Virus record (IMG/VR): IMGVR_UViG_3300010399_000002
Location: 32,001-96,000 of that record
Strand: one strand, 5' to 3'
DNA length: 64,000 nucleotides
Source of the DNA: a virus
In this document: piece after piece, positions 1 through 64,000 of the stretch
How the letters are laid out: each line of letters begins with the position of its first letter
How positions within the stretch are numbered: the first letter of the stretch is position 1
The notes under the pieces: model-generated
Database searches by the model: none
The model's input: only the letters and a program-made list of their open reading frames with translations
Told to the model about the DNA's origin: nothing
Translations under genes and position numbers: made by a program

Positions 1-1843
1 CATCTGCAACTAATCTTGTATCCTTCTTTTGCAAACGTAGTAACTTAGCTGCCAACCTTTTGTGCTTTTCCGTCAGTGACTCAACCTTCTTCTTACACAA
101 ACCTGTACGCCTGATTGAACCTTCCACAGACTCCAAATGCTTGTTAGCTTCCAAAATTACTGCTAACAACGATTGTTCCTCAGTAAACAGTTCCTGAAAA
201 CGCTCTTGCAACACAACCGCCTCGGCCTTGACTTCGTCCTGAGCCTTGGTAAAGCGTTCTAAATTGAGGAACTTGCACAAGATGTCTTTCCGTTCTCGAT
301 CTGAACCTCCGAGTATGCGCGTGACCTCATGTTGGTCAATATACATTACGTTACGCAGCATCTCCCACGTCAAACCGGTCAAGGTCTCGAGTAACGTCTG
401 CGTACCTTTCATTCCTATACCGGTTGAAACGTCCTTACCTTCAACAGAGAGCTTCAAGCCCTTGGGCTTGCGTCCGCGGAACACCTCACACCTTCGCCCA
501 CCAGAAATCTCGAACTCCAACTTGACCCACGATGGAGTACCGTCCTTCCGACCTTGCCTCGACCAGGCATCGTGCTGCTGACCTTTGATATTCTTACCGA
601 ACAACGCAACTGATGGTAACGCCAGAAGATTACTCTTACCTGCCCCGTTTGAAGCTCCGGGCATATCTTCGTTGCGACCCGTCACTAGAGTAATGCCACG
701 ATGAGTGTAATCTAACTCGAGTTTCTTGAAGCTTAGAAAATTCCGAGCTGTGCCTCGTAGAAGTTTTAGACCTGGCTCCGATCTGATCAACTGTCCTACC
801 ACAGACAGTTTGTGAAGTATATAAGCAGTAATCTCTTCAACGCGATTCGACAGATCCGGTAATACAGTCTTCCGAACATAGGACTCGATGAGAGCTTTGT
901 CCGTTGCCCCTTCTACATCAAGATGATCCTTACTGCTGTCTAGGAACTCCGGCACTACAACGATGGACGCCTCAGGATACTTCTTCTCAGCCTGAAGCTT
1001 GGTACGATTGATGAACTGACCTATGTCTGGTACCGACTGATCACAGGCAACATGGACTCGAACTGTGTGACCTTTCCAACTCGATGGTCTTTTGAATCCC
1101 GGTAACGACGGATCGTACAACCTGGACATGTTGGACGAAATAGGCTGAATGGTCTTTGCTGTGGTATCGACTAGTAAGTAACCCTTTCTTTGGTTTGCTT
1201 CTCCCCAATCGTGTACAAACGGTGAACCTACATACCAGACGTTACGGAACGGCACCTGGAACTGTTGCTGAAAATGTATGTGTCCGCCGATTACGTACAA
1301 GAAGCTTTTGGGGCACAAATCCGAAACTCGTATTGGAGCGCCTTTGGCTCTCGTCTGAACGTTGAACCTGCACTGATCGAGTTCGTTGTGAAAAACCAGT
1401 ATGTCTCGATCTGGATTAGACTGTTCTGCAAAAGACTTAGCGGCCTTGATGACCTCCTCACTGTCTGAACTAAACGGTAGAAGATACAACTTACAGACAC
1501 CTGTTTGTAACATGACTGTGTCTGGCCTAGTTATAACGTAGGCACCCGCAGACTCGAGTGCTGGAAACCAGGTATCTGCTGAACTGTGCATCCCCGTTCG
1601 ATCGTGATTACCCATCAGAACTATGAAATGGATGTTACGAGCATTGAAGTACCTGCACGCCCATACCCCAAAGTTTACTACACGTACTCCAACCGGATCG
1701 TAGCTTTGTTTTACATCTCCGCAATGGACCACAACCTTGCAGCCTTCTCGCTTGCAGATTCGAACCAGTTGCTTAACAACAGACTCACAGCGATCCAGAT
1801 TACTATAATCTGCCTGCCAATCCGAACTGAATAGAATCTTCAC
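1..1843 (-). CDS. Fused SbcD(Mre11)-SbcC(Rad50) nuclease-ATPase, 3' end outside the window
   Basis: Not in the ORF track because it has no stop in the window. Hand translation from GTG 1843 gives MKILFSSDWQ..HCGDV..LMGNHD..FHNE..GGHIH..YVGSP (metallophosphoesterase). The same frame continues into LKLLRGTARNFLSF..VTGRNEDMPGASNGAGKS (Walker A near 632-655), YIDQ (Q-loop) and coiled coil. Confidence 0.88.
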   Translation of the reverse strand, partial: MKILFSSDWQADYSNLDRCESVVKQLVRICKREGCKVVVHCGDVKQSYDPVGVRVVNFGVWACRYFNARNIHFIVLMGNHDRTGMHSSADTWFPALESAGAYVITRPDTVMLQTGVCKLYLLPFSSDSEEVIKAAKSFAEQSNPDRDILVFHNELDQCRFNVQTRAKGAPIRVSDLCPKSFLYVIGGHIHFQQQFQVPFRNVWYVGSPFVHDWGEANQRKGYLLVDTTAKTIQPISSNMSRLYDPSLPGFKRPSSWKGHTVRVHVACDQSVPDIGQFINRTKLQAEKKYPEASIVVVPEFLDSSKDHLDVEGATDKALIESYVRKTVLPDLSNRVEEITAYILHKLSVVGQLIRSEPGLKLLRGTARNFLSFKKLELDYTHRGITLVTGRNEDMPGASNGAGKSNLLALPSVALFGKNIKGQQHDAWSRQGRKDGTPSWVKLEFEISGGRRCEVFRGRKPKGLKLSVEGKDVSTGIGMKGTQTLLETLTGLTWEMLRNVMYIDQHEVTRILGGSDRERKDILCKFLNLERFTKAQDEVKAEAVVLQERFQELFTEEQSLLAVILEANKHLESVEGSIRRTGLCKKKVESLTEKHKRLAAKLLRLQKKDTRLVAD

Positions 1844-2064
1844 AACAAGTTCTTCCAGTTCTCGATCTCGTAAACCTTTTCGATGGAGTCTAACTGTTCA
1901 CCTGCATCGTAGACACCTTCAAAATTCCAACCATACCATTCCTTGTTAAAACGGCCGAGATACAACTCACTGTTGCTCACAACAAGATACAACTTGCCTT
2001 TACGGATGTGGGCGTTCTTGTTGGTACCGTTTAGTGGTATTGATTTTAGCTTGATTGCAGCCAT
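1840..2064 (-). CDS. Hypothetical protein (start probably MAAIK, ATG 2064)
   Basis: Its stop overlaps the SbcD-C GTG (GTGA coupling). The longer start in the track lies inside repeat copy 1. Confidence 0.6.
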   Translation of the reverse strand: MAAIKLKSIPLNGTNKNAHIRKGKLYLVVSNSELYLGRFNKEWYGWNFEGVYDAGEQLDSIEKVYEIENWKNLL

Positions 2065-2081
2065 GTAAACACCTTTTGGGA

Positions 2082-2165
2082 ACTCGTGGGGACTGTCAGG
2101 CACTTGTCTTGCGGTTCAAGTGGTAGTTGGGGATGGTTTTCATAGGCAACTCGTTAGAGAGACTG
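2082..2165. repeat. Dispersed conserved element, copy 1 of 6
   Basis: actcgtggggaCTGTCAGGCACT-N15-GTGGTAGTTGGggatGGTTTT..tcgttagagagactg; abuts the stop of 2166..2636. Confidence 0.9.
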
Positions 2166-2636
2166 TCACCTCGTATTTACAAATACCTCAACTCGAGCCT
2201 CCGCTACCTTCATACGATCTATCAATCTCTGCACCGCTACCGCTAACAACGGATGACTGATTCCTGTTTGGCTTTCGATGGCAACACTCGTAGCTGCAAT
2301 GTACTCGCGAAGTTCTTTCAACGGATTGCACCAAGTACCTTCACCTGGACGCTGACGGTGTTCCCAAAAGCGCTCACACTCAGACAGGAACTCTTCACGA
2401 CTTGGCAGAGACGTATCTGCTTCGACTCCATCACCAAGCACTGCATACAAACGATCATCGTCCAAATGACAGCGTTGATGACCTTTCTCACCACGATGTT
2501 CTTCTACAGCCTTGCGAAGAGTGATGAAGTCTTCGCACAACTTACTTAAATTTGGCCTCAGTATGGTAGCACCACGACCAACCCATTCCGACAACTCTTC
2601 AACTTGATCTATGGTAAACATCAAGACTCCTTCCAC
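2166..2636 (-). CDS. Hypothetical phage protein
   Basis: 156-aa ORF in operon orientation; RCHLDDDRLY..LP..EEFL..C.RF motif. Confidence 0.65.
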   Translation of the reverse strand: MEGVLMFTIDQVEELSEWVGRGATILRPNLSKLCEDFITLRKAVEEHRGEKGHQRCHLDDDRLYAVLGDGVEADTSLPSREEFLSECERFWEHRQRPGEGTWCNPLKELREYIAATSVAIESQTGISHPLLAVAVQRLIDRMKVAEARVEVFVNTR

Positions 2637-2836
2637 CTCTTACCGTGCCTGATCTCAGATACGTGACCTGGATTTAGATGAAGCTTTTTGGCCAATGCCT
2701 TCGTACCGAGATCACTCGTACGAATCATTTGTACCATTTCCAAATTTATCTTGGCACTCGGATTCCTTGCGCCTTTGTGTCTGTATGCCTTACTCGGCCA
2801 CGGAGACAGATTCACCTTAAAACCTCCCGCACGCAC
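2621..2836 (-). CDS. Small HTH protein resembling the C-terminal DNA-binding module of phage HNH endonucleases
   Basis: KGARNPSAKINLEMVQMIR..TKALAKKLHLNPGHVSEIRHGKRW. Confidence 0.55.
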   Translation of the reverse strand: MRAGGFKVNLSPWPSKAYRHKGARNPSAKINLEMVQMIRTSDLGTKALAKKLHLNPGHVSEIRHGKRWKES

Positions 2837-3797
2837 GATAAAGAGCGGACACTACCTTAACATGAAGTACAAAATCATCGGGTGCCCAAGCATTGGCTAA
2901 CTCATCGATACATCGAGCAACGTCGACAAGTTTAGCCGACGGCTTGGGATTCAACAGAATACTGCGCAAGTAACCCAAAGCTGCGGCCCGCAGCGCCTTG
3001 GCATCTTCTGCACTGGAATTTTGGATCTCGCGTCGAACTGCTGGCCAGTCACCTCGCAACATGGACTGACAAACTCGCAACGTATCAATCGCGCAATCTG
3101 TACCTCGTATCGCTGACTCTGGATCTTCACCGGCCGCGTACTTCTCAAGTGCATTCAACAACAAACCGGGAGACGAGAGACCTTGTTGATTAGCTTGCTC
3201 GATCAGCAACCCTATCTCGCGTTTCAACGAAATCTTATCGGCTGCGTACGTCAAGAACTTCTCTACGTCTGTAGGACGCAGCGCCTGCATCGTGTAGACC
3301 ATACAACGACGACGTAGCGTACGAAGGATCTTGTCCGGCTCGGTCGTGCACACGATCCAAACTGTCGTTCTGGGAGCTTCCTCAAAATACTTGAGTAACA
3401 GATTCTGTGCGGCTGAAGATATTCGCTGCGCTTCGTCAAGTATATAGACCCGACGACGAGTCGGAGATATAGGCGCATACTGCGATCCAACTGCTATCTC
3501 ACGAATGTCGTCGACACCGGATATGTCCCCGGCATTGATCTCATGGATCTGGAACTTACTGCTGTTCTTGAGACACAGACTGCACGGATCACCAAACTCG
3601 TTATGAGTGCAATTCAAACTCGTAGCTAGTATCCTGGCAATGGTAGTCTTGCCCGATCCGCTTTGCCCGATGAACATCCAAGCTCTGGGCATGCGTCCGG
3701 TAGCAGCCTGAGACTTGATGGCTGCAATAACCTTTGACTGGCCGTACAAGCCTTTAAATGATCTCGGCCTGAGAGATAAAGCTAAGACTCTAGTCAT
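2817..3797 (-). CDS. dnaX: Clamp loader AAA+ subunit, DNA polymerase III gamma/tau-like
   Basis: LRPRSF..LYGQ; Walker A GQSGSGKTT; LNC..PCSLC; EINA..GVDDIR; ILDEAQ; AQNLLLK..EE; TLRRRC. Confidence 0.92.
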   Translation of the reverse strand: MTRVLALSLRPRSFKGLYGQSKVIAAIKSQAATGRMPRAWMFIGQSGSGKTTIARILATSLNCTHNEFGDPCSLCLKNSSKFQIHEINAGDISGVDDIREIAVGSQYAPISPTRRRVYILDEAQRISSAAQNLLLKYFEEAPRTTVWIVCTTEPDKILRTLRRRCMVYTMQALRPTDVEKFLTYAADKISLKREIGLLIEQANQQGLSSPGLLLNALEKYAAGEDPESAIRGTDCAIDTLRVCQSMLRGDWPAVRREIQNSSAEDAKALRAAALGYLRSILLNPKPSAKLVDVARCIDELANAWAPDDFVLHVKVVSALYRACGRF

Positions 3798-3987
3798 TGG
3801 AATGAGGTGCTAGGTATCCTTTGGGCTCGTCCACCTTTGGCTTATTGTCTTCTAAACACGCATACACTAACAAACACAAAAACGAAAACGCCAGCCAATA
3901 CTCGACCCTAACCGGATAACCGTGTACAAAAGAACCTGCTAACGCTCGACTGAAAGCTGCAATGCCTAACCATCTCAAAGTGTACAT
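3790..3987 (-). CDS. Small membrane protein
   Basis: Two hydrophobic segments; fills the gap between adjacent genes. Confidence 0.5.
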   Translation of the reverse strand: MYTLRWLGIAAFSRALAGSFVHGYPVRVEYWLAFSFLCLLVYACLEDNKPKVDEPKGYLAPHSND

Positions 3988-3990
3988 GTC

Positions 3991-4842
3991 TCAACCTCTC
4001 TTGGAAATCAAAACTCGATCTGGATGTCTCCAGTATCTGCGAAAAAAGTGCTTAGTGGAAAATCGTGTGCGCCCGCCTTTACCGGACTGAAGTATTAAAC
4101 CGTGTTGGCCGTAGCGACCTAGAAACATCTTTCGAGACAACTCCATCATCTCTTTACCGCCGGAACGCCTGGACTCCTCTAGAGTCTTTATGGTCGTATA
4201 CTTACCAGATACAACCTCACGCAAAACAACTGTGGTACAAACGTAACAAGCCCAACCGGCTATAACTGCATCTGCTACAAACATACCGTCCTCGCCGGCG
4301 AAGCCTTTATCCAAAGTCTCTTGAAAGAAAATCTTGTCTTTCGAAACCGGACGGCGCAGAACGTACATGGAACCTTTGATAGATAGCCCGCACTTACGAA
4401 GCTCTATATTTTTTCTGTACAACGGATCTGTCAACCTCTTACTAAACGGTTCGTTTCTCGGGTCTAATGGAACCCAAATGTCTACACCAGACCAACGAGC
4501 GGAAAACTTTTGCATATGTGCAAAGATCGTAGGCCCATCCTGGTGCTGGTACAGCATTGCATCGTTGTCTAACAACAATCCCCACTCATCTGAACTCCTG
4601 TAAAACTCTTTAAGCAACTCGTTACGAGCAAAACCTGGCAGAAGTAGTGGGCTACTCTTGGAACGAACCTTGTAGACTGGTCCTTTGCGAAACCATTCTT
4701 CTTTGTAACGCTGAGCTAGAATATGAACAGGACTTTTGGGAAGCACTTGACTAAGCCACTTCAACTGAATGTCGTGCTCACGTACGCGACGTTCTTGTAC
4801 TGCAGGATCTTCACCCATGTACGAGATAATCATGACTCGCAT
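3991..4842 (-). CDS. GT-A-fold glycosyltransferase-like protein in the replication module
   Basis: ARNELLKEF..DEWGLLLDNDA (DxD) and a later GED motif. Confidence 0.6.
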   Translation of the reverse strand: MRVMIISYMGEDPAVQERRVREHDIQLKWLSQVLPKSPVHILAQRYKEEWFRKGPVYKVRSKSSPLLLPGFARNELLKEFYRSSDEWGLLLDNDAMLYQHQDGPTIFAHMQKFSARWSGVDIWVPLDPRNEPFSKRLTDPLYRKNIELRKCGLSIKGSMYVLRRPVSKDKIFFQETLDKGFAGEDGMFVADAVIAGWACYVCTTVVLREVVSGKYTTIKTLEESRRSGGKEMMELSRKMFLGRYGQHGLILQSGKGGRTRFSTKHFFRRYWRHPDRVLISKRG

Positions 4843-5790
4843 TTAGCTTGATCCTTTCTCTTCGGCTTTCAACATGGCTGCGTCCACCCACTTAGTACTA
4901 CGCTTACCGTCAAAGTAGATCTTGTAGCCGCACCTGCTACCTTCCACACCGCCGGCCTTGTTCTTCAGATTGGTAATGATGCCCTTTAAACCAACGATCT
5001 TGCCGGACTTCATTAACCGCCCACCTTTTGTCCTGCGTACAATGGAACGGATATGACAATAGAATTTCAAAGCCTTTCCTCCGGGCGTATACTCGGGATT
5101 ACCGAACGCCACACCTGGAGCAATGCGTACTTGGTTGATAAAGACTCCTAACACATTGTATGACTCGAAAAGACCTGTCCAGCGGCGCAGCAACTTACCG
5201 AGAAACTGAGGTAAGGCCATTTGCGTACGCATGTTTTGTCCGGATACACCGGCAGCAGCCTCGATCTCCGTCAACAATGCTACTACTGAATCGGTGACCA
5301 GAAAAATCTTCTCTATACCCCGATGGTGCTTGCGAGACATGAGGAGCTCTACTTCTTCACACAACTCTTCGGCTGTGCTTAAACGAACTTGACCTTTAAC
5401 GTCACCTTCCTCTTCCTCACTAACCTCGGCCTGTCTCTTCTTAGACTTACGTGCAAACTTACCTACATACGGATGAACTACCACAACCTGACTTGTATCC
5501 AAACCACGAAGCTTACACCACGTCTCATCATACGAGTTCTCGGCATCAAACCATATTACTTCAGCTCCATCTTGTTGTGCTAAAGCAGCTAACTCTAGAG
5601 CTATAGCTGTTTTGCCGTGAGACTCGTGTCCGGAAAGTTCGACCATCTTACCGTATGGAATACCGCGTGGGGAGCCCAAAGCGATATTCAACTCCGGACT
5701 CCCTGTATCGAGCCAGCACTTAGGGGCCCAATCGGTCGTGTAGTGCTTCAGCTTCTTACGAATAAGCGCCAGCTCTTTCGCGGCATCCAT
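4843..5790 (-). CDS. recA: RecA/UvsX recombinase
   Basis: LDTGS..LNIALG..GIPYGKMVELSGHESHGKT; FDAEN; DSV.AL; FINQVR; TPGGKALKFY; KNK. Confidence 0.95.
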   Translation of the reverse strand: MDAAKELALIRKKLKHYTTDWAPKCWLDTGSPELNIALGSPRGIPYGKMVELSGHESHGKTAIALELAALAQQDGAEVIWFDAENSYDETWCKLRGLDTSQVVVVHPYVGKFARKSKKRQAEVSEEEEGDVKGQVRLSTAEELCEEVELLMSRKHHRGIEKIFLVTDSVVALLTEIEAAAGVSGQNMRTQMALPQFLGKLLRRWTGLFESYNVLGVFINQVRIAPGVAFGNPEYTPGGKALKFYCHIRSIVRRTKGGRLMKSGKIVGLKGIITNLKNKAGGVEGSRCGYKIYFDGKRSTKWVDAAMLKAEEKGSS

Positions 5791-5792
5791 GA

Positions 5793-7010
5793 CTATTTCC
5801 TCACCTTCTTCTTGACTACCTTCTTCTTGGGAGGCTCCTCTTCCTCGTCGTCTTCTTCCGACTCTTCTTCCGGTTCCTCTTCTTCCTCGTCCTCTTCTTC
5901 GTCCTCGTCCTTAGCTACCTTCTTTTTTGGCTTCGGACCGGGTTTCTTTTTCTTGGGAGGCTCTTCCTCTTCTTCATCTTCTTCTTCGTCTTCTTCGGGT
6001 TCCTCTTCTTCCTCGTCCTCTGACTCTTCGTCTTCCGGCTCAGGTTTCTTTTTCTTCTTTACTGGTTTCTTCTTGGACAGAGGCTCTTCCTCATCTTCTT
6101 CATCCTCATCTTCGTCTTCTTCTGGTTCCTCTTCCTCGTCCTCTGACTCTTCGTCTTCCTCCTCGTCCTTAGCTACCTTCTTTTTTGGCTTCGGACCGGG
6201 TTTCTTTTTCTTGGGAGGCTCTTCCTCTTCTTCATCTTCTTCTTCGATTTCTTCCTCACTCTCGTCTTCTTCTTCGTCTTCTTCTGGCTCAGGTTTGGCC
6301 TTACCTTTCACTTTCTTCTTGGACTTGTCATCTTCGTCTTCGTCTAAATCTTCGGTGTCTACATCACGACCGTAATACGCGGCCTTCTGCACTTCCTCGT
6401 CGTAGGCATCGATGAGATTGTCGATAGGCTTCAACGACGCCATAATGGTCTTCGGAACGGCAGACGGATCGTCGTCCGGCTCGATGGTCCCGTACCGAGT
6501 GTTCTTCCAATCCGTACCAGTACGAGACAGGTTGATATTGCGACCCTTCTTAGCATCACTGTAGTCCTTCTTTGTACTGGACAGCAAAGCCAACACCGCA
6601 GTACTGAGAGATCGAGCTCCGCCGGTGGATACAAACCAGAGCAACGGGCCGCGCCACTTATCGGAGGCCTGATCAAGATAGATAACTTGGACAACGAACT
6701 GTTCTTTCGGCGCGAGTGCTTTTGCGATATTGATCTTGGCCCGCTTCTTGGATTTCTCCAGTGCGGGAATGATCTCATCGCACAACCAGCACTCGCCTTC
6801 CTTGGTATCGAACTCCTTCCCGCAACGGGCCATCTTCTTATCCGGACCAACGTCGCGATGAACGAGATACTCTGTGTACGGGGCATATTCCGGCCCTCGC
6901 GGATCGGGAAGGATACGAAACGTGTTCTCTCCCTCAGTCAGTTTGTACGTTTTGCCTTGAGACTTCTCACGTACTCTGTCCTTCGCCTTGTCTTTCCAAC
7001 TACTGGCCAT
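5793..7010 (-). CDS. gp32-like single-stranded DNA-binding protein with a long charged low-complexity tail
   Basis: FRILP..H..C..C.LC zinc motif; GRNINLSRTG...TRY; position between UvsY-like and RecA genes. Confidence 0.8.
   Translation of the reverse strand: MASSWKDKAKDRVREKSQGKTYKLTEGENTFRILPDPRGPEYAPYTEYLVHRDVGPDKKMARCGKEFDTKEGECWLCDEIIPALEKSKKRAKINIAKALAPKEQFVVQVIYLDQASDKWRGPLLWFVSTGGARSLSTAVLALLSSTKKDYSDAKKGRNINLSRTGTDWKNTRYGTIEPDDDPSAVPKTIMASLKPIDNLIDAYDEEVQKAAYYGRDVDTEDLDEDEDDKSKKKVKGKAKPEPEEDEEEDESEEEIEEEDEEEEEPPKKKKPGPKPKKKVAKDEEEDEESEDEEEEPEEDEDEDEEDEEEPLSKKKPVKKKKKPEPEDEESEDEEEEEPEEDEEEDEEEEEPPKKKKPGPKPKKKVAKDEDEEEDEEEEEPEEESEEDDEEEEPPKKKVVKKKVRK
5911..6246. repeat. 258-nt-period internal duplication in the SSB tail
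   Basis: ttagctaccttcttttttggcttcggaccgggtttctttttcttgggaggctc occurs at 5911 and 6169 (PPKKKKPGPKPKKKVAK twice). Confidence 0.9.
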
Positions 7011-7032
7011 CTTGTCTGGTATTATCTCCTTT

Positions 7033-7233
7033 TCAACGTTGTCTTGCTAACTCGACTGTTACCTTACTGGCCTCTGTAACCGTGTAACCTTCGTTGTCAG
7101 TGAAATCGAGTGTTACCTCGACCAGATGATTTTCAACCCGCTCTTCCCACGTTGGTGCGGTGTCGCGAAACGTAACGTCAGCTGGAACCGTGAACTTGAC
7201 CTGCCGAATTACATCATCCTTACTGGCTGCCAC
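7033..7233 (-). CDS. Hypothetical protein (start probably GTG 7233)
   Basis: Strong GGAGGTGA Shine-Dalgarno before GTG. Confidence 0.5.
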   Translation of the reverse strand: MAASKDDVIRQVKFTVPADVTFRDTAPTWEERVENHLVEVTLDFTDNEGYTVTEASKVTVELARQR

Positions 7234-7237
7234 AAAA

Positions 7238-7660
7238 TCACCTCCCCCCTGAAGCAATATGTTCTGCACGTTTTTCTGAAGCAATCTTAGCCGCTGCTTC
7301 CCAACTGTTTGCCCAGATGGGCTCGACACGGTACAACAAACCTTTATACGTACCACCATCAAACTCGCTAGACTCAACCTCTATGGGCACATTCTCAACA
7401 TTCTCAATGTCCTCTTCATATTCCATATTCTCAACACGTGTACAACACGAGCCTTTAAGATCTGGTGGATAGATTATAACTCGAAAACATGCCTTGCCTC
7501 GCTGCACCCACGACGGAGTCTTATTCAACTTCCACACCTCAATGGCTCGATCGACATCGCCAAGCAGATTCATAAATGCCTTAGCTTTTTCTTCGTCATC
7601 GAAAATGCCCCGGATCTGGTAATCGCTGTACGAACCTTGCGTTACAACGTAGAGCTTCAT
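7238..7660 (-). CDS. Hypothetical phage protein
   Basis: MKLYVVTQGSYSDY.I.GIF; ATGA-coupled to the upstream gene. Confidence 0.65.
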   Translation of the reverse strand: MKLYVVTQGSYSDYQIRGIFDDEEKAKAFMNLLGDVDRAIEVWKLNKTPSWVQRGKACFRVIIYPPDLKGSCCTRVENMEYEEDIENVENVPIEVESSEFDGGTYKGLLYRVEPIWANSWEAAAKIASEKRAEHIASGGR

Positions 7661-8151
7661 AACTTGCCTCCCGGATACTTGGCCTTCACCTTCTTGCGAA
7701 GATTGGCCAAATTATCAAAATCGGATTCTTGCAAACGCCCGGCCATGGCGTTCTCAATACCCATGACCTCTTGCACAACTCGCAACGCGGCGGCTCGCTG
7801 CCTGTAAGCCTCTACCAGCAACCTGGAGAACTCGTCGTACTCGGTAGCAGTAGCTACTGCGGCATCGGCCTCTTTGTATTCCCGCTTACCGTATAGCCTA
7901 GCCTGAATCAAGCCTTCGGTTATTCGCGTATCTCCACCTAGAGCTTTCAGATTGGCCCGTATTCTAAGAGACAGAGACGCAGCCACTTCTTTCAAACGAG
8001 ACTCCGCCCGAATACGTTCTCTGAGCTTTCGCACACGGTACCGAGAGGCATTGATAAATAGACGCGGTTGTTCCTTAGCTGCGTCTACAACTCGCTCTTC
8101 GGAAAAATCTAATGCGTTGATTAGTTCTTCGAGATTGATCTTCGTGTCCAC
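7657..8151 (-). CDS. UvsY-like recombination mediator (helical)
   Basis: EQPRLF..YR..KLRE..RITEGLIQARL..EY..LVEAYRQR; context polymerase-UvsY-SSB-RecA; start adjusted to GTG 8151. Confidence 0.55.
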   Translation of the reverse strand: MDTKINLEELINALDFSEERVVDAAKEQPRLFINASRYRVRKLRERIRAESRLKEVAASLSLRIRANLKALGGDTRITEGLIQARLYGKREYKEADAAVATATEYDEFSRLLVEAYRQRAAALRVVQEVMGIENAMAGRLQESDFDNLANLRKKVKAKYPGGKL

Positions 8152-8188
8152 TGGACTGACTCGTTTCTTCGATGGATTTGAATTATAC

Positions 8189-8458
8189 CTAATTTGCCTG
8201 GCCCAACCTGCGTACCTCAGCAGCCAATTCAAAATTTGCCTGGCCCAACCTGCGTACCTCAGCAGCCAATTCAAAAGCATCCAATTCTGGTGCGGAGAGA
8301 ACTGCTACCACCACTCCATTCTTCGTAATAGAAAAGCACTTTCCCATCTGAGCCTGTAGCAGAATGTCACCTGGAGTACGACGAAAATCCATTGCTGTAA
8401 TGGTCTCTTGTTGCCCAGTAAGATCTATACTTTTAGTCAAAGGCTTTCTCATCTGCAA
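8189..8458 (-). CDS. Phd/YefM antitoxin-fold protein
   Basis: ETITAMDFRRTPGDILLQAQMGKCFSITKNGVVVAVL matches the Phd N-terminal pattern. Confidence 0.65.
   Translation of the reverse strand: MQMRKPLTKSIDLTGQQETITAMDFRRTPGDILLQAQMGKCFSITKNGVVVAVLSAPELDAFELAAEVRRLGQANFELAAEVRRLGQAN
8191..8274. repeat. Perfect 42-bp tandem duplication
   Basis: aatttgcctggcccaacctgcgtacctcagcagccaattcaa twice, encoding FELAAEVRRLGQAN twice. Confidence 0.95.
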
Positions 8459-8462
8459 CTCC

Positions 8463-11138
8463 TTAGTTTGCTGTTAGTCCGTATCTGTTCTTCGGATCAT
8501 ATCTCTTCATCACAGCGGCATCGACTTCTTCATTCTTTTTCAACCAGGACTGAACAAAGTCTTGGGGAGACTCACCTTTGTAATTGACCATAGAACCGAG
8601 CCTGAATCCGGCCTTGGCTTCGGCTGCTAATGGAACTGACAACTCAAAGCCAAACAACTTCTTGACCTGTCTCGGAACCTCATCTGCCATCAGCGACATA
8701 CACAACGGATGTACCTCGGGCAGGTCCGCGGCTGATACAAAGAAATACAACGCATCGTGTATCTCCATCGACAGTTCCTGCAAGAGACGATACGTAACTG
8801 GAAGCTTGTGTAACAACGCCATAGCCATCAACACTAACTGATGAGCTGAGCCCTGAACTGGAGAATTGATAGCTTGATTACCCCAGAACGTACCGCGATC
8901 TTCACCGCCCACCTCTCTACGGAAACCAAACATGGTCTCAACATAGCCGTGACGTTCTGCAAACTCTCGCTGAGACTCTTGGAAGTCTCGAACACCTTTG
9001 TACTTTACAAAATAGGCACGATGTAGTTCTTTTACACGCTGATCAGAAACATCCTTGACACCCTTAGCTCGCAGATAGTCTGGTAATCCGTCTTCTCCCA
9101 GACCGAAAATGATACCGAAGTGCATGTTCTTGATGAGACGGCGGATACCTTCATCGTGGCGGATCTTTTCAACTGGCCAACCCGTCAACGTATGTCCAAC
9201 CTGAGAATGAATATCTTGTCCGGACCGAAGTTGGCTGATCAACAACTTGTCTTGCGACATGTGGGCTAAGACTCGTACCTCAATTTGACTGTAGTCTGCC
9301 CCATACATGACCTTCAGTCTTTTGTAGGCATTGAAATTCTTAAACAGGTACGCCCACTTCGGATCTGATACAAGCAGGTTCTTCAACAGAGGATCGTTGT
9401 GCAAGTTCTGCATGTTCACGATCCCCAAATCGTCTCGCTCCGAACCTCCCGATCGCAGTCGCCCAGTAATAGCACCTGTCAGCCACCAAATGGTCCGCAA
9501 TCGACCTTCATACGTATCGGCGGATAACTTGTAGCCGTCGAGATACGTACTGTCCATTTTCGACATACGGCGCCACTCAGTCTCTTTAGCTGGAAACTTG
9601 TGGTGCTCTGCTAGCAACTCCAAAGTCTCTTTGGCTGTTGTCCTCGTTGGCTTCCTAAGGTACCTCCCTAATTTCAATTTATCGTACACGACCTTCGCTA
9701 CTTGTGGTGGAGAACCTGGATTGAAATCTGGATCTCCGGCAATCAACTTCAACTGAGACTCGAGCCTTTCCAATCTGGTTGGTATAACCTTCTTAACGCG
9801 CTTCCAGTATGAGTAGTCCAAAAATGGACCTTTTGACTCTGCGGCACTCAACACGTACGCACAATGGATATACACCTGAAGCAATGGAAGACTGATCTTC
9901 TTTTCTGTGGTCTTCTCTACCCGCTTACACAAATCGTTGTCTGCACAGTTGTAGGGCGTTAGTACATGGGGCGGAATGCGTCCAAAGTCGACATCCTTAT
10001 CATCTTTGCCTTTGGCATACGGAGCTACGATGTCTTTATAACCGGCGAACGCGGGAAACCTGACTTTGGCGATCTCGGCTAGACCAAATTTCCTGCGATG
10101 GGGATACCTCAAATACTCGGCATAGTTCGTATCGTACGTGTATCCTCGAGTCTTCAACCCGAGCATCTCTTTGTACTTCTGCGTATCTGACGACCCGTAA
10201 TGGAAGATCTTCTCCACCTTCGGATCTTCTAGAAACTTGCCAAAGTACTCGATACGCCGATCTCGTTCTTGATCTGAGATATGTATCTTGTCGTGGGCAA
10301 AGTAAACTGTACGGGCATAACCTGGTTGGTAGCAGAAGCCTGTACAAAGTACTTGATGCCTGCCGTGAGCTTTGCCGTCTTCTTCGTCGTTGGCAACTCG
10401 CTGGCCGCTAGCTGCTGCCTTTTCAAGGAACTCTTTCAACTCGATGGCTGAATCTAATGACCCGTAGTCTTGAGCTTCAACGAAACTATAGCGTCCGGGA
10501 TTGCCAGCGAACTCGGCTACAGCTCGGAGCCTCGTACGGAACTCATCTAGCCTGGACTTGGTAGCTCCACCTCGCAAGAAAAAGGCCGGATGGTCTGCAC
10601 ATACTACCTTGGCTTTTAAGCGTGCTGACCAAAAGATGGGATTGTCTTTGCGGTACTCCTTGCCAAGCAAAGCTCTGGCTGCAACCTGACCTAGAACTAG
10701 ATGGACTACTGCTTCGGATCTCTTGAGTGCCTGTTGCGTATGGTAAGCACAGTGCTTGATCTCGTCGTTGGTAGGTGGTCTGTCTTTAAGACGACCATCA
10801 TCGTCCGTAACTGTTGGCCAGCACCTAACAACGTTCTGGACATCACAATCCGGACGCTGAATGCCCGCCTTGCCCATCTCTTCCCAAAACCATTTTCCGG
10901 ACGGGCCTATCAACTCGATTTGATTCTTGTTCTCGATGTAACCTGGAGCTTGTGCCCAGACAAAGATCTTTCGTCCTTTGACCTTCTTGAGATTGATGAC
11001 TTTGAAAATTCCGGGCTGTTGGTCTAATGGACAACCTTTGCAACCAAGACCTTGAAAGACTTTGAACTCGGATTTTTTCTTGGACGATGCTATCTCGGTT
11101 GTGGAACCGTCATCGGATAGCAGATTGGAGAATTTCAT
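8463..11138 (-). CDS. polA: Family A DNA polymerase with N-terminal family-4 UDG-like domain and 3'-5' exonuclease
   Basis: CKGCPL..AQAPG..E..GPSG..NVVRC.P..HPA (UDG4-like); TGRLRS; NMQN; ADYSQIEVRVLAH; K..HFG..FG; N.PVQG; IHDAL. Confidence 0.95.
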   Translation of the reverse strand: MKFSNLLSDDGSTTEIASSKKKSEFKVFQGLGCKGCPLDQQPGIFKVINLKKVKGRKIFVWAQAPGYIENKNQIELIGPSGKWFWEEMGKAGIQRPDCDVQNVVRCWPTVTDDDGRLKDRPPTNDEIKHCAYHTQQALKRSEAVVHLVLGQVAARALLGKEYRKDNPIFWSARLKAKVVCADHPAFFLRGGATKSRLDEFRTRLRAVAEFAGNPGRYSFVEAQDYGSLDSAIELKEFLEKAAASGQRVANDEEDGKAHGRHQVLCTGFCYQPGYARTVYFAHDKIHISDQERDRRIEYFGKFLEDPKVEKIFHYGSSDTQKYKEMLGLKTRGYTYDTNYAEYLRYPHRRKFGLAEIAKVRFPAFAGYKDIVAPYAKGKDDKDVDFGRIPPHVLTPYNCADNDLCKRVEKTTEKKISLPLLQVYIHCAYVLSAAESKGPFLDYSYWKRVKKVIPTRLERLESQLKLIAGDPDFNPGSPPQVAKVVYDKLKLGRYLRKPTRTTAKETLELLAEHHKFPAKETEWRRMSKMDSTYLDGYKLSADTYEGRLRTIWWLTGAITGRLRSGGSERDDLGIVNMQNLHNDPLLKNLLVSDPKWAYLFKNFNAYKRLKVMYGADYSQIEVRVLAHMSQDKLLISQLRSGQDIHSQVGHTLTGWPVEKIRHDEGIRRLIKNMHFGIIFGLGEDGLPDYLRAKGVKDVSDQRVKELHRAYFVKYKGVRDFQESQREFAERHGYVETMFGFRREVGGEDRGTFWGNQAINSPVQGSAHQLVLMAMALLHKLPVTYRLLQELSMEIHDALYFFVSAADLPEVHPLCMSLMADEVPRQVKKLFGFELSVPLAAEAKAGFRLGSMVNYKGESPQDFVQSWLKKNEEVDAAVMKRYDPKNRYGLTAN

Positions 11139-11161
11139 TGCCTAATGGCACCTCGAATGGT

Positions 11162-11246
11162 ACTCGTAGGAGCTGTCAGGCACTGTTTTTGGGTGCTAGG
11201 TGGTAGTTGGGGATGGTTTGGCATACTCAGGACGTTGTAGAGGCTG
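11162..11246. repeat. Dispersed conserved element, copy 2 of 6
   Basis: actcgtaggagCTGTCAGGCACT-N15-GTGGTAGTTGGggatGGTTT..cgttgtagaggctg; intergenic between clamp and polymerase. Confidence 0.92.
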
Positions 11247-12362
11247 CTACTTCAATTTCTTGGCCATGATTAATTCTGCGTCTCCGGCCTGCAAATGGAA
11301 CGCGCCTGTATCTTTGTAACGAACATCGATCTGCAACTTCTGCGTGGCTGCATATTGGACAAACGGTAAAACAAAATGCAACATCCACTCCCAATCGATG
11401 GGAGCTTTCAAAACAGACGCACTGACCCTTTCATTGAAACTACCTGCTGGTACGGCAGCCTCGATGGATAGAACTGAAGATTTGCCTTTTAAAGACTGCA
11501 CACGCAGCATTACATCTTGTCTCATGGTAGCTGCAACATAAGCAGCCAACCTTTCACTCACTCCGGCCAACGACGAACCGGATATAGACAAGATCTTCGG
11601 CATCTTACGAGCTTCAACCAGACGCTTCTGAATCTGCGTAGCTGGAAAGTTCTTAGCAGCCTGAACTGGAACGGTTTGTGCAATCTGACCGAAGCCGAAA
11701 CTAGCTACTACCACCTTACCGGTGAACAGTATCTCTTGCAACTGGTCGGCCTCTAGTGCCGACAGCATCCCTAACGGAAACGGGATGGTAACTGGAAATT
11801 TGCCCGGAGCTGAAAACACCGTTACTTGATTGCTGGTAAGAACGCAGGTCTTCGATACCAAAAAGATGCAATTCAAATGTGCTGCTGTTGGGTCGGCGGT
11901 AGCATACTGACTGGCTAATCGCATCAACTGACCTTGCTTCGACGTGATAGCCAACTTCGCTGCGTTCTTGATGGACGGCAAATCACCATAACCTGTAACC
12001 GGTTGACAGCCTTGACAATGTAGCGTACGCCGACCGGACTTGATTGTCAGTTTCCCGAACTGTTTATCGGCATCGAACTTAAACGTGATGGTTGACTCTG
12101 ACTTGTAGAAGTCTTTCATAACCAACACAAACGGACTGAGCATACCGCGGTCTACGAAGAACTCCCACTTACCTTTGTCGCCCGGACATGGTACTTGAAC
12201 TCGCCCGAGAGACTCGGCTGCCAACGACAGATACAACATGTTGCTAGCGCACTCCAAACGAATCATCTCCGATGGTAGAACACCGGACCTAGCTGGAACC
12301 AAACCTAGCACCTCGAGTGCTGATGCTAGTTCTTTGGACTTGACTGCGTTTACAAGCGCCAT
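11247..12362 (-). CDS. dnaN: DNA polymerase III beta-like sliding clamp
   Basis: 371 aa; L..AL..L..VPARS.VLP; HLNCIF; NFP; C-terminal LIM; co-occurs with DnaX. Confidence 0.75.
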   Translation of the reverse strand: MALVNAVKSKELASALEVLGLVPARSGVLPSEMIRLECASNMLYLSLAAESLGRVQVPCPGDKGKWEFFVDRGMLSPFVLVMKDFYKSESTITFKFDADKQFGKLTIKSGRRTLHCQGCQPVTGYGDLPSIKNAAKLAITSKQGQLMRLASQYATADPTAAHLNCIFLVSKTCVLTSNQVTVFSAPGKFPVTIPFPLGMLSALEADQLQEILFTGKVVVASFGFGQIAQTVPVQAAKNFPATQIQKRLVEARKMPKILSISGSSLAGVSERLAAYVAATMRQDVMLRVQSLKGKSSVLSIEAAVPAGSFNERVSASVLKAPIDWEWMLHFVLPFVQYAATQKLQIDVRYKDTGAFHLQAGDAELIMAKKLK

Positions 12363-12377
12363 TACTTCACCTCTCTC

Positions 12378-12746
12378 CTATCCACGTACAGTGGCTCCAC
12401 ATTCTCCATCTTCTGAGACAGTTACAAAGACAACGCTCTCGGTTACATTGCGTTCTACGTAGTTGAATATGATCTTGGCCATCGACTCGCAAGAATGTGA
12501 CAACACCCCGTTCTTTGGCCAACCAAACACACGATCGCAGTACGCCTTAATCCTGCGCTTCAGTATCTGGAACTCTACCTCTCGATCGTCAGCAAACACA
12601 CGTACTTCAACATGCACATGAAACATATGACGGTGTGGATGTTGTAGGTACTTGACCTCCGCTGACTGGTCTTTTTTGAGCTTGGTTACACCTTCCCACT
12701 GGTGTACGCCTTCAAACTCGCACGTAGCCCAAACTGTTGTTATCAT
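12378..12746 (-). CDS. Divergent QueD/PTPS-like T-fold protein
   Basis: F...H.W..YLQHPHRHMFHV..DREVEF..SCE.MA..V.VSEDGECG; two genes from folE. Confidence 0.7.
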   Translation of the reverse strand: MITTVWATCEFEGVHQWEGVTKLKKDQSAEVKYLQHPHRHMFHVHVEVRVFADDREVEFQILKRRIKAYCDRVFGWPKNGVLSHSCESMAKIIFNYVERNVTESVVFVTVSEDGECGATVRG

Positions 12747-12759
12747 TTAATCCCCCTTT

Positions 12760-13110
12760 TTAGTACTTCTTGCCTCCCTCAGCTAGTCTGGCCTCTGTTG
12801 TATGATCTTTACGAACAGCATTGAAAGCCATCTTGCGCTCGTAGATCTCTTGAAGATTGATCTCATACGCCCCGGCTACATCAAAAATACGAATGAGAGT
12901 ATCTACAAGCTCTACGTCGAACATCTTATACTCCGGCAACTTGTCATCCTGCAAATCCTTACGATGACCTTCCATAGCCTCTGCTAACTCGGAGACCATT
13001 AACATCAACATCTCTCCGACATTACGCTGCAAAGGCTCTCCGGTAGCTGGATTACGCCACCACTTTTCATTTGCCTCGTGTACTTCTTCTGCGTACCCAT
13101 TCAAATTCAC
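12760..13110 (-). CDS. MazG-like all-alpha NTP pyrophosphohydrolase
   Basis: LMVSELAEAMEG.RK..ELVDTLIRIFD..KM.FN..R. Confidence 0.85.
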   Translation of the reverse strand: MNLNGYAEEVHEANEKWWRNPATGEPLQRNVGEMLMLMVSELAEAMEGHRKDLQDDKLPEYKMFDVELVDTLIRIFDVAGAYEINLQEIYERKMAFNAVRKDHTTEARLAEGGKKY

Positions 13111-13739
13111 TTTCCACCTCCTACGTAACCTAGAAACTCAGCTTTCACATCTGGCTTCTTGAAGCAACCTCGCAACGCGGTCGTGATGGTTGTAGCCTGC
13201 GCCTTCTTAACCCCACGTACGCTCATACAAGTATGAAGTGCTGAAATACACGCGCCGCAACCTTTTGGCTGCACCACCTTTTGAAACACGTCAACGATCT
13301 GACTGGTTAAAAGTTCTTGCAACTGTGGACGCTTACTCAACACATCTATTAAGCGACCTATCTTGGACAGGCCTACGAGCTTTTTTCCTGGAAGATAGGC
13401 GAAGTGAACGTGTCCTATGAACGGCAACAGATGATGGGCGCACCACGAAACGAACTCAACGTCTTTAACTATGACCATCTGATCGTACTGATGATTGGGG
13501 AAGCCTGTCACCTTTGTTATAGAACTCGATAGAACTGAGGCTGGATCTGCTCCCAACCCCATAAGCAACTCGTCTTCGTACATGCGCACAACACGATTGG
13601 GCGTATCGGCGACATGGGGTTCTAATTCTTGTGGTGCATCTGCGAGCATTAATCGTAGACCGCGACCTACCACCAAAGACCAATGCGTCCCGTGAGTCTC
13701 AATAACACTACTTGACTGCACTTTTTCTTGTCTTGGCAT
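13107..13739 (-). CDS. folE: GTP cyclohydrolase I
   Basis: DTPNRV; SWCAHHLLPF.G; GLSKIGR; RPQLQE; HTCMSVRGV. Confidence 0.95.
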   Translation of the reverse strand: MPRQEKVQSSSVIETHGTHWSLVVGRGLRLMLADAPQELEPHVADTPNRVVRMYEDELLMGLGADPASVLSSSITKVTGFPNHQYDQMVIVKDVEFVSWCAHHLLPFIGHVHFAYLPGKKLVGLSKIGRLIDVLSKRPQLQELLTSQIVDVFQKVVQPKGCGACISALHTCMSVRGVKKAQATTITTALRGCFKKPDVKAEFLGYVGGGK

Positions 13740-14457
13740 TGCGTTTTACCGTTCTCCTCAGCATCTTAACCACACTACCTGGATACTTACCTACATCACG
13801 ATTTGAAACTCGAACAACCGCGTAACCTGCTGACTCCCACAACAACGTAGCCTTCACCTTATGAGCTGCGCCACAACTCTGATCGCACTCCAAAATAACA
13901 TTGTACTCCGGTAAGTAAAAATCTGCAATCAATCCTTCTAGCAGAACCTGCGAACTATATCTTATATGTAATACGTAACGCAGAATCTTACGCATCACAA
14001 ACTCAGTTGGTGTAGGCTGGTGGCGGCGAACCTTGGCGTTAGCTAACAAACGCCTTCGACGTATAACTGGATCTTGCCAAGACCTGCGACGACCTCGGGT
14101 CTGCTTGGTACGATAACCCGGATCTTTCCAACGTTCTTGATTAGCTGAACGTGTGTTATCTGCATACTTGACTCGACGATCTGGATTGTTTGCCCAGAAA
14201 CGTTTGGAATTTTCAGACTGCATGGAACGATGCTTACGTGAATGGAACTTCCTAAACCACCTTTTCTTAAATCTTGGATCGCTTCTAACCTTGTGCATAC
14301 TCTTTGCGTGCTTAGCACAGTACGCGGGATCTTGCCAACGAGCCTGCATACTAGCTGACCGCTTAGAAGTAACCGAACGTAAACTTTTAAGGAGCTTGGA
14401 TCTAGACTTCGGATTGGACCAACGAGCCTTCATGGCCTTAGACCTATCGTAACTCAT
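13708..14457 (-). CDS. Basic helical-repeat + Vsr/DUF559-like endonuclease (HEG-like A)
   Basis: W.DP.YR repeats, then PTPTE..IRYSSQ..GLIADFYLPEYNVILECD..GYAVVR; ATG 14457 overlaps the upstream stop. Confidence 0.75.
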   Translation of the reverse strand: MSYDRSKAMKARWSNPKSRSKLLKSLRSVTSKRSASMQARWQDPAYCAKHAKSMHKVRSDPRFKKRWFRKFHSRKHRSMQSENSKRFWANNPDRRVKYADNTRSANQERWKDPGYRTKQTRGRRRSWQDPVIRRRRLLANAKVRRHQPTPTEFVMRKILRYVLHIRYSSQVLLEGLIADFYLPEYNVILECDQSCGAAHKVKATLLWESAGYAVVRVSNRDVGKYPGSVVKMLRRTVKRNAKTRKSAVK

Positions 14458-15545
14458 ATCAGTCTCTCTAATGGTGCCCAACGGCAAGGCTGTCCAGACT
14501 CAGATATGCGCTTGAACGTAATTGCATTGTATATTGCTCGTGCTGGAATACTTCTGCGCAGCTCTTCAAAATCGAATCCATCCTTCTCCACCAGATCTCG
14601 CAAGAACTTGTACGTATCCTTGTTAAGCCCGTCCACTGTACCGTAGCCGCTACTCTTAGCCTCAGTGGTAGAAATATGAACAAGTGATATCCTTCTACGT
14701 GATGGTGCAGTAGTCACAATCTTACCGTAGGCCGCCGCCTTAATCCACGTCGTTGAATCGACACTCCAAAAAGGATAGTCAAAAGCAATTGGGCCAGTCA
14801 CGGCAAACCCGTGTAGTTTGATATTATACCGGTTTGCGCAAGTGAAGACCTGATCGTAATAGAACCTCACATCCTTGCGACTGTTCTTACCGATCTGATT
14901 CAAACCCAAACCCATGATCTTGTGACCTGCATCGGCGTACTTCTCGAACCAAGTAAGCGAATGATCACCATGGTACACAGGCACAGGACGGATACCCATA
15001 TCTTGCAGTTCTGCAGTAGCCTTCCAGATGGTAGGACAATGGCGGCGCCAATCAAACGTTACGTAGAAATCAAACAGACCTCGCGTGGCTCGCACATAGT
15101 CGGCATACAGCGACATGAACTGTTTGGCTTGTTCTTCGACACTACCCAAACGATCAACTTGAGACTTGCCACGAACTACCCCTTTACGATAGATGAGCGT
15201 ATGAAACGAGTGTGCTCCTGAATCGAGAAAAATCCGGTGCCCGTTGCTTAGACAGAAATTCAACGCATGGTAGTGTCTGCGATCGAAGAACGGAGCTGTA
15301 GCTGAACAGTAAGCGAAACTGATACAGCGGTACTTGTAACCCGTAGCTGCAAAAAACTTCTCTTCAGTCTGACCTTTTCCCGACAGCGTCCCGGACAGGT
15401 AGAAAATAGGCTTGGGATCTTTGACCGAAGTACCTGTCCAATCTGATCCTCCGACCCACTTAGGCTGAGTCTTGGGACCCTCCGGGAACGGAAAATTCGA
15501 TACGGACGCTTTTCGCCGTTTCGATAAACCTCCACTTTTTGCCAT
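14454..15545 (-). CDS. TGT-fold (DpdA-like) DNA base-exchange transglycosylase candidate
   Basis: IFLDSGAHS; YVTFD; PVPVYH; KLHGFAV; SVDSTTW; clustered with folE and the queD-like gene. Confidence 0.72.
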   Translation of the reverse strand: MAKSGGLSKRRKASVSNFPFPEGPKTQPKWVGGSDWTGTSVKDPKPIFYLSGTLSGKGQTEEKFFAATGYKYRCISFAYCSATAPFFDRRHYHALNFCLSNGHRIFLDSGAHSFHTLIYRKGVVRGKSQVDRLGSVEEQAKQFMSLYADYVRATRGLFDFYVTFDWRRHCPTIWKATAELQDMGIRPVPVYHGDHSLTWFEKYADAGHKIMGLGLNQIGKNSRKDVRFYYDQVFTCANRYNIKLHGFAVTGPIAFDYPFWSVDSTTWIKAAAYGKIVTTAPSRRRISLVHISTTEAKSSGYGTVDGLNKDTYKFLRDLVEKDGFDFEELRRSIPARAIYNAITFKRISESGQPCRWAPLERLI

Positions 15546-15948
15546 ATATCTCTTCTCTCCTGAAGCATCCGTAAATTCGATCTGCGTTCCCTTTCTTGCG
15601 CTTCACGAACTTCTCGAGCTCGACCTTGGTGATACCACCAACCTGCATACACAACTGAAAGCACCTGTAGATGATACTGCCCTTGCGAGTGAAAGGTATA
15701 GCTGGTTCTCCATTAACGGGTAAGATACCTTTGACGAATTGCACACAGATGGATCGATCTGGACAGAAACGACTGCACTCTTCTGCACTAGCATCATACT
15801 CCTTGGCAAAACAACATCTCTTATCTGCCTGCATTCGATTGTAGCAAACAAGGCAGACCAGCGTATCGACAAAGTACTTAGAAGACAAGATGTCCTCAAC
15901 GGAGTACTTCTTATCACAGATGAGACACTGGATTATTTTGCGACTCAT
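15460..15948 (-). CDS. Cys-rich zinc-binding / putative DNA-binding protein
   Basis: CLIC..CLVC..CCF..CSRFC..C; basic C-terminal region; start MSRKII. Confidence 0.55.
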   Translation of the reverse strand: MSRKIIQCLICDKKYSVEDILSSKYFVDTLVCLVCYNRMQADKRCCFAKEYDASAEECSRFCPDRSICVQFVKGILPVNGEPAIPFTRKGSIIYRCFQLCMQVGGITKVELEKFVKRKKGNADRIYGCFRREEIYGKKWRFIETAKSVRIEFSVPGGSQDSA

Positions 15949-16117
15949 ATCTCGTATCCATCTTTGTGTCTTTGTTCCAACCATCGTGCAACCGCACAAC
16001 AAACCTCATAGTAGGTGCCATCGTACTCAAACTCCGCCATCGGATATCCTTCATCTTGGTCGTCGTGGCAACTAATACAACAAGGCGGATGCCCTTCGAG
16101 ATCGCTACAACGAACCG

Positions 16118-16681
16118 TCACGCTCGCATCCCCAAAACTGTACGCATGTCGTCTGCGGTAACCTGATGTTGCTTGGCTAGCCTTCGGAACTCTCTCCGAA
16201 CGCGCTTGAACTTCCGGCCATGGGTAACCAACCGCCGTTCTCCGGTCAATACATTGGACAAGAACGATTGTAACTCGATTGAAGCCTCTACGTACAGATT
16301 CTGAACCAGTTCTTTTGAACAGTTGTACTCGAGCATGCGATGCTGACTGGGTAACGAGATCGTGTCTATATCTACTGTTGCACCTGGTGGTAGACGCTTT
16401 GATCTGTACATGGTCTCAAGATACGTTACAAAACAGTTGTCTACAACGGTCTGAACGAAGGTAGTGAACTTACCTCGACCGGGTTCCCATGTAGCTCGAC
16501 CGTTATTGGGATTCAAGGCACCCCACGCCCACATGAGTCCCATTTGACTCAAGTCTTCAACGTCGATCCACGACCGAAACTGTATGGGCAACTTTCGATA
16601 GAACGAAATGGCTCGCCCAAAAACCAACCTCTCATACTGTTCCACTTGTACCTCTGGTACGACTCGTTTTTTACGTGGCAT
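16118..16681 (-). CDS. Sigma-70-family factor-like protein (region 2 recognisable)
   Basis: IDVEDLSQMGLMWAW.AL..WEPGRGKFTTFV. Confidence 0.72.
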   Translation of the reverse strand: MPRKKRVVPEVQVEQYERLVFGRAISFYRKLPIQFRSWIDVEDLSQMGLMWAWGALNPNNGRATWEPGRGKFTTFVQTVVDNCFVTYLETMYRSKRLPPGATVDIDTISLPSQHRMLEYNCSKELVQNLYVEASIELQSFLSNVLTGERRLVTHGRKFKRVRREFRRLAKQHQVTADDMRTVLGMRA

Positions 16682-16693
16682 CCCATTCTCACT

Positions 16694-16945
16694 TTATTCT
16701 TCTAAAAAATAACCCGTACCTGGTTCTACTGCTATACAAAGCTTTCGTTTGCCGTGTACTACCTTATCTTGCTCCGCCTTAGCTGCAAGAATCTTAGCCT
16801 CTACTCGTTCCGGATGGTTCTCTACTTCTTCTGCTGGAAAAATTAGAATAGTGTACCCGGCACGATGTAAACGCTTACGCTCACTTACCGTCATAACACA
16901 ACCTTTCGCATCTGCAACAAACGCAGCTTCGCCTTGGACTTCCAT
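16694..16945 (-). pseudogene. Orphan C-terminal half of a DUF559-like domain (remnant or small gene)
   Basis: MEVQGE..KRLHRAGYTILIFPAEEVENHPERV; in-frame TAA a few codons upstream. Confidence 0.45.
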
Positions 16946-17598
16946 TGGCCTATACGAATTATCTTAACCGCAATATCTGGATGGTTAGAAACGTCGCGAT
17001 TTGAAATACGAATAACCGTGTAACCGGCCAACTCCCAAATCTTGGTATATTTACGCTTACTATCACTAAGATACTGGTCAACTTCTAGTATTGCATTGTA
17101 CTCTGGCAAATAGAAGTCTACGATCAATCCAACCAACAAAACTTGAAACCTGTACTTGATATTTAACCTTCGGAGAATGCGCTTGGTCTTTAACTCACTG
17201 GCAGTCGGACGGTGTCTATTTACCTTAGACTTTGCTAACATCTGACGATAGCGGCTCTTTGGATCTCGCCAAGACTGCTCTGAGGCTTTTGCTATCTTGC
17301 TACGTCGAATTGGAGACCTCAGTGCCTTAAGTAATCTTGCACTTACTGCAGGATCATTCCAAAGAGCTTTCAGACTTTTTCGCCTCTTTCTTTGCACTGC
17401 AGGACTCTGACCCGCCTGAAGCAGCCTGGCACGAGTCTGCGAATCAACCCACGACTGTCTGTGACTCTCCACCTGCCTATCCCTATAACTTGGATCTTGC
17501 CAAAGTTTACGAACGCTCTCTGACAACGTACTAGCCCTTTGTTTAGCTCGATACTCTGGATCTGCCCAACGCCTCTTTGCCGCATCAGATTTGTTCAT
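16891..17598 (-). CDS. Basic helical-repeat + Vsr/DUF559-like endonuclease (HEG-like B)
   Basis: RRWADPEYR, LWQDPSYR, LWNDP, SWRDP repeats; PTASE..IKYRFQ..GLIVDFYLPEYNAILEVD..GYTVIR. Confidence 0.78.
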   Translation of the reverse strand: MNKSDAAKRRWADPEYRAKQRASTLSESVRKLWQDPSYRDRQVESHRQSWVDSQTRARLLQAGQSPAVQRKRRKSLKALWNDPAVSARLLKALRSPIRRSKIAKASEQSWRDPKSRYRQMLAKSKVNRHRPTASELKTKRILRRLNIKYRFQVLLVGLIVDFYLPEYNAILEVDQYLSDSKRKYTKIWELAGYTVIRISNRDVSNHPDIAVKIIRIGQWKSKAKLRLLQMRKVVL

Positions 17599-17603
17599 AG
17601 TCT

Positions 17604-18581
17604 TTAAACCACACGAACACCTTCAAAGAACTCCCGTCTTGAAGCTAGCAAACTCGTCATCTCATAATCAGAACATAGACGAACAAATTCAAGATACCTT
17701 TTTCTCTTCTCGGCGTACGACATACACCTCAGCGTACCGCACTTGAGATATGCACGCAACTCGTACAGTTGCTTTTGAACCACCTCACGACAGTCTGATG
17801 GTAGCAACGAATAACCTGTATCTCGTGGAATGACCGCAAGCTGCCAACATTTGTGCACATTGTCCCAATGCTGTTCCAACTGCGGATACGCCTTCTTCAC
17901 CTGGGAAGTAAGTTTAGCAAATCTTTTTGTGGATGGAGTAACACCTGCTAGGATCATGGCACTAGCACGAGCCGGACCTATACCCGCAACTGACTTATAA
18001 TTATCACTGCTGTCCCCAGACAGAGCCTTGTACTCCGCCCATTGGTCTGGACGCAAACCGTGAGACTTGGCTAGATCGAAACTGGCAACAGCGACTGGAT
18101 TCTTGGGCAGTGGTCGAAGCACTCGTACCTTTTTGGAAATCAACTGGTAGAAGTCTGCATCTGTGGAGTAGATCCAAACACGGTTGACTGACTTGTGATC
18201 TTGGCACACCTGACTGAAGATACCTATGAGATCGTCCGCCTCGAGACCGTCAACCCTGAACTGCATGAAGCCCAGAACTTCGATGAATTTCTCTAGCACT
18301 GGCAACTGCATGAATACTACTGCTCGAGCTTCCTTTTGTTCTGGAGTACTCGCACGAGAAGCCTTGTAGGTACTAACGATCTTCTTGCGCCAGACAGATT
18401 GGCTGTCCCAACAGATGACTATCTCCGATGAGTACTTGGACATCAAAGCTCGAAGGCTAGACAAGAAGCCATAAATGATCCCAGTAGGAAAGGACTTGCC
18501 TTCAATTGTAGTACTGAGATTAAAAGCAAAACCACAACGATAAACTATGTTCATACCATCAACTAGTATTATGTCCTTCAA
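17604..18581 (-). CDS. 5'-3' exonuclease / flap endonuclease
   Basis: LVDGMN..YR; CWD; WRK...YKASR; EADDL; STDADF.QL; GDSSDN...V.GIG; TTG start with AGGTG Shine-Dalgarno. Confidence 0.93.
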   Translation of the reverse strand: MKDIILVDGMNIVYRCGFAFNLSTTIEGKSFPTGIIYGFLSSLRALMSKYSSEIVICWDSQSVWRKKIVSTYKASRASTPEQKEARAVVFMQLPVLEKFIEVLGFMQFRVDGLEADDLIGIFSQVCQDHKSVNRVWIYSTDADFYQLISKKVRVLRPLPKNPVAVASFDLAKSHGLRPDQWAEYKALSGDSSDNYKSVAGIGPARASAMILAGVTPSTKRFAKLTSQVKKAYPQLEQHWDNVHKCWQLAVIPRDTGYSLLPSDCREVVQKQLYELRAYLKCGTLRCMSYAEKRKRYLEFVRLCSDYEMTSLLASRREFFEGVRVV

Positions 18582-19369
18582 GCAACACCTCGTGAACGCA
18601 CAGAACTTATTGCCTGCTGTATAGTTGCAATCGCCTTGTCTGGATACTTTGTAACAGTATGATTACTGATTCGTACAACAACGTAACCTGCACGCTCTAA
18701 ACGCCTAGTCGCTAGACGTGTCCGCTTAGTCTGCTGCTGATCAACCTCTAACGCTATATTGTAATCGTACAGATAAAAATCGACTATAAGACCTGCAAGC
18801 AGAACTTGAGAATGATACCTAGTCTTCAAATTGTAACGAAGTATTCTACGCAGGCACTTCTCTGTTGGAGTAAGATTGCGTCTGTATGTAATTGCACGAG
18901 ACTGCAAACGCCTTAACCTAACAGACTCATCCTTCCAACTACTACGTAGACTTTTTGACTTGCGGGCCAACGTCTTAACGCCTCTACTGGCTTTGGCTTG
19001 ATTGGTGCGATAAACAGGATTAGTCCAACGTCTCTTTGCTGCTCTTGACTGTTTAATACGAACCGCAGGACTACTATTAGCTCGACTTAAAGCTGCGACC
19101 TGCGTTAGTCTGAACTGTGGATCTTGCCATAACTTTTTCATCTGAACTGATCTGTCTGCACGTACAATTGGATCTTTGTTTAACTCAATTGTTGCTTTAG
19201 CTTGCTTAGCTCTGTACTCTGGGCTCTGCCAACGCCTCTTAGCAGCACGATAGTTACTAATAGATCGCTTAGCTCGAACAACCGGATCTTTGTTGGCCTT
19301 CTGCTGCTTAGCTCTGTACTCAGGCCTTTTCCACTTTAGTCTCTGTGCTTCTGATCTGGTCACTAGCAA
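18578..19369 (-). CDS. Basic helical-repeat + Vsr/DUF559-like endonuclease (HEG-like C), inserted in the exonuclease 5' end
   Basis: Nine 13-21-aa repeat units; LTPTE..RYHSQ..GLIVDFYLYDYNIALEVD..GYVVVR. Confidence 0.8.
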   Translation of the reverse strand: MLVTRSEAQRLKWKRPEYRAKQQKANKDPVVRAKRSISNYRAAKRRWQSPEYRAKQAKATIELNKDPIVRADRSVQMKKLWQDPQFRLTQVAALSRANSSPAVRIKQSRAAKRRWTNPVYRTNQAKASRGVKTLARKSKSLRSSWKDESVRLRRLQSRAITYRRNLTPTEKCLRRILRYNLKTRYHSQVLLAGLIVDFYLYDYNIALEVDQQQTKRTRLATRRLERAGYVVVRISNHTVTKYPDKAIATIQQAISSVRSRGVA

Positions 19370-19407
19370 TCTCCAATCATACCGTCGACAAGAATGATGT
19401 CTTTCAT
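19363..19407 (-). pseudogene. Stranded 5' end of the exonuclease gene (MKDIILVDGM, then IGDC*)
   Basis: ATG AAA GAC ATC ATT CTT GTC GAC GGT ATG encodes the same 10 residues as the start of 17604..18581. Confidence 0.88.
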
Positions 19408-19565
19408 CTAAGCCTCTTCACCAAGCTCTGTCTGCACCACGAAACAACTCCAATTTCCTTCGCTGCACCGCACTCTCTGCACGAACGACCATTCCGAGCG
19501 CTGTATGAATTATGCGCAACAGCACTCGATAGACCGTGATCTTGTCTTCCGTACTCAACGTCACC

Positions 19566-19784
19566 TTAGTTCCTATCACCGTCGCCCAATACTAGATCTG
19601 CGTCTTCACTTCCGCAACCGGGAGAATCTGATTCTGCAACCGTGACCTTGTCGGTCTCGACGTACAACTGGTATAGTGCGATAGCCTTTCGTACCACTTG
19701 CCTCTGACTGATCTGTTGCTTCTCTGCCAACTTCTCAACCACCTTGGCGTCTTTGTTATTGAGCTGTACTGTGAATTGTGACAT
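19566..19784 (-). CDS. Ribbon-helix-helix (CopG-like) DNA-binding protein
   Basis: QFTVQL....KVVEKLA....ISQRQVVRKAI. Confidence 0.7.
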   Translation of the reverse strand: MSQFTVQLNNKDAKVVEKLAEKQQISQRQVVRKAIALYQLYVETDKVTVAESDSPGCGSEDADLVLGDGDRN

Positions 19785-19790
19785 GGGTCT

Positions 19791-20033
19791 CTACTCCTCG
19801 ATGTAAGTTGCTGTTAGATTTTTGTACTCCAAACTCGTCAAACGAAAACTAGTTCCTGGTACCGGCATAACCTTACCGCAATCACCCAAAAGCGTTGGAA
19901 CATCCAAAACTGGTTGGGTGTACCTCGGCGGTGGAGGCCAGTCCAACTCGATAACCTCAGTATGTCCGTTCAACCTCAACAAATGAGCTGCGCACTTTTT
20001 CTCAGACATCTTCCCTCCATGCCCAATGCACAA
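19791..20033 (-). CDS. Hypothetical protein
   Basis: ORF in operon orientation. Confidence 0.45.
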   Translation of the reverse strand: MCIGHGGKMSEKKCAAHLLRLNGHTEVIELDWPPPPRYTQPVLDVPTLLGDCGKVMPVPGTSFRLTSLEYKNLTATYIEE

Positions 20034-20165
20034 TCATGAAATCGTACAAAGCCTTTTCATCACTGTCGTACGTGTAACCTTTTTGTGCTGCTGAAGCCTT
20101 TTGCCTGCGGATGGCCTCTTCCTCAGTAATCTTCACTGCTGGTTCTCCGCACTCGTTGTAGACTA

Positions 20166-20363
20166 TCATAAAGACTCCAATCTAGGAATATCAGTAACCC
20201 TTGGAGGATCTTCACCTTCAAACCACTCGATAATCTCACCACAATCCGGTACTGGACATATCAGCTCTGCGTAGTCCGTATCTTCTGGCATGTCGTTTGC
20301 AAAAACTATTAGACCGCAACCATGGCACCGCTTCTCGATATACATATCACACCTGAGCTGCAT
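20166..20363 (-). CDS. Small zinc-ribbon protein
   Basis: CHGC..CPVPDC. Confidence 0.5.
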   Translation of the reverse strand: MQLRCDMYIEKRCHGCGLIVFANDMPEDTDYAELICPVPDCGEIIEWFEGEDPPRVTDIPRLESL

Positions 20364-21300
20364 ACGCTAACATGGTCATCCGCAAATGCCAACTGAATTT
20401 GACAACTCGTTGCAACACTGTGAGCAACGACTTATCTGAAAGTTCATCGGCCTGTTTACGACTCTTAGGTGGTGGCCAGCACACTAACACATTGTATCTC
20501 TTGTCCAACTGTTCTGCGGTTTGTACTGTGGCTTCGATCCCAACTCGATCCGGATCTGGATATAGGATGATTCTCTTGCACTCGACCTCGATCAATTGTG
20601 ACAACATGGTCTCGGTCAACGTGTGACCCAACATGGCCAATGAACGAGTAGTTCTCCACGCCTCCGGCAATTCACTCATTGTGCGCTCAATGGCTAGAGC
20701 CTTGAAGATACCCTCAGCGATACAAACCGTAGGGGCTGTTGGAACGTTGTTTAGACCCCACAGGTACTTCTCGCCTGGAGAATTGAGGTATTTGATTGGG
20801 CTCCTACCGCTAAAGTCACGGCACACCAGACCTTTTAACTCGTCCTCGTAGAAGATTGGGAAGACTATCCTGTACGCATATCTGCCACTGAGAGACACGC
20901 CTACATGATGCTTTCTTAACAAGTCCTTACTTACCCGACGAGCGTACATGTACTTCTGAGCTTTGCGTACCAACGGATCACTGTCTTCTCTATGCAGCAA
21001 CTGAAAATCGATGGGCAGTTTAACTGGACCTTGTTTCTTGGCCTCTACGGTATCTTGTTCAAGACCACCACCTTGGATAGCTAATTCTCCTAGAACCAGT
21101 TTGGGTGCATCGCGCCCTACGCGCCAGTCACAGTTAAAACAGTGTCCCTGACCCGTAACGATATTGACACCCAAACGGAACTTGATGTCTTCACCTTCCC
21201 CACGCTCGGCACAGAACGGACAACACATCCAGATCTCTTGAGGATCTCCAGTACGCTTGTACCTGATCCCACTGGCTATAAGTGTCTCAAGGAAAGTCAT
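20347..21300 (-). CDS. DnaG-type DNA primase
   Basis: CPFC..HCFNC zinc finger; RIVFPI; KYLN; AEG; DPDRVG (TOPRIM). Confidence 0.9.
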   Translation of the reverse strand: MTFLETLIASGIRYKRTGDPQEIWMCCPFCAERGEGEDIKFRLGVNIVTGQGHCFNCDWRVGRDAPKLVLGELAIQGGGLEQDTVEAKKQGPVKLPIDFQLLHREDSDPLVRKAQKYMYARRVSKDLLRKHHVGVSLSGRYAYRIVFPIFYEDELKGLVCRDFSGRSPIKYLNSPGEKYLWGLNNVPTAPTVCIAEGIFKALAIERTMSELPEAWRTTRSLAMLGHTLTETMLSQLIEVECKRIILYPDPDRVGIEATVQTAEQLDKRYNVLVCWPPPKSRKQADELSDKSLLTVLQRVVKFSWHLRMTMLAYAAQV

Positions 21301-22175
21301 TGGCTACCACTTTTTGATAACTTTAGTAACTTACGCAATCGTGCTTCTGACCTAGCTAAACCTCGAATCAACTGCTCACTTGTAAAACGAGCGACGCGAT
21401 ACTTGTACGCACGAAGAGTTAAATCTCGAAACGCATCTCTACGCTGATTATCTGGGTGATTATGTCTCGGCCCGTCGCACTCAATGACCAATCGAGACAA
21501 AGGAACTAGAAAATCAACTATGCAATTATGTAGTACAACTTGACACTGATACTTAACGCCTAATCTGTTCAACAGATACGACATTATATCTTCTATACCC
21601 GTTGGACGCTTACGCATAGACCTGGCAAAGCAAGTCAGAAAATACTTACGCCAATCTGGATCGTTCCACTGTTCCTTGTGAGTGCGACTTTGATTTATTT
21701 TGACCTTCTCTTTGTAACCAGGTCTCTTCCAACGAGCTGTAACTTCATGCCGAACTGCATCACTTATACGCTGACGATAAACTGGATCTCTCCAATTACG
21801 TTTACCGAGCTTGGACTTCTTATGCCTTGTTCTTGGATCTGCTAGAACCTTTCTCATCCTAACAGATTGTTCGGCCTTGCGTTCTGGTGTCCAGTACTTT
21901 TTAATGACCGCAGACTGCCTTAACTTGTAATCCGAAGTACGGGACTTTACTATAGCTGCTATCTGACTTTCACGCCAAACTGGATCTTTCCACAGAGCCT
22001 TCATGGCAGCTACATGACTCTTACGCCCTGAAACTGAACTGAGCTTCGCCTTTGAAATAGCTGCACCTCGAGCGGCCTTCCAACTTGGATCTGCCCAAAG
22101 CAATTTCATCTTAGCAATCTGATTACGACGACCTTGACGTGTCACCTCACCGGACTTACGTCTCTTCTTCTTCAT
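21297..22175 (-). CDS. Basic helical-repeat + Vsr/DUF559-like endonuclease (HEG-like D)
   Basis: W.DP.WR/YR repeats; PTGIE..IVDFLV..LVIECDGPRH..RRDAFRD..L..YRVARF (canonical DUF559 pattern). Confidence 0.82.
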   Translation of the reverse strand: MKKKRRKSGEVTRQGRRNQIAKMKLLWADPSWKAARGAAISKAKLSSVSGRKSHVAAMKALWKDPVWRESQIAAIVKSRTSDYKLRQSAVIKKYWTPERKAEQSVRMRKVLADPRTRHKKSKLGKRNWRDPVYRQRISDAVRHEVTARWKRPGYKEKVKINQSRTHKEQWNDPDWRKYFLTCFARSMRKRPTGIEDIMSYLLNRLGVKYQCQVVLHNCIVDFLVPLSRLVIECDGPRHNHPDNQRRDAFRDLTLRAYKYRVARFTSEQLIRGLARSEARLRKLLKLSKSGSQ

Positions 22176-23520
22176 AACTTCGAGAACTAACCTCCTCACG
22201 CATCTTTTTAATGGTAGCGTCTCTATCGTATATAAGCATTCTCTCCTTATCACTCATAATGTTGCAACCCACATGCTGTTTGGTAAACTTAGACGCTGCT
22301 ACCCACAAGTACAAACCGTTTTCGTCGTCCCAATCGCCTTGCCCGAGCGATATGGCTAACGTTACCTTGCGGACCTTACTGATGTCTTCTGCAAGACGAT
22401 CACCTGATAAGATCTTGAATGACTCCGTTCCGCGTTGTGTCTGAGCTGCTGTCCAGAGTATCACTTGCTTGCGGGCTGCGAATTGACGTAACTCACGGTA
22501 CACGTCGGCAAACTCCATACGTCGATCGGCTTGCTTCTTCGATGGACGAATCTCATCATCGTAGTCGATAATCACAACATCGGCACTGAAGCCTTGACCG
22601 CGCTCTTTTTCCCATGCGGCTTCGATCATCGGCACACTGAATCCGGACTCCGTACCATCAATGATCTTCAAACGTCCTTTGAGCAGGCGCTTGTACAACA
22701 TGAACCTGTATCTCAAAGTCTTCGTCATGGTCGTCAACTTCGAATACGGCAAATTGGCAACCGCGGCGTCGAACCTATCCTCAACATCGTCCTGAGGATC
22801 TTCGAGTGTAATAAATATGACATTCAGTCTCTGAAGAGTGTATGCCAAAGCCAACCAAAGCAAAGTGAGAGACTTCCCACGCTTGTATGGTGCTATGAAA
22901 AGACCAAGATGACCTGGACCTATGTTCCTGATAAGAAGGTCTAGTGGATCTATCAGGAACAATGGATGCTTCCGATCTTTACTGCTATCTCGACGGGCGA
23001 TGCGGACTTCCAACTCTTTGTTACTGAAGAACTCCGTGGACCGATATGGATCTTTGGAAAAGACATCCACGGCCCCGCGACAGATATCTAACCATTTCTC
23101 ATCGGATAGCTGACCTTTGGCTTGCAAATCTACGATCTCTTCGATGGCTGCTGCCTTGGACTTCTCACGCTTGAACTGCACCACTTTGTCGAGCAGTGAA
23201 TCTGCAGCCAGGATCTTCTTGCGACGCAGGCCTTGTCCGTACTCGGTTAACGAAGTCCTGAATGAATCTTTGGCTCGTGATGATCTGCAATAGTCGAGTA
23301 TCTCCGTAGACAGGAGCTTTCCCAACGGGTGCTTGTACTTCTGGTAGTAGTCTAATGCTAACTGAACGAGTATCCACCTTTCCCGACCGTACTCATGGCC
23401 GTTTCTTGGACGGAAGTCTGCAGCAGTCAACAAATGACTGGATGCAATCAAGAACCTCTTGTCCTTGATCAGAAGAGCTGCAAGCAAATCCTGAAACTCG
23501 CTATTGTCGAAATATGTCAT
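22156..23520 (-). CDS. DnaB-like replicative helicase
   Basis: APYKRGKS; FITLE; IIDYDD; WTAAQTQR; AEDISK. Confidence 0.92.
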   Translation of the reverse strand: MTYFDNSEFQDLLAALLIKDKRFLIASSHLLTAADFRPRNGHEYGRERWILVQLALDYYQKYKHPLGKLLSTEILDYCRSSRAKDSFRTSLTEYGQGLRRKKILAADSLLDKVVQFKREKSKAAAIEEIVDLQAKGQLSDEKWLDICRGAVDVFSKDPYRSTEFFSNKELEVRIARRDSSKDRKHPLFLIDPLDLLIRNIGPGHLGLFIAPYKRGKSLTLLWLALAYTLQRLNVIFITLEDPQDDVEDRFDAAVANLPYSKLTTMTKTLRYRFMLYKRLLKGRLKIIDGTESGFSVPMIEAAWEKERGQGFSADVVIIDYDDEIRPSKKQADRRMEFADVYRELRQFAARKQVILWTAAQTQRGTESFKILSGDRLAEDISKVRKVTLAISLGQGDWDDENGLYLWVAASKFTKQHVGCNIMSDKERMLIYDRDATIKKMREEVSSRSYEEEET

Positions 23521-23526
23521 TCACCC

Positions 23527-23823
23527 TTACCAACGAATCTTCATTGTACGAAGTTCTTCGTCCATGGCCATACGTTCTAAACCCGTTAACTTTGGCTCGG
23601 CTTCTTTGGCACATAACGAACGAACTGGTGGTAGCTGCAAAGTACTACTCAACTGGATCTTTTTGGAAATTATATGTTGGCCGCAGTCCAAACACGCTAT
23701 CTCATCCATTCCCGCACCTGAACAAATTGCCTTTCCGTCAGAACCGTTCCTTTGGCACTTGAACACATTCGACGTATTCCTATGCCTGCAACCAAAGAAA
23801 AACTGAAATAGTTTATCTAGCAT
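23527..23823 (-). CDS. Hypothetical Cys-containing protein (start probably MLDKLF)
   Basis: FFGC.H..CLDCG. Confidence 0.5.
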   Translation of the reverse strand: MLDKLFQFFFGCRHRNTSNVFKCQRNGSDGKAICSGAGMDEIACLDCGQHIISKKIQLSSTLQLPPVRSLCAKEAEPKLTGLERMAMDEELRTMKIRW

Positions 23824-23839
23824 CTCGCCACTCCTTTTC

Positions 23840-24073
23840 TCATTGTTGATCGTAGAAATGGTCACATTCCTGACAGAAGAAACTTTGTGGCAGTTTTTCG
23901 GACGGATGGTAGAAAGCCTCAACCTGATGACCGTCTGGACAGATTGCCACTAAACGAATTGTACGGAGCCTCATAACTGGATCTCGCGATGCCTCGTTAG
24001 TCTTATCGCCACGAAAGATCTGCATCTGAGCACCGGCGGTACATTGGATGACTTCCGATGGTGTAGTACTCAC
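23840..24073 (-). CDS. Hypothetical zinc-ribbon protein
   Basis: CPDGH..CQEC. Confidence 0.45.
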   Translation of the reverse strand: MSTTPSEVIQCTAGAQMQIFRGDKTNEASRDPVMRLRTIRLVAICPDGHQVEAFYHPSEKLPQSFFCQECDHFYDQQ

Positions 24074-24426
24074 AACGCCTCCCTGAGCATCTGACTGTCC
24101 ACCAAAGCACGAATGGCCTCGCCTGGTGTAGTGCCGAACTTGTGGGCTTCACCGTTCTCCGCAAACGCTCGAATGATTGAAACCTCGGCAGCAACAGGTA
24201 CTATCCACTGCGGTCGCGTAACTATGGCCAACACTGTGTTCTCCGGCAACTTGGACAGAGCCTTTTCCAACAGCAACCAATTTTCAGCTGCGTCCAGTAA
24301 CTGTATGGTTACGTCTGCTGGTACGGCATTTGGATTCTCACGCCATAGAGCAATAGTATCGAGTGTCATTCCTCTTCCTCCATCTTGATTGGCTTGATAT
24401 GCTTGAACTTGTACACACCTTTCCAC
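24070..24426 (-). CDS. Hypothetical protein
   Basis: Likely start MTLDT; coupled to neighbouring genes. Confidence 0.5.
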   Translation of the reverse strand: MERCVQVQAYQANQDGGRGMTLDTIALWRENPNAVPADVTIQLLDAAENWLLLEKALSKLPENTVLAIVTRPQWIVPVAAEVSIIRAFAENGEAHKFGTTPGEAIRALVDSQMLREAL

Positions 24427-24812
24427 GCGCGTTTGAATGTAGCAGCCTTGGCTTTGGACAACGTTGTCATTGCACGACGAACTGTTACCGGATGTACTTT
24501 TAGCATCTTGGCTAACTTGACTGGAACGATATTGGACTGGGTATCTGTGGCTCTTTTGAATATTCCCAGCCAGTTTGGAATGGTGTACTCGCGAGTTGAC
24601 TTGTTTGGAAAGTACTTTTTCATGGTGCCGGTGGCTGAAAGGACTTTGACCTTGCGACGACCATACTCGCGACGAGTAACATACTGTGTTGGCTTGACCG
24701 TGATGGCACTCTGACCGAGTATAGCGTACGCCTCGCGCAGAACAGCAGCCTCATGGTCTAATTGGACCAAGCGTTTCTTGATAGCTTCGAGAACTTCTGA
24801 AGTCGTTGTCAT
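24366..24812 (-). CDS. Coiled-coil + winged HTH DNA-binding protein
   Basis: PVKLAKMLKVHPVTVRRAMTTL; start MTTTSEV. Confidence 0.6.
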   Translation of the reverse strand: MTTTSEVLEAIKKRLVQLDHEAAVLREAYAILGQSAITVKPTQYVTRREYGRRKVKVLSATGTMKKYFPNKSTREYTIPNWLGIFKRATDTQSNIVPVKLAKMLKVHPVTVRRAMTTLSKAKAATFKRAWKGVYKFKHIKPIKMEEEE

Positions 24813-24888
24813 AATGTATCTCCAACATCTACACCGCAACTCTTCAAAGAAAGATTGATCATGCTGCCCTCCTTGACCATGACTCGTC

Positions 24889-25734
24889 TCATTCGTACTC
24901 TCCTTTTTCAATCTTCTTTAAGCAAAAATCCCGCATGGAAAAAACCGTAACACAGTTGCTATAAGCTTGATAGTCTCGATCGTACACATTGCACGAATCA
25001 GTTGTGTACACATGGTCGAAGAACTGAAGCAATTTGGTTAGTCCGTTTGAAAATATACCGTGCGTTACATATAGACCCAAACGACTAACTCCTTTAGCCT
25101 TCAACTGTTCTGCCAATCCGACAAACGTGCCGCCACCATCACAGATGTCGTCGATAATCAACGTGGGCTGTCCACCTAACTCTTCCTTACTCGGTGTCTC
25201 AAATCCGGACAACTTACCTGTAGCTGGATCCCGTATCTTGGAAGCCTGTAAAGGAACCCCACGGTAACGCTCTTTGGCGCCTGCATCTGGAACTAGGATG
25301 TTGACTGATTCTTTAACTTTAGTTGAAAATTGCTTTTGAGCTGCATCGACCAAACTTACCGGACTCAGATTTACCAAATTAGGTATGAACTGTTTGGCAA
25401 ACCGAGAATGAACATCAACAGTGTAGACATGATGAATACCAAGTGTGCTTAAGTACGAAGCAAACATGTCCAAACCGTGACAATCACCTGGCACGAAACG
25501 GCGATCCGCTCGACTGAACGGTAAATAAGGCAAGCACAGTGACACTCGTTGTTGAGGTCGTTTACGAGCTTGAATGGCGCTAATACACAGACCAATCTCC
25601 ACGATATCTCGACTGGTAGTATATAGCAACACTCGATCACTATTGTGGGTAATCGACTTGCAACGTACCTGTAGTTCACCGGCAGGGTACTTGAACATCT
25701 CAAAGTCTGATCGAAACAAAGTTAATAGCGGCAT
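24889..25734 (-). CDS. Ribose-phosphate pyrophosphokinase-like protein (candidate Adps)
   Basis: YPAGE; PYLPFSRADR; DVHS; PDAGA; K.RD..TG; IIDDICDGGGTF; VTHGIFS. Confidence 0.92.
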   Translation of the reverse strand: MPLLTLFRSDFEMFKYPAGELQVRCKSITHNSDRVLLYTTSRDIVEIGLCISAIQARKRPQQRVSLCLPYLPFSRADRRFVPGDCHGLDMFASYLSTLGIHHVYTVDVHSRFAKQFIPNLVNLSPVSLVDAAQKQFSTKVKESVNILVPDAGAKERYRGVPLQASKIRDPATGKLSGFETPSKEELGGQPTLIIDDICDGGGTFVGLAEQLKAKGVSRLGLYVTHGIFSNGLTKLLQFFDHVYTTDSCNVYDRDYQAYSNCVTVFSMRDFCLKKIEKGEYE

Positions 25735-27242
25735 CCTTGAATCACCCTTTCCCGAACAGTATCGAACGGAACATCTACCAGCAACTTCCCATCCTCGAAC
25801 ACCTTCTCCAACGCGCAGTGTTCTAAAGCATCTTCTGTAGACATGTCTCGAGCATAGTAGATGGGCTTGTCTGGTGTGGACCATTCCGTACGGTATACAA
25901 CAGGTATTCCTTTAAGGGAGAACTTCGTTCCGTCATCCGTGACTGGCTTCTTGAAGATGGAAAGTATTTCACCTCCCCGACGAACGGCAGTAGCCTTCAT
26001 GGCAAAGCCGTAAGTGTCCCGCGTGACGTAGCAATACGTGTACGAACCAATGCCCAACACAACATTGTACGGAGACAGATGCAACTTGTGAACGGTCTTA
26101 CTCAGAATAGCATCGGCGCGTTCTGGAGTAATACTGTCACCATATATCAAACCGCCGTTCTTGATGAGTGGTAGACCTTGACGGTTTGAATCCGTACCCA
26201 ATGCTGTAGCTAACAACTGAATAGCACCGTAGAAAGCGGGATGATCTCGATAGGTCTTGTAGCTGTGAGAATGTCCGGCCATGCTATCATCGCCGCACAA
26301 AATATCGACAGGGTCACCGGAATCTGGACGGATTACCAACTTACCTTGACGAGCAAGTATCTTGCCCTTCAACCGTGGCACATAGTCGGTCAGCACCTTC
26401 CACAGATCCCAAGTGTCTGACACGATGGACAGAATACCAGTTGGATACACGTCAAACAGCAGACGCTCGAAGGTCTCAAACTCTGCTATATCCAATCCGG
26501 CTGACATCACACTGTGTTCTGTAGCTGGAACCGAGCCTCCAATGGTGAGCTTAGCTCCATAATACTGTTTAGCAGCTACGACTGCGGGCACCGTATCTGT
26601 ACCGGAAAAACAGAACAAATGTCCCAGACCAGACTGAATAGCATCCTCGATTCCGCCCATGCCGCGGCACGAAAAGTCGTGGCCTTGCCAATCGACAAAA
26701 CCAAGATCTTCTTCACCGGCCTCTTTGGCGTATTGCTCGAAGATCCGCCTGTACCTTTGTGCAGTTGTAGCAGATGTAGCAATACGCCACAATCCGGCGG
26801 ACAAAAGCGTCTCGAGGTAATTTGGCAACCAGAATGCCTCTGGTCGCGTATTGGTGATGACTAAAGCTGGTACACCGAATGGTACACCGTGGCCTTCGGG
26901 CAGGGCATATACCTTGATGGGAAGATACCCGAGTCTGTGCAGCGCTTGGATGTGATCCACTCTTGGACTCTTTACGCCCAAACAGCTACTGACCACATCT
27001 TTGTACTCCGACAAGACCACACCTTCCGGAACGTTGAAGAAACCTTGATTGAAGTCCTCGAGTAGATGCTTCTTGGCGAAATACGTAAAACCGACATTAG
27101 CTACTCGCGACAGACCGAGCACCCGCGACTTGCGCGGTGTCCAGTTACTCCACACCTGAGTAGTGTCTGATGGATACTGTTCGAAGTGACCGACCTTGTA
27201 GAAGTCGATGTTGAAAATCGGATTCGTCGGATTCCGAATCAT
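25722..27242 (-). CDS. Nicotinamide phosphoribosyltransferase-like protein (candidate Namat)
   Basis: DFYKVGH..QY; HDFSCRG; GTDT; SVPATEHSVM; VSDTWD; VIRPDSGDP; IYGDSI; FAMKAT; K.P.TD..K.S.KG. Confidence 0.93.
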   Translation of the reverse strand: MIRNPTNPIFNIDFYKVGHFEQYPSDTTQVWSNWTPRKSRVLGLSRVANVGFTYFAKKHLLEDFNQGFFNVPEGVVLSEYKDVVSSCLGVKSPRVDHIQALHRLGYLPIKVYALPEGHGVPFGVPALVITNTRPEAFWLPNYLETLLSAGLWRIATSATTAQRYRRIFEQYAKEAGEEDLGFVDWQGHDFSCRGMGGIEDAIQSGLGHLFCFSGTDTVPAVVAAKQYYGAKLTIGGSVPATEHSVMSAGLDIAEFETFERLLFDVYPTGILSIVSDTWDLWKVLTDYVPRLKGKILARQGKLVIRPDSGDPVDILCGDDSMAGHSHSYKTYRDHPAFYGAIQLLATALGTDSNRQGLPLIKNGGLIYGDSITPERADAILSKTVHKLHLSPYNVVLGIGSYTYCYVTRDTYGFAMKATAVRRGGEILSIFKKPVTDDGTKFSLKGIPVVYRTEWSTPDKPIYYARDMSTEDALEHCALEKVFEDGKLLVDVPFDTVRERVIQGCRY

Positions 27243-27502
27243 GACCGACCTCCTTCCACTGGTACGTAGGTCTCTGCAAAGATGTCCGGCTTGCATGGAT
27301 ACTTCTCACCTTTGACCCCGGTAATGATCCAATCACCGGGAGTCACAACGTGAAAGTGGTCCTGCTTGCTCTCCAACGTAGTGATACAAAAACCGGTCTG
27401 TGACTCACGATTGATAGTGACCCCTTCTGGCCATGGTATCTGATCGGGAAAAAACTGAGCTGCCTCGACGATAACTGGTCTTTTTCTGAACAACGGCATC
27501 AC
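27239..27502 (-). CDS. Small conserved phage protein (RKxPVxVEA..GDWII.G..GE.YPCKPDIF family)
   Basis: Characteristic motif; translationally coupled to the Nampt-like gene. Confidence 0.75.
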   Translation of the reverse strand: MMPLFRKRPVIVEAAQFFPDQIPWPEGVTINRESQTGFCITTLESKQDHFHVVTPGDWIITGVKGEKYPCKPDIFAETYVPVEGGRS

Positions 27503-27512
27503 ACTCTCCTTT

Positions 27513-28202
27513 TCAAACTGCGTTCATCAACTGCTGGATATAATACCGGGCCTTCTCGTAGTTCCAAGCATGAATGAGCCTATCTATCTTCGTCGTATCT
27601 TCTCCTGGAAACAACTCGTCTGCGGTCTGGGTTAAAACCGAATCTCTCCAATCAATGGTGATGACTCTCTTGCGCCAACCGATCTTGATACGACCTTTGG
27701 CTGTTGTAACTATGTACCATGGTCGGTGCTCACAACATATATCTGGACAGTATCCGTTGGGAATAGCCTCAACGAAGATTGGTTGCTCGAAACAAGACAA
27801 AAGCAACTCGCGTTCTAAAACAGTTGTCTTATAGCGCTCAGAATCACTGCGATAGACTTCGGCAGTAAGCAACTTGTGAATCTCCTCTGTCTTTTGACTA
27901 ACTATTCGTCCTTGGGCCTCAGTTACCACACCACCTGGAACGCAAACCCTAACCTCAACTCCGATCTCACCTTCTCGGCCGATTGATTCATGTCGGCCTG
28001 CGTCAACATACGTCATCTGGATCTTCCTCCATTTTGAATGTAAAATGTAATCGTTCAAATGAAGCATAGCACGAAATAGTATAACCCGCCCTTTGCGACT
28101 TTTGTTATCGACCATCAACTTGGCAATCAAATGAACTGGACAAGTTGGCTGATCGTAGGACGCTTCCAACCTCTTTTGACTGGGTCTGCGTAGCCATTGC
28201 AT
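27513..28202 (-). CDS. Hypothetical phage protein
   Basis: IPNGY..PW..V.T..G.I.IGWRKRVI.IDW..IHAW; true start uncertain. Confidence 0.65.
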   Translation of the reverse strand: MQWLRRPSQKRLEASYDQPTCPVHLIAKLMVDNKSRKGRVILFRAMLHLNDYILHSKWRKIQMTYVDAGRHESIGREGEIGVEVRVCVPGGVVTEAQGRIVSQKTEEIHKLLTAEVYRSDSERYKTTVLERELLLSCFEQPIFVEAIPNGYCPDICCEHRPWYIVTTAKGRIKIGWRKRVITIDWRDSVLTQTADELFPGEDTTKIDRLIHAWNYEKARYYIQQLMNAV

Positions 28203-28205
28203 AAA

Positions 28206-29038
28206 CTATCCTTCGTCTAGATCTTGGACTTCCAACACTGCTATCAGCTGACCGTCGTTCCACTCATTGTGTTTCTTTGTACCAGGTGGATATGGATTCT
28301 CTTCGTGGCCGTGCAACTGGCTGCCCGGTAATGCAGCTTGCATGTACACAACGTAGCCTTGCGCCTTGGGCTTGAGTCTTTTGCACTGTCTCAATGTTAT
28401 GAGCTTTGGCTTTTTGACCGTGATCATAGCTTATCCGCCTTCGCTAGCTTTTCGAGGTACTCTGTTAGAGCAACTACGAACTCGACCTCTTCTGGTTCTG
28501 GATCGGCAACGCAATTTGGACAGACGGCTGTGTGCAATGCAACTGAAAAAACCTTAGCTTCGCAATATGGACAAGTCTCCATGTTATACCTCAATTGCTT
28601 CATCTGCGATTCGACGCAGTAACTCCCTCCAACCTTTTCCACGCTTATGCCTCAAACTACTGACTGCAATCGTCTTCAACTGCGTTGGACTGGTAGTTAC
28701 TTTTACTGCGCACTCGTATGAAGCCTCCTGTACATCGTCCGCAGTAAGCCTGTGCACTGTAACTATCAACATTAGCACATACCTCCTGCTGCCCACAACT
28801 TCTTACGATACATCTTGGCGCACTTGGTGCATGCCTGTCTTATACTACTCTCATTCACCTCGAAGGCTGTATCGTACACAACCGGTGCTCCGCACAAAGC
28901 CGGTGTATCTGCGCCGTGCAGATATTTGCGGCCTACAGCTGTCAATCTGCGAATGTGATAACTATCGCCTGCAACCCGTGTAGCACAAAAGCTGTACTGG
29001 TGGATCTGTTTTTCCGGTCTCTTGACTGTTGTGGGCAT
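28206..29038 (-). CDS. Four small tightly packed hypothetical genes (28206-28427, 28424-28642, 28584-28796, 28772-29038), two with CxxC pairs
   Basis: Overlapping start/stop arrangement on the minus strand. Confidence 0.45.
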
Positions 29039-29047
29039 AGATTTGGC

Positions 29048-29131
29048 ACTCGTAGGAACTGTCAGGCACTGTTTCTAGACACCAAGTGGTGGTTGGATGG
29101 GGTTTTTGATTCCCAACTCGTTGTAGGGGCT
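29048..29131. repeat. Dispersed conserved element, copy 3 of 6
   Basis: actcgtaggaaCTGTCAGGCACT-N15-GTGGTGGTTGGatggGGTTTT..tcgttgtaggggct; overlaps the 3' end of 29062..29652. Confidence 0.9.
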
Positions 29132-29652
29132 AGAAACGGATTTTCACGAAACCTGCGTCTCGTAAACCTCTTTGATCCCAACCTCTTCTTTGTCTTCTCC
29201 AACTGGATGCGATACTCGTTTACGTACTTCAATGGATCTTTGACTCGCAGCCTGGGAATGGACATTCCGAGCATCGCTACCTTGAAAGCGCTTCTAGCGG
29301 CTTTGATATTCTCGCCATTGGGATACAATCTCTGCATCTCCAACTCAACTGCTTGCCGAGAAACATTTCCACAGAATGTACTGAGTCTCGTACTGAATAT
29401 CGAGCCTTTCACTGGAGATCGCCTTCGCCAGTAGTTAACTAAGAATCTCACTAACCAATCCGGACTGACCTTGTAGCGCTCGCACCAAACCTTCAGGTTC
29501 AGCAACCGCAAACGATCGTCGGGCTTCAGCCTCAATCTCACATTTGACTTGTGATAGTTGGACAGGATGGTCTCCACTTTTGATTGCCACTTGTTCAGCA
29601 CATATTCGAGATGGGAACGGGGACTCATGAACGTGTTCTCGTACGTAACCAC
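29062..29652 (-). CDS. Basic hypothetical protein
   Basis: 196-aa ORF, Arg/Lys-rich. Confidence 0.6.
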   Translation of the reverse strand: MVTYENTFMSPRSHLEYVLNKWQSKVETILSNYHKSNVRLRLKPDDRLRLLNLKVWCERYKVSPDWLVRFLVNYWRRRSPVKGSIFSTRLSTFCGNVSRQAVELEMQRLYPNGENIKAARSAFKVAMLGMSIPRLRVKDPLKYVNEYRIQLEKTKKRLGSKRFTRRRFRENPFLAPTTSWESKTPSNHHLVSRNSA

Positions 29653-29815
29653 TTTGGCACCCTAGGCTTTACACAGGTTCTATACCTTGATACAAAGCCT
29701 TGTAACATCTCAACACGTACTCTACGCATCCAACGGAACCCCAACCACTTAGGGGCGCGCCCTTTTCTCGTAACCAAATTATTCCAGTAACTCATTTTTC
29801 ACGCCTCTACTCGAT

Positions 29816-30001
29816 TCACTTGTGCTTCTCCTTCCACCAAGACACGAATGCGGACAGTACAACAGCAACCATCGGGCCGACCTGCACACCCATCGGTGGA
29901 TCTTTCTGCTTAACCAATAGCGCCTGCGTTAGACTATCTACAAACCAAAACGCCAAGGCCGGAATAACGAAATTTTCTATGAATGAGACTAGTATACTCA
30001 T
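29816..30001 (-). CDS. Small two-TM membrane protein
   Basis: Two hydrophobic helices and a basic tail. Confidence 0.5.
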   Translation of the reverse strand: MSILVSFIENFVIPALAFWFVDSLTQALLVKQKDPPMGVQVGPMVAVVLSAFVSWWKEKHK

Positions 30002-30666
30002 TTCACCTCCTCGCCCTTCTCCGGGGCGGCAAGTTCCTGTTTGTGCCCGTATATCTCGCAGCCGAGCATGACTTGCACCGTCGTCGCTTCGATTCCTTCG
30101 AGCATGTCCCGCGCTTGCTGCTTGCCCTCGATCCGCCCCCGCAGCCGCTCCCGCGCTCCGTGGCGCTCCAACTCTGCGTACCTCTCCTCGGCGGCTAGCG
30201 CTCGACCTTCCATGCTGTCATACAGGTTGAAGGCGTCGTTGAGACTTCGGCACCCCTTGAAGCGACTCCCTACAAGGTTCTCGTACTCAAGTAGACGAAA
30301 CTCCATTCCTTCATTCGCGGTAATAAGCTGGCCGTTTCTCTCTCGTTCGGCGTTAAGTTCTCCGATGACGGACTGATACTCACCGATGCGACCTTTAGCG
30401 TTCATGGCCTTCCATGTCTGGCAAATGGGTAGCTCCTCATCTCGGTCACCAAAGTGGGCGGCGGCTTCCGAAAACTCAGAAGTCTCGAACTCACAGTGGA
30501 AGCACTTCCAAACTGCCCGCGCTCCATGGCGCTGGGCGAAGGCGACGAGGGCGTCGGCAAGCAAACCAACAGCCTGCTTACGGCTAGACAATACAGACAT
30601 GTGCCCGTAAGTATCTAGCGCCACCTTCTCCGCCTCTTCCCGCAGCGCGCTCTCGGTGGGGGTCAT
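29998..30666 (-). CDS. Hypothetical protein (WxCFHC zinc finger + coiled coil)
   Basis: WKCFHC.FE......A..HFG; locally GC-richer. Confidence 0.6.
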   Translation of the reverse strand: MTPTESALREEAEKVALDTYGHMSVLSSRKQAVGLLADALVAFAQRHGARAVWKCFHCEFETSEFSEAAAHFGDRDEELPICQTWKAMNAKGRIGEYQSVIGELNAERERNGQLITANEGMEFRLLEYENLVGSRFKGCRSLNDAFNLYDSMEGRALAAEERYAELERHGARERLRGRIEGKQQARDMLEGIEATTVQVMLGCEIYGHKQELAAPEKGEEVK

Positions 30667-30901
30667 CGAGAGAATCCTTGTGCATCCATATATGAAGATG
30701 CTTGCAAAAAGGTAGAGTCTGGAAACAGCAATGACCAGAGCTTCATAACTTTTTCGGGATCTAGCTTTCCGGACCTGTCAAAGGATTCCAACTCCGCTAT
30801 TGGAATCAGAGAGTCCTTGCTCAGGTGCGCAAGGCTCTTAGGCCCTACGTTCTTGACGAACCTGTGAACTAACTCAATGTACACTGACGAAATGCCGACG
30901 A

Positions 30902-31285
30902 TCATGTCCTCTCTCCTTGCGCCCGCGCCCACTCTAGGCAGGCGGAGCAGATGGCGTCCTGTATTGTCTGTCCTTCGCCGTGAAATCGTGCTACTCGGCC
31001 AGATACCCAAATGTCACACACGTATGGGATGCGCTTCTCTAAATCGAACCACTCGCATCTGTCCAGCACCTCCATGGCGTCGGCTATGGAGACGTAGGGG
31101 TCCCAATCGTCAAGATGCCCTTCTGGCGGACACGGCCCCAGCGGGCTCTTTTCCCAATCAAGCACTGACCGCGAACAGATCCGGCATATCCAGAACTTTC
31201 CGCGCTCTTCCCATTCGTGTAACGGCCAGCCCATCACCACGCGGGCCAGCAGCGCCACGTTCGCGGCTTTCTGTTCTAAAGTCAC
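30902..31285 (-). CDS. Phage ABA-sandwich-like protein
   Basis: LLARVVMGW..WDPYVSIADAMEVL..GQTIQDAICSACL. Confidence 0.6.
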   Translation of the reverse strand: MTLEQKAANVALLARVVMGWPLHEWEERGKFWICRICSRSVLDWEKSPLGPCPPEGHLDDWDPYVSIADAMEVLDRCEWFDLEKRIPYVCDIWVSGRVARFHGEGQTIQDAICSACLEWARAQGERT

Positions 31286-31977
31286 TTGGCACTCTCCAAA
31301 GCAACCAATAACTTTTGCACATCAACCGCGATCTCTCTTTTGTGTCCTCGATCAGTACCGTTCTTAACGATGATCTTCTCTTGCGCCAAATCCGAAAACG
31401 TACTTGTCATCAACTCTCGTGACGTACGGCAATACCGGGCTAACGTCTCGTGTGACAAGATTGGCAAAGTCTGGATACCGCGTATATCTTTCAATGGGCC
31501 GGGGAAACACGACTTGACTAACGAAGCCAACATATACAGAACCATATCTTGCAACAACCAACTCTCTGCGCCCAGACGTTCCAACAACACATCCCTCTGG
31601 GCCGCGATAGCTTCATACATGACCCCAAACTTGACCTCGTCCAATGGATGGAAAAATAACTTAACTGGAGTAAGAGCTTCGAGAGCATCACCTGGCCGAC
31701 TGAGCAGGACGGACGGATCTGTTGAGCTGTGAAACGAGACGATCATGGAGTACCTTAACTGTTCTTCGCCGCTGCGAAAATCTCGTCTGTGAGGCTTACA
31801 GTAATTCGTCTTACCGGCAAACGGCCGCGTATAGGCAACCAGTCCACTACCGACTACCATATACAAACCGTAGTCCTTACTGCTGTCTTCTGCGACTCTG
31901 CGGTTTCTGTCGTCTCGCTGACGGGGATTTTCGACGAAACCTCGAATGTCCCCTTTCTGAAGATCGATTACGCTCAT
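31282..31977 (-). CDS. Crp/Fnr-type HTH regulator-like protein
   Basis: LSHETLARYCRTSRELMTSTFSDLAQEKII matches the Crp-type HTH pattern. Confidence 0.65.
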   Translation of the reverse strand: MSVIDLQKGDIRGFVENPRQRDDRNRRVAEDSSKDYGLYMVVGSGLVAYTRPFAGKTNYCKPHRRDFRSGEEQLRYSMIVSFHSSTDPSVLLSRPGDALEALTPVKLFFHPLDEVKFGVMYEAIAAQRDVLLERLGAESWLLQDMVLYMLASLVKSCFPGPLKDIRGIQTLPILSHETLARYCRTSRELMTSTFSDLAQEKIIVKNGTDRGHKREIAVDVQKLLVALESAK

Positions 31978-32276
31978 GACGGCTTCCTTTCTTCAAATAC
32001 GGTCTTGTAGCCTACACCGCCCTTGGCGTTCTCGATCTCAGCTCGGCGCTTCATACATTTTTCCAACACATCGTCGGCACTTGTTTTGATCTGAGAAATC
32101 AGACTTGACCATTCTTCGTAAACCGCGATGGGAACCAAAACCGCAACGTCTACTCTCGGTCGGTGTGGTTTGCCGACGGTGATAACAACTGTCTCTTTCA
32201 ACTGCTGAAGATCTGAGATCGACAACATTCGAAAGTCGTGCAAGCTGATCCTTCTCAACTTGGTTACGTCCGACAT
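31974..32276 (-). CDS. Phd/YefM-like protein
   Basis: RISLHDFR..ETVVITV..DVAVLVPIAVYEEW. Confidence 0.55.
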   Translation of the reverse strand: MSDVTKLRRISLHDFRMLSISDLQQLKETVVITVGKPHRPRVDVAVLVPIAVYEEWSSLISQIKTSADDVLEKCMKRRAEIENAKGGVGYKTVFEERKPS

Positions 32277-32668
32277 AAGACATTCTCCTTTACAACGTAC
32301 TCGATCTGCTTGGAAAAGAAATTAACGTGCAGTGTCGTCCACTGCATGGGAAACTCTCCAATCCAGTCCTCGATGAAAACCCCATCTCCGTTTCGCATAG
32401 CTGTCTCATTTTGGTAATGAATTCCGGCTTTACATGCTAGAGACAGGAAACTTATGAACATATCGTACAGCGATTGGGCCTGAAAAACGATTTCTTTACT
32501 TATGGTCTGAACCTGGTAATGGTCTAGGCTCTCTGCGAAGTGTACGTACAAGACGTAACTGTGTCCCCAACTCTCAACCAACTTAAGCCAGAGGTAACCA
32601 TATTCGGGATGGGGAACCAAGCGGCCACTCCTGAATCTGTTGATGAACTCGTAGACGGTCATACTCAA
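32264..32668 (-). CDS. Hypothetical protein
   Basis: Coupled ORF. Confidence 0.5.
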   Translation of the reverse strand: MSMTVYEFINRFRSGRLVPHPEYGYLWLKLVESWGHSYVLYVHFAESLDHYQVQTISKEIVFQAQSLYDMFISFLSLACKAGIHYQNETAMRNGDGVFIEDWIGEFPMQWTTLHVNFFSKQIEYVVKENVLCRT

Positions 32669-33033
32669 GCCTTGTACTCACTGTTCTTAGTCAACTTGGC
32701 CTTGATGGCTGTAGTCGGAACGTAGTTACAGTTGTCGAACCGTTCGATCATATCTTGTAACTCAAGAGGCAGTAAGTACCGGACAAATGGTGAACCTGGA
32801 ATTGGGACTCCAGTCTTGCGCTCGAATGAAATGTGAAGCGATGTGGGATGTACGCGCACTTGAACTGTGTGTAGATCTTTCGTGATCTTTTTGACTGCAC
32901 GCAAACTAGCTCGAGCTACTGGGCACAACTTACATGAATTGGGAACACCCAACTCGATGTCCTTAACCGTAACATGTAACTCCAGCTCTAGCGGGAACTT
33001 GGGCCAGATGATCTTGTGGGTGACTAACGGCAT
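32665..33033 (-). CDS. Hypothetical protein, paralog of 33044..33394
   Basis: LELHV...IELGVPNS..CPVARA..LP.EL..I..FD. Confidence 0.65.
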   Translation of the reverse strand: MPLVTHKIIWPKFPLELELHVTVKDIELGVPNSCKLCPVARASLRAVKKITKDLHTVQVRVHPTSLHISFERKTGVPIPGSPFVRYLLPLELQDMIERFDNCNYVPTTAIKAKLTKNSEYKA

Positions 33034-33043
33034 CTTACTCTCC

Positions 33044-33394
33044 TTACAGATTCATCTTACGGATGATAGCCTTGACTGGACTGATACCTGAAGCTAGATA
33101 CAGTGTCCGACGCCAGCCGTGTCTGTCCACCTCTCTGATCAAGGCGATTAACTCGGGTGGCGTCGTATACGTTACTTGTTCTTCGCGTGACGAACCAAAT
33201 GACGGGTACACCGTGATACATAAGGGCGTCACTCCGACTGTAGGATATTTTAGTCCTAGTTTCTTGAGTGCATCGATAACCGCTAGAGCCACGGGGCAAT
33301 CGTGGGCAGAACAAGGCACACCGAACTCCAAATGTATGCGCTCGACGCTAATCTCTAACTCATCTGGTAACTGTATCTGTATCTCATGACTCAT
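33044..33394 (-). CDS. Hypothetical protein, paralog of 32665..33033
   Basis: LEISV...LEFGVPCS..CPVALA..TP.EL..I..VD. Confidence 0.65.
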   Translation of the reverse strand: MSHEIQIQLPDELEISVERIHLEFGVPCSAHDCPVALAVIDALKKLGLKYPTVGVTPLCITVYPSFGSSREEQVTYTTPPELIALIREVDRHGWRRTLYLASGISPVKAIIRKMNL

Positions 33395-33495
33395 AACTTA
33401 ATCTCCACCTAAGAGCTTTCCTAATACGTAGGCAACACAAATCGCAACCACAATGGTTGTGACTGTCTCACAGATAATCTTAATACTTTCCGGAC

Positions 33496-34035
33496 TCATG
33501 ACTTCTCCTTCTCTTCCGCAACTGTAACCTTACTCAAGACGGGATTGCGTTCGAGACGCCAGATCTTTCTGTTCTTTGAACTGATGATAAGCAGACCCGA
33601 CCATGGACGGCCACCGTCGTGGGCTAGGAACTTTTGCACGGAGTCCGCATTTGCTATGACTCGCGAGTCAAGATGAATAGGCTGGCCGAAACTTATCAAT
33701 TGATCGTATTCCAGACCTTCTTCGTTGGCCAGGATATTCGGACCGCACGCCCAATACAGATCGTCAACGAGATCTCGACCAAGACTCAACGAACTATGGG
33801 TGGCGTACAGAATGTATCTCTCCGACGTGTTCTGATTAGGTATCTGCCACTCACCCGGACGATAATTACCAAAATACACACCATCGATGACCGTTTTCAG
33901 ACTGGCCGGATTGCACCAGACCTGTCCGCGATGAATCATACAGATCAAACCATATCTCAGACGGAGAACCATATCCGTATCCGAAACCGTATCTGAAGAC
34001 GATAATGATGGAATACTAAAACAAGATTTGATCAT
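33496..34035 (-). CDS. Hypothetical protein
   Basis: 179-aa ORF in operon orientation. Confidence 0.5.
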   Translation of the reverse strand: MIKSCFSIPSLSSSDTVSDTDMVLRLRYGLICMIHRGQVWCNPASLKTVIDGVYFGNYRPGEWQIPNQNTSERYILYATHSSLSLGRDLVDDLYWACGPNILANEEGLEYDQLISFGQPIHLDSRVIANADSVQKFLAHDGGRPWSGLLIISSKNRKIWRLERNPVLSKVTVAEEKEKS

Positions 34036-34183
34036 AGTATCTCAGTTATCTGTTGTTAGGGTATATAAGTAACCCATCTGAAAACCTGAAAGCAACTCTA
34101 ACCTCATCTGATAGCCGTAGATCGTAGCTCATAACTCATAACCATATCCGCCTGAACCGTGCTTTTGCAAACCGGAACGTATC

Positions 34184-34976
34184 TCATACCTGCACCTGAG
34201 ACTCGGTCTCGTCTAGGTACGCATCGATACCGGACTCATCGAGACTGTTGAGAATCATTCCTGCTGTACGCGGCGCCCAATCCGGAACCTCGATGATACC
34301 TTTAGCCCTGGCTGTGTCTGTAGCTGCAACGAACTTGACCTCCAACCTGTGTTGCGCTGCGTAGTGCCGCAACTTCGCCGACTCGTAGTCACCTGGCTCG
34401 ATAACGAAAATGATCATCATGCTGTGTACCTCTCATTCAATTCCTTTTCGTATAGCACTGTGGACGCCTCACGCACTTTCTTTGACCATATCTTCATGGT
34501 GTCTTGACCGCGCGGTATTTGCTTCTTCACCTTGGCACAGCACTCACCAAACAACCTGGTCTTGTCCTTACGACTCAATGGTGCAATGAGCTGATAGTTA
34601 TGCTCTGAAAGGATTTTTCGCAGGACCTTTAGCGGCATGAAGCTGAGTCGACTGGCGACTTCCCAACAATTATTGCAAACCTTGTCGTGGAATCGTTCCG
34701 GTAAACCCAAACCGCAATACTGACAATGGTAAACAACTGGTTCGGATGACTGCGTCCAATCACTCATAACTAGATCCTCGACATCCGCGCCTCACGCTTC
34801 ACTACTTTAACGCGACCTGTTGACGTAAGCACTGTTGGAATAGTGCGCTTTAGCCAGGCTACACCGTTGTCGACCGCCACGAGCTCCCAACCTTCTTCAC
34901 CTTTGTCGTTCAGTATAGCCGCCAAATGTGCTGGCATCCCGGATGATACAAATTCGTAATCGTACTCGAACTTCAT
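34184..34976 (-). CDS. Three small hypothetical genes (34184-34420; 34417-34767 with CxxC pairs; 34770-34976, DUF4177-like LNDKGEEGWELVAV)
   Basis: ATGA-coupled ORFs downstream of the helicase. Confidence 0.55.
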
Positions 34977-36466
34977 GCTGCTGCCTCCTTCTTCAACGTA
35001 GACTCCAACTTCTTTTGGGCGAACTCGAACAAGTCCTTAACATCGCCCGTCCATCGGTACTTGAAAACAGGAATACCCGCTTTCCTGAAAGCTCCTCGAC
35101 GATATTTGGTAGCCTTGGTAAACGGACTCAAACCACTATCACCTACATCGTAATAGATCAGCCCTCGTTTCCCGACGCAAAGACGCACACCTCGGCCGAA
35201 CTTTTGCATAGCGTCTTCGCGGGAACGATACGACGCGCCATCGATCATGGTATCGACCTTTTTGATGTCCACACCTTTCTTGAAAACGCGATTGGCGATC
35301 AGCAATCGAATGCGACTCGCATCGAATGACTTTTTGGCCTGTCGTCTGAAACTGCGGGACTTAGCTCCGTACACAACTCGATGGGGAACATCCGACACTC
35401 GCCTTGACAGAAACTTAAGATGCCTGATGCGTTCCACTAGCGCAATAGTATGGTAACCGAGTTCGTGCGCTTCTCGAATGATGGCCTCAATCAGATTGTT
35501 GCGCCTCTTACTGCGCACAACAAACCGATCGTAAGCCTCACTGTGTGTTCCGCTCTCGGTGTTGCCCACACTCCGATCCAGATCTACCGCAATCACAATT
35601 CCTGAAGTAAGGTGCTTTTCTTCAACTCCGCGCCGATAGGGATACTCGTATAAGACTGGTCCGGTCAAAGCAAACGCACGAAGACGGATGGGAGCCTTTT
35701 GAAGACTCAATGTAGCTGTCAGACCTAACACGACCGGTGGATTGATGGACTGAACAGTAGACAAATTTCGCTTGTTCAGAGCAAGATGGACTTCGTCGAT
35801 GAACAAAACCTGCAGCCCGCGCATCCAGAGCTTGAACTCCTTATCGTGCCTATGACGATGGAGTGTCTGAACGGTGGCTACGGTTATACGCCTCGGACTG
35901 AAACGTCCTGCGCCAATGATGCCGACCGACTCACCTATTACTTCGGATAGCGCCTTGCGCGCCTGGTCCAATAGAGTGAGCTCGTCTACAACGAAACAAC
36001 CTGAACCGCGGAGAGCCTTAAAGTATAGTCCGGCAATCCTTGTCTTCCCGCTTCCCGTGGCATTGAGAATCAACCCGCCATGGTTGCGGGCCTTCAGCAT
36101 CTTGGCAAGGCACTCGTTCTGAAACGCCCAAGAGCTGTTTGTTAATGGATTGAACGAAACGGACTGTCGCTGATCATCGACTGATAGATCGAATTGCTCG
36201 ACAAGACGTTCACGCTGAGCAAGGAACAGTCCGGAAGGAACTCGACTGCGCTTGAAGAAACGAACGTAGCCATCCCAAGGCTTGTCGTTTCCCCAACGAC
36301 GCCTTTGGAACTTAAACGCCCAGAACGCAGACGGATGCTTGTAACGAAAGAATGGGTCTATCGCCTCGTAGCTGTAAGGCGAATGAAACACAGCCCACCG
36401 GTTGGTGAGTGTGACGTCAAGTGGTTGACGGCTACCGCGTGTAGGGATCTTCCCCGACTCTAGCAT
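34973..36466 (-). CDS. SF2 DExH helicase (UvsW/XPB-like)
   Basis: ATGSGKT; VATVQTL; IDEVH; GLTATL; GVDI; QKFGRGVR. Confidence 0.92.
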   Translation of the reverse strand: MLESGKIPTRGSRQPLDVTLTNRWAVFHSPYSYEAIDPFFRYKHPSAFWAFKFQRRRWGNDKPWDGYVRFFKRSRVPSGLFLAQRERLVEQFDLSVDDQRQSVSFNPLTNSSWAFQNECLAKMLKARNHGGLILNATGSGKTRIAGLYFKALRGSGCFVVDELTLLDQARKALSEVIGESVGIIGAGRFSPRRITVATVQTLHRHRHDKEFKLWMRGLQVLFIDEVHLALNKRNLSTVQSINPPVVLGLTATLSLQKAPIRLRAFALTGPVLYEYPYRRGVEEKHLTSGIVIAVDLDRSVGNTESGTHSEAYDRFVVRSKRRNNLIEAIIREAHELGYHTIALVERIRHLKFLSRRVSDVPHRVVYGAKSRSFRRQAKKSFDASRIRLLIANRVFKKGVDIKKVDTMIDGASYRSREDAMQKFGRGVRLCVGKRGLIYYDVGDSGLSPFTKATKYRRGAFRKAGIPVFKYRWTGDVKDLFEFAQKKLESTLKKEAAA

Positions 36467-36494
36467 TGCCTGGTCGTTTTCGTGACCGAGGCTT

Positions 36495-36524
36495 ATTGTA
36501 TAATATCATCCACCTAATCTGCAA
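36495..36524 (-). promoter_or_regulatory. Putative sigma-70 promoter for the helicase/accessory block
   Basis: Minus strand TTGCAG-N18-TACAAT, preceded by an A-rich tract, 28 nt upstream of the helicase ATG. Confidence 0.55.
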
Positions 36525-36585
36525 GGATTATTTTTGGCACTCTAAATCGGCTTGTCGGGCACTTCTGGCACTCAAAATAACCTGG

Positions 36586-36664
36586 CTAGGAACTGACAGG
36601 CACTGTTGATTGACCGAAGATGGTAGTTGGGATAGGGTTTTCCCACTGAACTTGTTGGAGGAGC
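36586..36664. repeat. Dispersed conserved element, copy 4 of 6
   Basis: ctaggaaCTGACAGGCACT-N15-ATGGTAGTTGGgatagGGTTTT..ttgttggaggagc. Confidence 0.88.
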
Positions 36665-37984
36665 TCAGATGCAAACATTTCCTTGGCCTCCATCTACACC
36701 GTTGCCTGACGATAGCACTGGGTCTTGCCAATAGTACGGCCAATACGCATGAACCTTGGTCGTGGAATTGTAGGCACCACCACCGCGAGCAAAGAAGATT
36801 CCTATACCGCCACCTTGGGCTGGCCCACCGGTGCACTGTAGAATATGATCGCCTGAACCGGTGGCATCCACAATAACCGCGGGAGTACCCCAAGCTGCGG
36901 CACTGTACTTACTGTAAGAAATCTCTAACGCCTTAACTCCGGCACCTTGTGTACGATTCTGTCCCCAAATCACATAAGGGTTTCCTGCGTCATCGGTATC
37001 TGCCTCTGTGTTGCGAACTCCATTCGCTACTGTATTGACGACAGTAGCAACTGTCTGGGTTGTCCATGTAGGAACATCTGCTGACGTTGCACGCAAGACC
37101 TTGACGTAGTCAGTCTTGAACGGAGACGGATTGCCAGCAATGAGTCCGTACGGATAGAAAATCTCGGTTCCAACCATTTTGGGTCTGCCTTCAGCTGCAA
37201 AACCCAAACCGTCAAGCCCTAACTGTGTCTCGTCTAAAATCAATTGTGCTGTCTGAAGTACATCGCTGCTGTCCAGCGTTCGATGCAACACACCACTGTG
37301 GCCTGCTGCTGTTAACTTGCCATCGAATGTAAAATGTGTACGTCCACTTGCACCGGCCAAAGCGAATCCGGTATTAAAGTCTATTGCCAACCCTGTACCG
37401 TACACATGAGCGCCAGTACCCCACGTACCACCATCCGTACACGATACCCAAGACACCCGATTACGTGGAACTGCAGAAACGACTTCATCTGCGGACTGAT
37501 AGATAACGATGAACTTGCTATCTGCTGCCCTCCATGCCATATCGAAACTAAGTAAAAAATTGGTGGACAGTGCTGCCCCGATGGTGGTGTAGTCTGGACC
37601 GTTAGGACGGTTCGTTGACCACGCCTCTGCGAGCATATCGAACGTTGTAATCGTCAACCTCTTGTTTGAAGCAACATACAAAACGCCAATCTCATCGCCA
37701 TTGGCTGCACACGCGATAGAGGACCAACCAAATGAAGCTGAAGCGTCACCGGAGGCGTAGACTGTTGGATGACCGGCAGAATCTACCTCGGCCCACGTAA
37801 CTCCAAAATCTGTACTCTTCCAACACTCTACGGTGTTGCCAACTGGATCTACGAAAAAAGCGAAATAGTTTAAGCCTTTGCGGAAAAAGTAGTACCCGGG
37901 ATTGTACGTAGCAAACGAACTGTTGCTGTGCCCATCTCCTATACGGATAACCTGCGCCGGATCTACAATGTAAGGATATGCCAT
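36665..37984 (-). CDS. Putative tail tip / receptor-binding protein (beta-rich, Asp-box-like)
   Basis: Last gene of the tail module; KSTDFGVTW and CTDGGTW BNR-like motifs. Confidence 0.6.
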   Translation of the reverse strand: MAYPYIVDPAQVIRIGDGHSNSSFATYNPGYYFFRKGLNYFAFFVDPVGNTVECWKSTDFGVTWAEVDSAGHPTVYASGDASASFGWSSIACAANGDEIGVLYVASNKRLTITTFDMLAEAWSTNRPNGPDYTTIGAALSTNFLLSFDMAWRAADSKFIVIYQSADEVVSAVPRNRVSWVSCTDGGTWGTGAHVYGTGLAIDFNTGFALAGASGRTHFTFDGKLTAAGHSGVLHRTLDSSDVLQTAQLILDETQLGLDGLGFAAEGRPKMVGTEIFYPYGLIAGNPSPFKTDYVKVLRATSADVPTWTTQTVATVVNTVANGVRNTEADTDDAGNPYVIWGQNRTQGAGVKALEISYSKYSAAAWGTPAVIVDATGSGDHILQCTGGPAQGGGIGIFFARGGGAYNSTTKVHAYWPYYWQDPVLSSGNGVDGGQGNVCI

Positions 37985-37986
37985 AA

Positions 37987-39744
37987 CTACCTATACTTCA
38001 CAGTGATCTGCACGTTGGAAGCTCCACCTGGTTCGATGACATCCAACTCGAGGAAATCTCGCTTCTCAAAGAACGGCGTCGGACTCGGATAGGATGGATC
38101 GTTGCTGCGCTGTTCTCCGGCTGGAATAACAAGAGCCTGCGATGGTGAAGCATCAACAAAAATGTAATCACCTGGCTCGGCTGGTGAAGATCCGGTCTGT
38201 TTAATAAGCCGCACCTGAATGATGCAATCCGTTATTGGCTCGCCGTCTCTTGTACTGGCAAACGCCTCGAACGGTATGCCGTCTCGCAAAACCTCATGGT
38301 GGTTCGTAGCATTGTCACCTGCGACCAACGCACCACGAATGTGCCAAACGGCTTTTTCGTAGTCGGTAGTGTTGGCGTCGTCTTCACCTGTACCAGCCTC
38401 TCCATCTGGTGGACCTATACGGGCCATCTCGATGAGGCGCTCGATCAGACCTGATGGTTGACCGAAAGGCTCTACTGACGTGCAACGTACGGATTGTTCA
38501 AAGTAGCCCGCTGTACCTGGCTCTCCTTTTTTCCAATCGTAGTCTACACCTTCGATTGAAAAATTGCCGTTGAGATTATGAATAGGACGTACGATGGAAA
38601 CACTCTGTCCTGGTTCTGCGGTCGCGTTCTTAAGTTTGAACCGAATACGGGCTGCGTTGTTTCCAAATTGACGCAAGCGTCCAATGGCTAAAGCCAATAA
38701 AGCTGCTGGACTACCGACGTTACGTTGCTCTTCGATTGCTTCAACTATTCCGGACCCACCGGAAAGTATAGCTCGTGCAGCCTGTTCCACATAATCGTTT
38801 GCCGTAACTACAGACTGCGAAAACACTCCGCGATACTGGATCTCTTCTACGTCGTTTACAACCGGTGTGTAGTCTAATGCAAAAACACCTTGCCCGCCCG
38901 GAAAGTAGTAGAAGTCGTAACCTGATGTTGGAATGGTTGAACCGTCGTACGGATTCACAGCAATGAACGTTCTCGGACTCCCGTTGATCTTGACATAGAT
39001 GAGTTCTTGAATCGTGGCTTCGGATGGAACGGTAGTATCTGTTACCTCATCTAGTACATACGACTCCGTGAGCTTTCTATTGATACCGCCTTCTGTGCGC
39101 TCGTGCTGACGATTACGGTAATCTTCATCACTGTACTCAACTTCGAAGTCTGACCAATTGTCTGACGTGTTTGTTATCTCAAACGTTGCTGGCTCTGATG
39201 TGAACTGACCAAAGTGGAAATCTCGATAGAAATCTATACTGAAGAAAAATCCGGTAATGGTGGCAAGACGCCTAAACACGCTGTCCGCAGTCTCATAATA
39301 GAAACGCAACGGTTCTGAAATGATTGGTCCGGGATTCGTAACATGGTTGAGTGTAATGTTCTCGCCCGCCAGAAACTGCGACACGATGGTACTGACGATA
39401 GCGTAAAGAGACAATCCCGCCTGTATGTCTGTCGTGACCATCCGATCAGACAGAATATGATTGTAGTCCCCGGCCTCAATCCCAAACTGAAGCACTGAAC
39501 TGCGAGGATAGGATCGAGCTATGACTCGGCGAATGTGACCGGCAAACAGTCTTATAACTGGACTGCTGCCGTCATCGAGCTCGATTACTAAGGTAGAACC
39601 CTTAGCCGGCGTGTAGCCGCGGCCTTGATCTTCAAGAGTTCCGGTAAACCTGGCAGGACCGTTAACCGCACGACTGATTCGACCGCTGTCGATCTTTAGC
39701 CATTCTGTCCGATCAACACCGGCAATAGTTAAAGTAATAGGCAC
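37987..39744 (-). CDS. Tail tip / hub protein
   Basis: Immediately follows the tape measure gene; LTIAGVD..F.G.I..LA..TG..F.ID...FHF. Confidence 0.7.
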   Translation of the reverse strand: MPITLTIAGVDRTEWLKIDSGRISRAVNGPARFTGTLEDQGRGYTPAKGSTLVIELDDGSSPVIRLFAGHIRRVIARSYPRSSVLQFGIEAGDYNHILSDRMVTTDIQAGLSLYAIVSTIVSQFLAGENITLNHVTNPGPIISEPLRFYYETADSVFRRLATITGFFFSIDFYRDFHFGQFTSEPATFEITNTSDNWSDFEVEYSDEDYRNRQHERTEGGINRKLTESYVLDEVTDTTVPSEATIQELIYVKINGSPRTFIAVNPYDGSTIPTSGYDFYYFPGGQGVFALDYTPVVNDVEEIQYRGVFSQSVVTANDYVEQAARAILSGGSGIVEAIEEQRNVGSPAALLALAIGRLRQFGNNAARIRFKLKNATAEPGQSVSIVRPIHNLNGNFSIEGVDYDWKKGEPGTAGYFEQSVRCTSVEPFGQPSGLIERLIEMARIGPPDGEAGTGEDDANTTDYEKAVWHIRGALVAGDNATNHHEVLRDGIPFEAFASTRDGEPITDCIIQVRLIKQTGSSPAEPGDYIFVDASPSQALVIPAGEQRSNDPSYPSPTPFFEKRDFLELDVIEPGGASNVQITVKYR

Positions 39745-42700
39745 TCAGAAGACCTTCCCACCTTTTTCTTTGATCTGACGAATAAAGTCCGCTAGAAGTG
39801 TCTTGGCAAACTCGGCATCCCTGGTCGTCATGTTCTGGAAGATAAATGGACCGAGTGGGCGGTCGGCAGCTGAATCGACGGACTCGTGGATACCGCGCAA
39901 CTCTGTAGTCATTGTTGTGATGCCTACTACAAGTGGATCGAGAAGAACTTTTTGTGAAGACGTATACGCTTCGGCTAAGGCCTCTGGATCGATATGCGGA
40001 CGCAGCCCAGAAAAAATCTCATAGAAGCCGCGTAGGGTATTGCTACCCTGCATTCCTCCACCGAGATCTTCATCTGGAAATGGTCCTGGTCTTGATCTGA
40101 ATGGCAAAGGTCTCGATGGTAGTAAATCACCACCGCCACGAGAGCGACTTGGTGGATTAAACAAGAGCTGTGGCAGACTGGATGGTACCAAAACCGCGCC
40201 TGCTGCTGCGGACGGAACCTGTGAACCTGTTCCTACAAGCGAACCGCGCAATGCGTCAATGTGATCAAACAAGATCTCCATCTTCGATGTAAAGTAGTTG
40301 ATCAAAATATCGAACTTCTCCACTATACCCGTTCGTACGTAGTCCAACTTGTCGAACAACAACTCGAACTTTCCCCACAGCGTATTTTGTACACTATCGG
40401 TCTTCTCCATCGTCATCAGAAATCTGGCCCACTCATCGGTACGCAGATTGAACAGTTCTGCAAAAGTCTCGCGACTGGTCACCTCCATGCGGGCCAGATC
40501 TTTGCCCATACTGCGCATCTGAAAATTACCGATGATGCCAGACACAGCGGACACAGCGGAGCCTATAGCTCCAATGGTACCCATTATGCCTGCACTAGCA
40601 ATTCCACCTGCGACACCGGCACCTCCACCCATACCGGGCATACCACCGGGTATACTCGTACCCCATGGAGGCATCGGAATTGCACCTCCGACTGTACTTG
40701 CAGCGCTCCCACCTAAACCACTAAGCGCTCCCCGAATTGCATCTGAAATAGGCTTGAATGCATCCTTCGCCCAATCGATAATCATCTTGGCAAGTGGCTT
40801 GAACGCCTCTTCCAACATGATTCGCAGTATGCCGGTAGCCAAAGCTTCAAAAGCAGCCTTGCCTGCATCGACAACCCGATCCCACATGTTCTTGTGCTCG
40901 TCCTCAAGCTCCTTCATCTTCTTTTCGTTGTCCGCGACGTACTTATCGTAAGCGGCCAACTTATCTGCAAGAGCCTTTTGAAGATCCGCGAGTTCTTTTT
41001 CCTGTTGAGCTTTGTGCTTGGCTGTAATATCCTCCAACTTCTTTTCAGCTTCTGCACGATAGCGCTCCAAATCCTCAGTACGCTGTGTTAAACTGCGCTT
41101 GAGATCTTCTTCTTGCCTCCTTTGTGTCTCAGCATTAGACGTAATAGCTTCTTGCTCACGACGATGAATATCGGCTTGGTACTCGGCAAAGTCTGCTGCA
41201 CGGCGTCCTAATTCAGTATTGATGTCTGCAGTCTGTCGTTCTGCGTTCTGGCGAGCATTAGCTGCAGCCTCGTCTGCATCTTCTTGAATACGTTGCAAAG
41301 CGGTCTGATGGGCTGCGATGCGTTGCTCCAACTCACTCCGAAGACCGCGTGTCTCTTCTTCGTAGTCCTCTTGTATACGCCGAGTCGCCGTAGCATGGTC
41401 TTGCGTACGTTGTTGAAGCTGCGTACGGATCTCCGCTGCTCGTACAACATCGTGACGAGACTCTGCTTGACGCAACTCTTCACTTAGCCTTTGTCGGTCT
41501 CGAGTGTAATCCGTATTCGCATTGGCCAGCGCTCGAAGCCTCTTTTGCTCTGCCGACTGCATCTTCTCTTCATTGCTCTTTTTGTCCCGGGCGTAATCTG
41601 TATCTTCATCCGATCTGCGGCGATTAGCATTACGAGTCTGATCCGCCAGTGTCTCCGATAGATCTTCGCCTATACGTGCAAGCCTGGTATTCGCATCTTG
41701 CACGTACTCGCTATAGGCTTCAGCCCGATCTTCCAAACTACGACGCAGATCCTCTAGTTCTCCTGCCAGCTTTTCCGCACTGGTAGTACGGAGCTCGTCT
41801 AAACGGCGACCAATATCTTCAACGTAGCTGTCGTAGTCATGTACGCGTTCGGCAAAACTTGCACGTACATTGGCTTGCTCTTCTTCGACCGCTGCGGCAT
41901 GGGTGGCTGTGATCTCTTCTATACGTGCAGATGCCTCAGTAGCATACTCTTCCCAAGCACGAGTCTGTTCTTCGAGTGAACGGCGCAAATCTTCAACCTG
42001 TTTATCAAGACCGGCATTGTTGTTCTTAAAAATACTGATGAAAGCCTCAGCTACATTCTTGGCGAAGTCGCTAACAATGGTCGAAACCTGCTGACTCATC
42101 TTCTTGAAACTGTCCCCCCAAAAACCTGTAGACGTTGTGACCTTCTGTATCTTTTCATCTACCTTTTCAAGCTGGCCGTTGATTACCTTCAACTCTTCGA
42201 ATTGATTTTTGAACTCAGGACCTTTGGTCTGGCCGAGCTGTATCATGATACTAAGATTGTCTTTTAAGATCCTCTGTCGCATACGCAACATATCGATCTC
42301 TTGAAGCTGACTACCGGTATGAAACCTGGATTCGATGGCTGCGGCGTAGGCCTTTTCCAACTCGATGAGCTTCGTCTGCTGTTCTATAATTGTAGACAAA
42401 CCAAATGCTGCCGCCGCCCTGGAACCTTGGTTCATCAAATCTGAATAGGCATTCTTAGCTGCGCCAAAATCTGAAATCAACGCCTTTACAGTTATGGCCA
42501 TACCCGTGAAAGGATCATTGAAAGTGAATGGAACTCCGAGCGATTGCCTCAAACCGTCTGTTGCTGCACGCAGAGTCTCTACATCGTTCAACATGGGTAC
42601 TTCATCACGTGAGCTGTAAAACTCATCGAGCATATCGACTATGCCGCGACGTACTTCTTGCATGGTCTTGTTGAGTGGCGCTACGTTTGCTAGAACCCCC

Positions 42701-44772
42701 AAGCGAATTATCTCCCCTGCATCCTGCATGGCCTTAGCCAAATCTGCAACACTGACCTGAGACTCCTTTAACTGCTTAGTGAACTCTTCCGTCTTCAACT
42801 TCTTCATCTCTTCTTCGAACTTCTGAACATCGTTGGTCAGCTTCTTCCAATCAGATGATAACTGTTTGTTGACAGCCAGAGTTCTCTCAACACCTTCCTT
42901 GTTACTGTTCATCACATTGACGAGATTCTGCAAACGAGTAGCGTACTCTTGTAGGTTCTCGTTTGCTCCTTGTTCGAGTAGCTCTGGTAGAACCCCTCGA
43001 TTCGCCAATACAGCCTGGAGCATGTCCACTTTTTCAAGTAGTGCCTCGACAGACTCCTTGGCGGAACCTACGCCGTCTGCCATGGCCTTCCAAGACTGAG
43101 CTGCGCCTAATTCGGCTACGGCCTTAGCCATCTTTTCTAACTCGGCTTTTGTCAACTCTGTTGGGCGAAGCAACGAAACTACTGCATCCTTCGCACCTAC
43201 TGTAGCCTGAGTGGCCTTCGACAAAGCTAAACCGGCCTCCTTACCTAAATTCTGCCAAGGCAGCACTCCTTCTGCGGCACGCTTCTTTAACTCTTCCATT
43301 GCTGCCCGCTGTTGTGTCAACTGAGCCTGCATTTGTGCATTTGCGGCCTTACTAGCCTGTGCTATGGTTCCTAAAGTATCGTAATAAGCGGCTGCGTCTT
43401 TTTGTGCTTGCTTGATAGCTTCTGGATCGACGCTCGGAACCAGTATTGATCCTCCTTTCTGGTCCTTAGCCAGCGACAACTTTACCTTGTTGAACAGTTC
43501 TGCTGTATCGGAAGCCTCAGCTTCGAACTCGGCCAAACGCTTAATGTAATCCGGCCAAGACTCGTCTGCGCCGATGCGTAACTGATCATTCAGATCTTTG
43601 ATCCCAGACTTCAATTCAATAGAAGCTGTAATAGCTTGTGCAGCATCGAACTGAGCCACGGTGGCTTCAAATTCTTGCTGCTGTTGCCATGCTGACTGTA
43701 TGGCTGTAGCTAAACCAACAAGTCCTACTACAGCCAAACCAACTGGTCCATTCATAGCTGCTAATGCTGGCCCGAAGCTGCTTACAACGCTAACGAGCTT
43801 ACCTACACCTAACGCTACTGGACCGGCAGCGACGGCTACCAAACCAAAAGAAGTAGCAAGAGACTTCACGTGGTCTGGCAACTCAGAGAATGACTTTACT
43901 AACTCGCCTAGACCAGTACCGATCTTCATCACCTGTTCCAACCACTTGTTAACAGTTGGAGTAAGTGCTGTCCCCAAATCGGTCAGAATGAACGTCATCT
44001 TGTCCTGGAAGTTGGACCAGACACCTAACAAGGTCTCGGACTGTCTACCCATCAGTTGTCCGAAATCCCTATCCATGGCTGCGACAAGAACATTCACGGC
44101 ACCAACACCGTCGACCATTCCTTTAGAAGCAATCTTCATGGCTTCACCGGTTGTTACAATCTTACCGGTAGCCTGACCGATTGCGTCGGCAAGGTATTTC
44201 CATGCAGGAATGCCGGCCTCGGCTAACTGCATCATCTCCTCAGCAGAGACTTTGCCTTTAGCACGCATTTGACCCAAGGCCAGAGTGATTCGATCAATAC
44301 CTTCTTGACCCCGACCTAGAGCTGCAGCAGCACCACCGACAGCCTGAAGTGTTGGTATGATCTCCTTTGCAGCGAAACCTAAAGCGAGCAACCGCTGCGC
44401 GGAACTTACAAGACCGGGGAACTCGAAGGGAGTCTTGGCTGCAAAGTCCCGCAACTCTCCGATAAAGTCTTTAGCGGCTTCGGCAGAGTGCAGCATTGTC
44501 TCGAAGCCGATCATAGCCTGTTGGAGCTTGCCGGCAGTAGTCATAGCCGCAGCACCCAATGCTAAAAGCGGAGCACTGAATGCAACGGACATTGTACCGC
44601 CGACAGAGGCAAACGACGAACCCAACTTGGCAACTTTATCGTCTAGCTGTTTGACGGCCTGATCTGTTTGACCGACACTCTTATTCAGACCGGCCAGAGC
44701 CCTCTCAACGTCTCCGGCATTTAAGCCGCGAGCGTCTAACTCCAACATCAACGTGAGAGTATCTAGAGTCAT
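39745..44772 (-). CDS. Tail tape measure protein
   Basis: 1675 aa; FETML.SAE.A..FI.EL.DFAAKTPFEF..QM.AKGKV..EEM.QLAE.GIP N-terminal domain; long coiled coils. Confidence 0.95.
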   Translation of the reverse strand: MTLDTLTLMLELDARGLNAGDVERALAGLNKSVGQTDQAVKQLDDKVAKLGSSFASVGGTMSVAFSAPLLALGAAAMTTAGKLQQAMIGFETMLHSAEAAKDFIGELRDFAAKTPFEFPGLVSSAQRLLALGFAAKEIIPTLQAVGGAAAALGRGQEGIDRITLALGQMRAKGKVSAEEMMQLAEAGIPAWKYLADAIGQATGKIVTTGEAMKIASKGMVDGVGAVNVLVAAMDRDFGQLMGRQSETLLGVWSNFQDKMTFILTDLGTALTPTVNKWLEQVMKIGTGLGELVKSFSELPDHVKSLATSFGLVAVAAGPVALGVGKLVSVVSSFGPALAAMNGPVGLAVVGLVGLATAIQSAWQQQQEFEATVAQFDAAQAITASIELKSGIKDLNDQLRIGADESWPDYIKRLAEFEAEASDTAELFNKVKLSLAKDQKGGSILVPSVDPEAIKQAQKDAAAYYDTLGTIAQASKAANAQMQAQLTQQRAAMEELKKRAAEGVLPWQNLGKEAGLALSKATQATVGAKDAVVSLLRPTELTKAELEKMAKAVAELGAAQSWKAMADGVGSAKESVEALLEKVDMLQAVLANRGVLPELLEQGANENLQEYATRLQNLVNVMNSNKEGVERTLAVNKQLSSDWKKLTNDVQKFEEEMKKLKTEEFTKQLKESQVSVADLAKAMQDAGEIIRLGVLANVAPLNKTMQEVRRGIVDMLDEFYSSRDEVPMLNDVETLRAATDGLRQSLGVPFTFNDPFTGMAITVKALISDFGAAKNAYSDLMNQGSRAAAAFGLSTIIEQQTKLIELEKAYAAAIESRFHTGSQLQEIDMLRMRQRILKDNLSIMIQLGQTKGPEFKNQFEELKVINGQLEKVDEKIQKVTTSTGFWGDSFKKMSQQVSTIVSDFAKNVAEAFISIFKNNNAGLDKQVEDLRRSLEEQTRAWEEYATEASARIEEITATHAAAVEEEQANVRASFAERVHDYDSYVEDIGRRLDELRTTSAEKLAGELEDLRRSLEDRAEAYSEYVQDANTRLARIGEDLSETLADQTRNANRRRSDEDTDYARDKKSNEEKMQSAEQKRLRALANANTDYTRDRQRLSEELRQAESRHDVVRAAEIRTQLQQRTQDHATATRRIQEDYEEETRGLRSELEQRIAAHQTALQRIQEDADEAAANARQNAERQTADINTELGRRAADFAEYQADIHRREQEAITSNAETQRRQEEDLKRSLTQRTEDLERYRAEAEKKLEDITAKHKAQQEKELADLQKALADKLAAYDKYVADNEKKMKELEDEHKNMWDRVVDAGKAAFEALATGILRIMLEEAFKPLAKMIIDWAKDAFKPISDAIRGALSGLGGSAASTVGGAIPMPPWGTSIPGGMPGMGGGAGVAGGIASAGIMGTIGAIGSAVSAVSGIIGNFQMRSMGKDLARMEVTSRETFAELFNLRTDEWARFLMTMEKTDSVQNTLWGKFELLFDKLDYVRTGIVEKFDILINYFTSKMEILFDHIDALRGSLVGTGSQVPSAAAGAVLVPSSLPQLLFNPPSRSRGGGDLLPSRPLPFRSRPGPFPDEDLGGGMQGSNTLRGFYEIFSGLRPHIDPEALAEAYTSSQKVLLDPLVVGITTMTTELRGIHESVDSAADRPLGPFIFQNMTTRDAEFAKTLLADFIRQIKEKGGKVF

Positions 44773-45120
44773 CTAGTGGGCTCCGAGCATTGCACTCGTA
44801 ACAGCGAACGAACGTCCTGGATCTATTTCTTCTTCAGATTGCTCTACCTTCAACGTGGGATACACCTGATCTAGTGCTAACTGCGCACCTTTTTTCATGT
44901 GTGGAACAAGTAACCAGCGTACCGCCGTCGCAAACCTCTGATCCTGACTCAAACCAGATTCCTTGTAACGACGGAGCAACCAGGCCACCTTGCGGAGTGT
45001 CAGACGACGGAAATCGTCTTCGGCAAGGCCGTTAGAAGCACACAGCGACCAAATACTCAGGCACCAGGAAGCTCGACTAGCACGGGCCCCTGGTCCTGCA
45101 CTGTAGGGTCCGCTACGGAC
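44773..45120 (-). CDS. Tail assembly chaperone, frameshifted (T) segment
   Basis: The -1 frame is open from 45120 and reads ..IWSLCASNGLAEDDFRRLTLRKVAWLL.. up to the TMP start. Confidence 0.7.
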   Translation of the reverse strand, partial: VRSGPYSAGPGARASRASWCLSIWSLCASNGLAEDDFRRLTLRKVAWLLRRYKESGLSQDQRFATAVRWLLVPHMKKGAQLALDQVYPTLKVEQSEEEIDPGRSFAVTSAMLGAH

Positions 45121-45566
45121 TCACCGCCTTTAGAGCCAATAGCATCGACCTCATCGGTAGTAGGTGCATCTTCTGACTGGACACCGGCCAGTGCCATCAT
45201 AAACGGCCACATGGTTTCGAGATCCAGCAACCTGCCGACCTGTTTGAGATCCAACTCGGGATGGTGATCGGACAAGGTTGAAAAAACCAGCGCTCTGAAC
45301 TCGCGCATGGGTATTTCTTTCAGAACGTTGAAAACCCGTTCCGCAAGAAGCTTCTTCTTCTCGTCGGGCTCCAACTTTGTTTCGTCGATGTCTTCCTTAC
45401 GAGCACGACGAAACGCGTCGAGGAGCCTGTACAGAGAATCGTAGAAGCTCCCCCCTTTCATTACTTCTTCATACGTCGCCCACGCATTGCCGTTGATGGC
45501 CAAAACGTAGGTACACCCGTTAACGATTACTTCTCTGGACGGGCGTAGTATATCTGATCGCGGCAC
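45057..45566 (-). CDS. Tail assembly chaperone (G)
   Basis: Between tail tube and TMP; overlapped by a -1 frame extension. Confidence 0.75.
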   Translation of the reverse strand: MPRSDILRPSREVIVNGCTYVLAINGNAWATYEEVMKGGSFYDSLYRLLDAFRRARKEDIDETKLEPDEKKKLLAERVFNVLKEIPMREFRALVFSTLSDHHPELDLKQVGRLLDLETMWPFMMALAGVQSEDAPTTDEVDAIGSKGGESVADPTVQDQGPVLVELPGA

Positions 45567-45590
45567 AATATCCCCTTTCTTTTTTGGATC

Positions 45591-46229
45591 CTAATGATAA
45601 AACTTAGCCCTGCAAACCACTCTCGCGATCTCCAAAGCTACTTGATCTGAATGGTGCTTGACCATATGGTTGGAAACACGAAGCAACTTGTAACCGGCGT
45701 CCTTGAGCCTCTTGGTACGAAGCACGTTGCGATCTGTCCCTACGCAATCGTCAACCTCCAACGCAACTTTGTACTCGTACAAATAAAAATCGACGATCAC
45801 TCCAACAAGTGGCACTTGAAACCTGTATCTTATATGCAACTCTTGGAGGATCTCTTTTGTCAGAGACTCTGATAGCGTTGGATTGCGTCTGTAAAATTTT
45901 GCTTGGGACCTGTCTAATCTAGCTTGGTGTTCTCTACTCTTTACCTTACCGCGATGCGCTGCACTCATCTTACGCTTAGACGCCGATGAATGCTTCTTAC
46001 CCAAATGCGCTGCACGCATCTTTTGTATGGATACAGCACTGTGTCTCTTGCCGAAAATGGCTTCGCTTAGCTTTTTCCTGGTAGCAGCTGAAACCACTTT
46101 TCCACGATGAGTCTCACTAATAGCTTTGCGATGCTCAACAGAAATCAACTTACCGCGATGCACTTCACTCATCTTGGCACGGTACTCGGGATTCTCCCAA
46201 CGCTTCTTTAACTCTCCGGATCTGTTCAC
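45591..46229 (-). CDS. NUMOD3-repeat + Vsr/DUF559-like endonuclease (HEG-like E)
   Basis: 17-aa (R/K)K(M/L/I)S..H.GK..S repeats; PTLSE..IRYRFQ..GVIVDFYLYEYKVALEVD..GYKLLR. Confidence 0.8.
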   Translation of the reverse strand: MNRSGELKKRWENPEYRAKMSEVHRGKLISVEHRKAISETHRGKVVSAATRKKLSEAIFGKRHSAVSIQKMRAAHLGKKHSSASKRKMSAAHRGKVKSREHQARLDRSQAKFYRRNPTLSESLTKEILQELHIRYRFQVPLVGVIVDFYLYEYKVALEVDDCVGTDRNVLRTKRLKDAGYKLLRVSNHMVKHHSDQVALEIARVVCRAKFYH

Positions 46230-46267
46230 ATTGGATTATACCGCATCTTTAGCCCCTTTCTACTACA

Positions 46268-46702
46268 TCATCCACCGTTTACGGCTGCAATGCTGTTGAA
46301 AATGCTGATTCCGACATTGACGCCTAAAACGTTATCGACAGGCGCGTCAAATTCGTGGCGCATCACTTGGCCTTCGAAAGTCAGGTTGCCTGCGGCACTC
46401 GGAAACAGTACCTGCATATCCCTGGTCAGAAGGTTGACCATCAGATACCACAACCCGGTAGCGAACGCGTGCAGAGCGTCGGCTGGATCATAGTTCATGG
46501 GGAACGTGATTTCACCTGGATCGATCAGGACGGCCAGCTTCTTTCTCCAGTACCCCAAAACCGAGTGCGTAGTAATGTCTACGATCTCGGCAGTGGTTGA
46601 TGGTCCGGAAATTGACCTCACTTCACCGACCGTGCTGTAAACTGGCGGGCTGGCCGTGCTCCCGATGCGGAACAGAGTGTTCTTTGCAGAAAAAATCGCC
46701 AT
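46268..46702 (-). CDS. Major tail tube protein
   Basis: VGEVRSISGP.TTAEIVDITTH..L.DPGEI.F.MNYDP..F.G.V. Confidence 0.88.
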   Translation of the reverse strand: MAIFSAKNTLFRIGSTASPPVYSTVGEVRSISGPSTTAEIVDITTHSVLGYWRKKLAVLIDPGEITFPMNYDPADALHAFATGLWYLMVNLLTRDMQVLFPSAAGNLTFEGQVMRHEFDAPVDNVLGVNVGISIFNSIAAVNGG

Positions 46703-46704
46703 GG

Positions 46705-47187
46705 TTAAGCTCCTCTCTGAATGACTGGTAGTGGCTCCTTGTATCTGGGTAGCCGATTGTGAATGTTGGCTAGATTCACCAACACCTGAAAAATGCGCTT
46801 GGCACGCTTACATAAAGCGGCCTCCTGCACTCGTGAAATCTCGTGGTTCAACAGCAGTCCATATGGATTGACCGCGCGCACTTCTTCTTGGATCTCATGT
46901 AGAAGCCTCGTAGCCTCGATCAGTGGCTGCGGAACTGCGTGCATAGAACTACAAACATCGATGAGGATCGCAATCCTTTCGGGTGATGGATCGAAGCCTG
47001 CACGCTTCGAACTCATTTCATAGTTTTCGAGTAGTATCCTGGCTGCGTGCAGCGACGCGGCTGTTGGACGATAGCCGATTTGCTTGAGCTTGTGTATCCC
47101 GGAAGCCCACATGGAGCCTCCAAGACGCAACTCGTTGGCTATATGATTGTGCAGTTGATCTGCTTCTTTTAGAAGCTTGTTCTCCAC
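46705..47187 (-). CDS. Hypothetical protein
   Basis: 160-aa helical ORF. Confidence 0.55.
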   Translation of the reverse strand: MENKLLKEADQLHNHIANELRLGGSMWASGIHKLKQIGYRPTAASLHAARILLENYEMSSKRAGFDPSPERIAILIDVCSSMHAVPQPLIEATRLLHEIQEEVRAVNPYGLLLNHEISRVQEAALCKRAKRIFQVLVNLANIHNRLPRYKEPLPVIQRGA

Positions 47188-47197
47188 AAAAACCTCA

Positions 47198-47464
47198 CTA
47201 GTCGAATTTGATTGGTTGATTCAGATGGTTAAATAGCACATTCACTGGTGGAGCTCCCGTTACTCCGGTCTGTCCCATCCGACTGTGCATGGCCTCATGT
47301 CTGGTGATCTCGTGGATGTTGTAGGTATCGAAGCCACAACCAACACGACACTGATACCTGGGTTGACCTTCCCACAGAAAATCCGGTTCCCGCCCGGTAG
47401 TATTCTCCGGAACTGCTTTGGCGTCAACTGGGGAAGGCTGAACGTTTCTTTCTGCTTCACTCAT
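47198..47464 (-). CDS. C2H2 zinc-finger-like small protein
   Basis: YQCRVGCGFDT......RHEAMH; start MSEAE. Confidence 0.55.
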   Translation of the reverse strand: MSEAERNVQPSPVDAKAVPENTTGREPDFLWEGQPRYQCRVGCGFDTYNIHEITRHEAMHSRMGQTGVTGAPPVNVLFNHLNQPIKFD

Positions 47465-48108
47465 TGCCACTTCTCCTTTATCCAAGACTCGTAACACTCG
47501 TTGGGCTTTGGTTTGCCGTGAAAGCACACTACCTTGGCGTCATTTGGTGGACGACCTTCTTTACGGCAGTGTGTCTTGTAGCTGGCAATCCAACCTGCTG
47601 GCCAGAACGACAACTGATCTGGCGCTACAACCTTTGTCATCCATTCCTGATCTCCCCAGAATTTCTTTGGGACCTCGGCTGTGAAACTTGTCCACACCTG
47701 AGGTAATGATCCGGTCTCCAAAAGATAGCATGCACTATTGAGATACTGCGGCCTTAGCCAATCGTAGGTCAGTACCAACGGTCCTGAGCTCTCGAACAGA
47801 TGATCTAATGGTCCGGTTATAACAACATCTAGATCAAGAACTAGAACTCGCCTCGCTAGCGAAGTAGCCTCGGGCTTGAATACTGCTAACTTGTTCCACC
47901 AACCTGAAAGACCCGGTTGTAACGGAAGATATGAACACTGTAATCCGTATGGATCGTCGGTTAGACAGATGAAAGAATAAGGCAATGACAGATTCCGACG
48001 AACCATGGACGCAAGACGGTTAGCATACTCGAATCCGTACTTTGGTCCCCACTTGATACAAACGACTGCTAGGTCACTCAAAACAGCATTCTCCTCATGC
48101 AATAGCAC
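47461..48108 (-). CDS. GT8-like glycosyltransferase
   Basis: VCIKWG.KY..EY.NRL..CLTDD..WWNKL..LDLDVVI..GDQ..FHG.PKP. Confidence 0.85.
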   Translation of the reverse strand: MLLHEENAVLSDLAVVCIKWGPKYGFEYANRLASMVRRNLSLPYSFICLTDDPYGLQCSYLPLQPGLSGWWNKLAVFKPEATSLARRVLVLDLDVVITGPLDHLFESSGPLVLTYDWLRPQYLNSACYLLETGSLPQVWTSFTAEVPKKFWGDQEWMTKVVAPDQLSFWPAGWIASYKTHCRKEGRPPNDAKVVCFHGKPKPNECYESWIKEKWQ

Positions 48109-48123
48109 CCTCTAAGAACCTGT

Positions 48124-48204
48124 CTAGGAACTCGCAGGCACTATCGACAGATACCAAATGGTAGTTGAATAGGGTTTTTGTTACTCAGGACGTTGTAGAG
48201 GCTG
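48124..48204. repeat. Dispersed conserved element, copy 5 of 6
   Basis: ctaggaaCTCGCAGGCACT-N15-ATGGTAGTTGaatagGGTTTT..; 27 bp (48182-48208) identical to copy 2 (11224-11250). Confidence 0.9.
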
Positions 48205-48212
48205 CTACACTT

Positions 48213-49076
48213 CTACACTACGCCATATAAATTCAAACCGATAAAGTGACCTGGCCCGTACGCATCCATCAAGCGCTTGCATTCTTGTTCTTGCCATACT
48301 GGGCGATCTCCGATGTCTATGTACTTCATGAGATCTTCGTAACCGGTCCACCAAGTCGGATGCACCGAAGATACTGCGACGTTTGTTTCGTCTATAGCCT
48401 GATGGTACTTTCGATCTACGGCATCGACTGTCTCACGATCGGGCCACCTCACACGTTCTGTCATCTTATACAAAGCGTGCTTGGCCTTCAGACGCCGGCG
48501 ATTGACAAACTGCAAGTGCATCACACCGCCTGAATTACTGAATGGTCTGTGTTGTGCAATAGTAGAACCAAATGGATGGCGATGATGGAAGTCGTACCCG
48601 GCCCTGGTCTCCCATCTCAACGTAGGATGATCTTTAAATACTGTTGACAACCAAACACGAGACCAAACTGATCTGTCTGACCGATAGAACTCGAGACTCT
48701 TCCAACAAGCTGGCATCCACGCCTCGAGAACCAAACCTGGTGTCAGCTTTTCGGAAGCATCTCGAATCACTGGTAGAAGATTGTTAGTCAGAACCTCGTC
48801 TGCATCCACGATAGCAAAATGCGTTCCACCTGCAGCTCGACCCGCGTCTAGCATCCGTTGGCGGTATTGCATCTCGAACCAGACAGCGTTGTCTTCTCGG
48901 ATGCGAATAAGCTTACCTGGATATTCGGATTCGATCTCAGATAGGATCTCGGAAGTACGATCACTGGAAGCATGGTCGAAGACTACTAACTTGTCGCACC
49001 ACTTCAAAGCTACACGAGCAGTAAGACCTACAACCCAGTCTTCGTTACGGCACAGCATCAAACCGACTAGAAACAC
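48213..49076 (-). CDS. GT2-family glycosyltransferase
   Basis: CRNE..VVFDHASSDRT..IVDADE. Confidence 0.85.
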   Translation of the reverse strand: MFLVGLMLCRNEDWVVGLTARVALKWCDKLVVFDHASSDRTSEILSEIESEYPGKLIRIREDNAVWFEMQYRQRMLDAGRAAGGTHFAIVDADEVLTNNLLPVIRDASEKLTPGLVLEAWMPACWKSLEFYRSDRSVWSRVWLSTVFKDHPTLRWETRAGYDFHHRHPFGSTIAQHRPFSNSGGVMHLQFVNRRRLKAKHALYKMTERVRWPDRETVDAVDRKYHQAIDETNVAVSSVHPTWWTGYEDLMKYIDIGDRPVWQEQECKRLMDAYGPGHFIGLNLYGVV

Positions 49077-49086
49077 AAATGCTCCT

Positions 49087-49758
49087 TTACATCCCTTGAG
49101 TAACGATCACTGTCTCCGGATCTGGAACTGGTGTGCAGTAACTAAAGAACTTCGGACAGTACGTGGACTTCATTCCCAACTTGTAACTGATGATAGATGC
49201 GGCGGGTTGGTCGTGCCTGTGCCCGAGCACTCGCGGATCTTCGGATACGAGTCTGTTCTTGTTTGTCCATTGGCCTACAAACGTTCCTCGATCAGCGGCT
49301 TCTTTCCACAACCTCAAGAACTTCAAGCTACGTTCGTCTTTGAGGTACAAGCAAACACATCCACCTATCACCAACGAGATCTTGAAAGCCTCTTCTCGAC
49401 TGGTACCAAGAATCCTCAACGCATGGTCGGTACACCACTGCCCAACGCTCCAACCGCAAGTAAACAACAGATACCCGCTGCGTTCTACTTCTTCGATCAT
49501 TGACTCCAATGGTCGGATAGCCCAACAGGAAGCATCGAGCCATATAACCAAATCGTGACCTTGTCTAACGGCTTCATACAACGCATAGACTTTGAACGCA
49601 TACGGATTCTGTTGGTGGGATAAGCACCCGACGGGATACTGATTCAGGCCTAGAAACGCTCCTTGGTAACCTTGCGCTTTCAAACTGGATCGCAACCGTT
49701 CCTGTCCGCGCAGATACCAGCCCCGACTAGTAGCGAAACTGACTACACATGGACTCAC
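49087..49758 (-). CDS. Nucleotide-diphospho-sugar transferase-like protein
   Basis: YAFK..IWLDAS..GHRHDQ. Confidence 0.72.
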   Translation of the reverse strand: MSPCVVSFATSRGWYLRGQERLRSSLKAQGYQGAFLGLNQYPVGCLSHQQNPYAFKVYALYEAVRQGHDLVIWLDASCWAIRPLESMIEEVERSGYLLFTCGWSVGQWCTDHALRILGTSREEAFKISLVIGGCVCLYLKDERSLKFLRLWKEAADRGTFVGQWTNKNRLVSEDPRVLGHRHDQPAASIISYKLGMKSTYCPKFFSYCTPVPDPETVIVTQGM

Positions 49759-49759
49759 T

Positions 49760-50203
49760 TTACTTTACTGCATTACGCAATATAGAACCCAACCTCCTGG
49801 CCTCAGAAACTGTACCTGGCAACTTTCCTTCCGACACTGTACCGCCGTGCTTGTCTTTCAGTTCCCAAAAATTCTCTTCACGACCTGGTCCTGTGGATAA
49901 GCGTAACTTATGACCGGAGCTGTGCTCAAAGTTTGCTATTGACTGCGTAGCTGTACCAGAACCTTGTTCTTGAGTTGCCTTATGCCTAAAACCTGCATCT
50001 TTCGCTTCCCTACGAACTTCCATTGCACGACCACGATGACCTCCAGCTATTTCACCGCCAATTTTCCCTGCACCACTACCTCCTCGTACTCCAAAACTTG
50101 CTCCACCTCCGCCACCAGATGAAAACTGACCTTGAGTGTCGTGATGGGGATTGAACTTGGCAACACGCTGTTGGAGGCTTTTGATGCGTTCTGATGTAGT
50201 CAT
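49760..50203 (-). CDS. Small protein with KFNPHHDxQGQFSS leader
   Basis: N-terminal module shared with 50989..51297, then a Gly linker. Confidence 0.7.
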   Translation of the reverse strand: MTTSERIKSLQQRVAKFNPHHDTQGQFSSGGGGGASFGVRGGSGAGKIGGEIAGGHRGRAMEVRREAKDAGFRHKATQEQGSGTATQSIANFEHSSGHKLRLSTGPGREENFWELKDKHGGTVSEGKLPGTVSEARRLGSILRNAVK

Positions 50204-50985
50204 AGGCCCTCCTGATCTCGGTCTGGAACGTTTCGATATGCACTACCGATGGTTGGATCTTTTACGCCACCTGGCGTTCCTATCTGTTCGAACAGTTGCG
50301 GATACAAATCCTGGTCTTGCGGCTGGTCTCTTCCGTACTGGCACGCTTCTCGATACAATCTGTACCCATACCGATGTGCAAGATTCGTCAAGATGGCTTG
50401 CTCGCACCGATGCTCGTGCAACTCGGGATGCTCTGGAAGTATGAGACTCGGATCAAAAGTAGTAGCTGATGGATTGACGCAGTACGTCAACCACTCCATG
50501 AGAAATTGCTGCGGCTTCCATCGACCTTTTTGGAACACAAAGAATCTGGCGACAGCGTGCTGGACATCTCGATACCGCGGCTCGTCTTGACCCATCACGA
50601 TAAAGCAATCACGCTTGCACCAGCAATTATTCCAACAGCCTACGGCATTAAACAACATGATGCCGTCTTTTTTGACTTCTTCAAACAGCACAGAGAAGTC
50701 TGCGATAGGATGCGTGTCTCCATCGGTAAACAGAATGATGTCTCCGTCTTGCACACGTGACAGAGCGTCCATCATCACATACGGCTTCCAAGCGAACCAA
50801 CCTACACCGCGGGACGCATGGTGATCCCACAACCAAGTATTGTGTCTGCGGAACTCCGTCTTACTGAGCCACAAGTCGTCGTAGACCCAAACCTCATCGG
50901 CACCCAACTTCGGAGCGTCACGAACGGTTTGACCTATAACCTCGTTATATGACGACCCGCCGAACGTGATGTAGATTTTTCTCAT
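50200..50985 (-). CDS. Nucleotide-diphospho-sugar transferase-like protein
   Basis: WFAWKP..DGDIILFTDGD..EHRCEQAIL. Confidence 0.72.
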   Translation of the reverse strand: MRKIYITFGGSSYNEVIGQTVRDAPKLGADEVWVYDDLWLSKTEFRRHNTWLWDHHASRGVGWFAWKPYVMMDALSRVQDGDIILFTDGDTHPIADFSVLFEEVKKDGIMLFNAVGCWNNCWCKRDCFIVMGQDEPRYRDVQHAVARFFVFQKGRWKPQQFLMEWLTYCVNPSATTFDPSLILPEHPELHEHRCEQAILTNLAHRYGYRLYREACQYGRDQPQDQDLYPQLFEQIGTPGGVKDPTIGSAYRNVPDRDQEGL

Positions 50986-50988
50986 GTA

Positions 50989-51297
50989 CTAAGCTGTTGT
51001 GCGCTGCAAGTCGGAAGACTGATAATTGCCCGAAGTACCGTCTTTGAATCTGACTATATGGAACTCACCGGATGGAGCTGAAGTAACAATCTTGCCGTGT
51101 TTACCTTTACCTTTAACTGGACCTTTAACCTTAACCGAATCCCCTTCGGTCAACTTACTCCCGAACATGCGAGCGCTGCCTCCACCACCGCCACTAGAAC
51201 TAAACTGTCCCTGCGCATCATGATGGGGATTGAACTTGGTTAGCAGAGACTCAACTCGATCGTTGAGCTGTACAATACGCTCACTTGTCATTTGCAC
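50989..51297 (-). CDS. Small protein with KFNPHHDxQGQFSS leader and KOW/SH3-like domain
   Basis: LTEGDSVKVKG..KGKHGKIV..HIVRF.DG..Y..SDL. Confidence 0.7.
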   Translation of the reverse strand: MQMTSERIVQLNDRVESLLTKFNPHHDAQGQFSSSGGGGGSARMFGSKLTEGDSVKVKGPVKGKGKHGKIVTSAPSGEFHIVRFKDGTSGNYQSSDLQRTTA

Positions 51298-52037
51298 ACT
51301 CCAAAGTCAAAATTCATACTCGCACGTCTAGCAGCAAATGCCTCTTTGTGCGCTGGATCTGATACATGGTCTGGGGGCTGGAAATCGCCTCGCCAACAGA
51401 CCGCTACCATTTGTGGTGTATCGTAAATACGACAGTGCATCCCACCTGTACCGTGGTCTTGCAAAAGATACTTGACCGCCTCTAACACCGGACCGCCGAA
51501 GTCGTGAAACGCAATCACACCACGTGGTCTCAATCTCGATAACGCGAACTGGGCATCCAACTGTGGTACCGGAGAATCGTGGTCACCGTCAATAAAAACC
51601 CCGTCGAAGAAATCCTGATCCCCGATAACGGAATACTGATCTGATCGAAGAGCGACAGGGTGAAGTATAGCAGTGTCTGCCTTAGCATTGGGGGCATCGT
51701 ACTGACGCACGTTATCCATGTTCTCCAACCACCGCTCAAAGAACGCACGCTCTCTCAATCTTGGCTCAAGCATCAATACACTACGCACACCGGTCAGGTG
51801 GGCGATGTGCGCACCGCTCCAACCAGTTTGACTTCCGATCTCGAGCCAGTCGCCTTTAATCCTGTGAGCGATCTCCCAAAGTATAGCAGCCTCGTCGGCA
51901 CTGATCCAACCGGGCACTGGTGGAAAGTCCGGATCACAGAGGATCTCATGATCGTAGCCTACTACGATTGGTTGTGCATGTACGAAACAGGACCTAAGAT
52001 CTGGTCCGTGGATAAGATTAGAACGATAGTTATACAT
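51288..52037 (-). CDS. Class I SAM-dependent methyltransferase
   Basis: LEIGSQTGWS; VFIDGDH; L.P.GVI.FHD. Confidence 0.85.
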   Translation of the reverse strand: MYNYRSNLIHGPDLRSCFVHAQPIVVGYDHEILCDPDFPPVPGWISADEAAILWEIAHRIKGDWLEIGSQTGWSGAHIAHLTGVRSVLMLEPRLRERAFFERWLENMDNVRQYDAPNAKADTAILHPVALRSDQYSVIGDQDFFDGVFIDGDHDSPVPQLDAQFALSRLRPRGVIAFHDFGGPVLEAVKYLLQDHGTGGMHCRIYDTPQMVAVCWRGDFQPPDHVSDPAHKEAFAARRASMNFDFGVCK

Positions 52038-52040
52038 GTC

Positions 52041-52658
52041 TCACTCGGCAAACCAACAATCATTACACGGCAGCGGTACTGTTGGAAGTATGGTCTTCCA
52101 ATCGATCTGTGGCTCTAACGGTGTAGCAGTTGGAATCCCCGGGCCTACGCAACAGCCGAAGAACTTCCCGTCGGCATAGGCGCACCCGTCAGAAATGAAA
52201 CACGCTCTCGAACACGGCTTACCTTCTGCCCGACGGATACGCGGTACAAAATTTGCTCCGTTTGGTCCGGCATTGTACATACCGACCTTCACGCCTCGAC
52301 CTAACAGTGCGTTCAACGCCTGGTGGTTATCGCCGTAGTCACTAAAGTCTACCCAGGTAAAATGTTCGACAATGGTATCCAAATGCGCTATCACCCGATA
52401 ACCGTTCGTGTTCATGGTCAGCGTCGTACAACCGAACAACTCTCTGAACCTCGGTACGAACTCAGCGAACTTCGGATGTGCTGTTGGTTCTCCACCTGTT
52501 AAATTGATGCGTTCGATGCCTTGCAACCATTTGGCAGCAGTCTCAAAGTACGACCAATCATGGTGGCCTAGCACTCGATTGATGCCTACACCCGCGCAGC
52601 AATCGGGACAACGCTTGTTACAATGCGTCGTCAGATCGAGATTGACTGTATGGATCAC
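52041..52658 (-). CDS. Radical SAM protein
   Basis: CNKRCPDC; LTGGEP; TNG; C-terminal Cys cluster (C..GCC..CNDC). Confidence 0.88.
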   Translation of the reverse strand: MIHTVNLDLTTHCNKRCPDCCAGVGINRVLGHHDWSYFETAAKWLQGIERINLTGGEPTAHPKFAEFVPRFRELFGCTTLTMNTNGYRVIAHLDTIVEHFTWVDFSDYGDNHQALNALLGRGVKVGMYNAGPNGANFVPRIRRAEGKPCSRACFISDGCAYADGKFFGCCVGPGIPTATPLEPQIDWKTILPTVPLPCNDCWFAE

Positions 52659-53239
52659 GGCATGGCCAGAATCAGATTGTTACCGTCGTAGTACGGACAG
52701 ATGTAACCTAACCCGGTAGCAATCTGTAAGATCTCACCTTCATGGTGATCGTGCTCAACGCATATGCACTTCGGTCTCATAGCTGCCAACGGAAAGCGCT
52801 TGAACAATTCAGTTGACGTGCCCTCTGTATCAATACTGATGAAATCGAAACCGCCGAACTGATTGAGAATCTGCTCGACAGTAATCTGCGGTACCCAGAA
52901 CCGACCGGTAAAGTCTGCATGAGCTTTCCACTTCTCGTAGTTCTCGTCCTGAGTAGTAGATATGGCATCGGGACTGTTATAGAACTGGATTAGACTCTGA
53001 TCTAAACCCACGGCTGCCATGATCAGCGACAACTTATCGTTGCCTCGATGTCTATCCGACAGTGCCATGAACGCATTGGGAGACGGTTCGATGAGAACTC
53101 CACCCCAACCTCGCTCGACCAATGCTAATGTATTGGAAAAGGTCTTACCATCGAACGCTCCGATATCGAGAAACCTCCCGACATGGTCTCCGAAAATTTC
53201 CAGGATAACCTTCTCTTCACCTTTTTGGGAATATGGCAT
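52655..53239 (-). CDS. FkbM-family methyltransferase
   Basis: YSQ.GEE; FLDIGAFDG..SNT..L..GW.GVLIEP; FISIDTEG. Confidence 0.88.
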   Translation of the reverse strand: MPYSQKGEEKVILEIFGDHVGRFLDIGAFDGKTFSNTLALVERGWGGVLIEPSPNAFMALSDRHRGNDKLSLIMAAVGLDQSLIQFYNSPDAISTTQDENYEKWKAHADFTGRFWVPQITVEQILNQFGGFDFISIDTEGTSTELFKRFPLAAMRPKCICVEHDHHEGEILQIATGLGYICPYYDGNNLILAMP

Positions 53240-53243
53240 TTTC

Positions 53244-53918
53244 TTATGCACTGTAGTTACTGTTCCGTAACAGCAGATTATAGTCAAACTCCTTTACGAT
53301 CTCCCAACCTGGAAGCATAGCCAACAACTCCGCACGGTTGGCCTGTCCTTCGTACATCTCATGGTCGTCGGCTTCGATGAACAAGTAACGCGTTCTGCTT
53401 AGAGCCTCTCGGCCACCTTCAATCACATCTCGTTCGGCACCTTGCACATCCACCCAAAGCAACTCTACCTTTTCGAGTTTCTCGGTCTCATACAGATTGT
53501 CCAACGTAACGCATTGCACCTCAACGGTCTTCGGAAACGTACACCAGGGAAAGAACTCGAGATGCTTCTTCGGCTTCCGAATTGAACTGCTAGCTGTTCC
53601 ATAACCGATCTCGTTCTCACACAGGTGTAATTCAATTGTACCTGAATGAGCTGCAACAGCAGCCTCGTAGAAGTTTGTAATACCGTTGAAACCGTTCTCG
53701 CGAATATAATCGGCGTTACGCGGATCGGGCTCTAGAGCGATGTATCTTCTGGCGTGAGGACTCATCCAAGCTGCGTCTTCGGCATGGAAGGTTCCTAACT
53801 CCACAACAGTTGGCTTGTCTGCGGCCTTCAGAATCTCAATGATAGCTTGCTGTATGTCGGACACCAGCTGCTGCTCGAGAGTAACCTCTGCAACTTGATC
53901 TACAATTTCCTCTTGCAC
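53244..53918 (-). CDS. FkbM-family methyltransferase
   Basis: VELG; LEPDP; SSSI..P; TLD; LLWVDVQGAE..V..G; YEGQ. Confidence 0.88.
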   Translation of the reverse strand: MQEEIVDQVAEVTLEQQLVSDIQQAIIEILKAADKPTVVELGTFHAEDAAWMSPHARRYIALEPDPRNADYIRENGFNGITNFYEAAVAAHSGTIELHLCENEIGYGTASSSIRKPKKHLEFFPWCTFPKTVEVQCVTLDNLYETEKLEKVELLWVDVQGAERDVIEGGREALSRTRYLFIEADDHEMYEGQANRAELLAMLPGWEIVKEFDYNLLLRNSNYSA

Positions 53919-53928
53919 CGTTTCACCT

Positions 53929-54480
53929 ATGTGTTATGATTCGATTATGATCTACAAAAAAGTGAGACCTAAATTCGACTTGACCGGGCAACGCTTTGGA
54001 CGTTTAGTTGCTCTTGGAGCTGTTGGACGGAGACCTAACGGGATCGTTTGGAAATGTAAATGTGATTGTGGCAAAACAACTTCTGTTCCGGCCTGCAATC
54101 TTAGGTGTGGCGGAACTAGAAGTTGTGGATGCTTGAAACACGAACTGCTAGTCTCTGCAAATCCTAATAGGTCTCACGGCCTCAAATGGGAAATTGCCTC
54201 TAACAAACGACTGCGACAAGTATACCACGCATGGGTTAGTATGAAACAACGTTGTCACAATCCAAAAAATGCAAACTACAAACAGTACGGCGCACGAGGC
54301 ATTTACGTCTGTAAAAAGTGGCGACATGACTTCGTTGCGTTTCTAAAAGATATAGGACTCCCGCCCAAACGCAAATTGACTATCGACCGTTTAGACAACG
54401 ATGGTCCTTATGAACCTGGCAACTGTTCTTGGGCTACACCGTTTGCTCAAGGTCAAAACCGGCGGACAAAACAGACTTAA
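53929..54480 (+). CDS. Free-standing HNH-type homing endonuclease
   Basis: DLTGQRFGRL..WKCKCDCG..SCGC..MKQRC.NP..YGARGI.VC..W..TIDRLDN..YEPGNC.WAT..Q..N. Confidence 0.88.
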   Translation: MCYDSIMIYKKVRPKFDLTGQRFGRLVALGAVGRRPNGIVWKCKCDCGKTTSVPACNLRCGGTRSCGCLKHELLVSANPNRSHGLKWEIASNKRLRQVYHAWVSMKQRCHNPKNANYKQYGARGIYVCKKWRHDFVAFLKDIGLPPKRKLTIDRLDNDGPYEPGNCSWATPFAQGQNRRTKQT

Positions 54481-55156
54481 GTAATGGCTCATGCCCTGGA
54501 AATCCTGCTGCTGCGCGTTGTTCGAATAGTGCTCTAGCTGACGACCAATCCAATCTAGCCTCACTCAAATGAGGAGGCCTCTTCCCACCTTCGCGCATCC
54601 AATGATGGTGATATTGGCAAATATCCTTAGCGTGTCTTAGCACTCCGAGCTTCAACGCAACCTCATGAAGTTCTTGATCGACAAAAAAATGCAACCAACC
54701 TGGCCACAGAGGACCTTGGCCTCCATACATACGCTCGCAGAACTCACGACCGATCCATGGTGAAGAACACACCCGCTCTTCGGATGACTTGCCGTTCTCA
54801 ATCATCCAACGATCACCTGTCGGTTGCATGACCCCGAATGTACCGTTGAAGTTCTTGAAGAACTTCGCCTCCAACTCTTTTGGATCACGCCTTGGATCTG
54901 GATCGATGTCGTCCCCGCCTGTTACGATGATACTTATGGATGGATCTTTGAGAACGATCTTACACAACCAATTGACTGACTCGGCGTAACCTGTATATGG
55001 ACGATACAGAACGAGATCTGCATCTACCTCCGGTTCTCCAACCTTTTCGGGATCTCGATGGACTGCTACACCGTAGCCTAGTTCTCGCCATTTGTGCAAA
55101 CACACATTAGCTTCGGCAACTGGTCTAGCTGAAGGTATGCAATACCAAACACTCAC
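54434..55156 (-). CDS. GT-A / GT2-like glycosyltransferase
   Basis: IPSAR; IIVTGGDD; HFFVD; H.H. Confidence 0.7.
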   Translation of the reverse strand: MSVWYCIPSARPVAEANVCLHKWRELGYGVAVHRDPEKVGEPEVDADLVLYRPYTGYAESVNWLCKIVLKDPSISIIVTGGDDIDPDPRRDPKELEAKFFKNFNGTFGVMQPTGDRWMIENGKSSEERVCSSPWIGREFCERMYGGQGPLWPGWLHFFVDQELHEVALKLGVLRHAKDICQYHHHWMREGGKRPPHLSEARLDWSSARALFEQRAAAGFPGHEPLLKSVLSAGFDLEQTV

Positions 55157-55779
55157 AACGCCTCCCTAAGCACACTCGTTAGTGATTTGTACGGCCACAA
55201 CTTAAGAGCTGATTCCTTCGAAGTGTTTATAACCTCGACTCCGGCTTCTTTCAACGGCGCAACAGCGTTCTGAAAAAGTGGGAGCATGGTGTGCTCAAAC
55301 ACATTGGCATATCCAGCCTGCGTCTGTCTCACGTGCTGGTGCCCGGGGTGCCAATGTGTTCTGCCGTCGACCACTCGCATGTCTACACCTAACAGCACGA
55401 TGCGCTTGACACCGAAATGAAACGCTACCTGCATGGACTGGTACGTTCCGTTGGCTCCGGTATACAATGCACCTGGATCGTTGCTCCAGCCGATCTGTCC
55501 GGCGTTTCTCAAACGCTTAACTGCACCATCGACCTCCACCGTTGTTACGATGTATCGTCCTTCGAATGACTCCATCACTCGCTGTTTATGGTACATGTAC
55601 CATTTGGAATCTGCGAAATACAACACATCGGCGTGTGGAAAGATCTGATAACTGTTGTTGATGGCAATGACTCGACGACCAAATAGTGGACGAAGATCTT
55701 CTCGAGCTAATGAAGGACCTCCACCTAGTATGAATGCTGTCTCACCGGACCACTCTGGCGGAACCACCCAATAGGACAT
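55153..55779 (-). CDS. DUF115/Maf-like (sialyltransferase-like Rossmann) transferase, paralog 1
   Basis: ILGGGPSL..VIAINN..ADVLYFAD..GVKRIVLLGVDM..V.VINTS. Confidence 0.75.
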   Translation of the reverse strand: MSYWVVPPEWSGETAFILGGGPSLAREDLRPLFGRRVIAINNSYQIFPHADVLYFADSKWYMYHKQRVMESFEGRYIVTTVEVDGAVKRLRNAGQIGWSNDPGALYTGANGTYQSMQVAFHFGVKRIVLLGVDMRVVDGRTHWHPGHQHVRQTQAGYANVFEHTMLPLFQNAVAPLKEAGVEVINTSKESALKLWPYKSLTSVLREAL

Positions 55780-56412
55780 TTAGACTAAAACAATCTCTTC
55801 CTTGACCAGTGCTTCTTTCAAATTACAACTCGGCCAAAAAGTAAGTGCTGAACCTTCTGTGGCGTTTATTACCTCTACGCCTCGATCACGTAACGGCCCT
55901 ACCAGACTTTTGAACTTCGGCAGGAAAGTACTCGACAAAACAGCTTGATATGACTTGGCTGGTTTTCCGTGTCCTTCATGCCAATGAGTAGATTGTCCTG
56001 AAACACGCATGTCGTAGCCTAACAAAATAATTCGCTTGGCTCCGAAGTGCGCTGCAAGATGAATAGCCTGATAGCCGCTGTTGGAACCCGTTCGCAATGC
56101 TCCTGGATCTGGATCGAAGCCTGGAACACCTGTGATGCGAAGTTGCTTGACGAACTCCGGCACTCGACGAGCTACTGTAACGATGTACCTACCTCGAAAA
56201 GTCTCCGTTATGTCTCCGCACTTCTTTCGCCACCATGACTCGTCTGCAAAGTACAACACATCGGCGTATGGACACAAACGGTAACTGTCGTTTATCACTA
56301 TCACACGACAACCCTGCAAGCAACTCGCATCGAAACCGCGTAGCGATGGTCCACCTGCTAGAATCACACAGGTCTCACCGAACCATTCTGGAGGCACAAC
56401 CCAATAGGACAT
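55780..56412 (-). CDS. DUF115/Maf-like transferase, paralog 2
   Basis: ILAGGPSL..VIND..ADVLYFAD..NSGYQAI.LA..GAKRIILLGYDM; same MSYWVVPPEW start as paralog 1. Confidence 0.75.
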   Translation of the reverse strand: MSYWVVPPEWFGETCVILAGGPSLRGFDASCLQGCRVIVINDSYRLCPYADVLYFADESWWRKKCGDITETFRGRYIVTVARRVPEFVKQLRITGVPGFDPDPGALRTGSNSGYQAIHLAAHFGAKRIILLGYDMRVSGQSTHWHEGHGKPAKSYQAVLSSTFLPKFKSLVGPLRDRGVEVINATEGSALTFWPSCNLKEALVKEEIVLV

Positions 56413-56807
56413 TATCTTCGCATCATGACTCGGAACTCACAAGTCAGATTCGGCCGCTGCTTAACATCATACCAACCGATGGGTGCATCGTTAGTTGCCA
56501 TCGTGTAGATGTAAGCCCTTCCACCTAAAGTAAATGAAGCGTTGTGTAATGCTGTCCAACACTCTTGCCACTTTTCGCGTGCAATCTCGTACTCAAGTGC
56601 GCTGGCCCTGATACGCACCTGGAATTGCATCTGCGCATTGTTTGGTCCGTAAGTATCTGGAGCTGGGCCTAAGAACGGAGTCTCGTTAATTACAATTACC
56701 TGATCTGGTGTATCTGGAACTCGCGCTTTGTACAAAAGCCAACCGGTCTCCACTAAACCTGGAATCCCCAACAGGAAGGCTTCGATGTCGTTGAGTGGCT
56801 GCCCCAT
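56412..56807 (-). CDS. Tail terminator / minor tail-completion protein
   Basis: PD.PD.VI.I..FQVRIR..G.D...RP...C.F; follows the gp10-like gene. Confidence 0.75.
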   Translation of the reverse strand: MGQPLNDIEAFLLGIPGLVETGWLLYKARVPDTPDQVIVINETPFLGPAPDTYGPNNAQMQFQVRIRASALEYEIAREKWQECWTALHNASFTLGGRAYIYTMATNDAPIGWYDVKQRPNLTCEFRVMMRR

Positions 56808-56810
56808 AAC

Positions 56811-57206
56811 TTATTTACTGCGGTTTGCTCTGTTCACTGCTGCCACGATACGACGAGGAATGTTTGAAATAGCCTTAGCCAGCGGCTTAGACAAATACTT
56901 CGCTTGGCCAACTGGATGATGTGCGTTGAGGTTCTCGTGGACGATGATGGCGTAACTTACACTCGGACCGCCGTACGTTAGATCGACTTTGAAATTGGTA
57001 GGAGTGTTCTCTTTCACTGCGACTTGTCCTGTAGATCTCAAAGCGCCGGTATCCACTGGAACAAAGTCTTCTTTGGAACTTGCCATTACCTCTTCTGCGA
57101 TTTGATACAACTCGCGACGTGCTACCTGACTTGACAGATCTGCTGCGGACATGACCTTTCGCAGAACACGATCTACATTTTTCAAACTTGCGCCGGCCTT
57201 AGCCAT
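56811..57206 (-). CDS. HK97 gp10-like neck / tail-completion protein
   Basis: VPVDTGALRST..YA..VHE..GQAKYL..P. Confidence 0.85.
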   Translation of the reverse strand: MAKAGASLKNVDRVLRKVMSAADLSSQVARRELYQIAEEVMASSKEDFVPVDTGALRSTGQVAVKENTPTNFKVDLTYGGPSVSYAIIVHENLNAHHPVGQAKYLSKPLAKAISNIPRRIVAAVNRANRSK

Positions 57207-57228
57207 TGTAGCACTCGTTTGGCCCTAT

Positions 57229-57309
57229 CTGGGACCTGTCGGGCACTCATCTTGGTTATTGGATGGTAGTTGGAGATGGTTTTCGTTACTGTAACCGCTG
57301 GAGAGGCTG
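57229..57309. repeat. Dispersed conserved element, copy 6 of 6
   Basis: ctgggacCTGTCGGGCACT-N15-ATGGTAGTTGGagatGGTTTT..cgctggagaggctg; abuts the stop of 57310..57642. Confidence 0.88.
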
Positions 57310-57642
57310 CTACGCTGCTCCTAAATACACTTTTACATGGTGGTCTCCGCTCTGATCCGTCGGACGCTCCCAGTTGACTATGATTCCTAATGATTCTCCG
57401 TTCTGACTGAACTTATCGTCGAGATCAACAATAGTTGGCAAACCTAGAACCCAGATGACTGTACTAGCAAACGTGTCTGTACCTGGTTGACGAGCATTGG
57501 CTACGCGCACAGTCTTCTTAACTACGCGACAACGATACGATACGATCTCATCGTAAATAGGCTTCGTGTACTGATCTCGATCCAGAACCTTCTGGTAATC
57601 GACAGTGGCAGGACACAGAACCAACCAATCACTGGCAGCCAT
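57310..57642 (-). CDS. Head closure (stopper) protein
   Basis: Size and position; D.Y.KP.Y..CRV..H.KVYL. Confidence 0.65.
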   Translation of the reverse strand: MAASDWLVLCPATVDYQKVLDRDQYTKPIYDEIVSYRCRVVKKTVRVANARQPGTDTFASTVIWVLGLPTIVDLDDKFSQNGESLGIIVNWERPTDQSGDHHVKVYLGAA

Positions 57643-57645
57643 ATT

Positions 57646-58068
57646 CTACTCGCCTTGATTGTTGTGCATTCCAACAGTGAACGCGGGCTTGACCCGGTCG
57701 GTATCTGTCTCGTCAATCTCTTTATCCGACCTGCGAATGCCCCCTGCATAAGGAGTGGCTAGACCGAGCCCGCCTTTGGTGGTAGCCTGCATCCTTAGCT
57801 TGACCGCTAAATCGGTGTAAGCCTTTTGGCGCTGACTGTAACTTATACTCAAATCACCAATGGACTGATCTACTAGCCGCCCATACTTCGCTGCAAGCTG
57901 TTGGGCCCCTTGAGCCGCGGCATAGTAGACTGAACTTGAGTTCTCAGATAGCAACCAAGCTATCTCCGCATCGAGCAACTGCTTGTCCTTTGAATCTGTA
58001 TCGCCCAACAGAAAACGAACAGAGTCTGTTGGACTCGCTGCGGGATTACCGGAATAGGTCCAAGACAT
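57646..58068 (-). CDS. Head-tail adaptor protein
   Basis: MSWTYSG.P..D.VRFL.GDT..L.D.EI..IGDLSISY. Confidence 0.75.
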   Translation of the reverse strand: MSWTYSGNPAASPTDSVRFLLGDTDSKDKQLLDAEIAWLLSENSSSVYYAAAQGAQQLAAKYGRLVDQSIGDLSISYSQRQKAYTDLAVKLRMQATTKGGLGLATPYAGGIRRSDKEIDETDTDRVKPAFTVGMHNNQGE

Positions 58069-58075
58069 GATGGCC

Positions 58076-58627
58076 TCAAACTGGTCGAATAGCAAATTCT
58101 AGTATGCGTGGATCTTCCATACCGGACACAGTTACTACAAGCAGACTAACTGAATACACTTGGCTAGAAGTGCCGCCAGAAACTGTAACTGAAACTGTAA
58201 CACCGAAAAAAGACTCTGTGACCTTGGTTAGTCCGGATGGAAACGTCCATGTAGCACTGACTATTGGATCGACCATCCAAAGATACGCACCGCCTGCAAC
58301 GAAAGCGCCGTTACCTGCAATCGGACTGGATAGTGCTGCGTCTGCGTATAGTTCGTACGTGGTAGGACTCACGTACTTAACATATCTGAATCCGTTGGGT
58401 GACGTGTTACCCAACGACCCGGCAATGAACACCGGAGTACCGTTTGGTAAAGACGTCGGAAAGCCCTGCTTGATTGTAACAACCACTGGACTGGCATTGG
58501 AAGCGGCTGTTATGAGAACCTTTTCTCGGCCTTGAATACGAAGGAACTCAGAATAGTCGATCGTGTACGTTTTTCTGGCCCCTGCGGCCTTTTCGATGGT
58601 CGTGATGGAATCCAACAGAATAGACAT
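58076..58627 (-). CDS. Fibre-adaptor-like virion protein with inserted FCCH-like domain
   Basis: K...Y.IDY..FL [ITAASNASPVVVT..G..V.I.G..G.T..NG..TYEL] IVSATW..VSGG..Y.V..T..G..R. Confidence 0.6.
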   Translation of the reverse strand: MSILLDSITTIEKAAGARKTYTIDYSEFLRIQGREKVLITAASNASPVVVTIKQGFPTSLPNGTPVFIAGSLGNTSPNGFRYVKYVSPTTYELYADAALSSPIAGNGAFVAGGAYLWMVDPIVSATWTFPSGLTKVTESFFGVTVSVTVSGGTSSQVYSVSLLVVTVSGMEDPRILEFAIRPV

Positions 58628-58632
58628 AAGCG

Positions 58633-58851
58633 CTATGCCTTAAACTCGCGATCCTCGAATGGAACCTGTATGTTGATTGGTTCCTCTACGACAACATCAA
58701 ATATACGATCCTCAAATTGGGACACTAGTACACGATCCTCGAACGCTGCTAGCAACACCCGATCCTCAAATGGAACTTGCAGTATAGCATCGGGAACTAT
58801 TATGCCCCATTCTTGAGTGTAGGCAAAAATTCTTAGTGCTGCACCCGGCAT
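58633..58851 (-). CDS. Small protein with four FEDR repeats
   Basis: VPFEDR / AAFEDR / SQFEDR / VPFEDR. Confidence 0.65.
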   Translation of the reverse strand: MPGAALRIFAYTQEWGIIVPDAILQVPFEDRVLLAAFEDRVLVSQFEDRIFDVVVEEPINIQVPFEDREFKA

Positions 58852-60174
58852 CTAGTTCCACTTGTCTAATTTTTTACGTTTGTTGAAACCGCCACCGGCT
58901 GCAACAGCTGTACTGCCTAGCGACCCGATCCACATGAAGGTAATCGATCCACTGGTGTTTGGTGTTACAACCTTATAATTGATCTCATCTGTGCCCGAAG
59001 TGATCGTGTCCGTGTGGACTGAATCGTTCTTTAATCCCGTCTGGGCTGCGGCGTAGCTAAAAGTCTGGGTACCGTCCGCTGTGTTGTCGCGAAATGTCAC
59101 AACGGTGTCACTGGTCGCGATGGTATTGGCGGAAACGTAGGCCCCAAATTCTTTCGCCGTAAACGTGAATCGTGGCAGATACTGGGCGTTTATCTCGGTG
59201 GCGTTCTGGCTGGAAAATAGGTCGCCGCTTGGAGCATAATACCTAGTTGTGTTGAAGGATTGCGCTGTACCTGGCTGCGCATCGCTGGACTCAAGAAAAA
59301 AGGTTGAGTTAGTAGCGACAAGAGAACTAGACACGATCCGGGCGGTGATAGTGCCCGTCCCGGTGAGGGTGCGGATGAAGTAGTTATAATCGTCCCCCGC
59401 CGCCAGGGTGTCGGTATGGGTCGTGTCCTCCTTTGTGCCCGTCTGGGTGGACGTGTAGGTCACGAGCTGCGCCCCGTCCGCTCCGTTCTTGCGCGTTCCG
59501 AAAACGGTGTCAGTGGTGCGGGCGTTGGCCGATACCACCACGTTGAAATCTTGAGCTACGACGGCTGCTCTTATACGGTATTTCGTGTTTGCTTCTGTCG
59601 TAGTTACTGCTTGGCCTCCGTTCGGCGCAATGAATGTCGTAGTACTGGCTGTCGAAAAAGATAAGTTCGCACCGGCAAAAAATGTCACACAGTCTGTCGT
59701 GGTGGTCGGCGTGAACTGCGCCCCGATCTCTTTAATGATGATGTTGGTGGAGCCTGCACTGGAGCCTGTGACGATCTGCCAATCGGCCTCGTCGGTGTTG
59801 GCATAGGAGACGGAATTGGCGGTGTCTTCCTTGATCCCGGTTTGGGTCGAGGTATAGCTCACCGTCAGGGCGGTGGCTGCGCGGCTCTTGCGGAGCGTGA
59901 TGGTGGTTGTCGCTGCGACCGTGTTGGTCGGGACATAGACGTACATTTTGCTGAACGTCCCAGCGTCCCGCACCGGCTGTTCCATATTGGCTTCGGTCGT
60001 ATTCTGAACCAGCGCCCCGGTCAGTGGCGTATAGGTAGTGACCGGCTCCAACACCGTCACGGAACCGGCAGCCACCGCTAGAGACACGTCTGCCCAAGAG
60101 AGGGCAGCGTAAAGTAGCCCGACACCGAGAATATAGAAACAGCGATTCATTATGTTAGTACCACGATGATACAA
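58852..60174 (-). CDS. Thr-rich three-domain repeat protein with signal-peptide-like N-terminus (putative fibre/decoration)
   Basis: Three copies of V..N..T..T..RKN.A..Y...QTG.K.D..D; leader MNRCFYILGVGLLYAALSWA. Confidence 0.65.
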   Translation of the reverse strand: MYHRGTNIMNRCFYILGVGLLYAALSWADVSLAVAAGSVTVLEPVTTYTPLTGALVQNTTEANMEQPVRDAGTFSKMYVYVPTNTVAATTTITLRKSRAATALTVSYTSTQTGIKEDTANSVSYANTDEADWQIVTGSSAGSTNIIIKEIGAQFTPTTTTDCVTFFAGANLSFSTASTTTFIAPNGGQAVTTTEANTKYRIRAAVVAQDFNVVVSANARTTDTVFGTRKNGADGAQLVTYTSTQTGTKEDTTHTDTLAAGDDYNYFIRTLTGTGTITARIVSSSLVATNSTFFLESSDAQPGTAQSFNTTRYYAPSGDLFSSQNATEINAQYLPRFTFTAKEFGAYVSANTIATSDTVVTFRDNTADGTQTFSYAAAQTGLKNDSVHTDTITSGTDEINYKVVTPNTSGSITFMWIGSLGSTAVAAGGGFNKRKKLDKWN

Positions 60175-60189
60175 GAACCTGTGTGACCA

Positions 60190-60666
60190 TCAGTTCACAA
60201 CCACCTTGCCTACACCAAAATTTGTATCGCAGTACGTGCGGACCTGGTTCTTCTGAGCTGTGGTCAGCGTAACCCCCACCACGCTGATCTCCAGCACGCG
60301 GCTCTCACCACTGCCAGTGAATTGCCACGAAAAGACAATCCCTGGCTTGAACTCCACAGTTCCGCTTGGACCTAACTGGGTCAAACCGAAAGAGCCTGTC
60401 TCCTTCAGCAGTTTTTCCACTAGGTTCTTCCGCTTGCCCTCGCTATTGGTGTTTGCTTGGATCACTCCATAAAGTGCATTGTCTGCCACGGCTGCGTGAG
60501 CGGGACACTTGGATACTGGTACGCCGCTCCAGGTCTGCGCTACATCGTCATGGGTCTCGATGATGATGCACGCACACGTATCTGGACGCCAGCGGTATGT
60601 CCGAACGGCGGCGAAGAGAGTGAGTGAGAAAGCTAGAGCTAAGAAAAATCGTCTGGTTATTTGCAT
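60190..60666 (-). CDS. Hypothetical protein with signal-peptide-like N-terminus
   Basis: MQITRRFFLALAFSLTLFA. Confidence 0.6.
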   Translation of the reverse strand: MQITRRFFLALAFSLTLFAAVRTYRWRPDTCACIIIETHDDVAQTWSGVPVSKCPAHAAVADNALYGVIQANTNSEGKRKNLVEKLLKETGSFGLTQLGPSGTVEFKPGIVFSWQFTGSGESRVLEISVVGVTLTTAQKNQVRTYCDTNFGVGKVVVN

Positions 60667-60672
60667 AATTCC

Positions 60673-62028
60673 TTAAAGTCCTGTTGTCTCGATCCACTGA
60701 TAGTTAATGTCGCAACTCCCACCCGTGAGAGTTACGCTGTTCAAATTGATTGCAAGCTGTTGAGCTGTACCGCGTAAAGTCACGGACTGACCCATAGCTG
60801 GACGCCAGATATAAATGTCGTTCGGAGTAGCAGTTCCGGCCGCCATAACTCCGATCTTGTGGGCATCGATGTTTCGGACTGTACCGTCATTTATGGTAGG
60901 ATTGGCTGTGTAAGCCAAAACAGAACTCACTGCGGCAGCGTTGTTTGTATCCAACGGCCGTCCTGTAATTGTAGTAGACGTTCCGCCGGAATCTGCAGTA
61001 GTACGCATCAGCAGCAGAATATCTATAATGCCTGCGGTAGTAGCCGTACAACTCATCGACACCCACGTGACGATGACTGTATTCGTAGCGTTGCCTGAAA
61101 GAACCGCGATGTCGGTTGGAGTAGCGGCTGGAGCTAATCCTTGCTTACTAGCTGCGTACGTTGTAATGTTCAATGGGAACTGTCCGGCATACAACGTACG
61201 ATACAGATCTGTAGCCAACGGAGTATTTTTCCCGGCTAGTCCTGCTGCGGGCACTTGAGCCTGCATCACTGCATCCGTAACAGCCCCTCCAACAGGAACA
61301 ATCACCGGTCTGAACGATACAATAGCCGCGGCCCATGGTTCGGAAGTGATTGTAGCTGTAGCTGTAACCGAATCAAGATCTCCTAAAAAACGCGACGCAG
61401 CTGCGAAAGAAAATAAACCAGACGGAGTAGTTGGATTCTGTTGCCCGGAGTCATTGGTGAAACTAGCACCAACGGTAATCGTCTGCGCTGCTGTACCTAC
61501 ACCAAACACTGCAAAGGCATACTCACCTGGAGCTATGGGTGCAATTGCACCGGTAGATAGAGCCGTACCGGTACCCGTACCAGAATTTGTTTGACTTGAA
61601 ATCTCTGAACTGAATCTAACTGTGCCTGCAATCTCGTAGATCTGAATTGCGATGGATGTAGCTGAACCGCCGTTGTTGCAAGTAACCGTATTAGCTCCGG
61701 CAGTAGTGGGCGTGGTCGAAAAGATAGCCACATTGAATGCACTGCCGTTGGCAACTTGAACGGCAGAAGTGTACGTGTTACTGCGAGTGTCTGAAATGGT
61801 AGGTGCAGTTCCGTTGCCGACGCCGCACGCAACGATGATAGTATTACCCGCCCCGTTGTTACTGGTAAAAGCCTTGGCTAGACTGGCGACGTTACCGGAA
61901 CTCTTGTCCGCGGCTTTTTGGATGATTCGAACGGTATCCCAACGATTCACTCTTACCGGTGGAGCATCTTGAGCAGACAGGCCCATTGCAAACAAAACTG
62001 CTACTAAAACCTTGTATGTCGTGTTCAT
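60673..62028 (-). CDS. Ala/Thr/Gly-rich fibre-like protein with signal-peptide-like N-terminus
   Basis: MNTTYKVLVAVLFAMGLSAQ; beta-sandwich-like low-complexity body. Confidence 0.65.
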   Translation of the reverse strand: MNTTYKVLVAVLFAMGLSAQDAPPVRVNRWDTVRIIQKAADKSSGNVASLAKAFTSNNGAGNTIIVACGVGNGTAPTISDTRSNTYTSAVQVANGSAFNVAIFSTTPTTAGANTVTCNNGGSATSIAIQIYEIAGTVRFSSEISSQTNSGTGTGTALSTGAIAPIAPGEYAFAVFGVGTAAQTITVGASFTNDSGQQNPTTPSGLFSFAAASRFLGDLDSVTATATITSEPWAAAIVSFRPVIVPVGGAVTDAVMQAQVPAAGLAGKNTPLATDLYRTLYAGQFPLNITTYAASKQGLAPAATPTDIAVLSGNATNTVIVTWVSMSCTATTAGIIDILLLMRTTADSGGTSTTITGRPLDTNNAAAVSSVLAYTANPTINDGTVRNIDAHKIGVMAAGTATPNDIYIWRPAMGQSVTLRGTAQQLAINLNSVTLTGGSCDINYQWIETTGL

Positions 62029-62069
62029 AATGGGCCTATTGACTTTGATTCTACCACTGAAGCCTCGAA

Positions 62070-62990
62070 CTAATTGGCTGCGGTGTTGAAGACTGCATGT
62101 GCATCTGCTGCGTTCTCCTGATCCAAGTTGACGATCTCAACACGAAAGCCATCAACCCCACCCGAAGACGTTACAGCTGCAAAATCTCGATGAGGTGGCT
62201 TAAACAGCCATGGTTGAGCGGCTTGTCCGCCACCGACACCGATTGCTTCCGAACTCTCAACACCGTTGGCGATAAGAAATACTCGAGCACGATAAGTAGT
62301 CGAACACCAAACTGTCACTTGCCAGAGCTTCTGAGTCCCTAGATCCGCGGTATCGAGATTCGCCTCGGCGCCGGCTGCTAGGGCTGACGACACAACGTAA
62401 TCTGAAACTGGTGTAGTAGGCGTATCCGAACCGCCACCAGTAATAACGTCAACCTGAAGCCGCCCGGTGTTGGCCGTACGAACACGGTCCCAGGTAGTTC
62501 CGTTGTAGCCCATCATGAATCCGCCGACTCCGGGAACAGTGGGATTGGCTGTAGCATCGGCGAGTACTGCGGCGGCAGGCAACTCGGTGTCCGCTGTAAT
62601 GGAACCGGATGTAACAGTCACATCGTTATTGGCTCCTAGATTAACAAGCAAACCGTCAACGGCTGTACCTGGAGCGCGGTCCCATGTGGCGCTATCCCAA
62701 ACCATCAGAAATGCGCCTACTGCTGGACAAGTTGGATTGGCAAAGTTGTCCGTCAAAGCTGCGGCGGCAGGCAACTCGGTATCGACAGTAACAGTGCCGG
62801 TAATCGTTACGTCATTGTTGGCTCCGAGATTGACGAGTGCTCCATCTGCTGTATTACCCGGAGCTCGATCCCAATTTGTGCCGTCAAACAGGAACGGAAA
62901 ATTTCCGACGATCTGGACGTCGTTGGCTGGAGCGGGTAGATTGTCTCCACCGAGTGAAGCTCCCCAAATGTAAGATCTCAAATCCGCCAT
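62070..62990 (-). CDS. Repeat-containing fibre/decoration protein
   Basis: DG..WDR..G..DG..VNLGANNDVT..DTELPAAA.L.D..ANPT repeated about 2.5 times. Confidence 0.7.
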   Translation of the reverse strand: MADLRSYIWGASLGGDNLPAPANDVQIVGNFPFLFDGTNWDRAPGNTADGALVNLGANNDVTITGTVTVDTELPAAAALTDNFANPTCPAVGAFLMVWDSATWDRAPGTAVDGLLVNLGANNDVTVTSGSITADTELPAAAVLADATANPTVPGVGGFMMGYNGTTWDRVRTANTGRLQVDVITGGGSDTPTTPVSDYVVSSALAAGAEANLDTADLGTQKLWQVTVWCSTTYRARVFLIANGVESSEAIGVGGGQAAQPWLFKPPHRDFAAVTSSGGVDGFRVEIVNLDQENAADAHAVFNTAAN

Positions 62991-62992
62991 TG

Positions 62993-63494
62993 TTAGGTCT
63001 CCTTGGACATACCTGCTGTCCTAATCTTCTGGTCTAGCACAATAATCTGCCCCTCGGTTTGTTCAATACGTTCCTTCTCCGCAGCAATCTTATCGTGCAG
63101 TTCTTCGACGTGTAACTTTGCCTGCTCCACCGCAACCTCGTACTGCATACGTTGGATCTGCATCCGTCGCAACTCCAACTGACGTGAACGTTCCATCCCA
63201 TTTGACTCAGCCATCTTTCTTCTCCGCCACCTCAACCGGCTGACTTGCTACCATCTCCCCTGTTTGTGGATTGATATTGTATCTGCCTGACAGTCCATAC
63301 TTCGACAACGTCTTGATGATCCAAGACTGGTAAGCTTCTTGAACCATAAGCAGATTGTGTGAAGCGGCCTGCATAGCTGCTGAACGCAAACGGAACTCAA
63401 CCAGATCTCCGGGACCCATCTTCGGATGAACAACCGGAGCAGGAACCGAAATTGGAGTTGCCTTAGACTTCTTTGCCTTGATCTTATGTCTCAC
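62993..63494 (-). CDS. Two small coiled-coil/helical proteins (62993-63214, 63207-63494)
   Basis: Heptad pattern; located among fibre genes. Confidence 0.5.
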
Positions 63495-63976
63495 GAATCA
63501 ACCTCATCCCACCATATGGTGGCATATACGTTAGCCGGATTCTCCGGATCGAGATTTGTTACCGTTACACGGAAGTTCTCATCTACGCCGTTACCAACCA
63601 ACTTACAGAAGTTCTTATCTGGTGGTCTGAAATAGTCGTTGGGATCTTTACTTAGGCCTCCCGTAAACCTCGTACCAAACTCCAACTCAATGGCTCCGTC
63701 CCGTGACTTGAAAACCCACTTACAAGCAACTGAAGATGAAAAGTCTGCGCCGATCAACTTTCCTGTCTTGCTAGCAGCGATGGTTGTACCGTCTAAATCG
63801 ACTGAGCTTCCAGCTGCAAGATTGTCTGAAGATAGAACATCTCGTACCGGATACGCCGCGACTAATGGTGTAAAACGTTCACGGTGTCTTTCCTGACCGT
63901 CATACAGAACAACTTCTGTATCGGTCTGTTTACCCGAACCTTCCGGGCTGGGCATTCCGATGAAGCCGTCGGCCAT
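63491..63976 (-). CDS. Virion accessory protein sharing a C-terminal domain with 62070..62990
   Basis: LAAG..LD..KL..F.PP..F..GVD..FRV..NLD.EN.A. Confidence 0.65.
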   Translation of the reverse strand: MADGFIGMPSPEGSGKQTDTEVVLYDGQERHRERFTPLVAAYPVRDVLSSDNLAAGSSVDLDGTTIAASKTGKLIGADFSSSVACKWVFKSRDGAIELEFGTRFTGGLSKDPNDYFRPPDKNFCKLVGNGVDENFRVTVTNLDPENPANVYATIWWDEVDS

Positions 63977-64000
63977 AGCATCCTTTACGCGTACGCTGGC

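Follow-up and report, generated by a model that had tools for sequence, protein, structure and literature searches.

A glycan-building enzyme cluster in the virion operon of an uncultured phage, and a mobile cassette shared with other environmental phages

The DNA analyzed here (the window) is a stretch of 64,000 nucleotides, positions 32,001 to 96,000 of IMG/VR record IMGVR_UViG_3300010399_000002. It belongs to the complete 114.7-kb genome of an uncultured, long-tailed phage whose host phylum is probably Acidobacteriota. Seven glycosyltransferase (GT)-like genes, three methyltransferase genes and one gene for a small radical SAM enzyme lie between the tail terminator and tail tube genes (Table 1). 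The original prediction had listed these enzymes from the sequence, and 11 of 11 were found where it placed them, with both flanks as claimed. It had also described the cluster as entirely co-oriented; this is correct for the 11 enzyme genes, all on the minus strand, and is not exact for the cluster as a whole because a homing-endonuclease-like ORF inside it is inverted. This ORF and two small paralogous ORFs had been missed.

Table 1. Features of the cluster and its flanks, listed from the tail terminator to the tail tube
Feature	Coordinates	Strand	Basis
Tail terminator (upstream flank)	56412..56807	-	PF12691 1.6e-5, 25.5 vs 23.8 bits; phrog_2595
Maf/DUF115-like GT (GT42-like fold), copy a	55780..56412	-	phrog_4603 2.4e-47
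Maf/DUF115-like GT, copy b	55153..55779	-	phrog_4603 7e-38; 52% identical to copy a
U240 (240 aa), GT-A fold GT, founding gene of the cassette	54434..55156	-	AF2 model, Foldseek, VIA
Homing-endonuclease-like ORF (183 aa), inverted	53929..54480	+	Motif pattern and mobility
FkbM methyltransferase 1	53244..53918	-	PF05050 2.7e-19; TIGR01444 1.2e-20
FkbM methyltransferase 2	52655..53287	-	PF05050 3.7e-14; TIGR01444 2.7e-13
Radical SAM enzyme, minimal (205 aa), Cys-rich C-terminal part	52041..52658	-	PF04055 36 vs 29.5 bits
Class I SAM methyltransferase (Methyltransf_24)	51288..52037	-	PF13578 6.4e-9
Small ORF (102 aa), N-terminal NPHHDxQGQFSSGGGG motif	50989..51297	-	Paralogue of 49760-50203
A261, GT-A-like nucleotide-sugar transferase, HRxEQ type	50200..50985	-	Atlas model; D88/D90 invariant
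Small ORF (147 aa)	49760..50203	-	Paralogue of 50989-51297
A223, GT-A-like transferase, HRHDQ type	49087..49758	-	R181-H182-D183-Q184 invariant
GmaR-like GT2, closing gene of the cassette	48213..49076	-	PF13704 33.2 vs 27.5 bits
Conserved intergenic element, roughly 100 bp	48109..48212	-	Direct reading of both copies
GT8-like glycosyltransferase	47461..48108	-	phrog_1962 6.2e-28
Two further ORFs, cluster-to-tube gap	47198-47527 and 46705-47187		
Tail tube protein (downstream flank)	46268..46702	-	phrog_158 2.4e-11; PF16460/PF16461 below cut-off

The inverted ORF gave no match in a Pfam search, and we infer its homing-endonuclease-like character from its motif pattern and its mobility, several copies of homologues being found within the cassettes of other loci. 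It is outside the glycan function. The N-terminal motif of the 102-aa ORF recurs in two head-region ORFs, and the homologue of this ORF in the closest relative of the phage (locus L030) is placed among neck genes; it is probably a morphogenesis-module protein, not an enzyme. The intergenic element has a second copy at 57207-57309, so that the two copies bracket Neck1, the terminator and the cassette.

The two genes next to the terminator had been predicted to be DUF115/Maf-like. PF01973 (MptE-like) matched both copies only partially and below its cut-off (28.0 and 28.6 against 34.6 bits), although the structural comparison supports the central Maf/GT42-like fold. The AF2 model of copy a (pLDDT 92.8) matched Maf (PDB 5mu5) with a Z of 15.8 and an rmsd of 3.6 over 190 aa, as well as CstII (Z 11.9) and MptE HPPK (Z 11.2), and profile A1 matched CstII at E 0.02 with the GPS, SG and GxD motifs aligned. 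The phage proteins thus share the central catalytic fold and the GxGPS, SG(Y) and GxD motifs with the flagellin Maf of Magnetospirillum and with the GT42 enzyme CstII. Unlike flagellin Maf, they are only ~210 aa long and lack its N- and C-terminal domains, the alignment of copy a covering no more than residues 260-514 of Maf (632 aa). P1 PmgO belongs to the same phage family, and homologues are present singly in phages without known glycosylation (for example P1 PmgO and Yuavirus). The complete genome encodes no NeuB or CMP-sugar synthetase; any CMP-nonulosonic donor for these enzymes would therefore come from the host.

The gene that follows, U240, is unannotated and matched no family by sequence. 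Its AF2 model (pLDDT 93.5) shows the Rossmann-like fold of GT-A enzymes with a DxD-type motif (Foldseek E 7e-6 to 2e-4) and matches WrtF, PmHS2, ppGalNAc-T2, SpsA and TarP with VIA Z scores of 13-15. None of its 1136 homologues has a Pfam domain. A GGDDxxPD motif (G81-D82-D83..D87) is invariant. We found no match to U240 among 50,697 isolated-phage records. In Planctomycetota, homologues lie beside epimerases and GT4 in glycan clusters of the usual cellular kind, which contain no phage genes; the family is thus not intrinsically protein- or virion-directed. U240 is newly placed here in a GT-A-fold family with more than 1,100 members and no Pfam model.

The closing gene of the cassette encodes a GT2 whose profile (A7) matches the glycosyltransferase domain of GmaR at E 3.5e-6 with DADE aligned, its invariant D91/D93/E94 falling on the IDADE of GmaR. 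GmaR is the flagellin O-GlcNAc transferase of Listeria (PMC9638930). The two proteins align over the nucleotide-binding half and the DxD motif, and both are soluble and would act on cytoplasmic protein; unlike GmaR, the phage enzyme has no TPR or antirepressor domains and carries its own conserved C-terminal part of ~120 aa. A search of the phage collection returned five records only, four from Prochlorococcus phage (26%) and one from a marine virus. A261, whose Atlas model resembles GT2/GT34-type GT-A clusters (TM ~0.8), is homologous to A223 (hhalign of A5 against A6: 98.7%, E 4e-16). The most downstream transferase had been called GT8-like. Its phrog_1962 match supports a glycosyltransferase, and the closest relative carries a homologue at the same place; the GT8 label comes only from an FHGKPKP motif and from a weak PF01501 match (21.7 vs 24.3 bits) of an unrelated GT that occupies this position in another relative (G001), as the gene itself matched no Pfam family (GT8 PF01501 included) and no PDB sequence.

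Both FkbM methyltransferases score above the model cut-offs (PF05050, 70.4 and 53.6 vs 22.7 bits; TIGR01444, 74.5 and 50.6 vs 37.7). Across 23 sequences, the radical SAM enzyme has an invariant CX3CX2C motif (C13/C17/C20), a GGE motif (G55-G56-E57) and five C-terminal cysteines, and its nearest solved structures are PqqE, viperin and MoaA. An assignment to QueE was rejected: none of its 15 NCBIfam matches was to a QueE model, the best being to MoaA and viperin fragments.

Much of this cluster recurs elsewhere. In 80 viral loci, U240 is the first gene of a co-oriented cassette (median span 4.0 kb) that continues with a choice of FkbM, Methyltransf_24, A223/A261 and radical SAM genes and leads to the GT2, which has a homologue in 67 of the 80 and is the last gene in each case. 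Homologues of FkbM 2 (48/80), A223 (36), Methyltransf_24 (25) and A261 (21) fill the interior, and the radical SAM gene is occasional (L032, L045, L090, L116). The two ORFs upstream of cassettes matched PHROG families for major head protein, TerL, head-tail adaptor and Neck1, and the three ORFs downstream matched portal (17), adaptor (14), head closure (10), tail terminator (7) and major tail (6) families; most flank ORFs matched no PHROG family, and all the informative matches were to head, neck or tail. Cassette-bearing prophages were also found in Acidobacteriota genomes, one of them in Acidobacteriaceae bacterium KBS 96. Among relatives whose capsid proteins are 42-67% identical, a Maf-like gene directly after the terminator is kept in L030, L031, L066, L027/G001, L007 and L005. 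The gene sets that follow it differ, with GT8 and FkbM in one and Malectin, PIG-L and GT2 in another. L030, at 67% capsid identity, keeps the cassette, and tail tube homologues (52% identical) directly follow it in L030, L031 and L066. Two relatives, L025 and L026, have no cassette, which is therefore dispensable. We conclude that the cassette is conserved, mobile and, in phages, confined to morphogenesis modules, where many unrelated phages carry it.

The folds, families and gene order support the first part of the original prediction, that a real set of glycan-building and decorating enzymes is embedded in the virion operon; the attachment of the glycan to the virion is what we infer from them. 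At least 80 other uncultured phages carry the core of the cluster, the mobile cassette, among their particle-assembly genes, and sugar-coating of the virion is therefore its most likely role. The absence of sugar-nucleotide synthesis genes, stated earlier for the window, holds for the whole genome, and sugar donors would thus have to come from the host. On balance, we favor the view that the cluster is a cytoplasmic line that uses host nucleotide sugars to build an oligosaccharide, O-methylated and possibly also radical-SAM-modified, on at least one virion protein. This target is the best supported given the placement of the cassette in morphogenesis modules and the lack of a hydroxymethyl-pyrimidine pathway, of sugar-nucleotide genes and of membrane segments. 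Two of the enzyme types (Maf and GmaR) resemble cytoplasmic O-glycosyltransferases of flagellin, which modify a self-assembling filament subunit. Against this view stand the cellular setting of U240 homologues in Planctomycetota, the single Maf-like genes of phages without known glycosylation, the relatives that do without the cassette, the small share of flank ORFs with a PHROG match and the lack of a shared Ser/Thr-rich tail on capsid and tube proteins of cassette-bearing relatives.

Under such a scheme, the cluster would be expressed late in infection and the glycan assembled directly on the virion protein. The conserved core is the GmaR-like GT2 and U240, one of which would most likely attach the first sugar to a Ser/Thr of the acceptor. 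A223/A261 and the GT8-like enzyme may extend the chain, to which the Maf-like pair might add a CMP-activated acidic sugar or another cap. The FkbM and Methyltransf_24 enzymes would O-methylate sugars, and the small radical SAM enzyme may modify one of them. Which protein accepts the glycan, which sugars are donated, in what order the steps run and what purpose they serve (shielding, stability or adsorption) are likewise proposals.

Chloroviruses have a comparable line, with virus-encoded cytoplasmic GTs, some carrying a methyltransferase domain (e.g. A064R), that build a methylated capsid glycan stepwise and independently of the ER; these are eukaryotic giant viruses with N-linked glycans and unrelated enzymes. 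A precedent among phages is given by the cluster O mycobacteriophages, in which, as described in two articles (PMC11600133 citing Freeman 2023; PMC12619734), an O-methyltransferase and three tandem GTs modify the capsid and the tail tube. On that description, the cassettes of cluster O/Corndog phages share with ours soluble GTs and an O-methyltransferase among structural genes, the use of host donors, and capsid and tail tube as proposed targets. Our cluster differs in being larger (seven GTs, three methyltransferases and a radical SAM enzyme), in its Maf-like and GmaR-like enzymes, in its probable Acidobacteriota hosts and in having no visible C-terminal acceptor tail: no shared Ser/Thr-rich C-terminal tail of the mycobacteriophage-acceptor type was found on the capsid or tube proteins of cassette-bearing relatives. 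Sequence kinship to mycobacteriophage enzymes was not detected for U240 or the GT2 in the phage collection, and no Mycobacterium phage appeared among the 30 Maf-like matches read or the ten commonest organism names.

The strongest alternative, which we nonetheless consider unlikely, is that the enzymes remodel a host glycan or surface protein (LPS/EPS, S-layer, flagellin or pilin) late in infection or during lysogeny, which could block superinfection or keep progeny off debris. The cellular clusters of Planctomycetota and the prophages of Acidobacteriota would fit this, as would the fact that flagellin is the bacterial substrate of Maf and GmaR. However, in all viral loci the genes lie in the middle of the late-morphogenesis operon, unlike typical conversion genes at prophage ends. 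Membrane segments are missing from every cluster enzyme (maximum 19-residue hydropathy at most 1.24 in each), and no flippase- or polymerase-type membrane protein lies in the cluster. Gtr-type O-antigen conversion, with its membrane flippase and membrane GT (GtrA, GtrC), was rejected on the same hydropathy values.

The acceptors might instead be phage proteins that are not part of the virion; in place of capsid or tail subunits, exported Ser/Thr-rich proteins (58.8-62 kb) would be candidates. We regard this as improbable. Three ORFs there (60673-62028, 60190-60666 and 58852-60174) contain 16-26% Ser+Thr and have signal-peptide or Tat-like N-termini, and L007 has a Tat-like N-terminus in the corresponding place. 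Yet L030 has no such ORFs although it keeps the cassette, and homologues were found in 0 of the 80 cassette loci at E 1e-4. The original prediction had proposed these proteins as virion acceptors, a role weakened both by L030 and by the signal-peptide-like N-termini, which are odd for virion parts. We conclude that they are not required as acceptors.

We know of no precedent for Maf-like, GmaR-like or FkbM enzymes acting on DNA, which counts against the least probable of the alternatives, a sugar hypermodification of phage DNA as in 5hmC/5hmU glycosylation clusters. Those clusters, of GT-A and GT-B types, sometimes adjoin structural genes (Pyle et al., 10.1101/2023.12.21.572611), but the 5mYOX/TET or ThyS-like supplier of hydroxymethyl bases on which they depend is absent from this complete genome (Tet/JBP, PF12851; C5 DNA methylase, PF00145; ThyA-like hydroxymethylase, PF00303), and the radical SAM enzyme matched no QueE model.

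A virion target for this cluster leads to a wider proposal, to which we give slightly less than even chances: that uncultured phages of soil and freshwater widely use the mobile cassette running from U240 to the GmaR-like GT2 as a system for virion O-glycosylation, one that has over 1,100 family members and does not occur in any cultured phage. Its methyltransferase, GT-A and radical SAM modules would be swappable, with Maf-like enzymes placed in front in this lineage. Such a system would have borrowed the logic of flagellin glycosylation for methylated glycans on capsids or tails, and would probably have been recruited from host clusters like those of Planctomycetota.

To our knowledge, phage-encoded glycosylation of the virion has been demonstrated only in a few mycobacteriophages. 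If our reading is correct, it would be a common trait of environmental phages from phyla that have been little studied, Acidobacteriota among them, would use unrelated enzyme families, among which are the uncharacterized GT-A family of U240 (over 1,100 members) and the minimal radical SAM enzyme, and would move as a modular unit. It would also provide leads to the function of genes that have long lacked an explanation, such as P1 pmgO and those called "sialyltransferase" in Yuavirus and in Caulobacter jumbo phages, and would bear on phage stability, adsorption, evasion of immunity and defense, and particle design.

All eleven enzyme genes that the original prediction had placed between the tail terminator and tail tube genes are present (see table). 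The virus record is complete (114,732 bp, with an exact terminal repeat of 123 bp), and its minus strand holds nearly all genes. The eleven enzyme genes are indeed co-oriented, but the cluster as a whole is not: it contains an inverted, homing-endonuclease-like ORF of 183 aa, whose 3' end overlaps that of the gene for U240 (a 240-aa GT-A-like protein) by 47 bases and whose homologues are multicopy within the cassettes of other phages (four in locus L067). This ORF had been overlooked, as had two small paralogous ORFs within the cluster and two between the cluster and the tube gene. Behind the NUMOD3/DUF559 gene, the late operon continues with the chaperones and then a tape measure protein of 1675 aa. 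An intergenic element of ~100 bp, conserved in sequence (GTAGCAGCCTCT...CAACTACCAT...AGTGCC...CAGGT), occurs in two copies, both beginning directly behind a stop codon; because Neck1, the terminator and the cassette as far as the GT2 gene lie between the copies, the element could be a late promoter or delimit a transcript.

Features of the late operon and related loci (window coordinates unless stated)
Feature	Position	Strand	Match or remark
Major capsid protein	64988-65977		just beyond window end; phrog_1005 1e-86
Nine ORFs including three Ser/Thr-rich proteins	58076-63976		
Ser/Thr-rich ORFs	60673-62028, 60190-60666, 58852-60174		
Head-tail adaptor-like gene	57646-58095		
ORF between adaptor-like gene and Neck1	57310-57642		
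~100-bp element	57207-57309, 48109-48212		
Neck1	56811-57206		
Tail terminator	56412-56807		cluster comes next in late-operon order
Maf/DUF115-like, two copies	55780-56412, 55153-55779	-	phrog_4603 2e-47, 7e-38; PF01973 below cut-off
U240, GT-A-like	54434-55156	-	no family match by sequence
Inverted ORF	53929-54480	+	
FkbM methyltransferases, copies 1 and 2	53244-53918, 52655-53287	-	
Radical SAM	52041-52658	-	
Methyltransf_24	51288-52037	-	
A261, GT-A-like	50200-50985	-	no family match by sequence
A223, GT-A-like	49087-49758	-	no family match by sequence
GT2	48213-49076	-	PF13704
Glycosyltransferase (GT8-like)	47461-48108	-	phrog_1962
Tail tube protein	46268-46702		two small ORFs stand between cluster and tube gene
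NUMOD3/DUF559 homing endonuclease	45591-46229	-	inserted between tail tube and tail chaperone genes
NP(x)HDxxG motif proteins	50989-51297, 49760-50203; genome 99661-100155, 103370-104161; L030:364-1023, L030:8247-8600		
Second radical SAM protein	genome 27982-28965 (L004:7982-8965)	-	early region
Maf-like "alpha-2,3-sialyltransferase" genes in head or tail modules	L135, CcrColossus gp126-131; L136, Pseudomonas Yuavirus phi_D3 CDS0008, CDS0013		

PDB searches with single sequences gave nothing useful for the Maf-like and GT8-like proteins, the U240 profile had just two chance-level matches (E >1) and the A223 and A261 profiles had none, so fold evidence was needed. An alignment-based AlphaFold model of U240 (pLDDT 93.5) has a GT-A fold, with Foldseek matches at E 7e-6 to 2e-4 and VIA Z scores of ~15 to WrtF, heparosan synthase, ppGalNAc-T2, SpsA and TarP; a GGDDxxPD motif is invariant among its homologues. 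Comparison by hhalign showed no kinship of U240 with the GT2 family. The A223 and A261 families are homologous (hhalign 98.7%, E 4e-16) and both keep an HRxD/EQ motif, and the Atlas model of A261 resembles GT2- and GT34-type clusters (TM ~0.8). The model of the first Maf-like copy (pLDDT 92.8) best matches Magnetospirillum Maf (Z 15.8 over 190 residues), with clearly lower scores for CstII (11.9) and the MptE kinase (11.2). The GT2 family profile has one significant match to a solved structure, the glycosyltransferase domain of Listeria GmaR (E 3.5e-6), covering the nucleotide-binding half and the DxD.

The radical SAM enzyme is a member of a compact, 87-protein family (~200 aa each) that has a GGE motif and in which the CX3CX2C and five additional C-terminal cysteines are invariant; it is nearest to PqqE, viperin and MoaA. 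We considered it as the missing QueE of the phage's deazaguanine cluster, but it matches no QueE model and its gene accompanies the glycan cassette in other loci (L032, L045, L090 and L116), and we therefore conclude that it is not QueE. The second radical SAM protein, of 327 aa, weakly resembles it across the N-terminal core. An N-terminal motif, NP(x)HDxxG(Q/R)F(S/T)SxGGG (KFNPYHDPRTGRFTSAGG in the relative L030), recurs in several small or head-region proteins and may act in capsid targeting or as a processing signal; a homologue lies among the neck genes of L030, and two copies lie within the glycan cluster here. Pfam searches at E up to 1 found no credible match for the small motif ORFs, the inverted ORF or the Ser/Thr-rich ORFs.

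Of the 1,136 homologues of U240 at E ≤0.001, none carries a Pfam domain, and U240 has no match among 50,697 isolated-phage records; searches of isolated phages with the region (megablast) and the 451-aa ORF (tblastn) likewise returned zero matches. The genomic context of U240's metagenomic homologues was taken from IMG/VR and GTDB loci only. Scanning IMG/VR with the U240 alignment identified 123 relatives, from which 80 loci were retained and compared by tblastn with every protein of the phage genome. One co-oriented cassette recurs across these loci, beginning with U240, closed by the GT2 family in 67 and spanning a median of 4.0 kb. FkbM genes lie between the two (copy 2 matches in 48 loci, copy 1 in 15), and the interior further includes A223 (36 loci), the Methyltransf_24 gene (25), A261 (21), radical SAM (3) and homing-endonuclease-like genes (15). 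In pooled PHROG scans the majority of flanking ORFs had no match, and those with matches belonged almost all to morphogenesis families: major head protein, large terminase, head-tail adaptor and Neck1 upstream, and portal (17 members), adaptor (14), head closure (10), tail terminator (7) and major tail protein (6) downstream. The position of the phage cassette thus varies by lineage and is always within the virion module.

Relatives of the phage itself were found via the Maf-like gene, the capsid protein and U240; the tail terminator and tube protein as queries found no related loci. The closest, L030 (capsid protein 67% identical), L031 and L066, keep the order terminator, Maf-like gene, U240, further genes, GT2, in part GT8, and tube protein. 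At 42-45% capsid identity, the Maf-like gene still directly follows the terminator and different glycan genes come next, such as Malectin, MT23, PIG-L and GT2 in L007; in the genome G001, GT8-like and FkbM genes precede a PF06199 tube protein. A second Maf-like gene lies directly behind the capsid gene in L005, L007 and L030. Two relatives with 51% capsid identity (L025 and L026) have no cassette family from capsid to tape measure, and the cassette is therefore accessory.

Among GTDB genomes (one per species), U240 relatives occur in 25 loci, 22 of them titled Acidobacteriota (including the isolate Acidobacteriaceae bacterium KBS 96, Bryobacterales and Sulfotelmatobacter) or Planctomycetota (mainly Phycisphaerales); the others are an Armatimonadetes MAG, a Thermoplasmata MAG and an unclassified bacterium. 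Acidobacteriota give the top identities, 47-48%, making this phylum the probable host. Two acidobacterial loci, L111 (scaffold KB906767.1 of KBS 96) and L112, resemble siphovirus prophages in ORF sizes and order, with the cassette between capsid and connector genes presumed on the same basis. The planctomycetal loci have no surrounding phage genes, their neighbours being epimerases/dehydratases, GT4, GT2, FkbM and housekeeping genes; in L115, L124-L130, L132 and L134, U240 homologues are often tandem pairs in cellular glycan clusters. This suggests that the cassette originated from cellular glycan clusters such as these.

None of the cluster enzymes has a membrane-spanning hydrophobic segment, so a surface-glycan pathway that depends on undecaprenyl carriers and a flippase is improbable. 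Tet/JBP, C5 DNA methylase and thymidylate-synthase-like enzymes are all missing from the complete genome, which leaves the phage without any route by which DNA bases are known to become glycosylated (Pyle et al.). Virion glycosylation is the best-supported reading, and we hold it with moderate confidence. GmaR transfers GlcNAc to flagellin (PMC9638930); Maf and GmaR are both cytoplasmic flagellin glycosyltransferases, whose substrate is a subunit that polymerises afterwards. The predicted lack of sugar-nucleotide synthesis genes extends to the complete genome, which has no NeuB, CMP-sugar synthetase, NTP-transferase or epimerase genes, and donors must therefore be host-derived.

The proposal that the Ser/Thr-rich proteins are the acceptors is weakened, since L030 has the cassette without a homologue and none of the 80 cassette loci has one. 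These three proteins (Ser or Thr 16-26% of residues) sit between capsid and connector genes and have signal-peptide or Tat-like N-termini, with TRRFFL in ORF 60190-60666 and MNRRSFFSSL at the start of a relative's ORF (L007:5802-6491). Export signals are unusual in virion modules. Relatives encode Ser/Thr-rich, partly collagen-like proteins at the same position, making fibre-type acceptors possible in some lineages. In cassette-bearing relatives, the capsid and tube proteins were compared for a common C-terminal acceptor tail, and none was found.

Among isolated phages, 79 records contain a homologue of the Maf-like family. In one Yuavirus the gene sits between those for capsid and adaptor, and the neck genes include a methyltransferase; in Caulobacter phage CcrColossus it comes after the tail genes and is followed by two hypotheticals and then by genes for a nucleotide-sugar transferase, a methyltransferase and a GT9. 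The P1 homologue is pmgO, annotated "morphogenetic", for which a literature search found no paper. PAJU2 is a further cultured phage with a homologue. The Yuavirus, CcrColossus and P1 allow direct experimental tests. On the best-supported reading, the present cluster follows the logic of the mycobacteriophage virion-glycosylation systems; in contrast to those systems, its enzymes are unrelated and of more varied kinds, and its cassette is mobile and modular.
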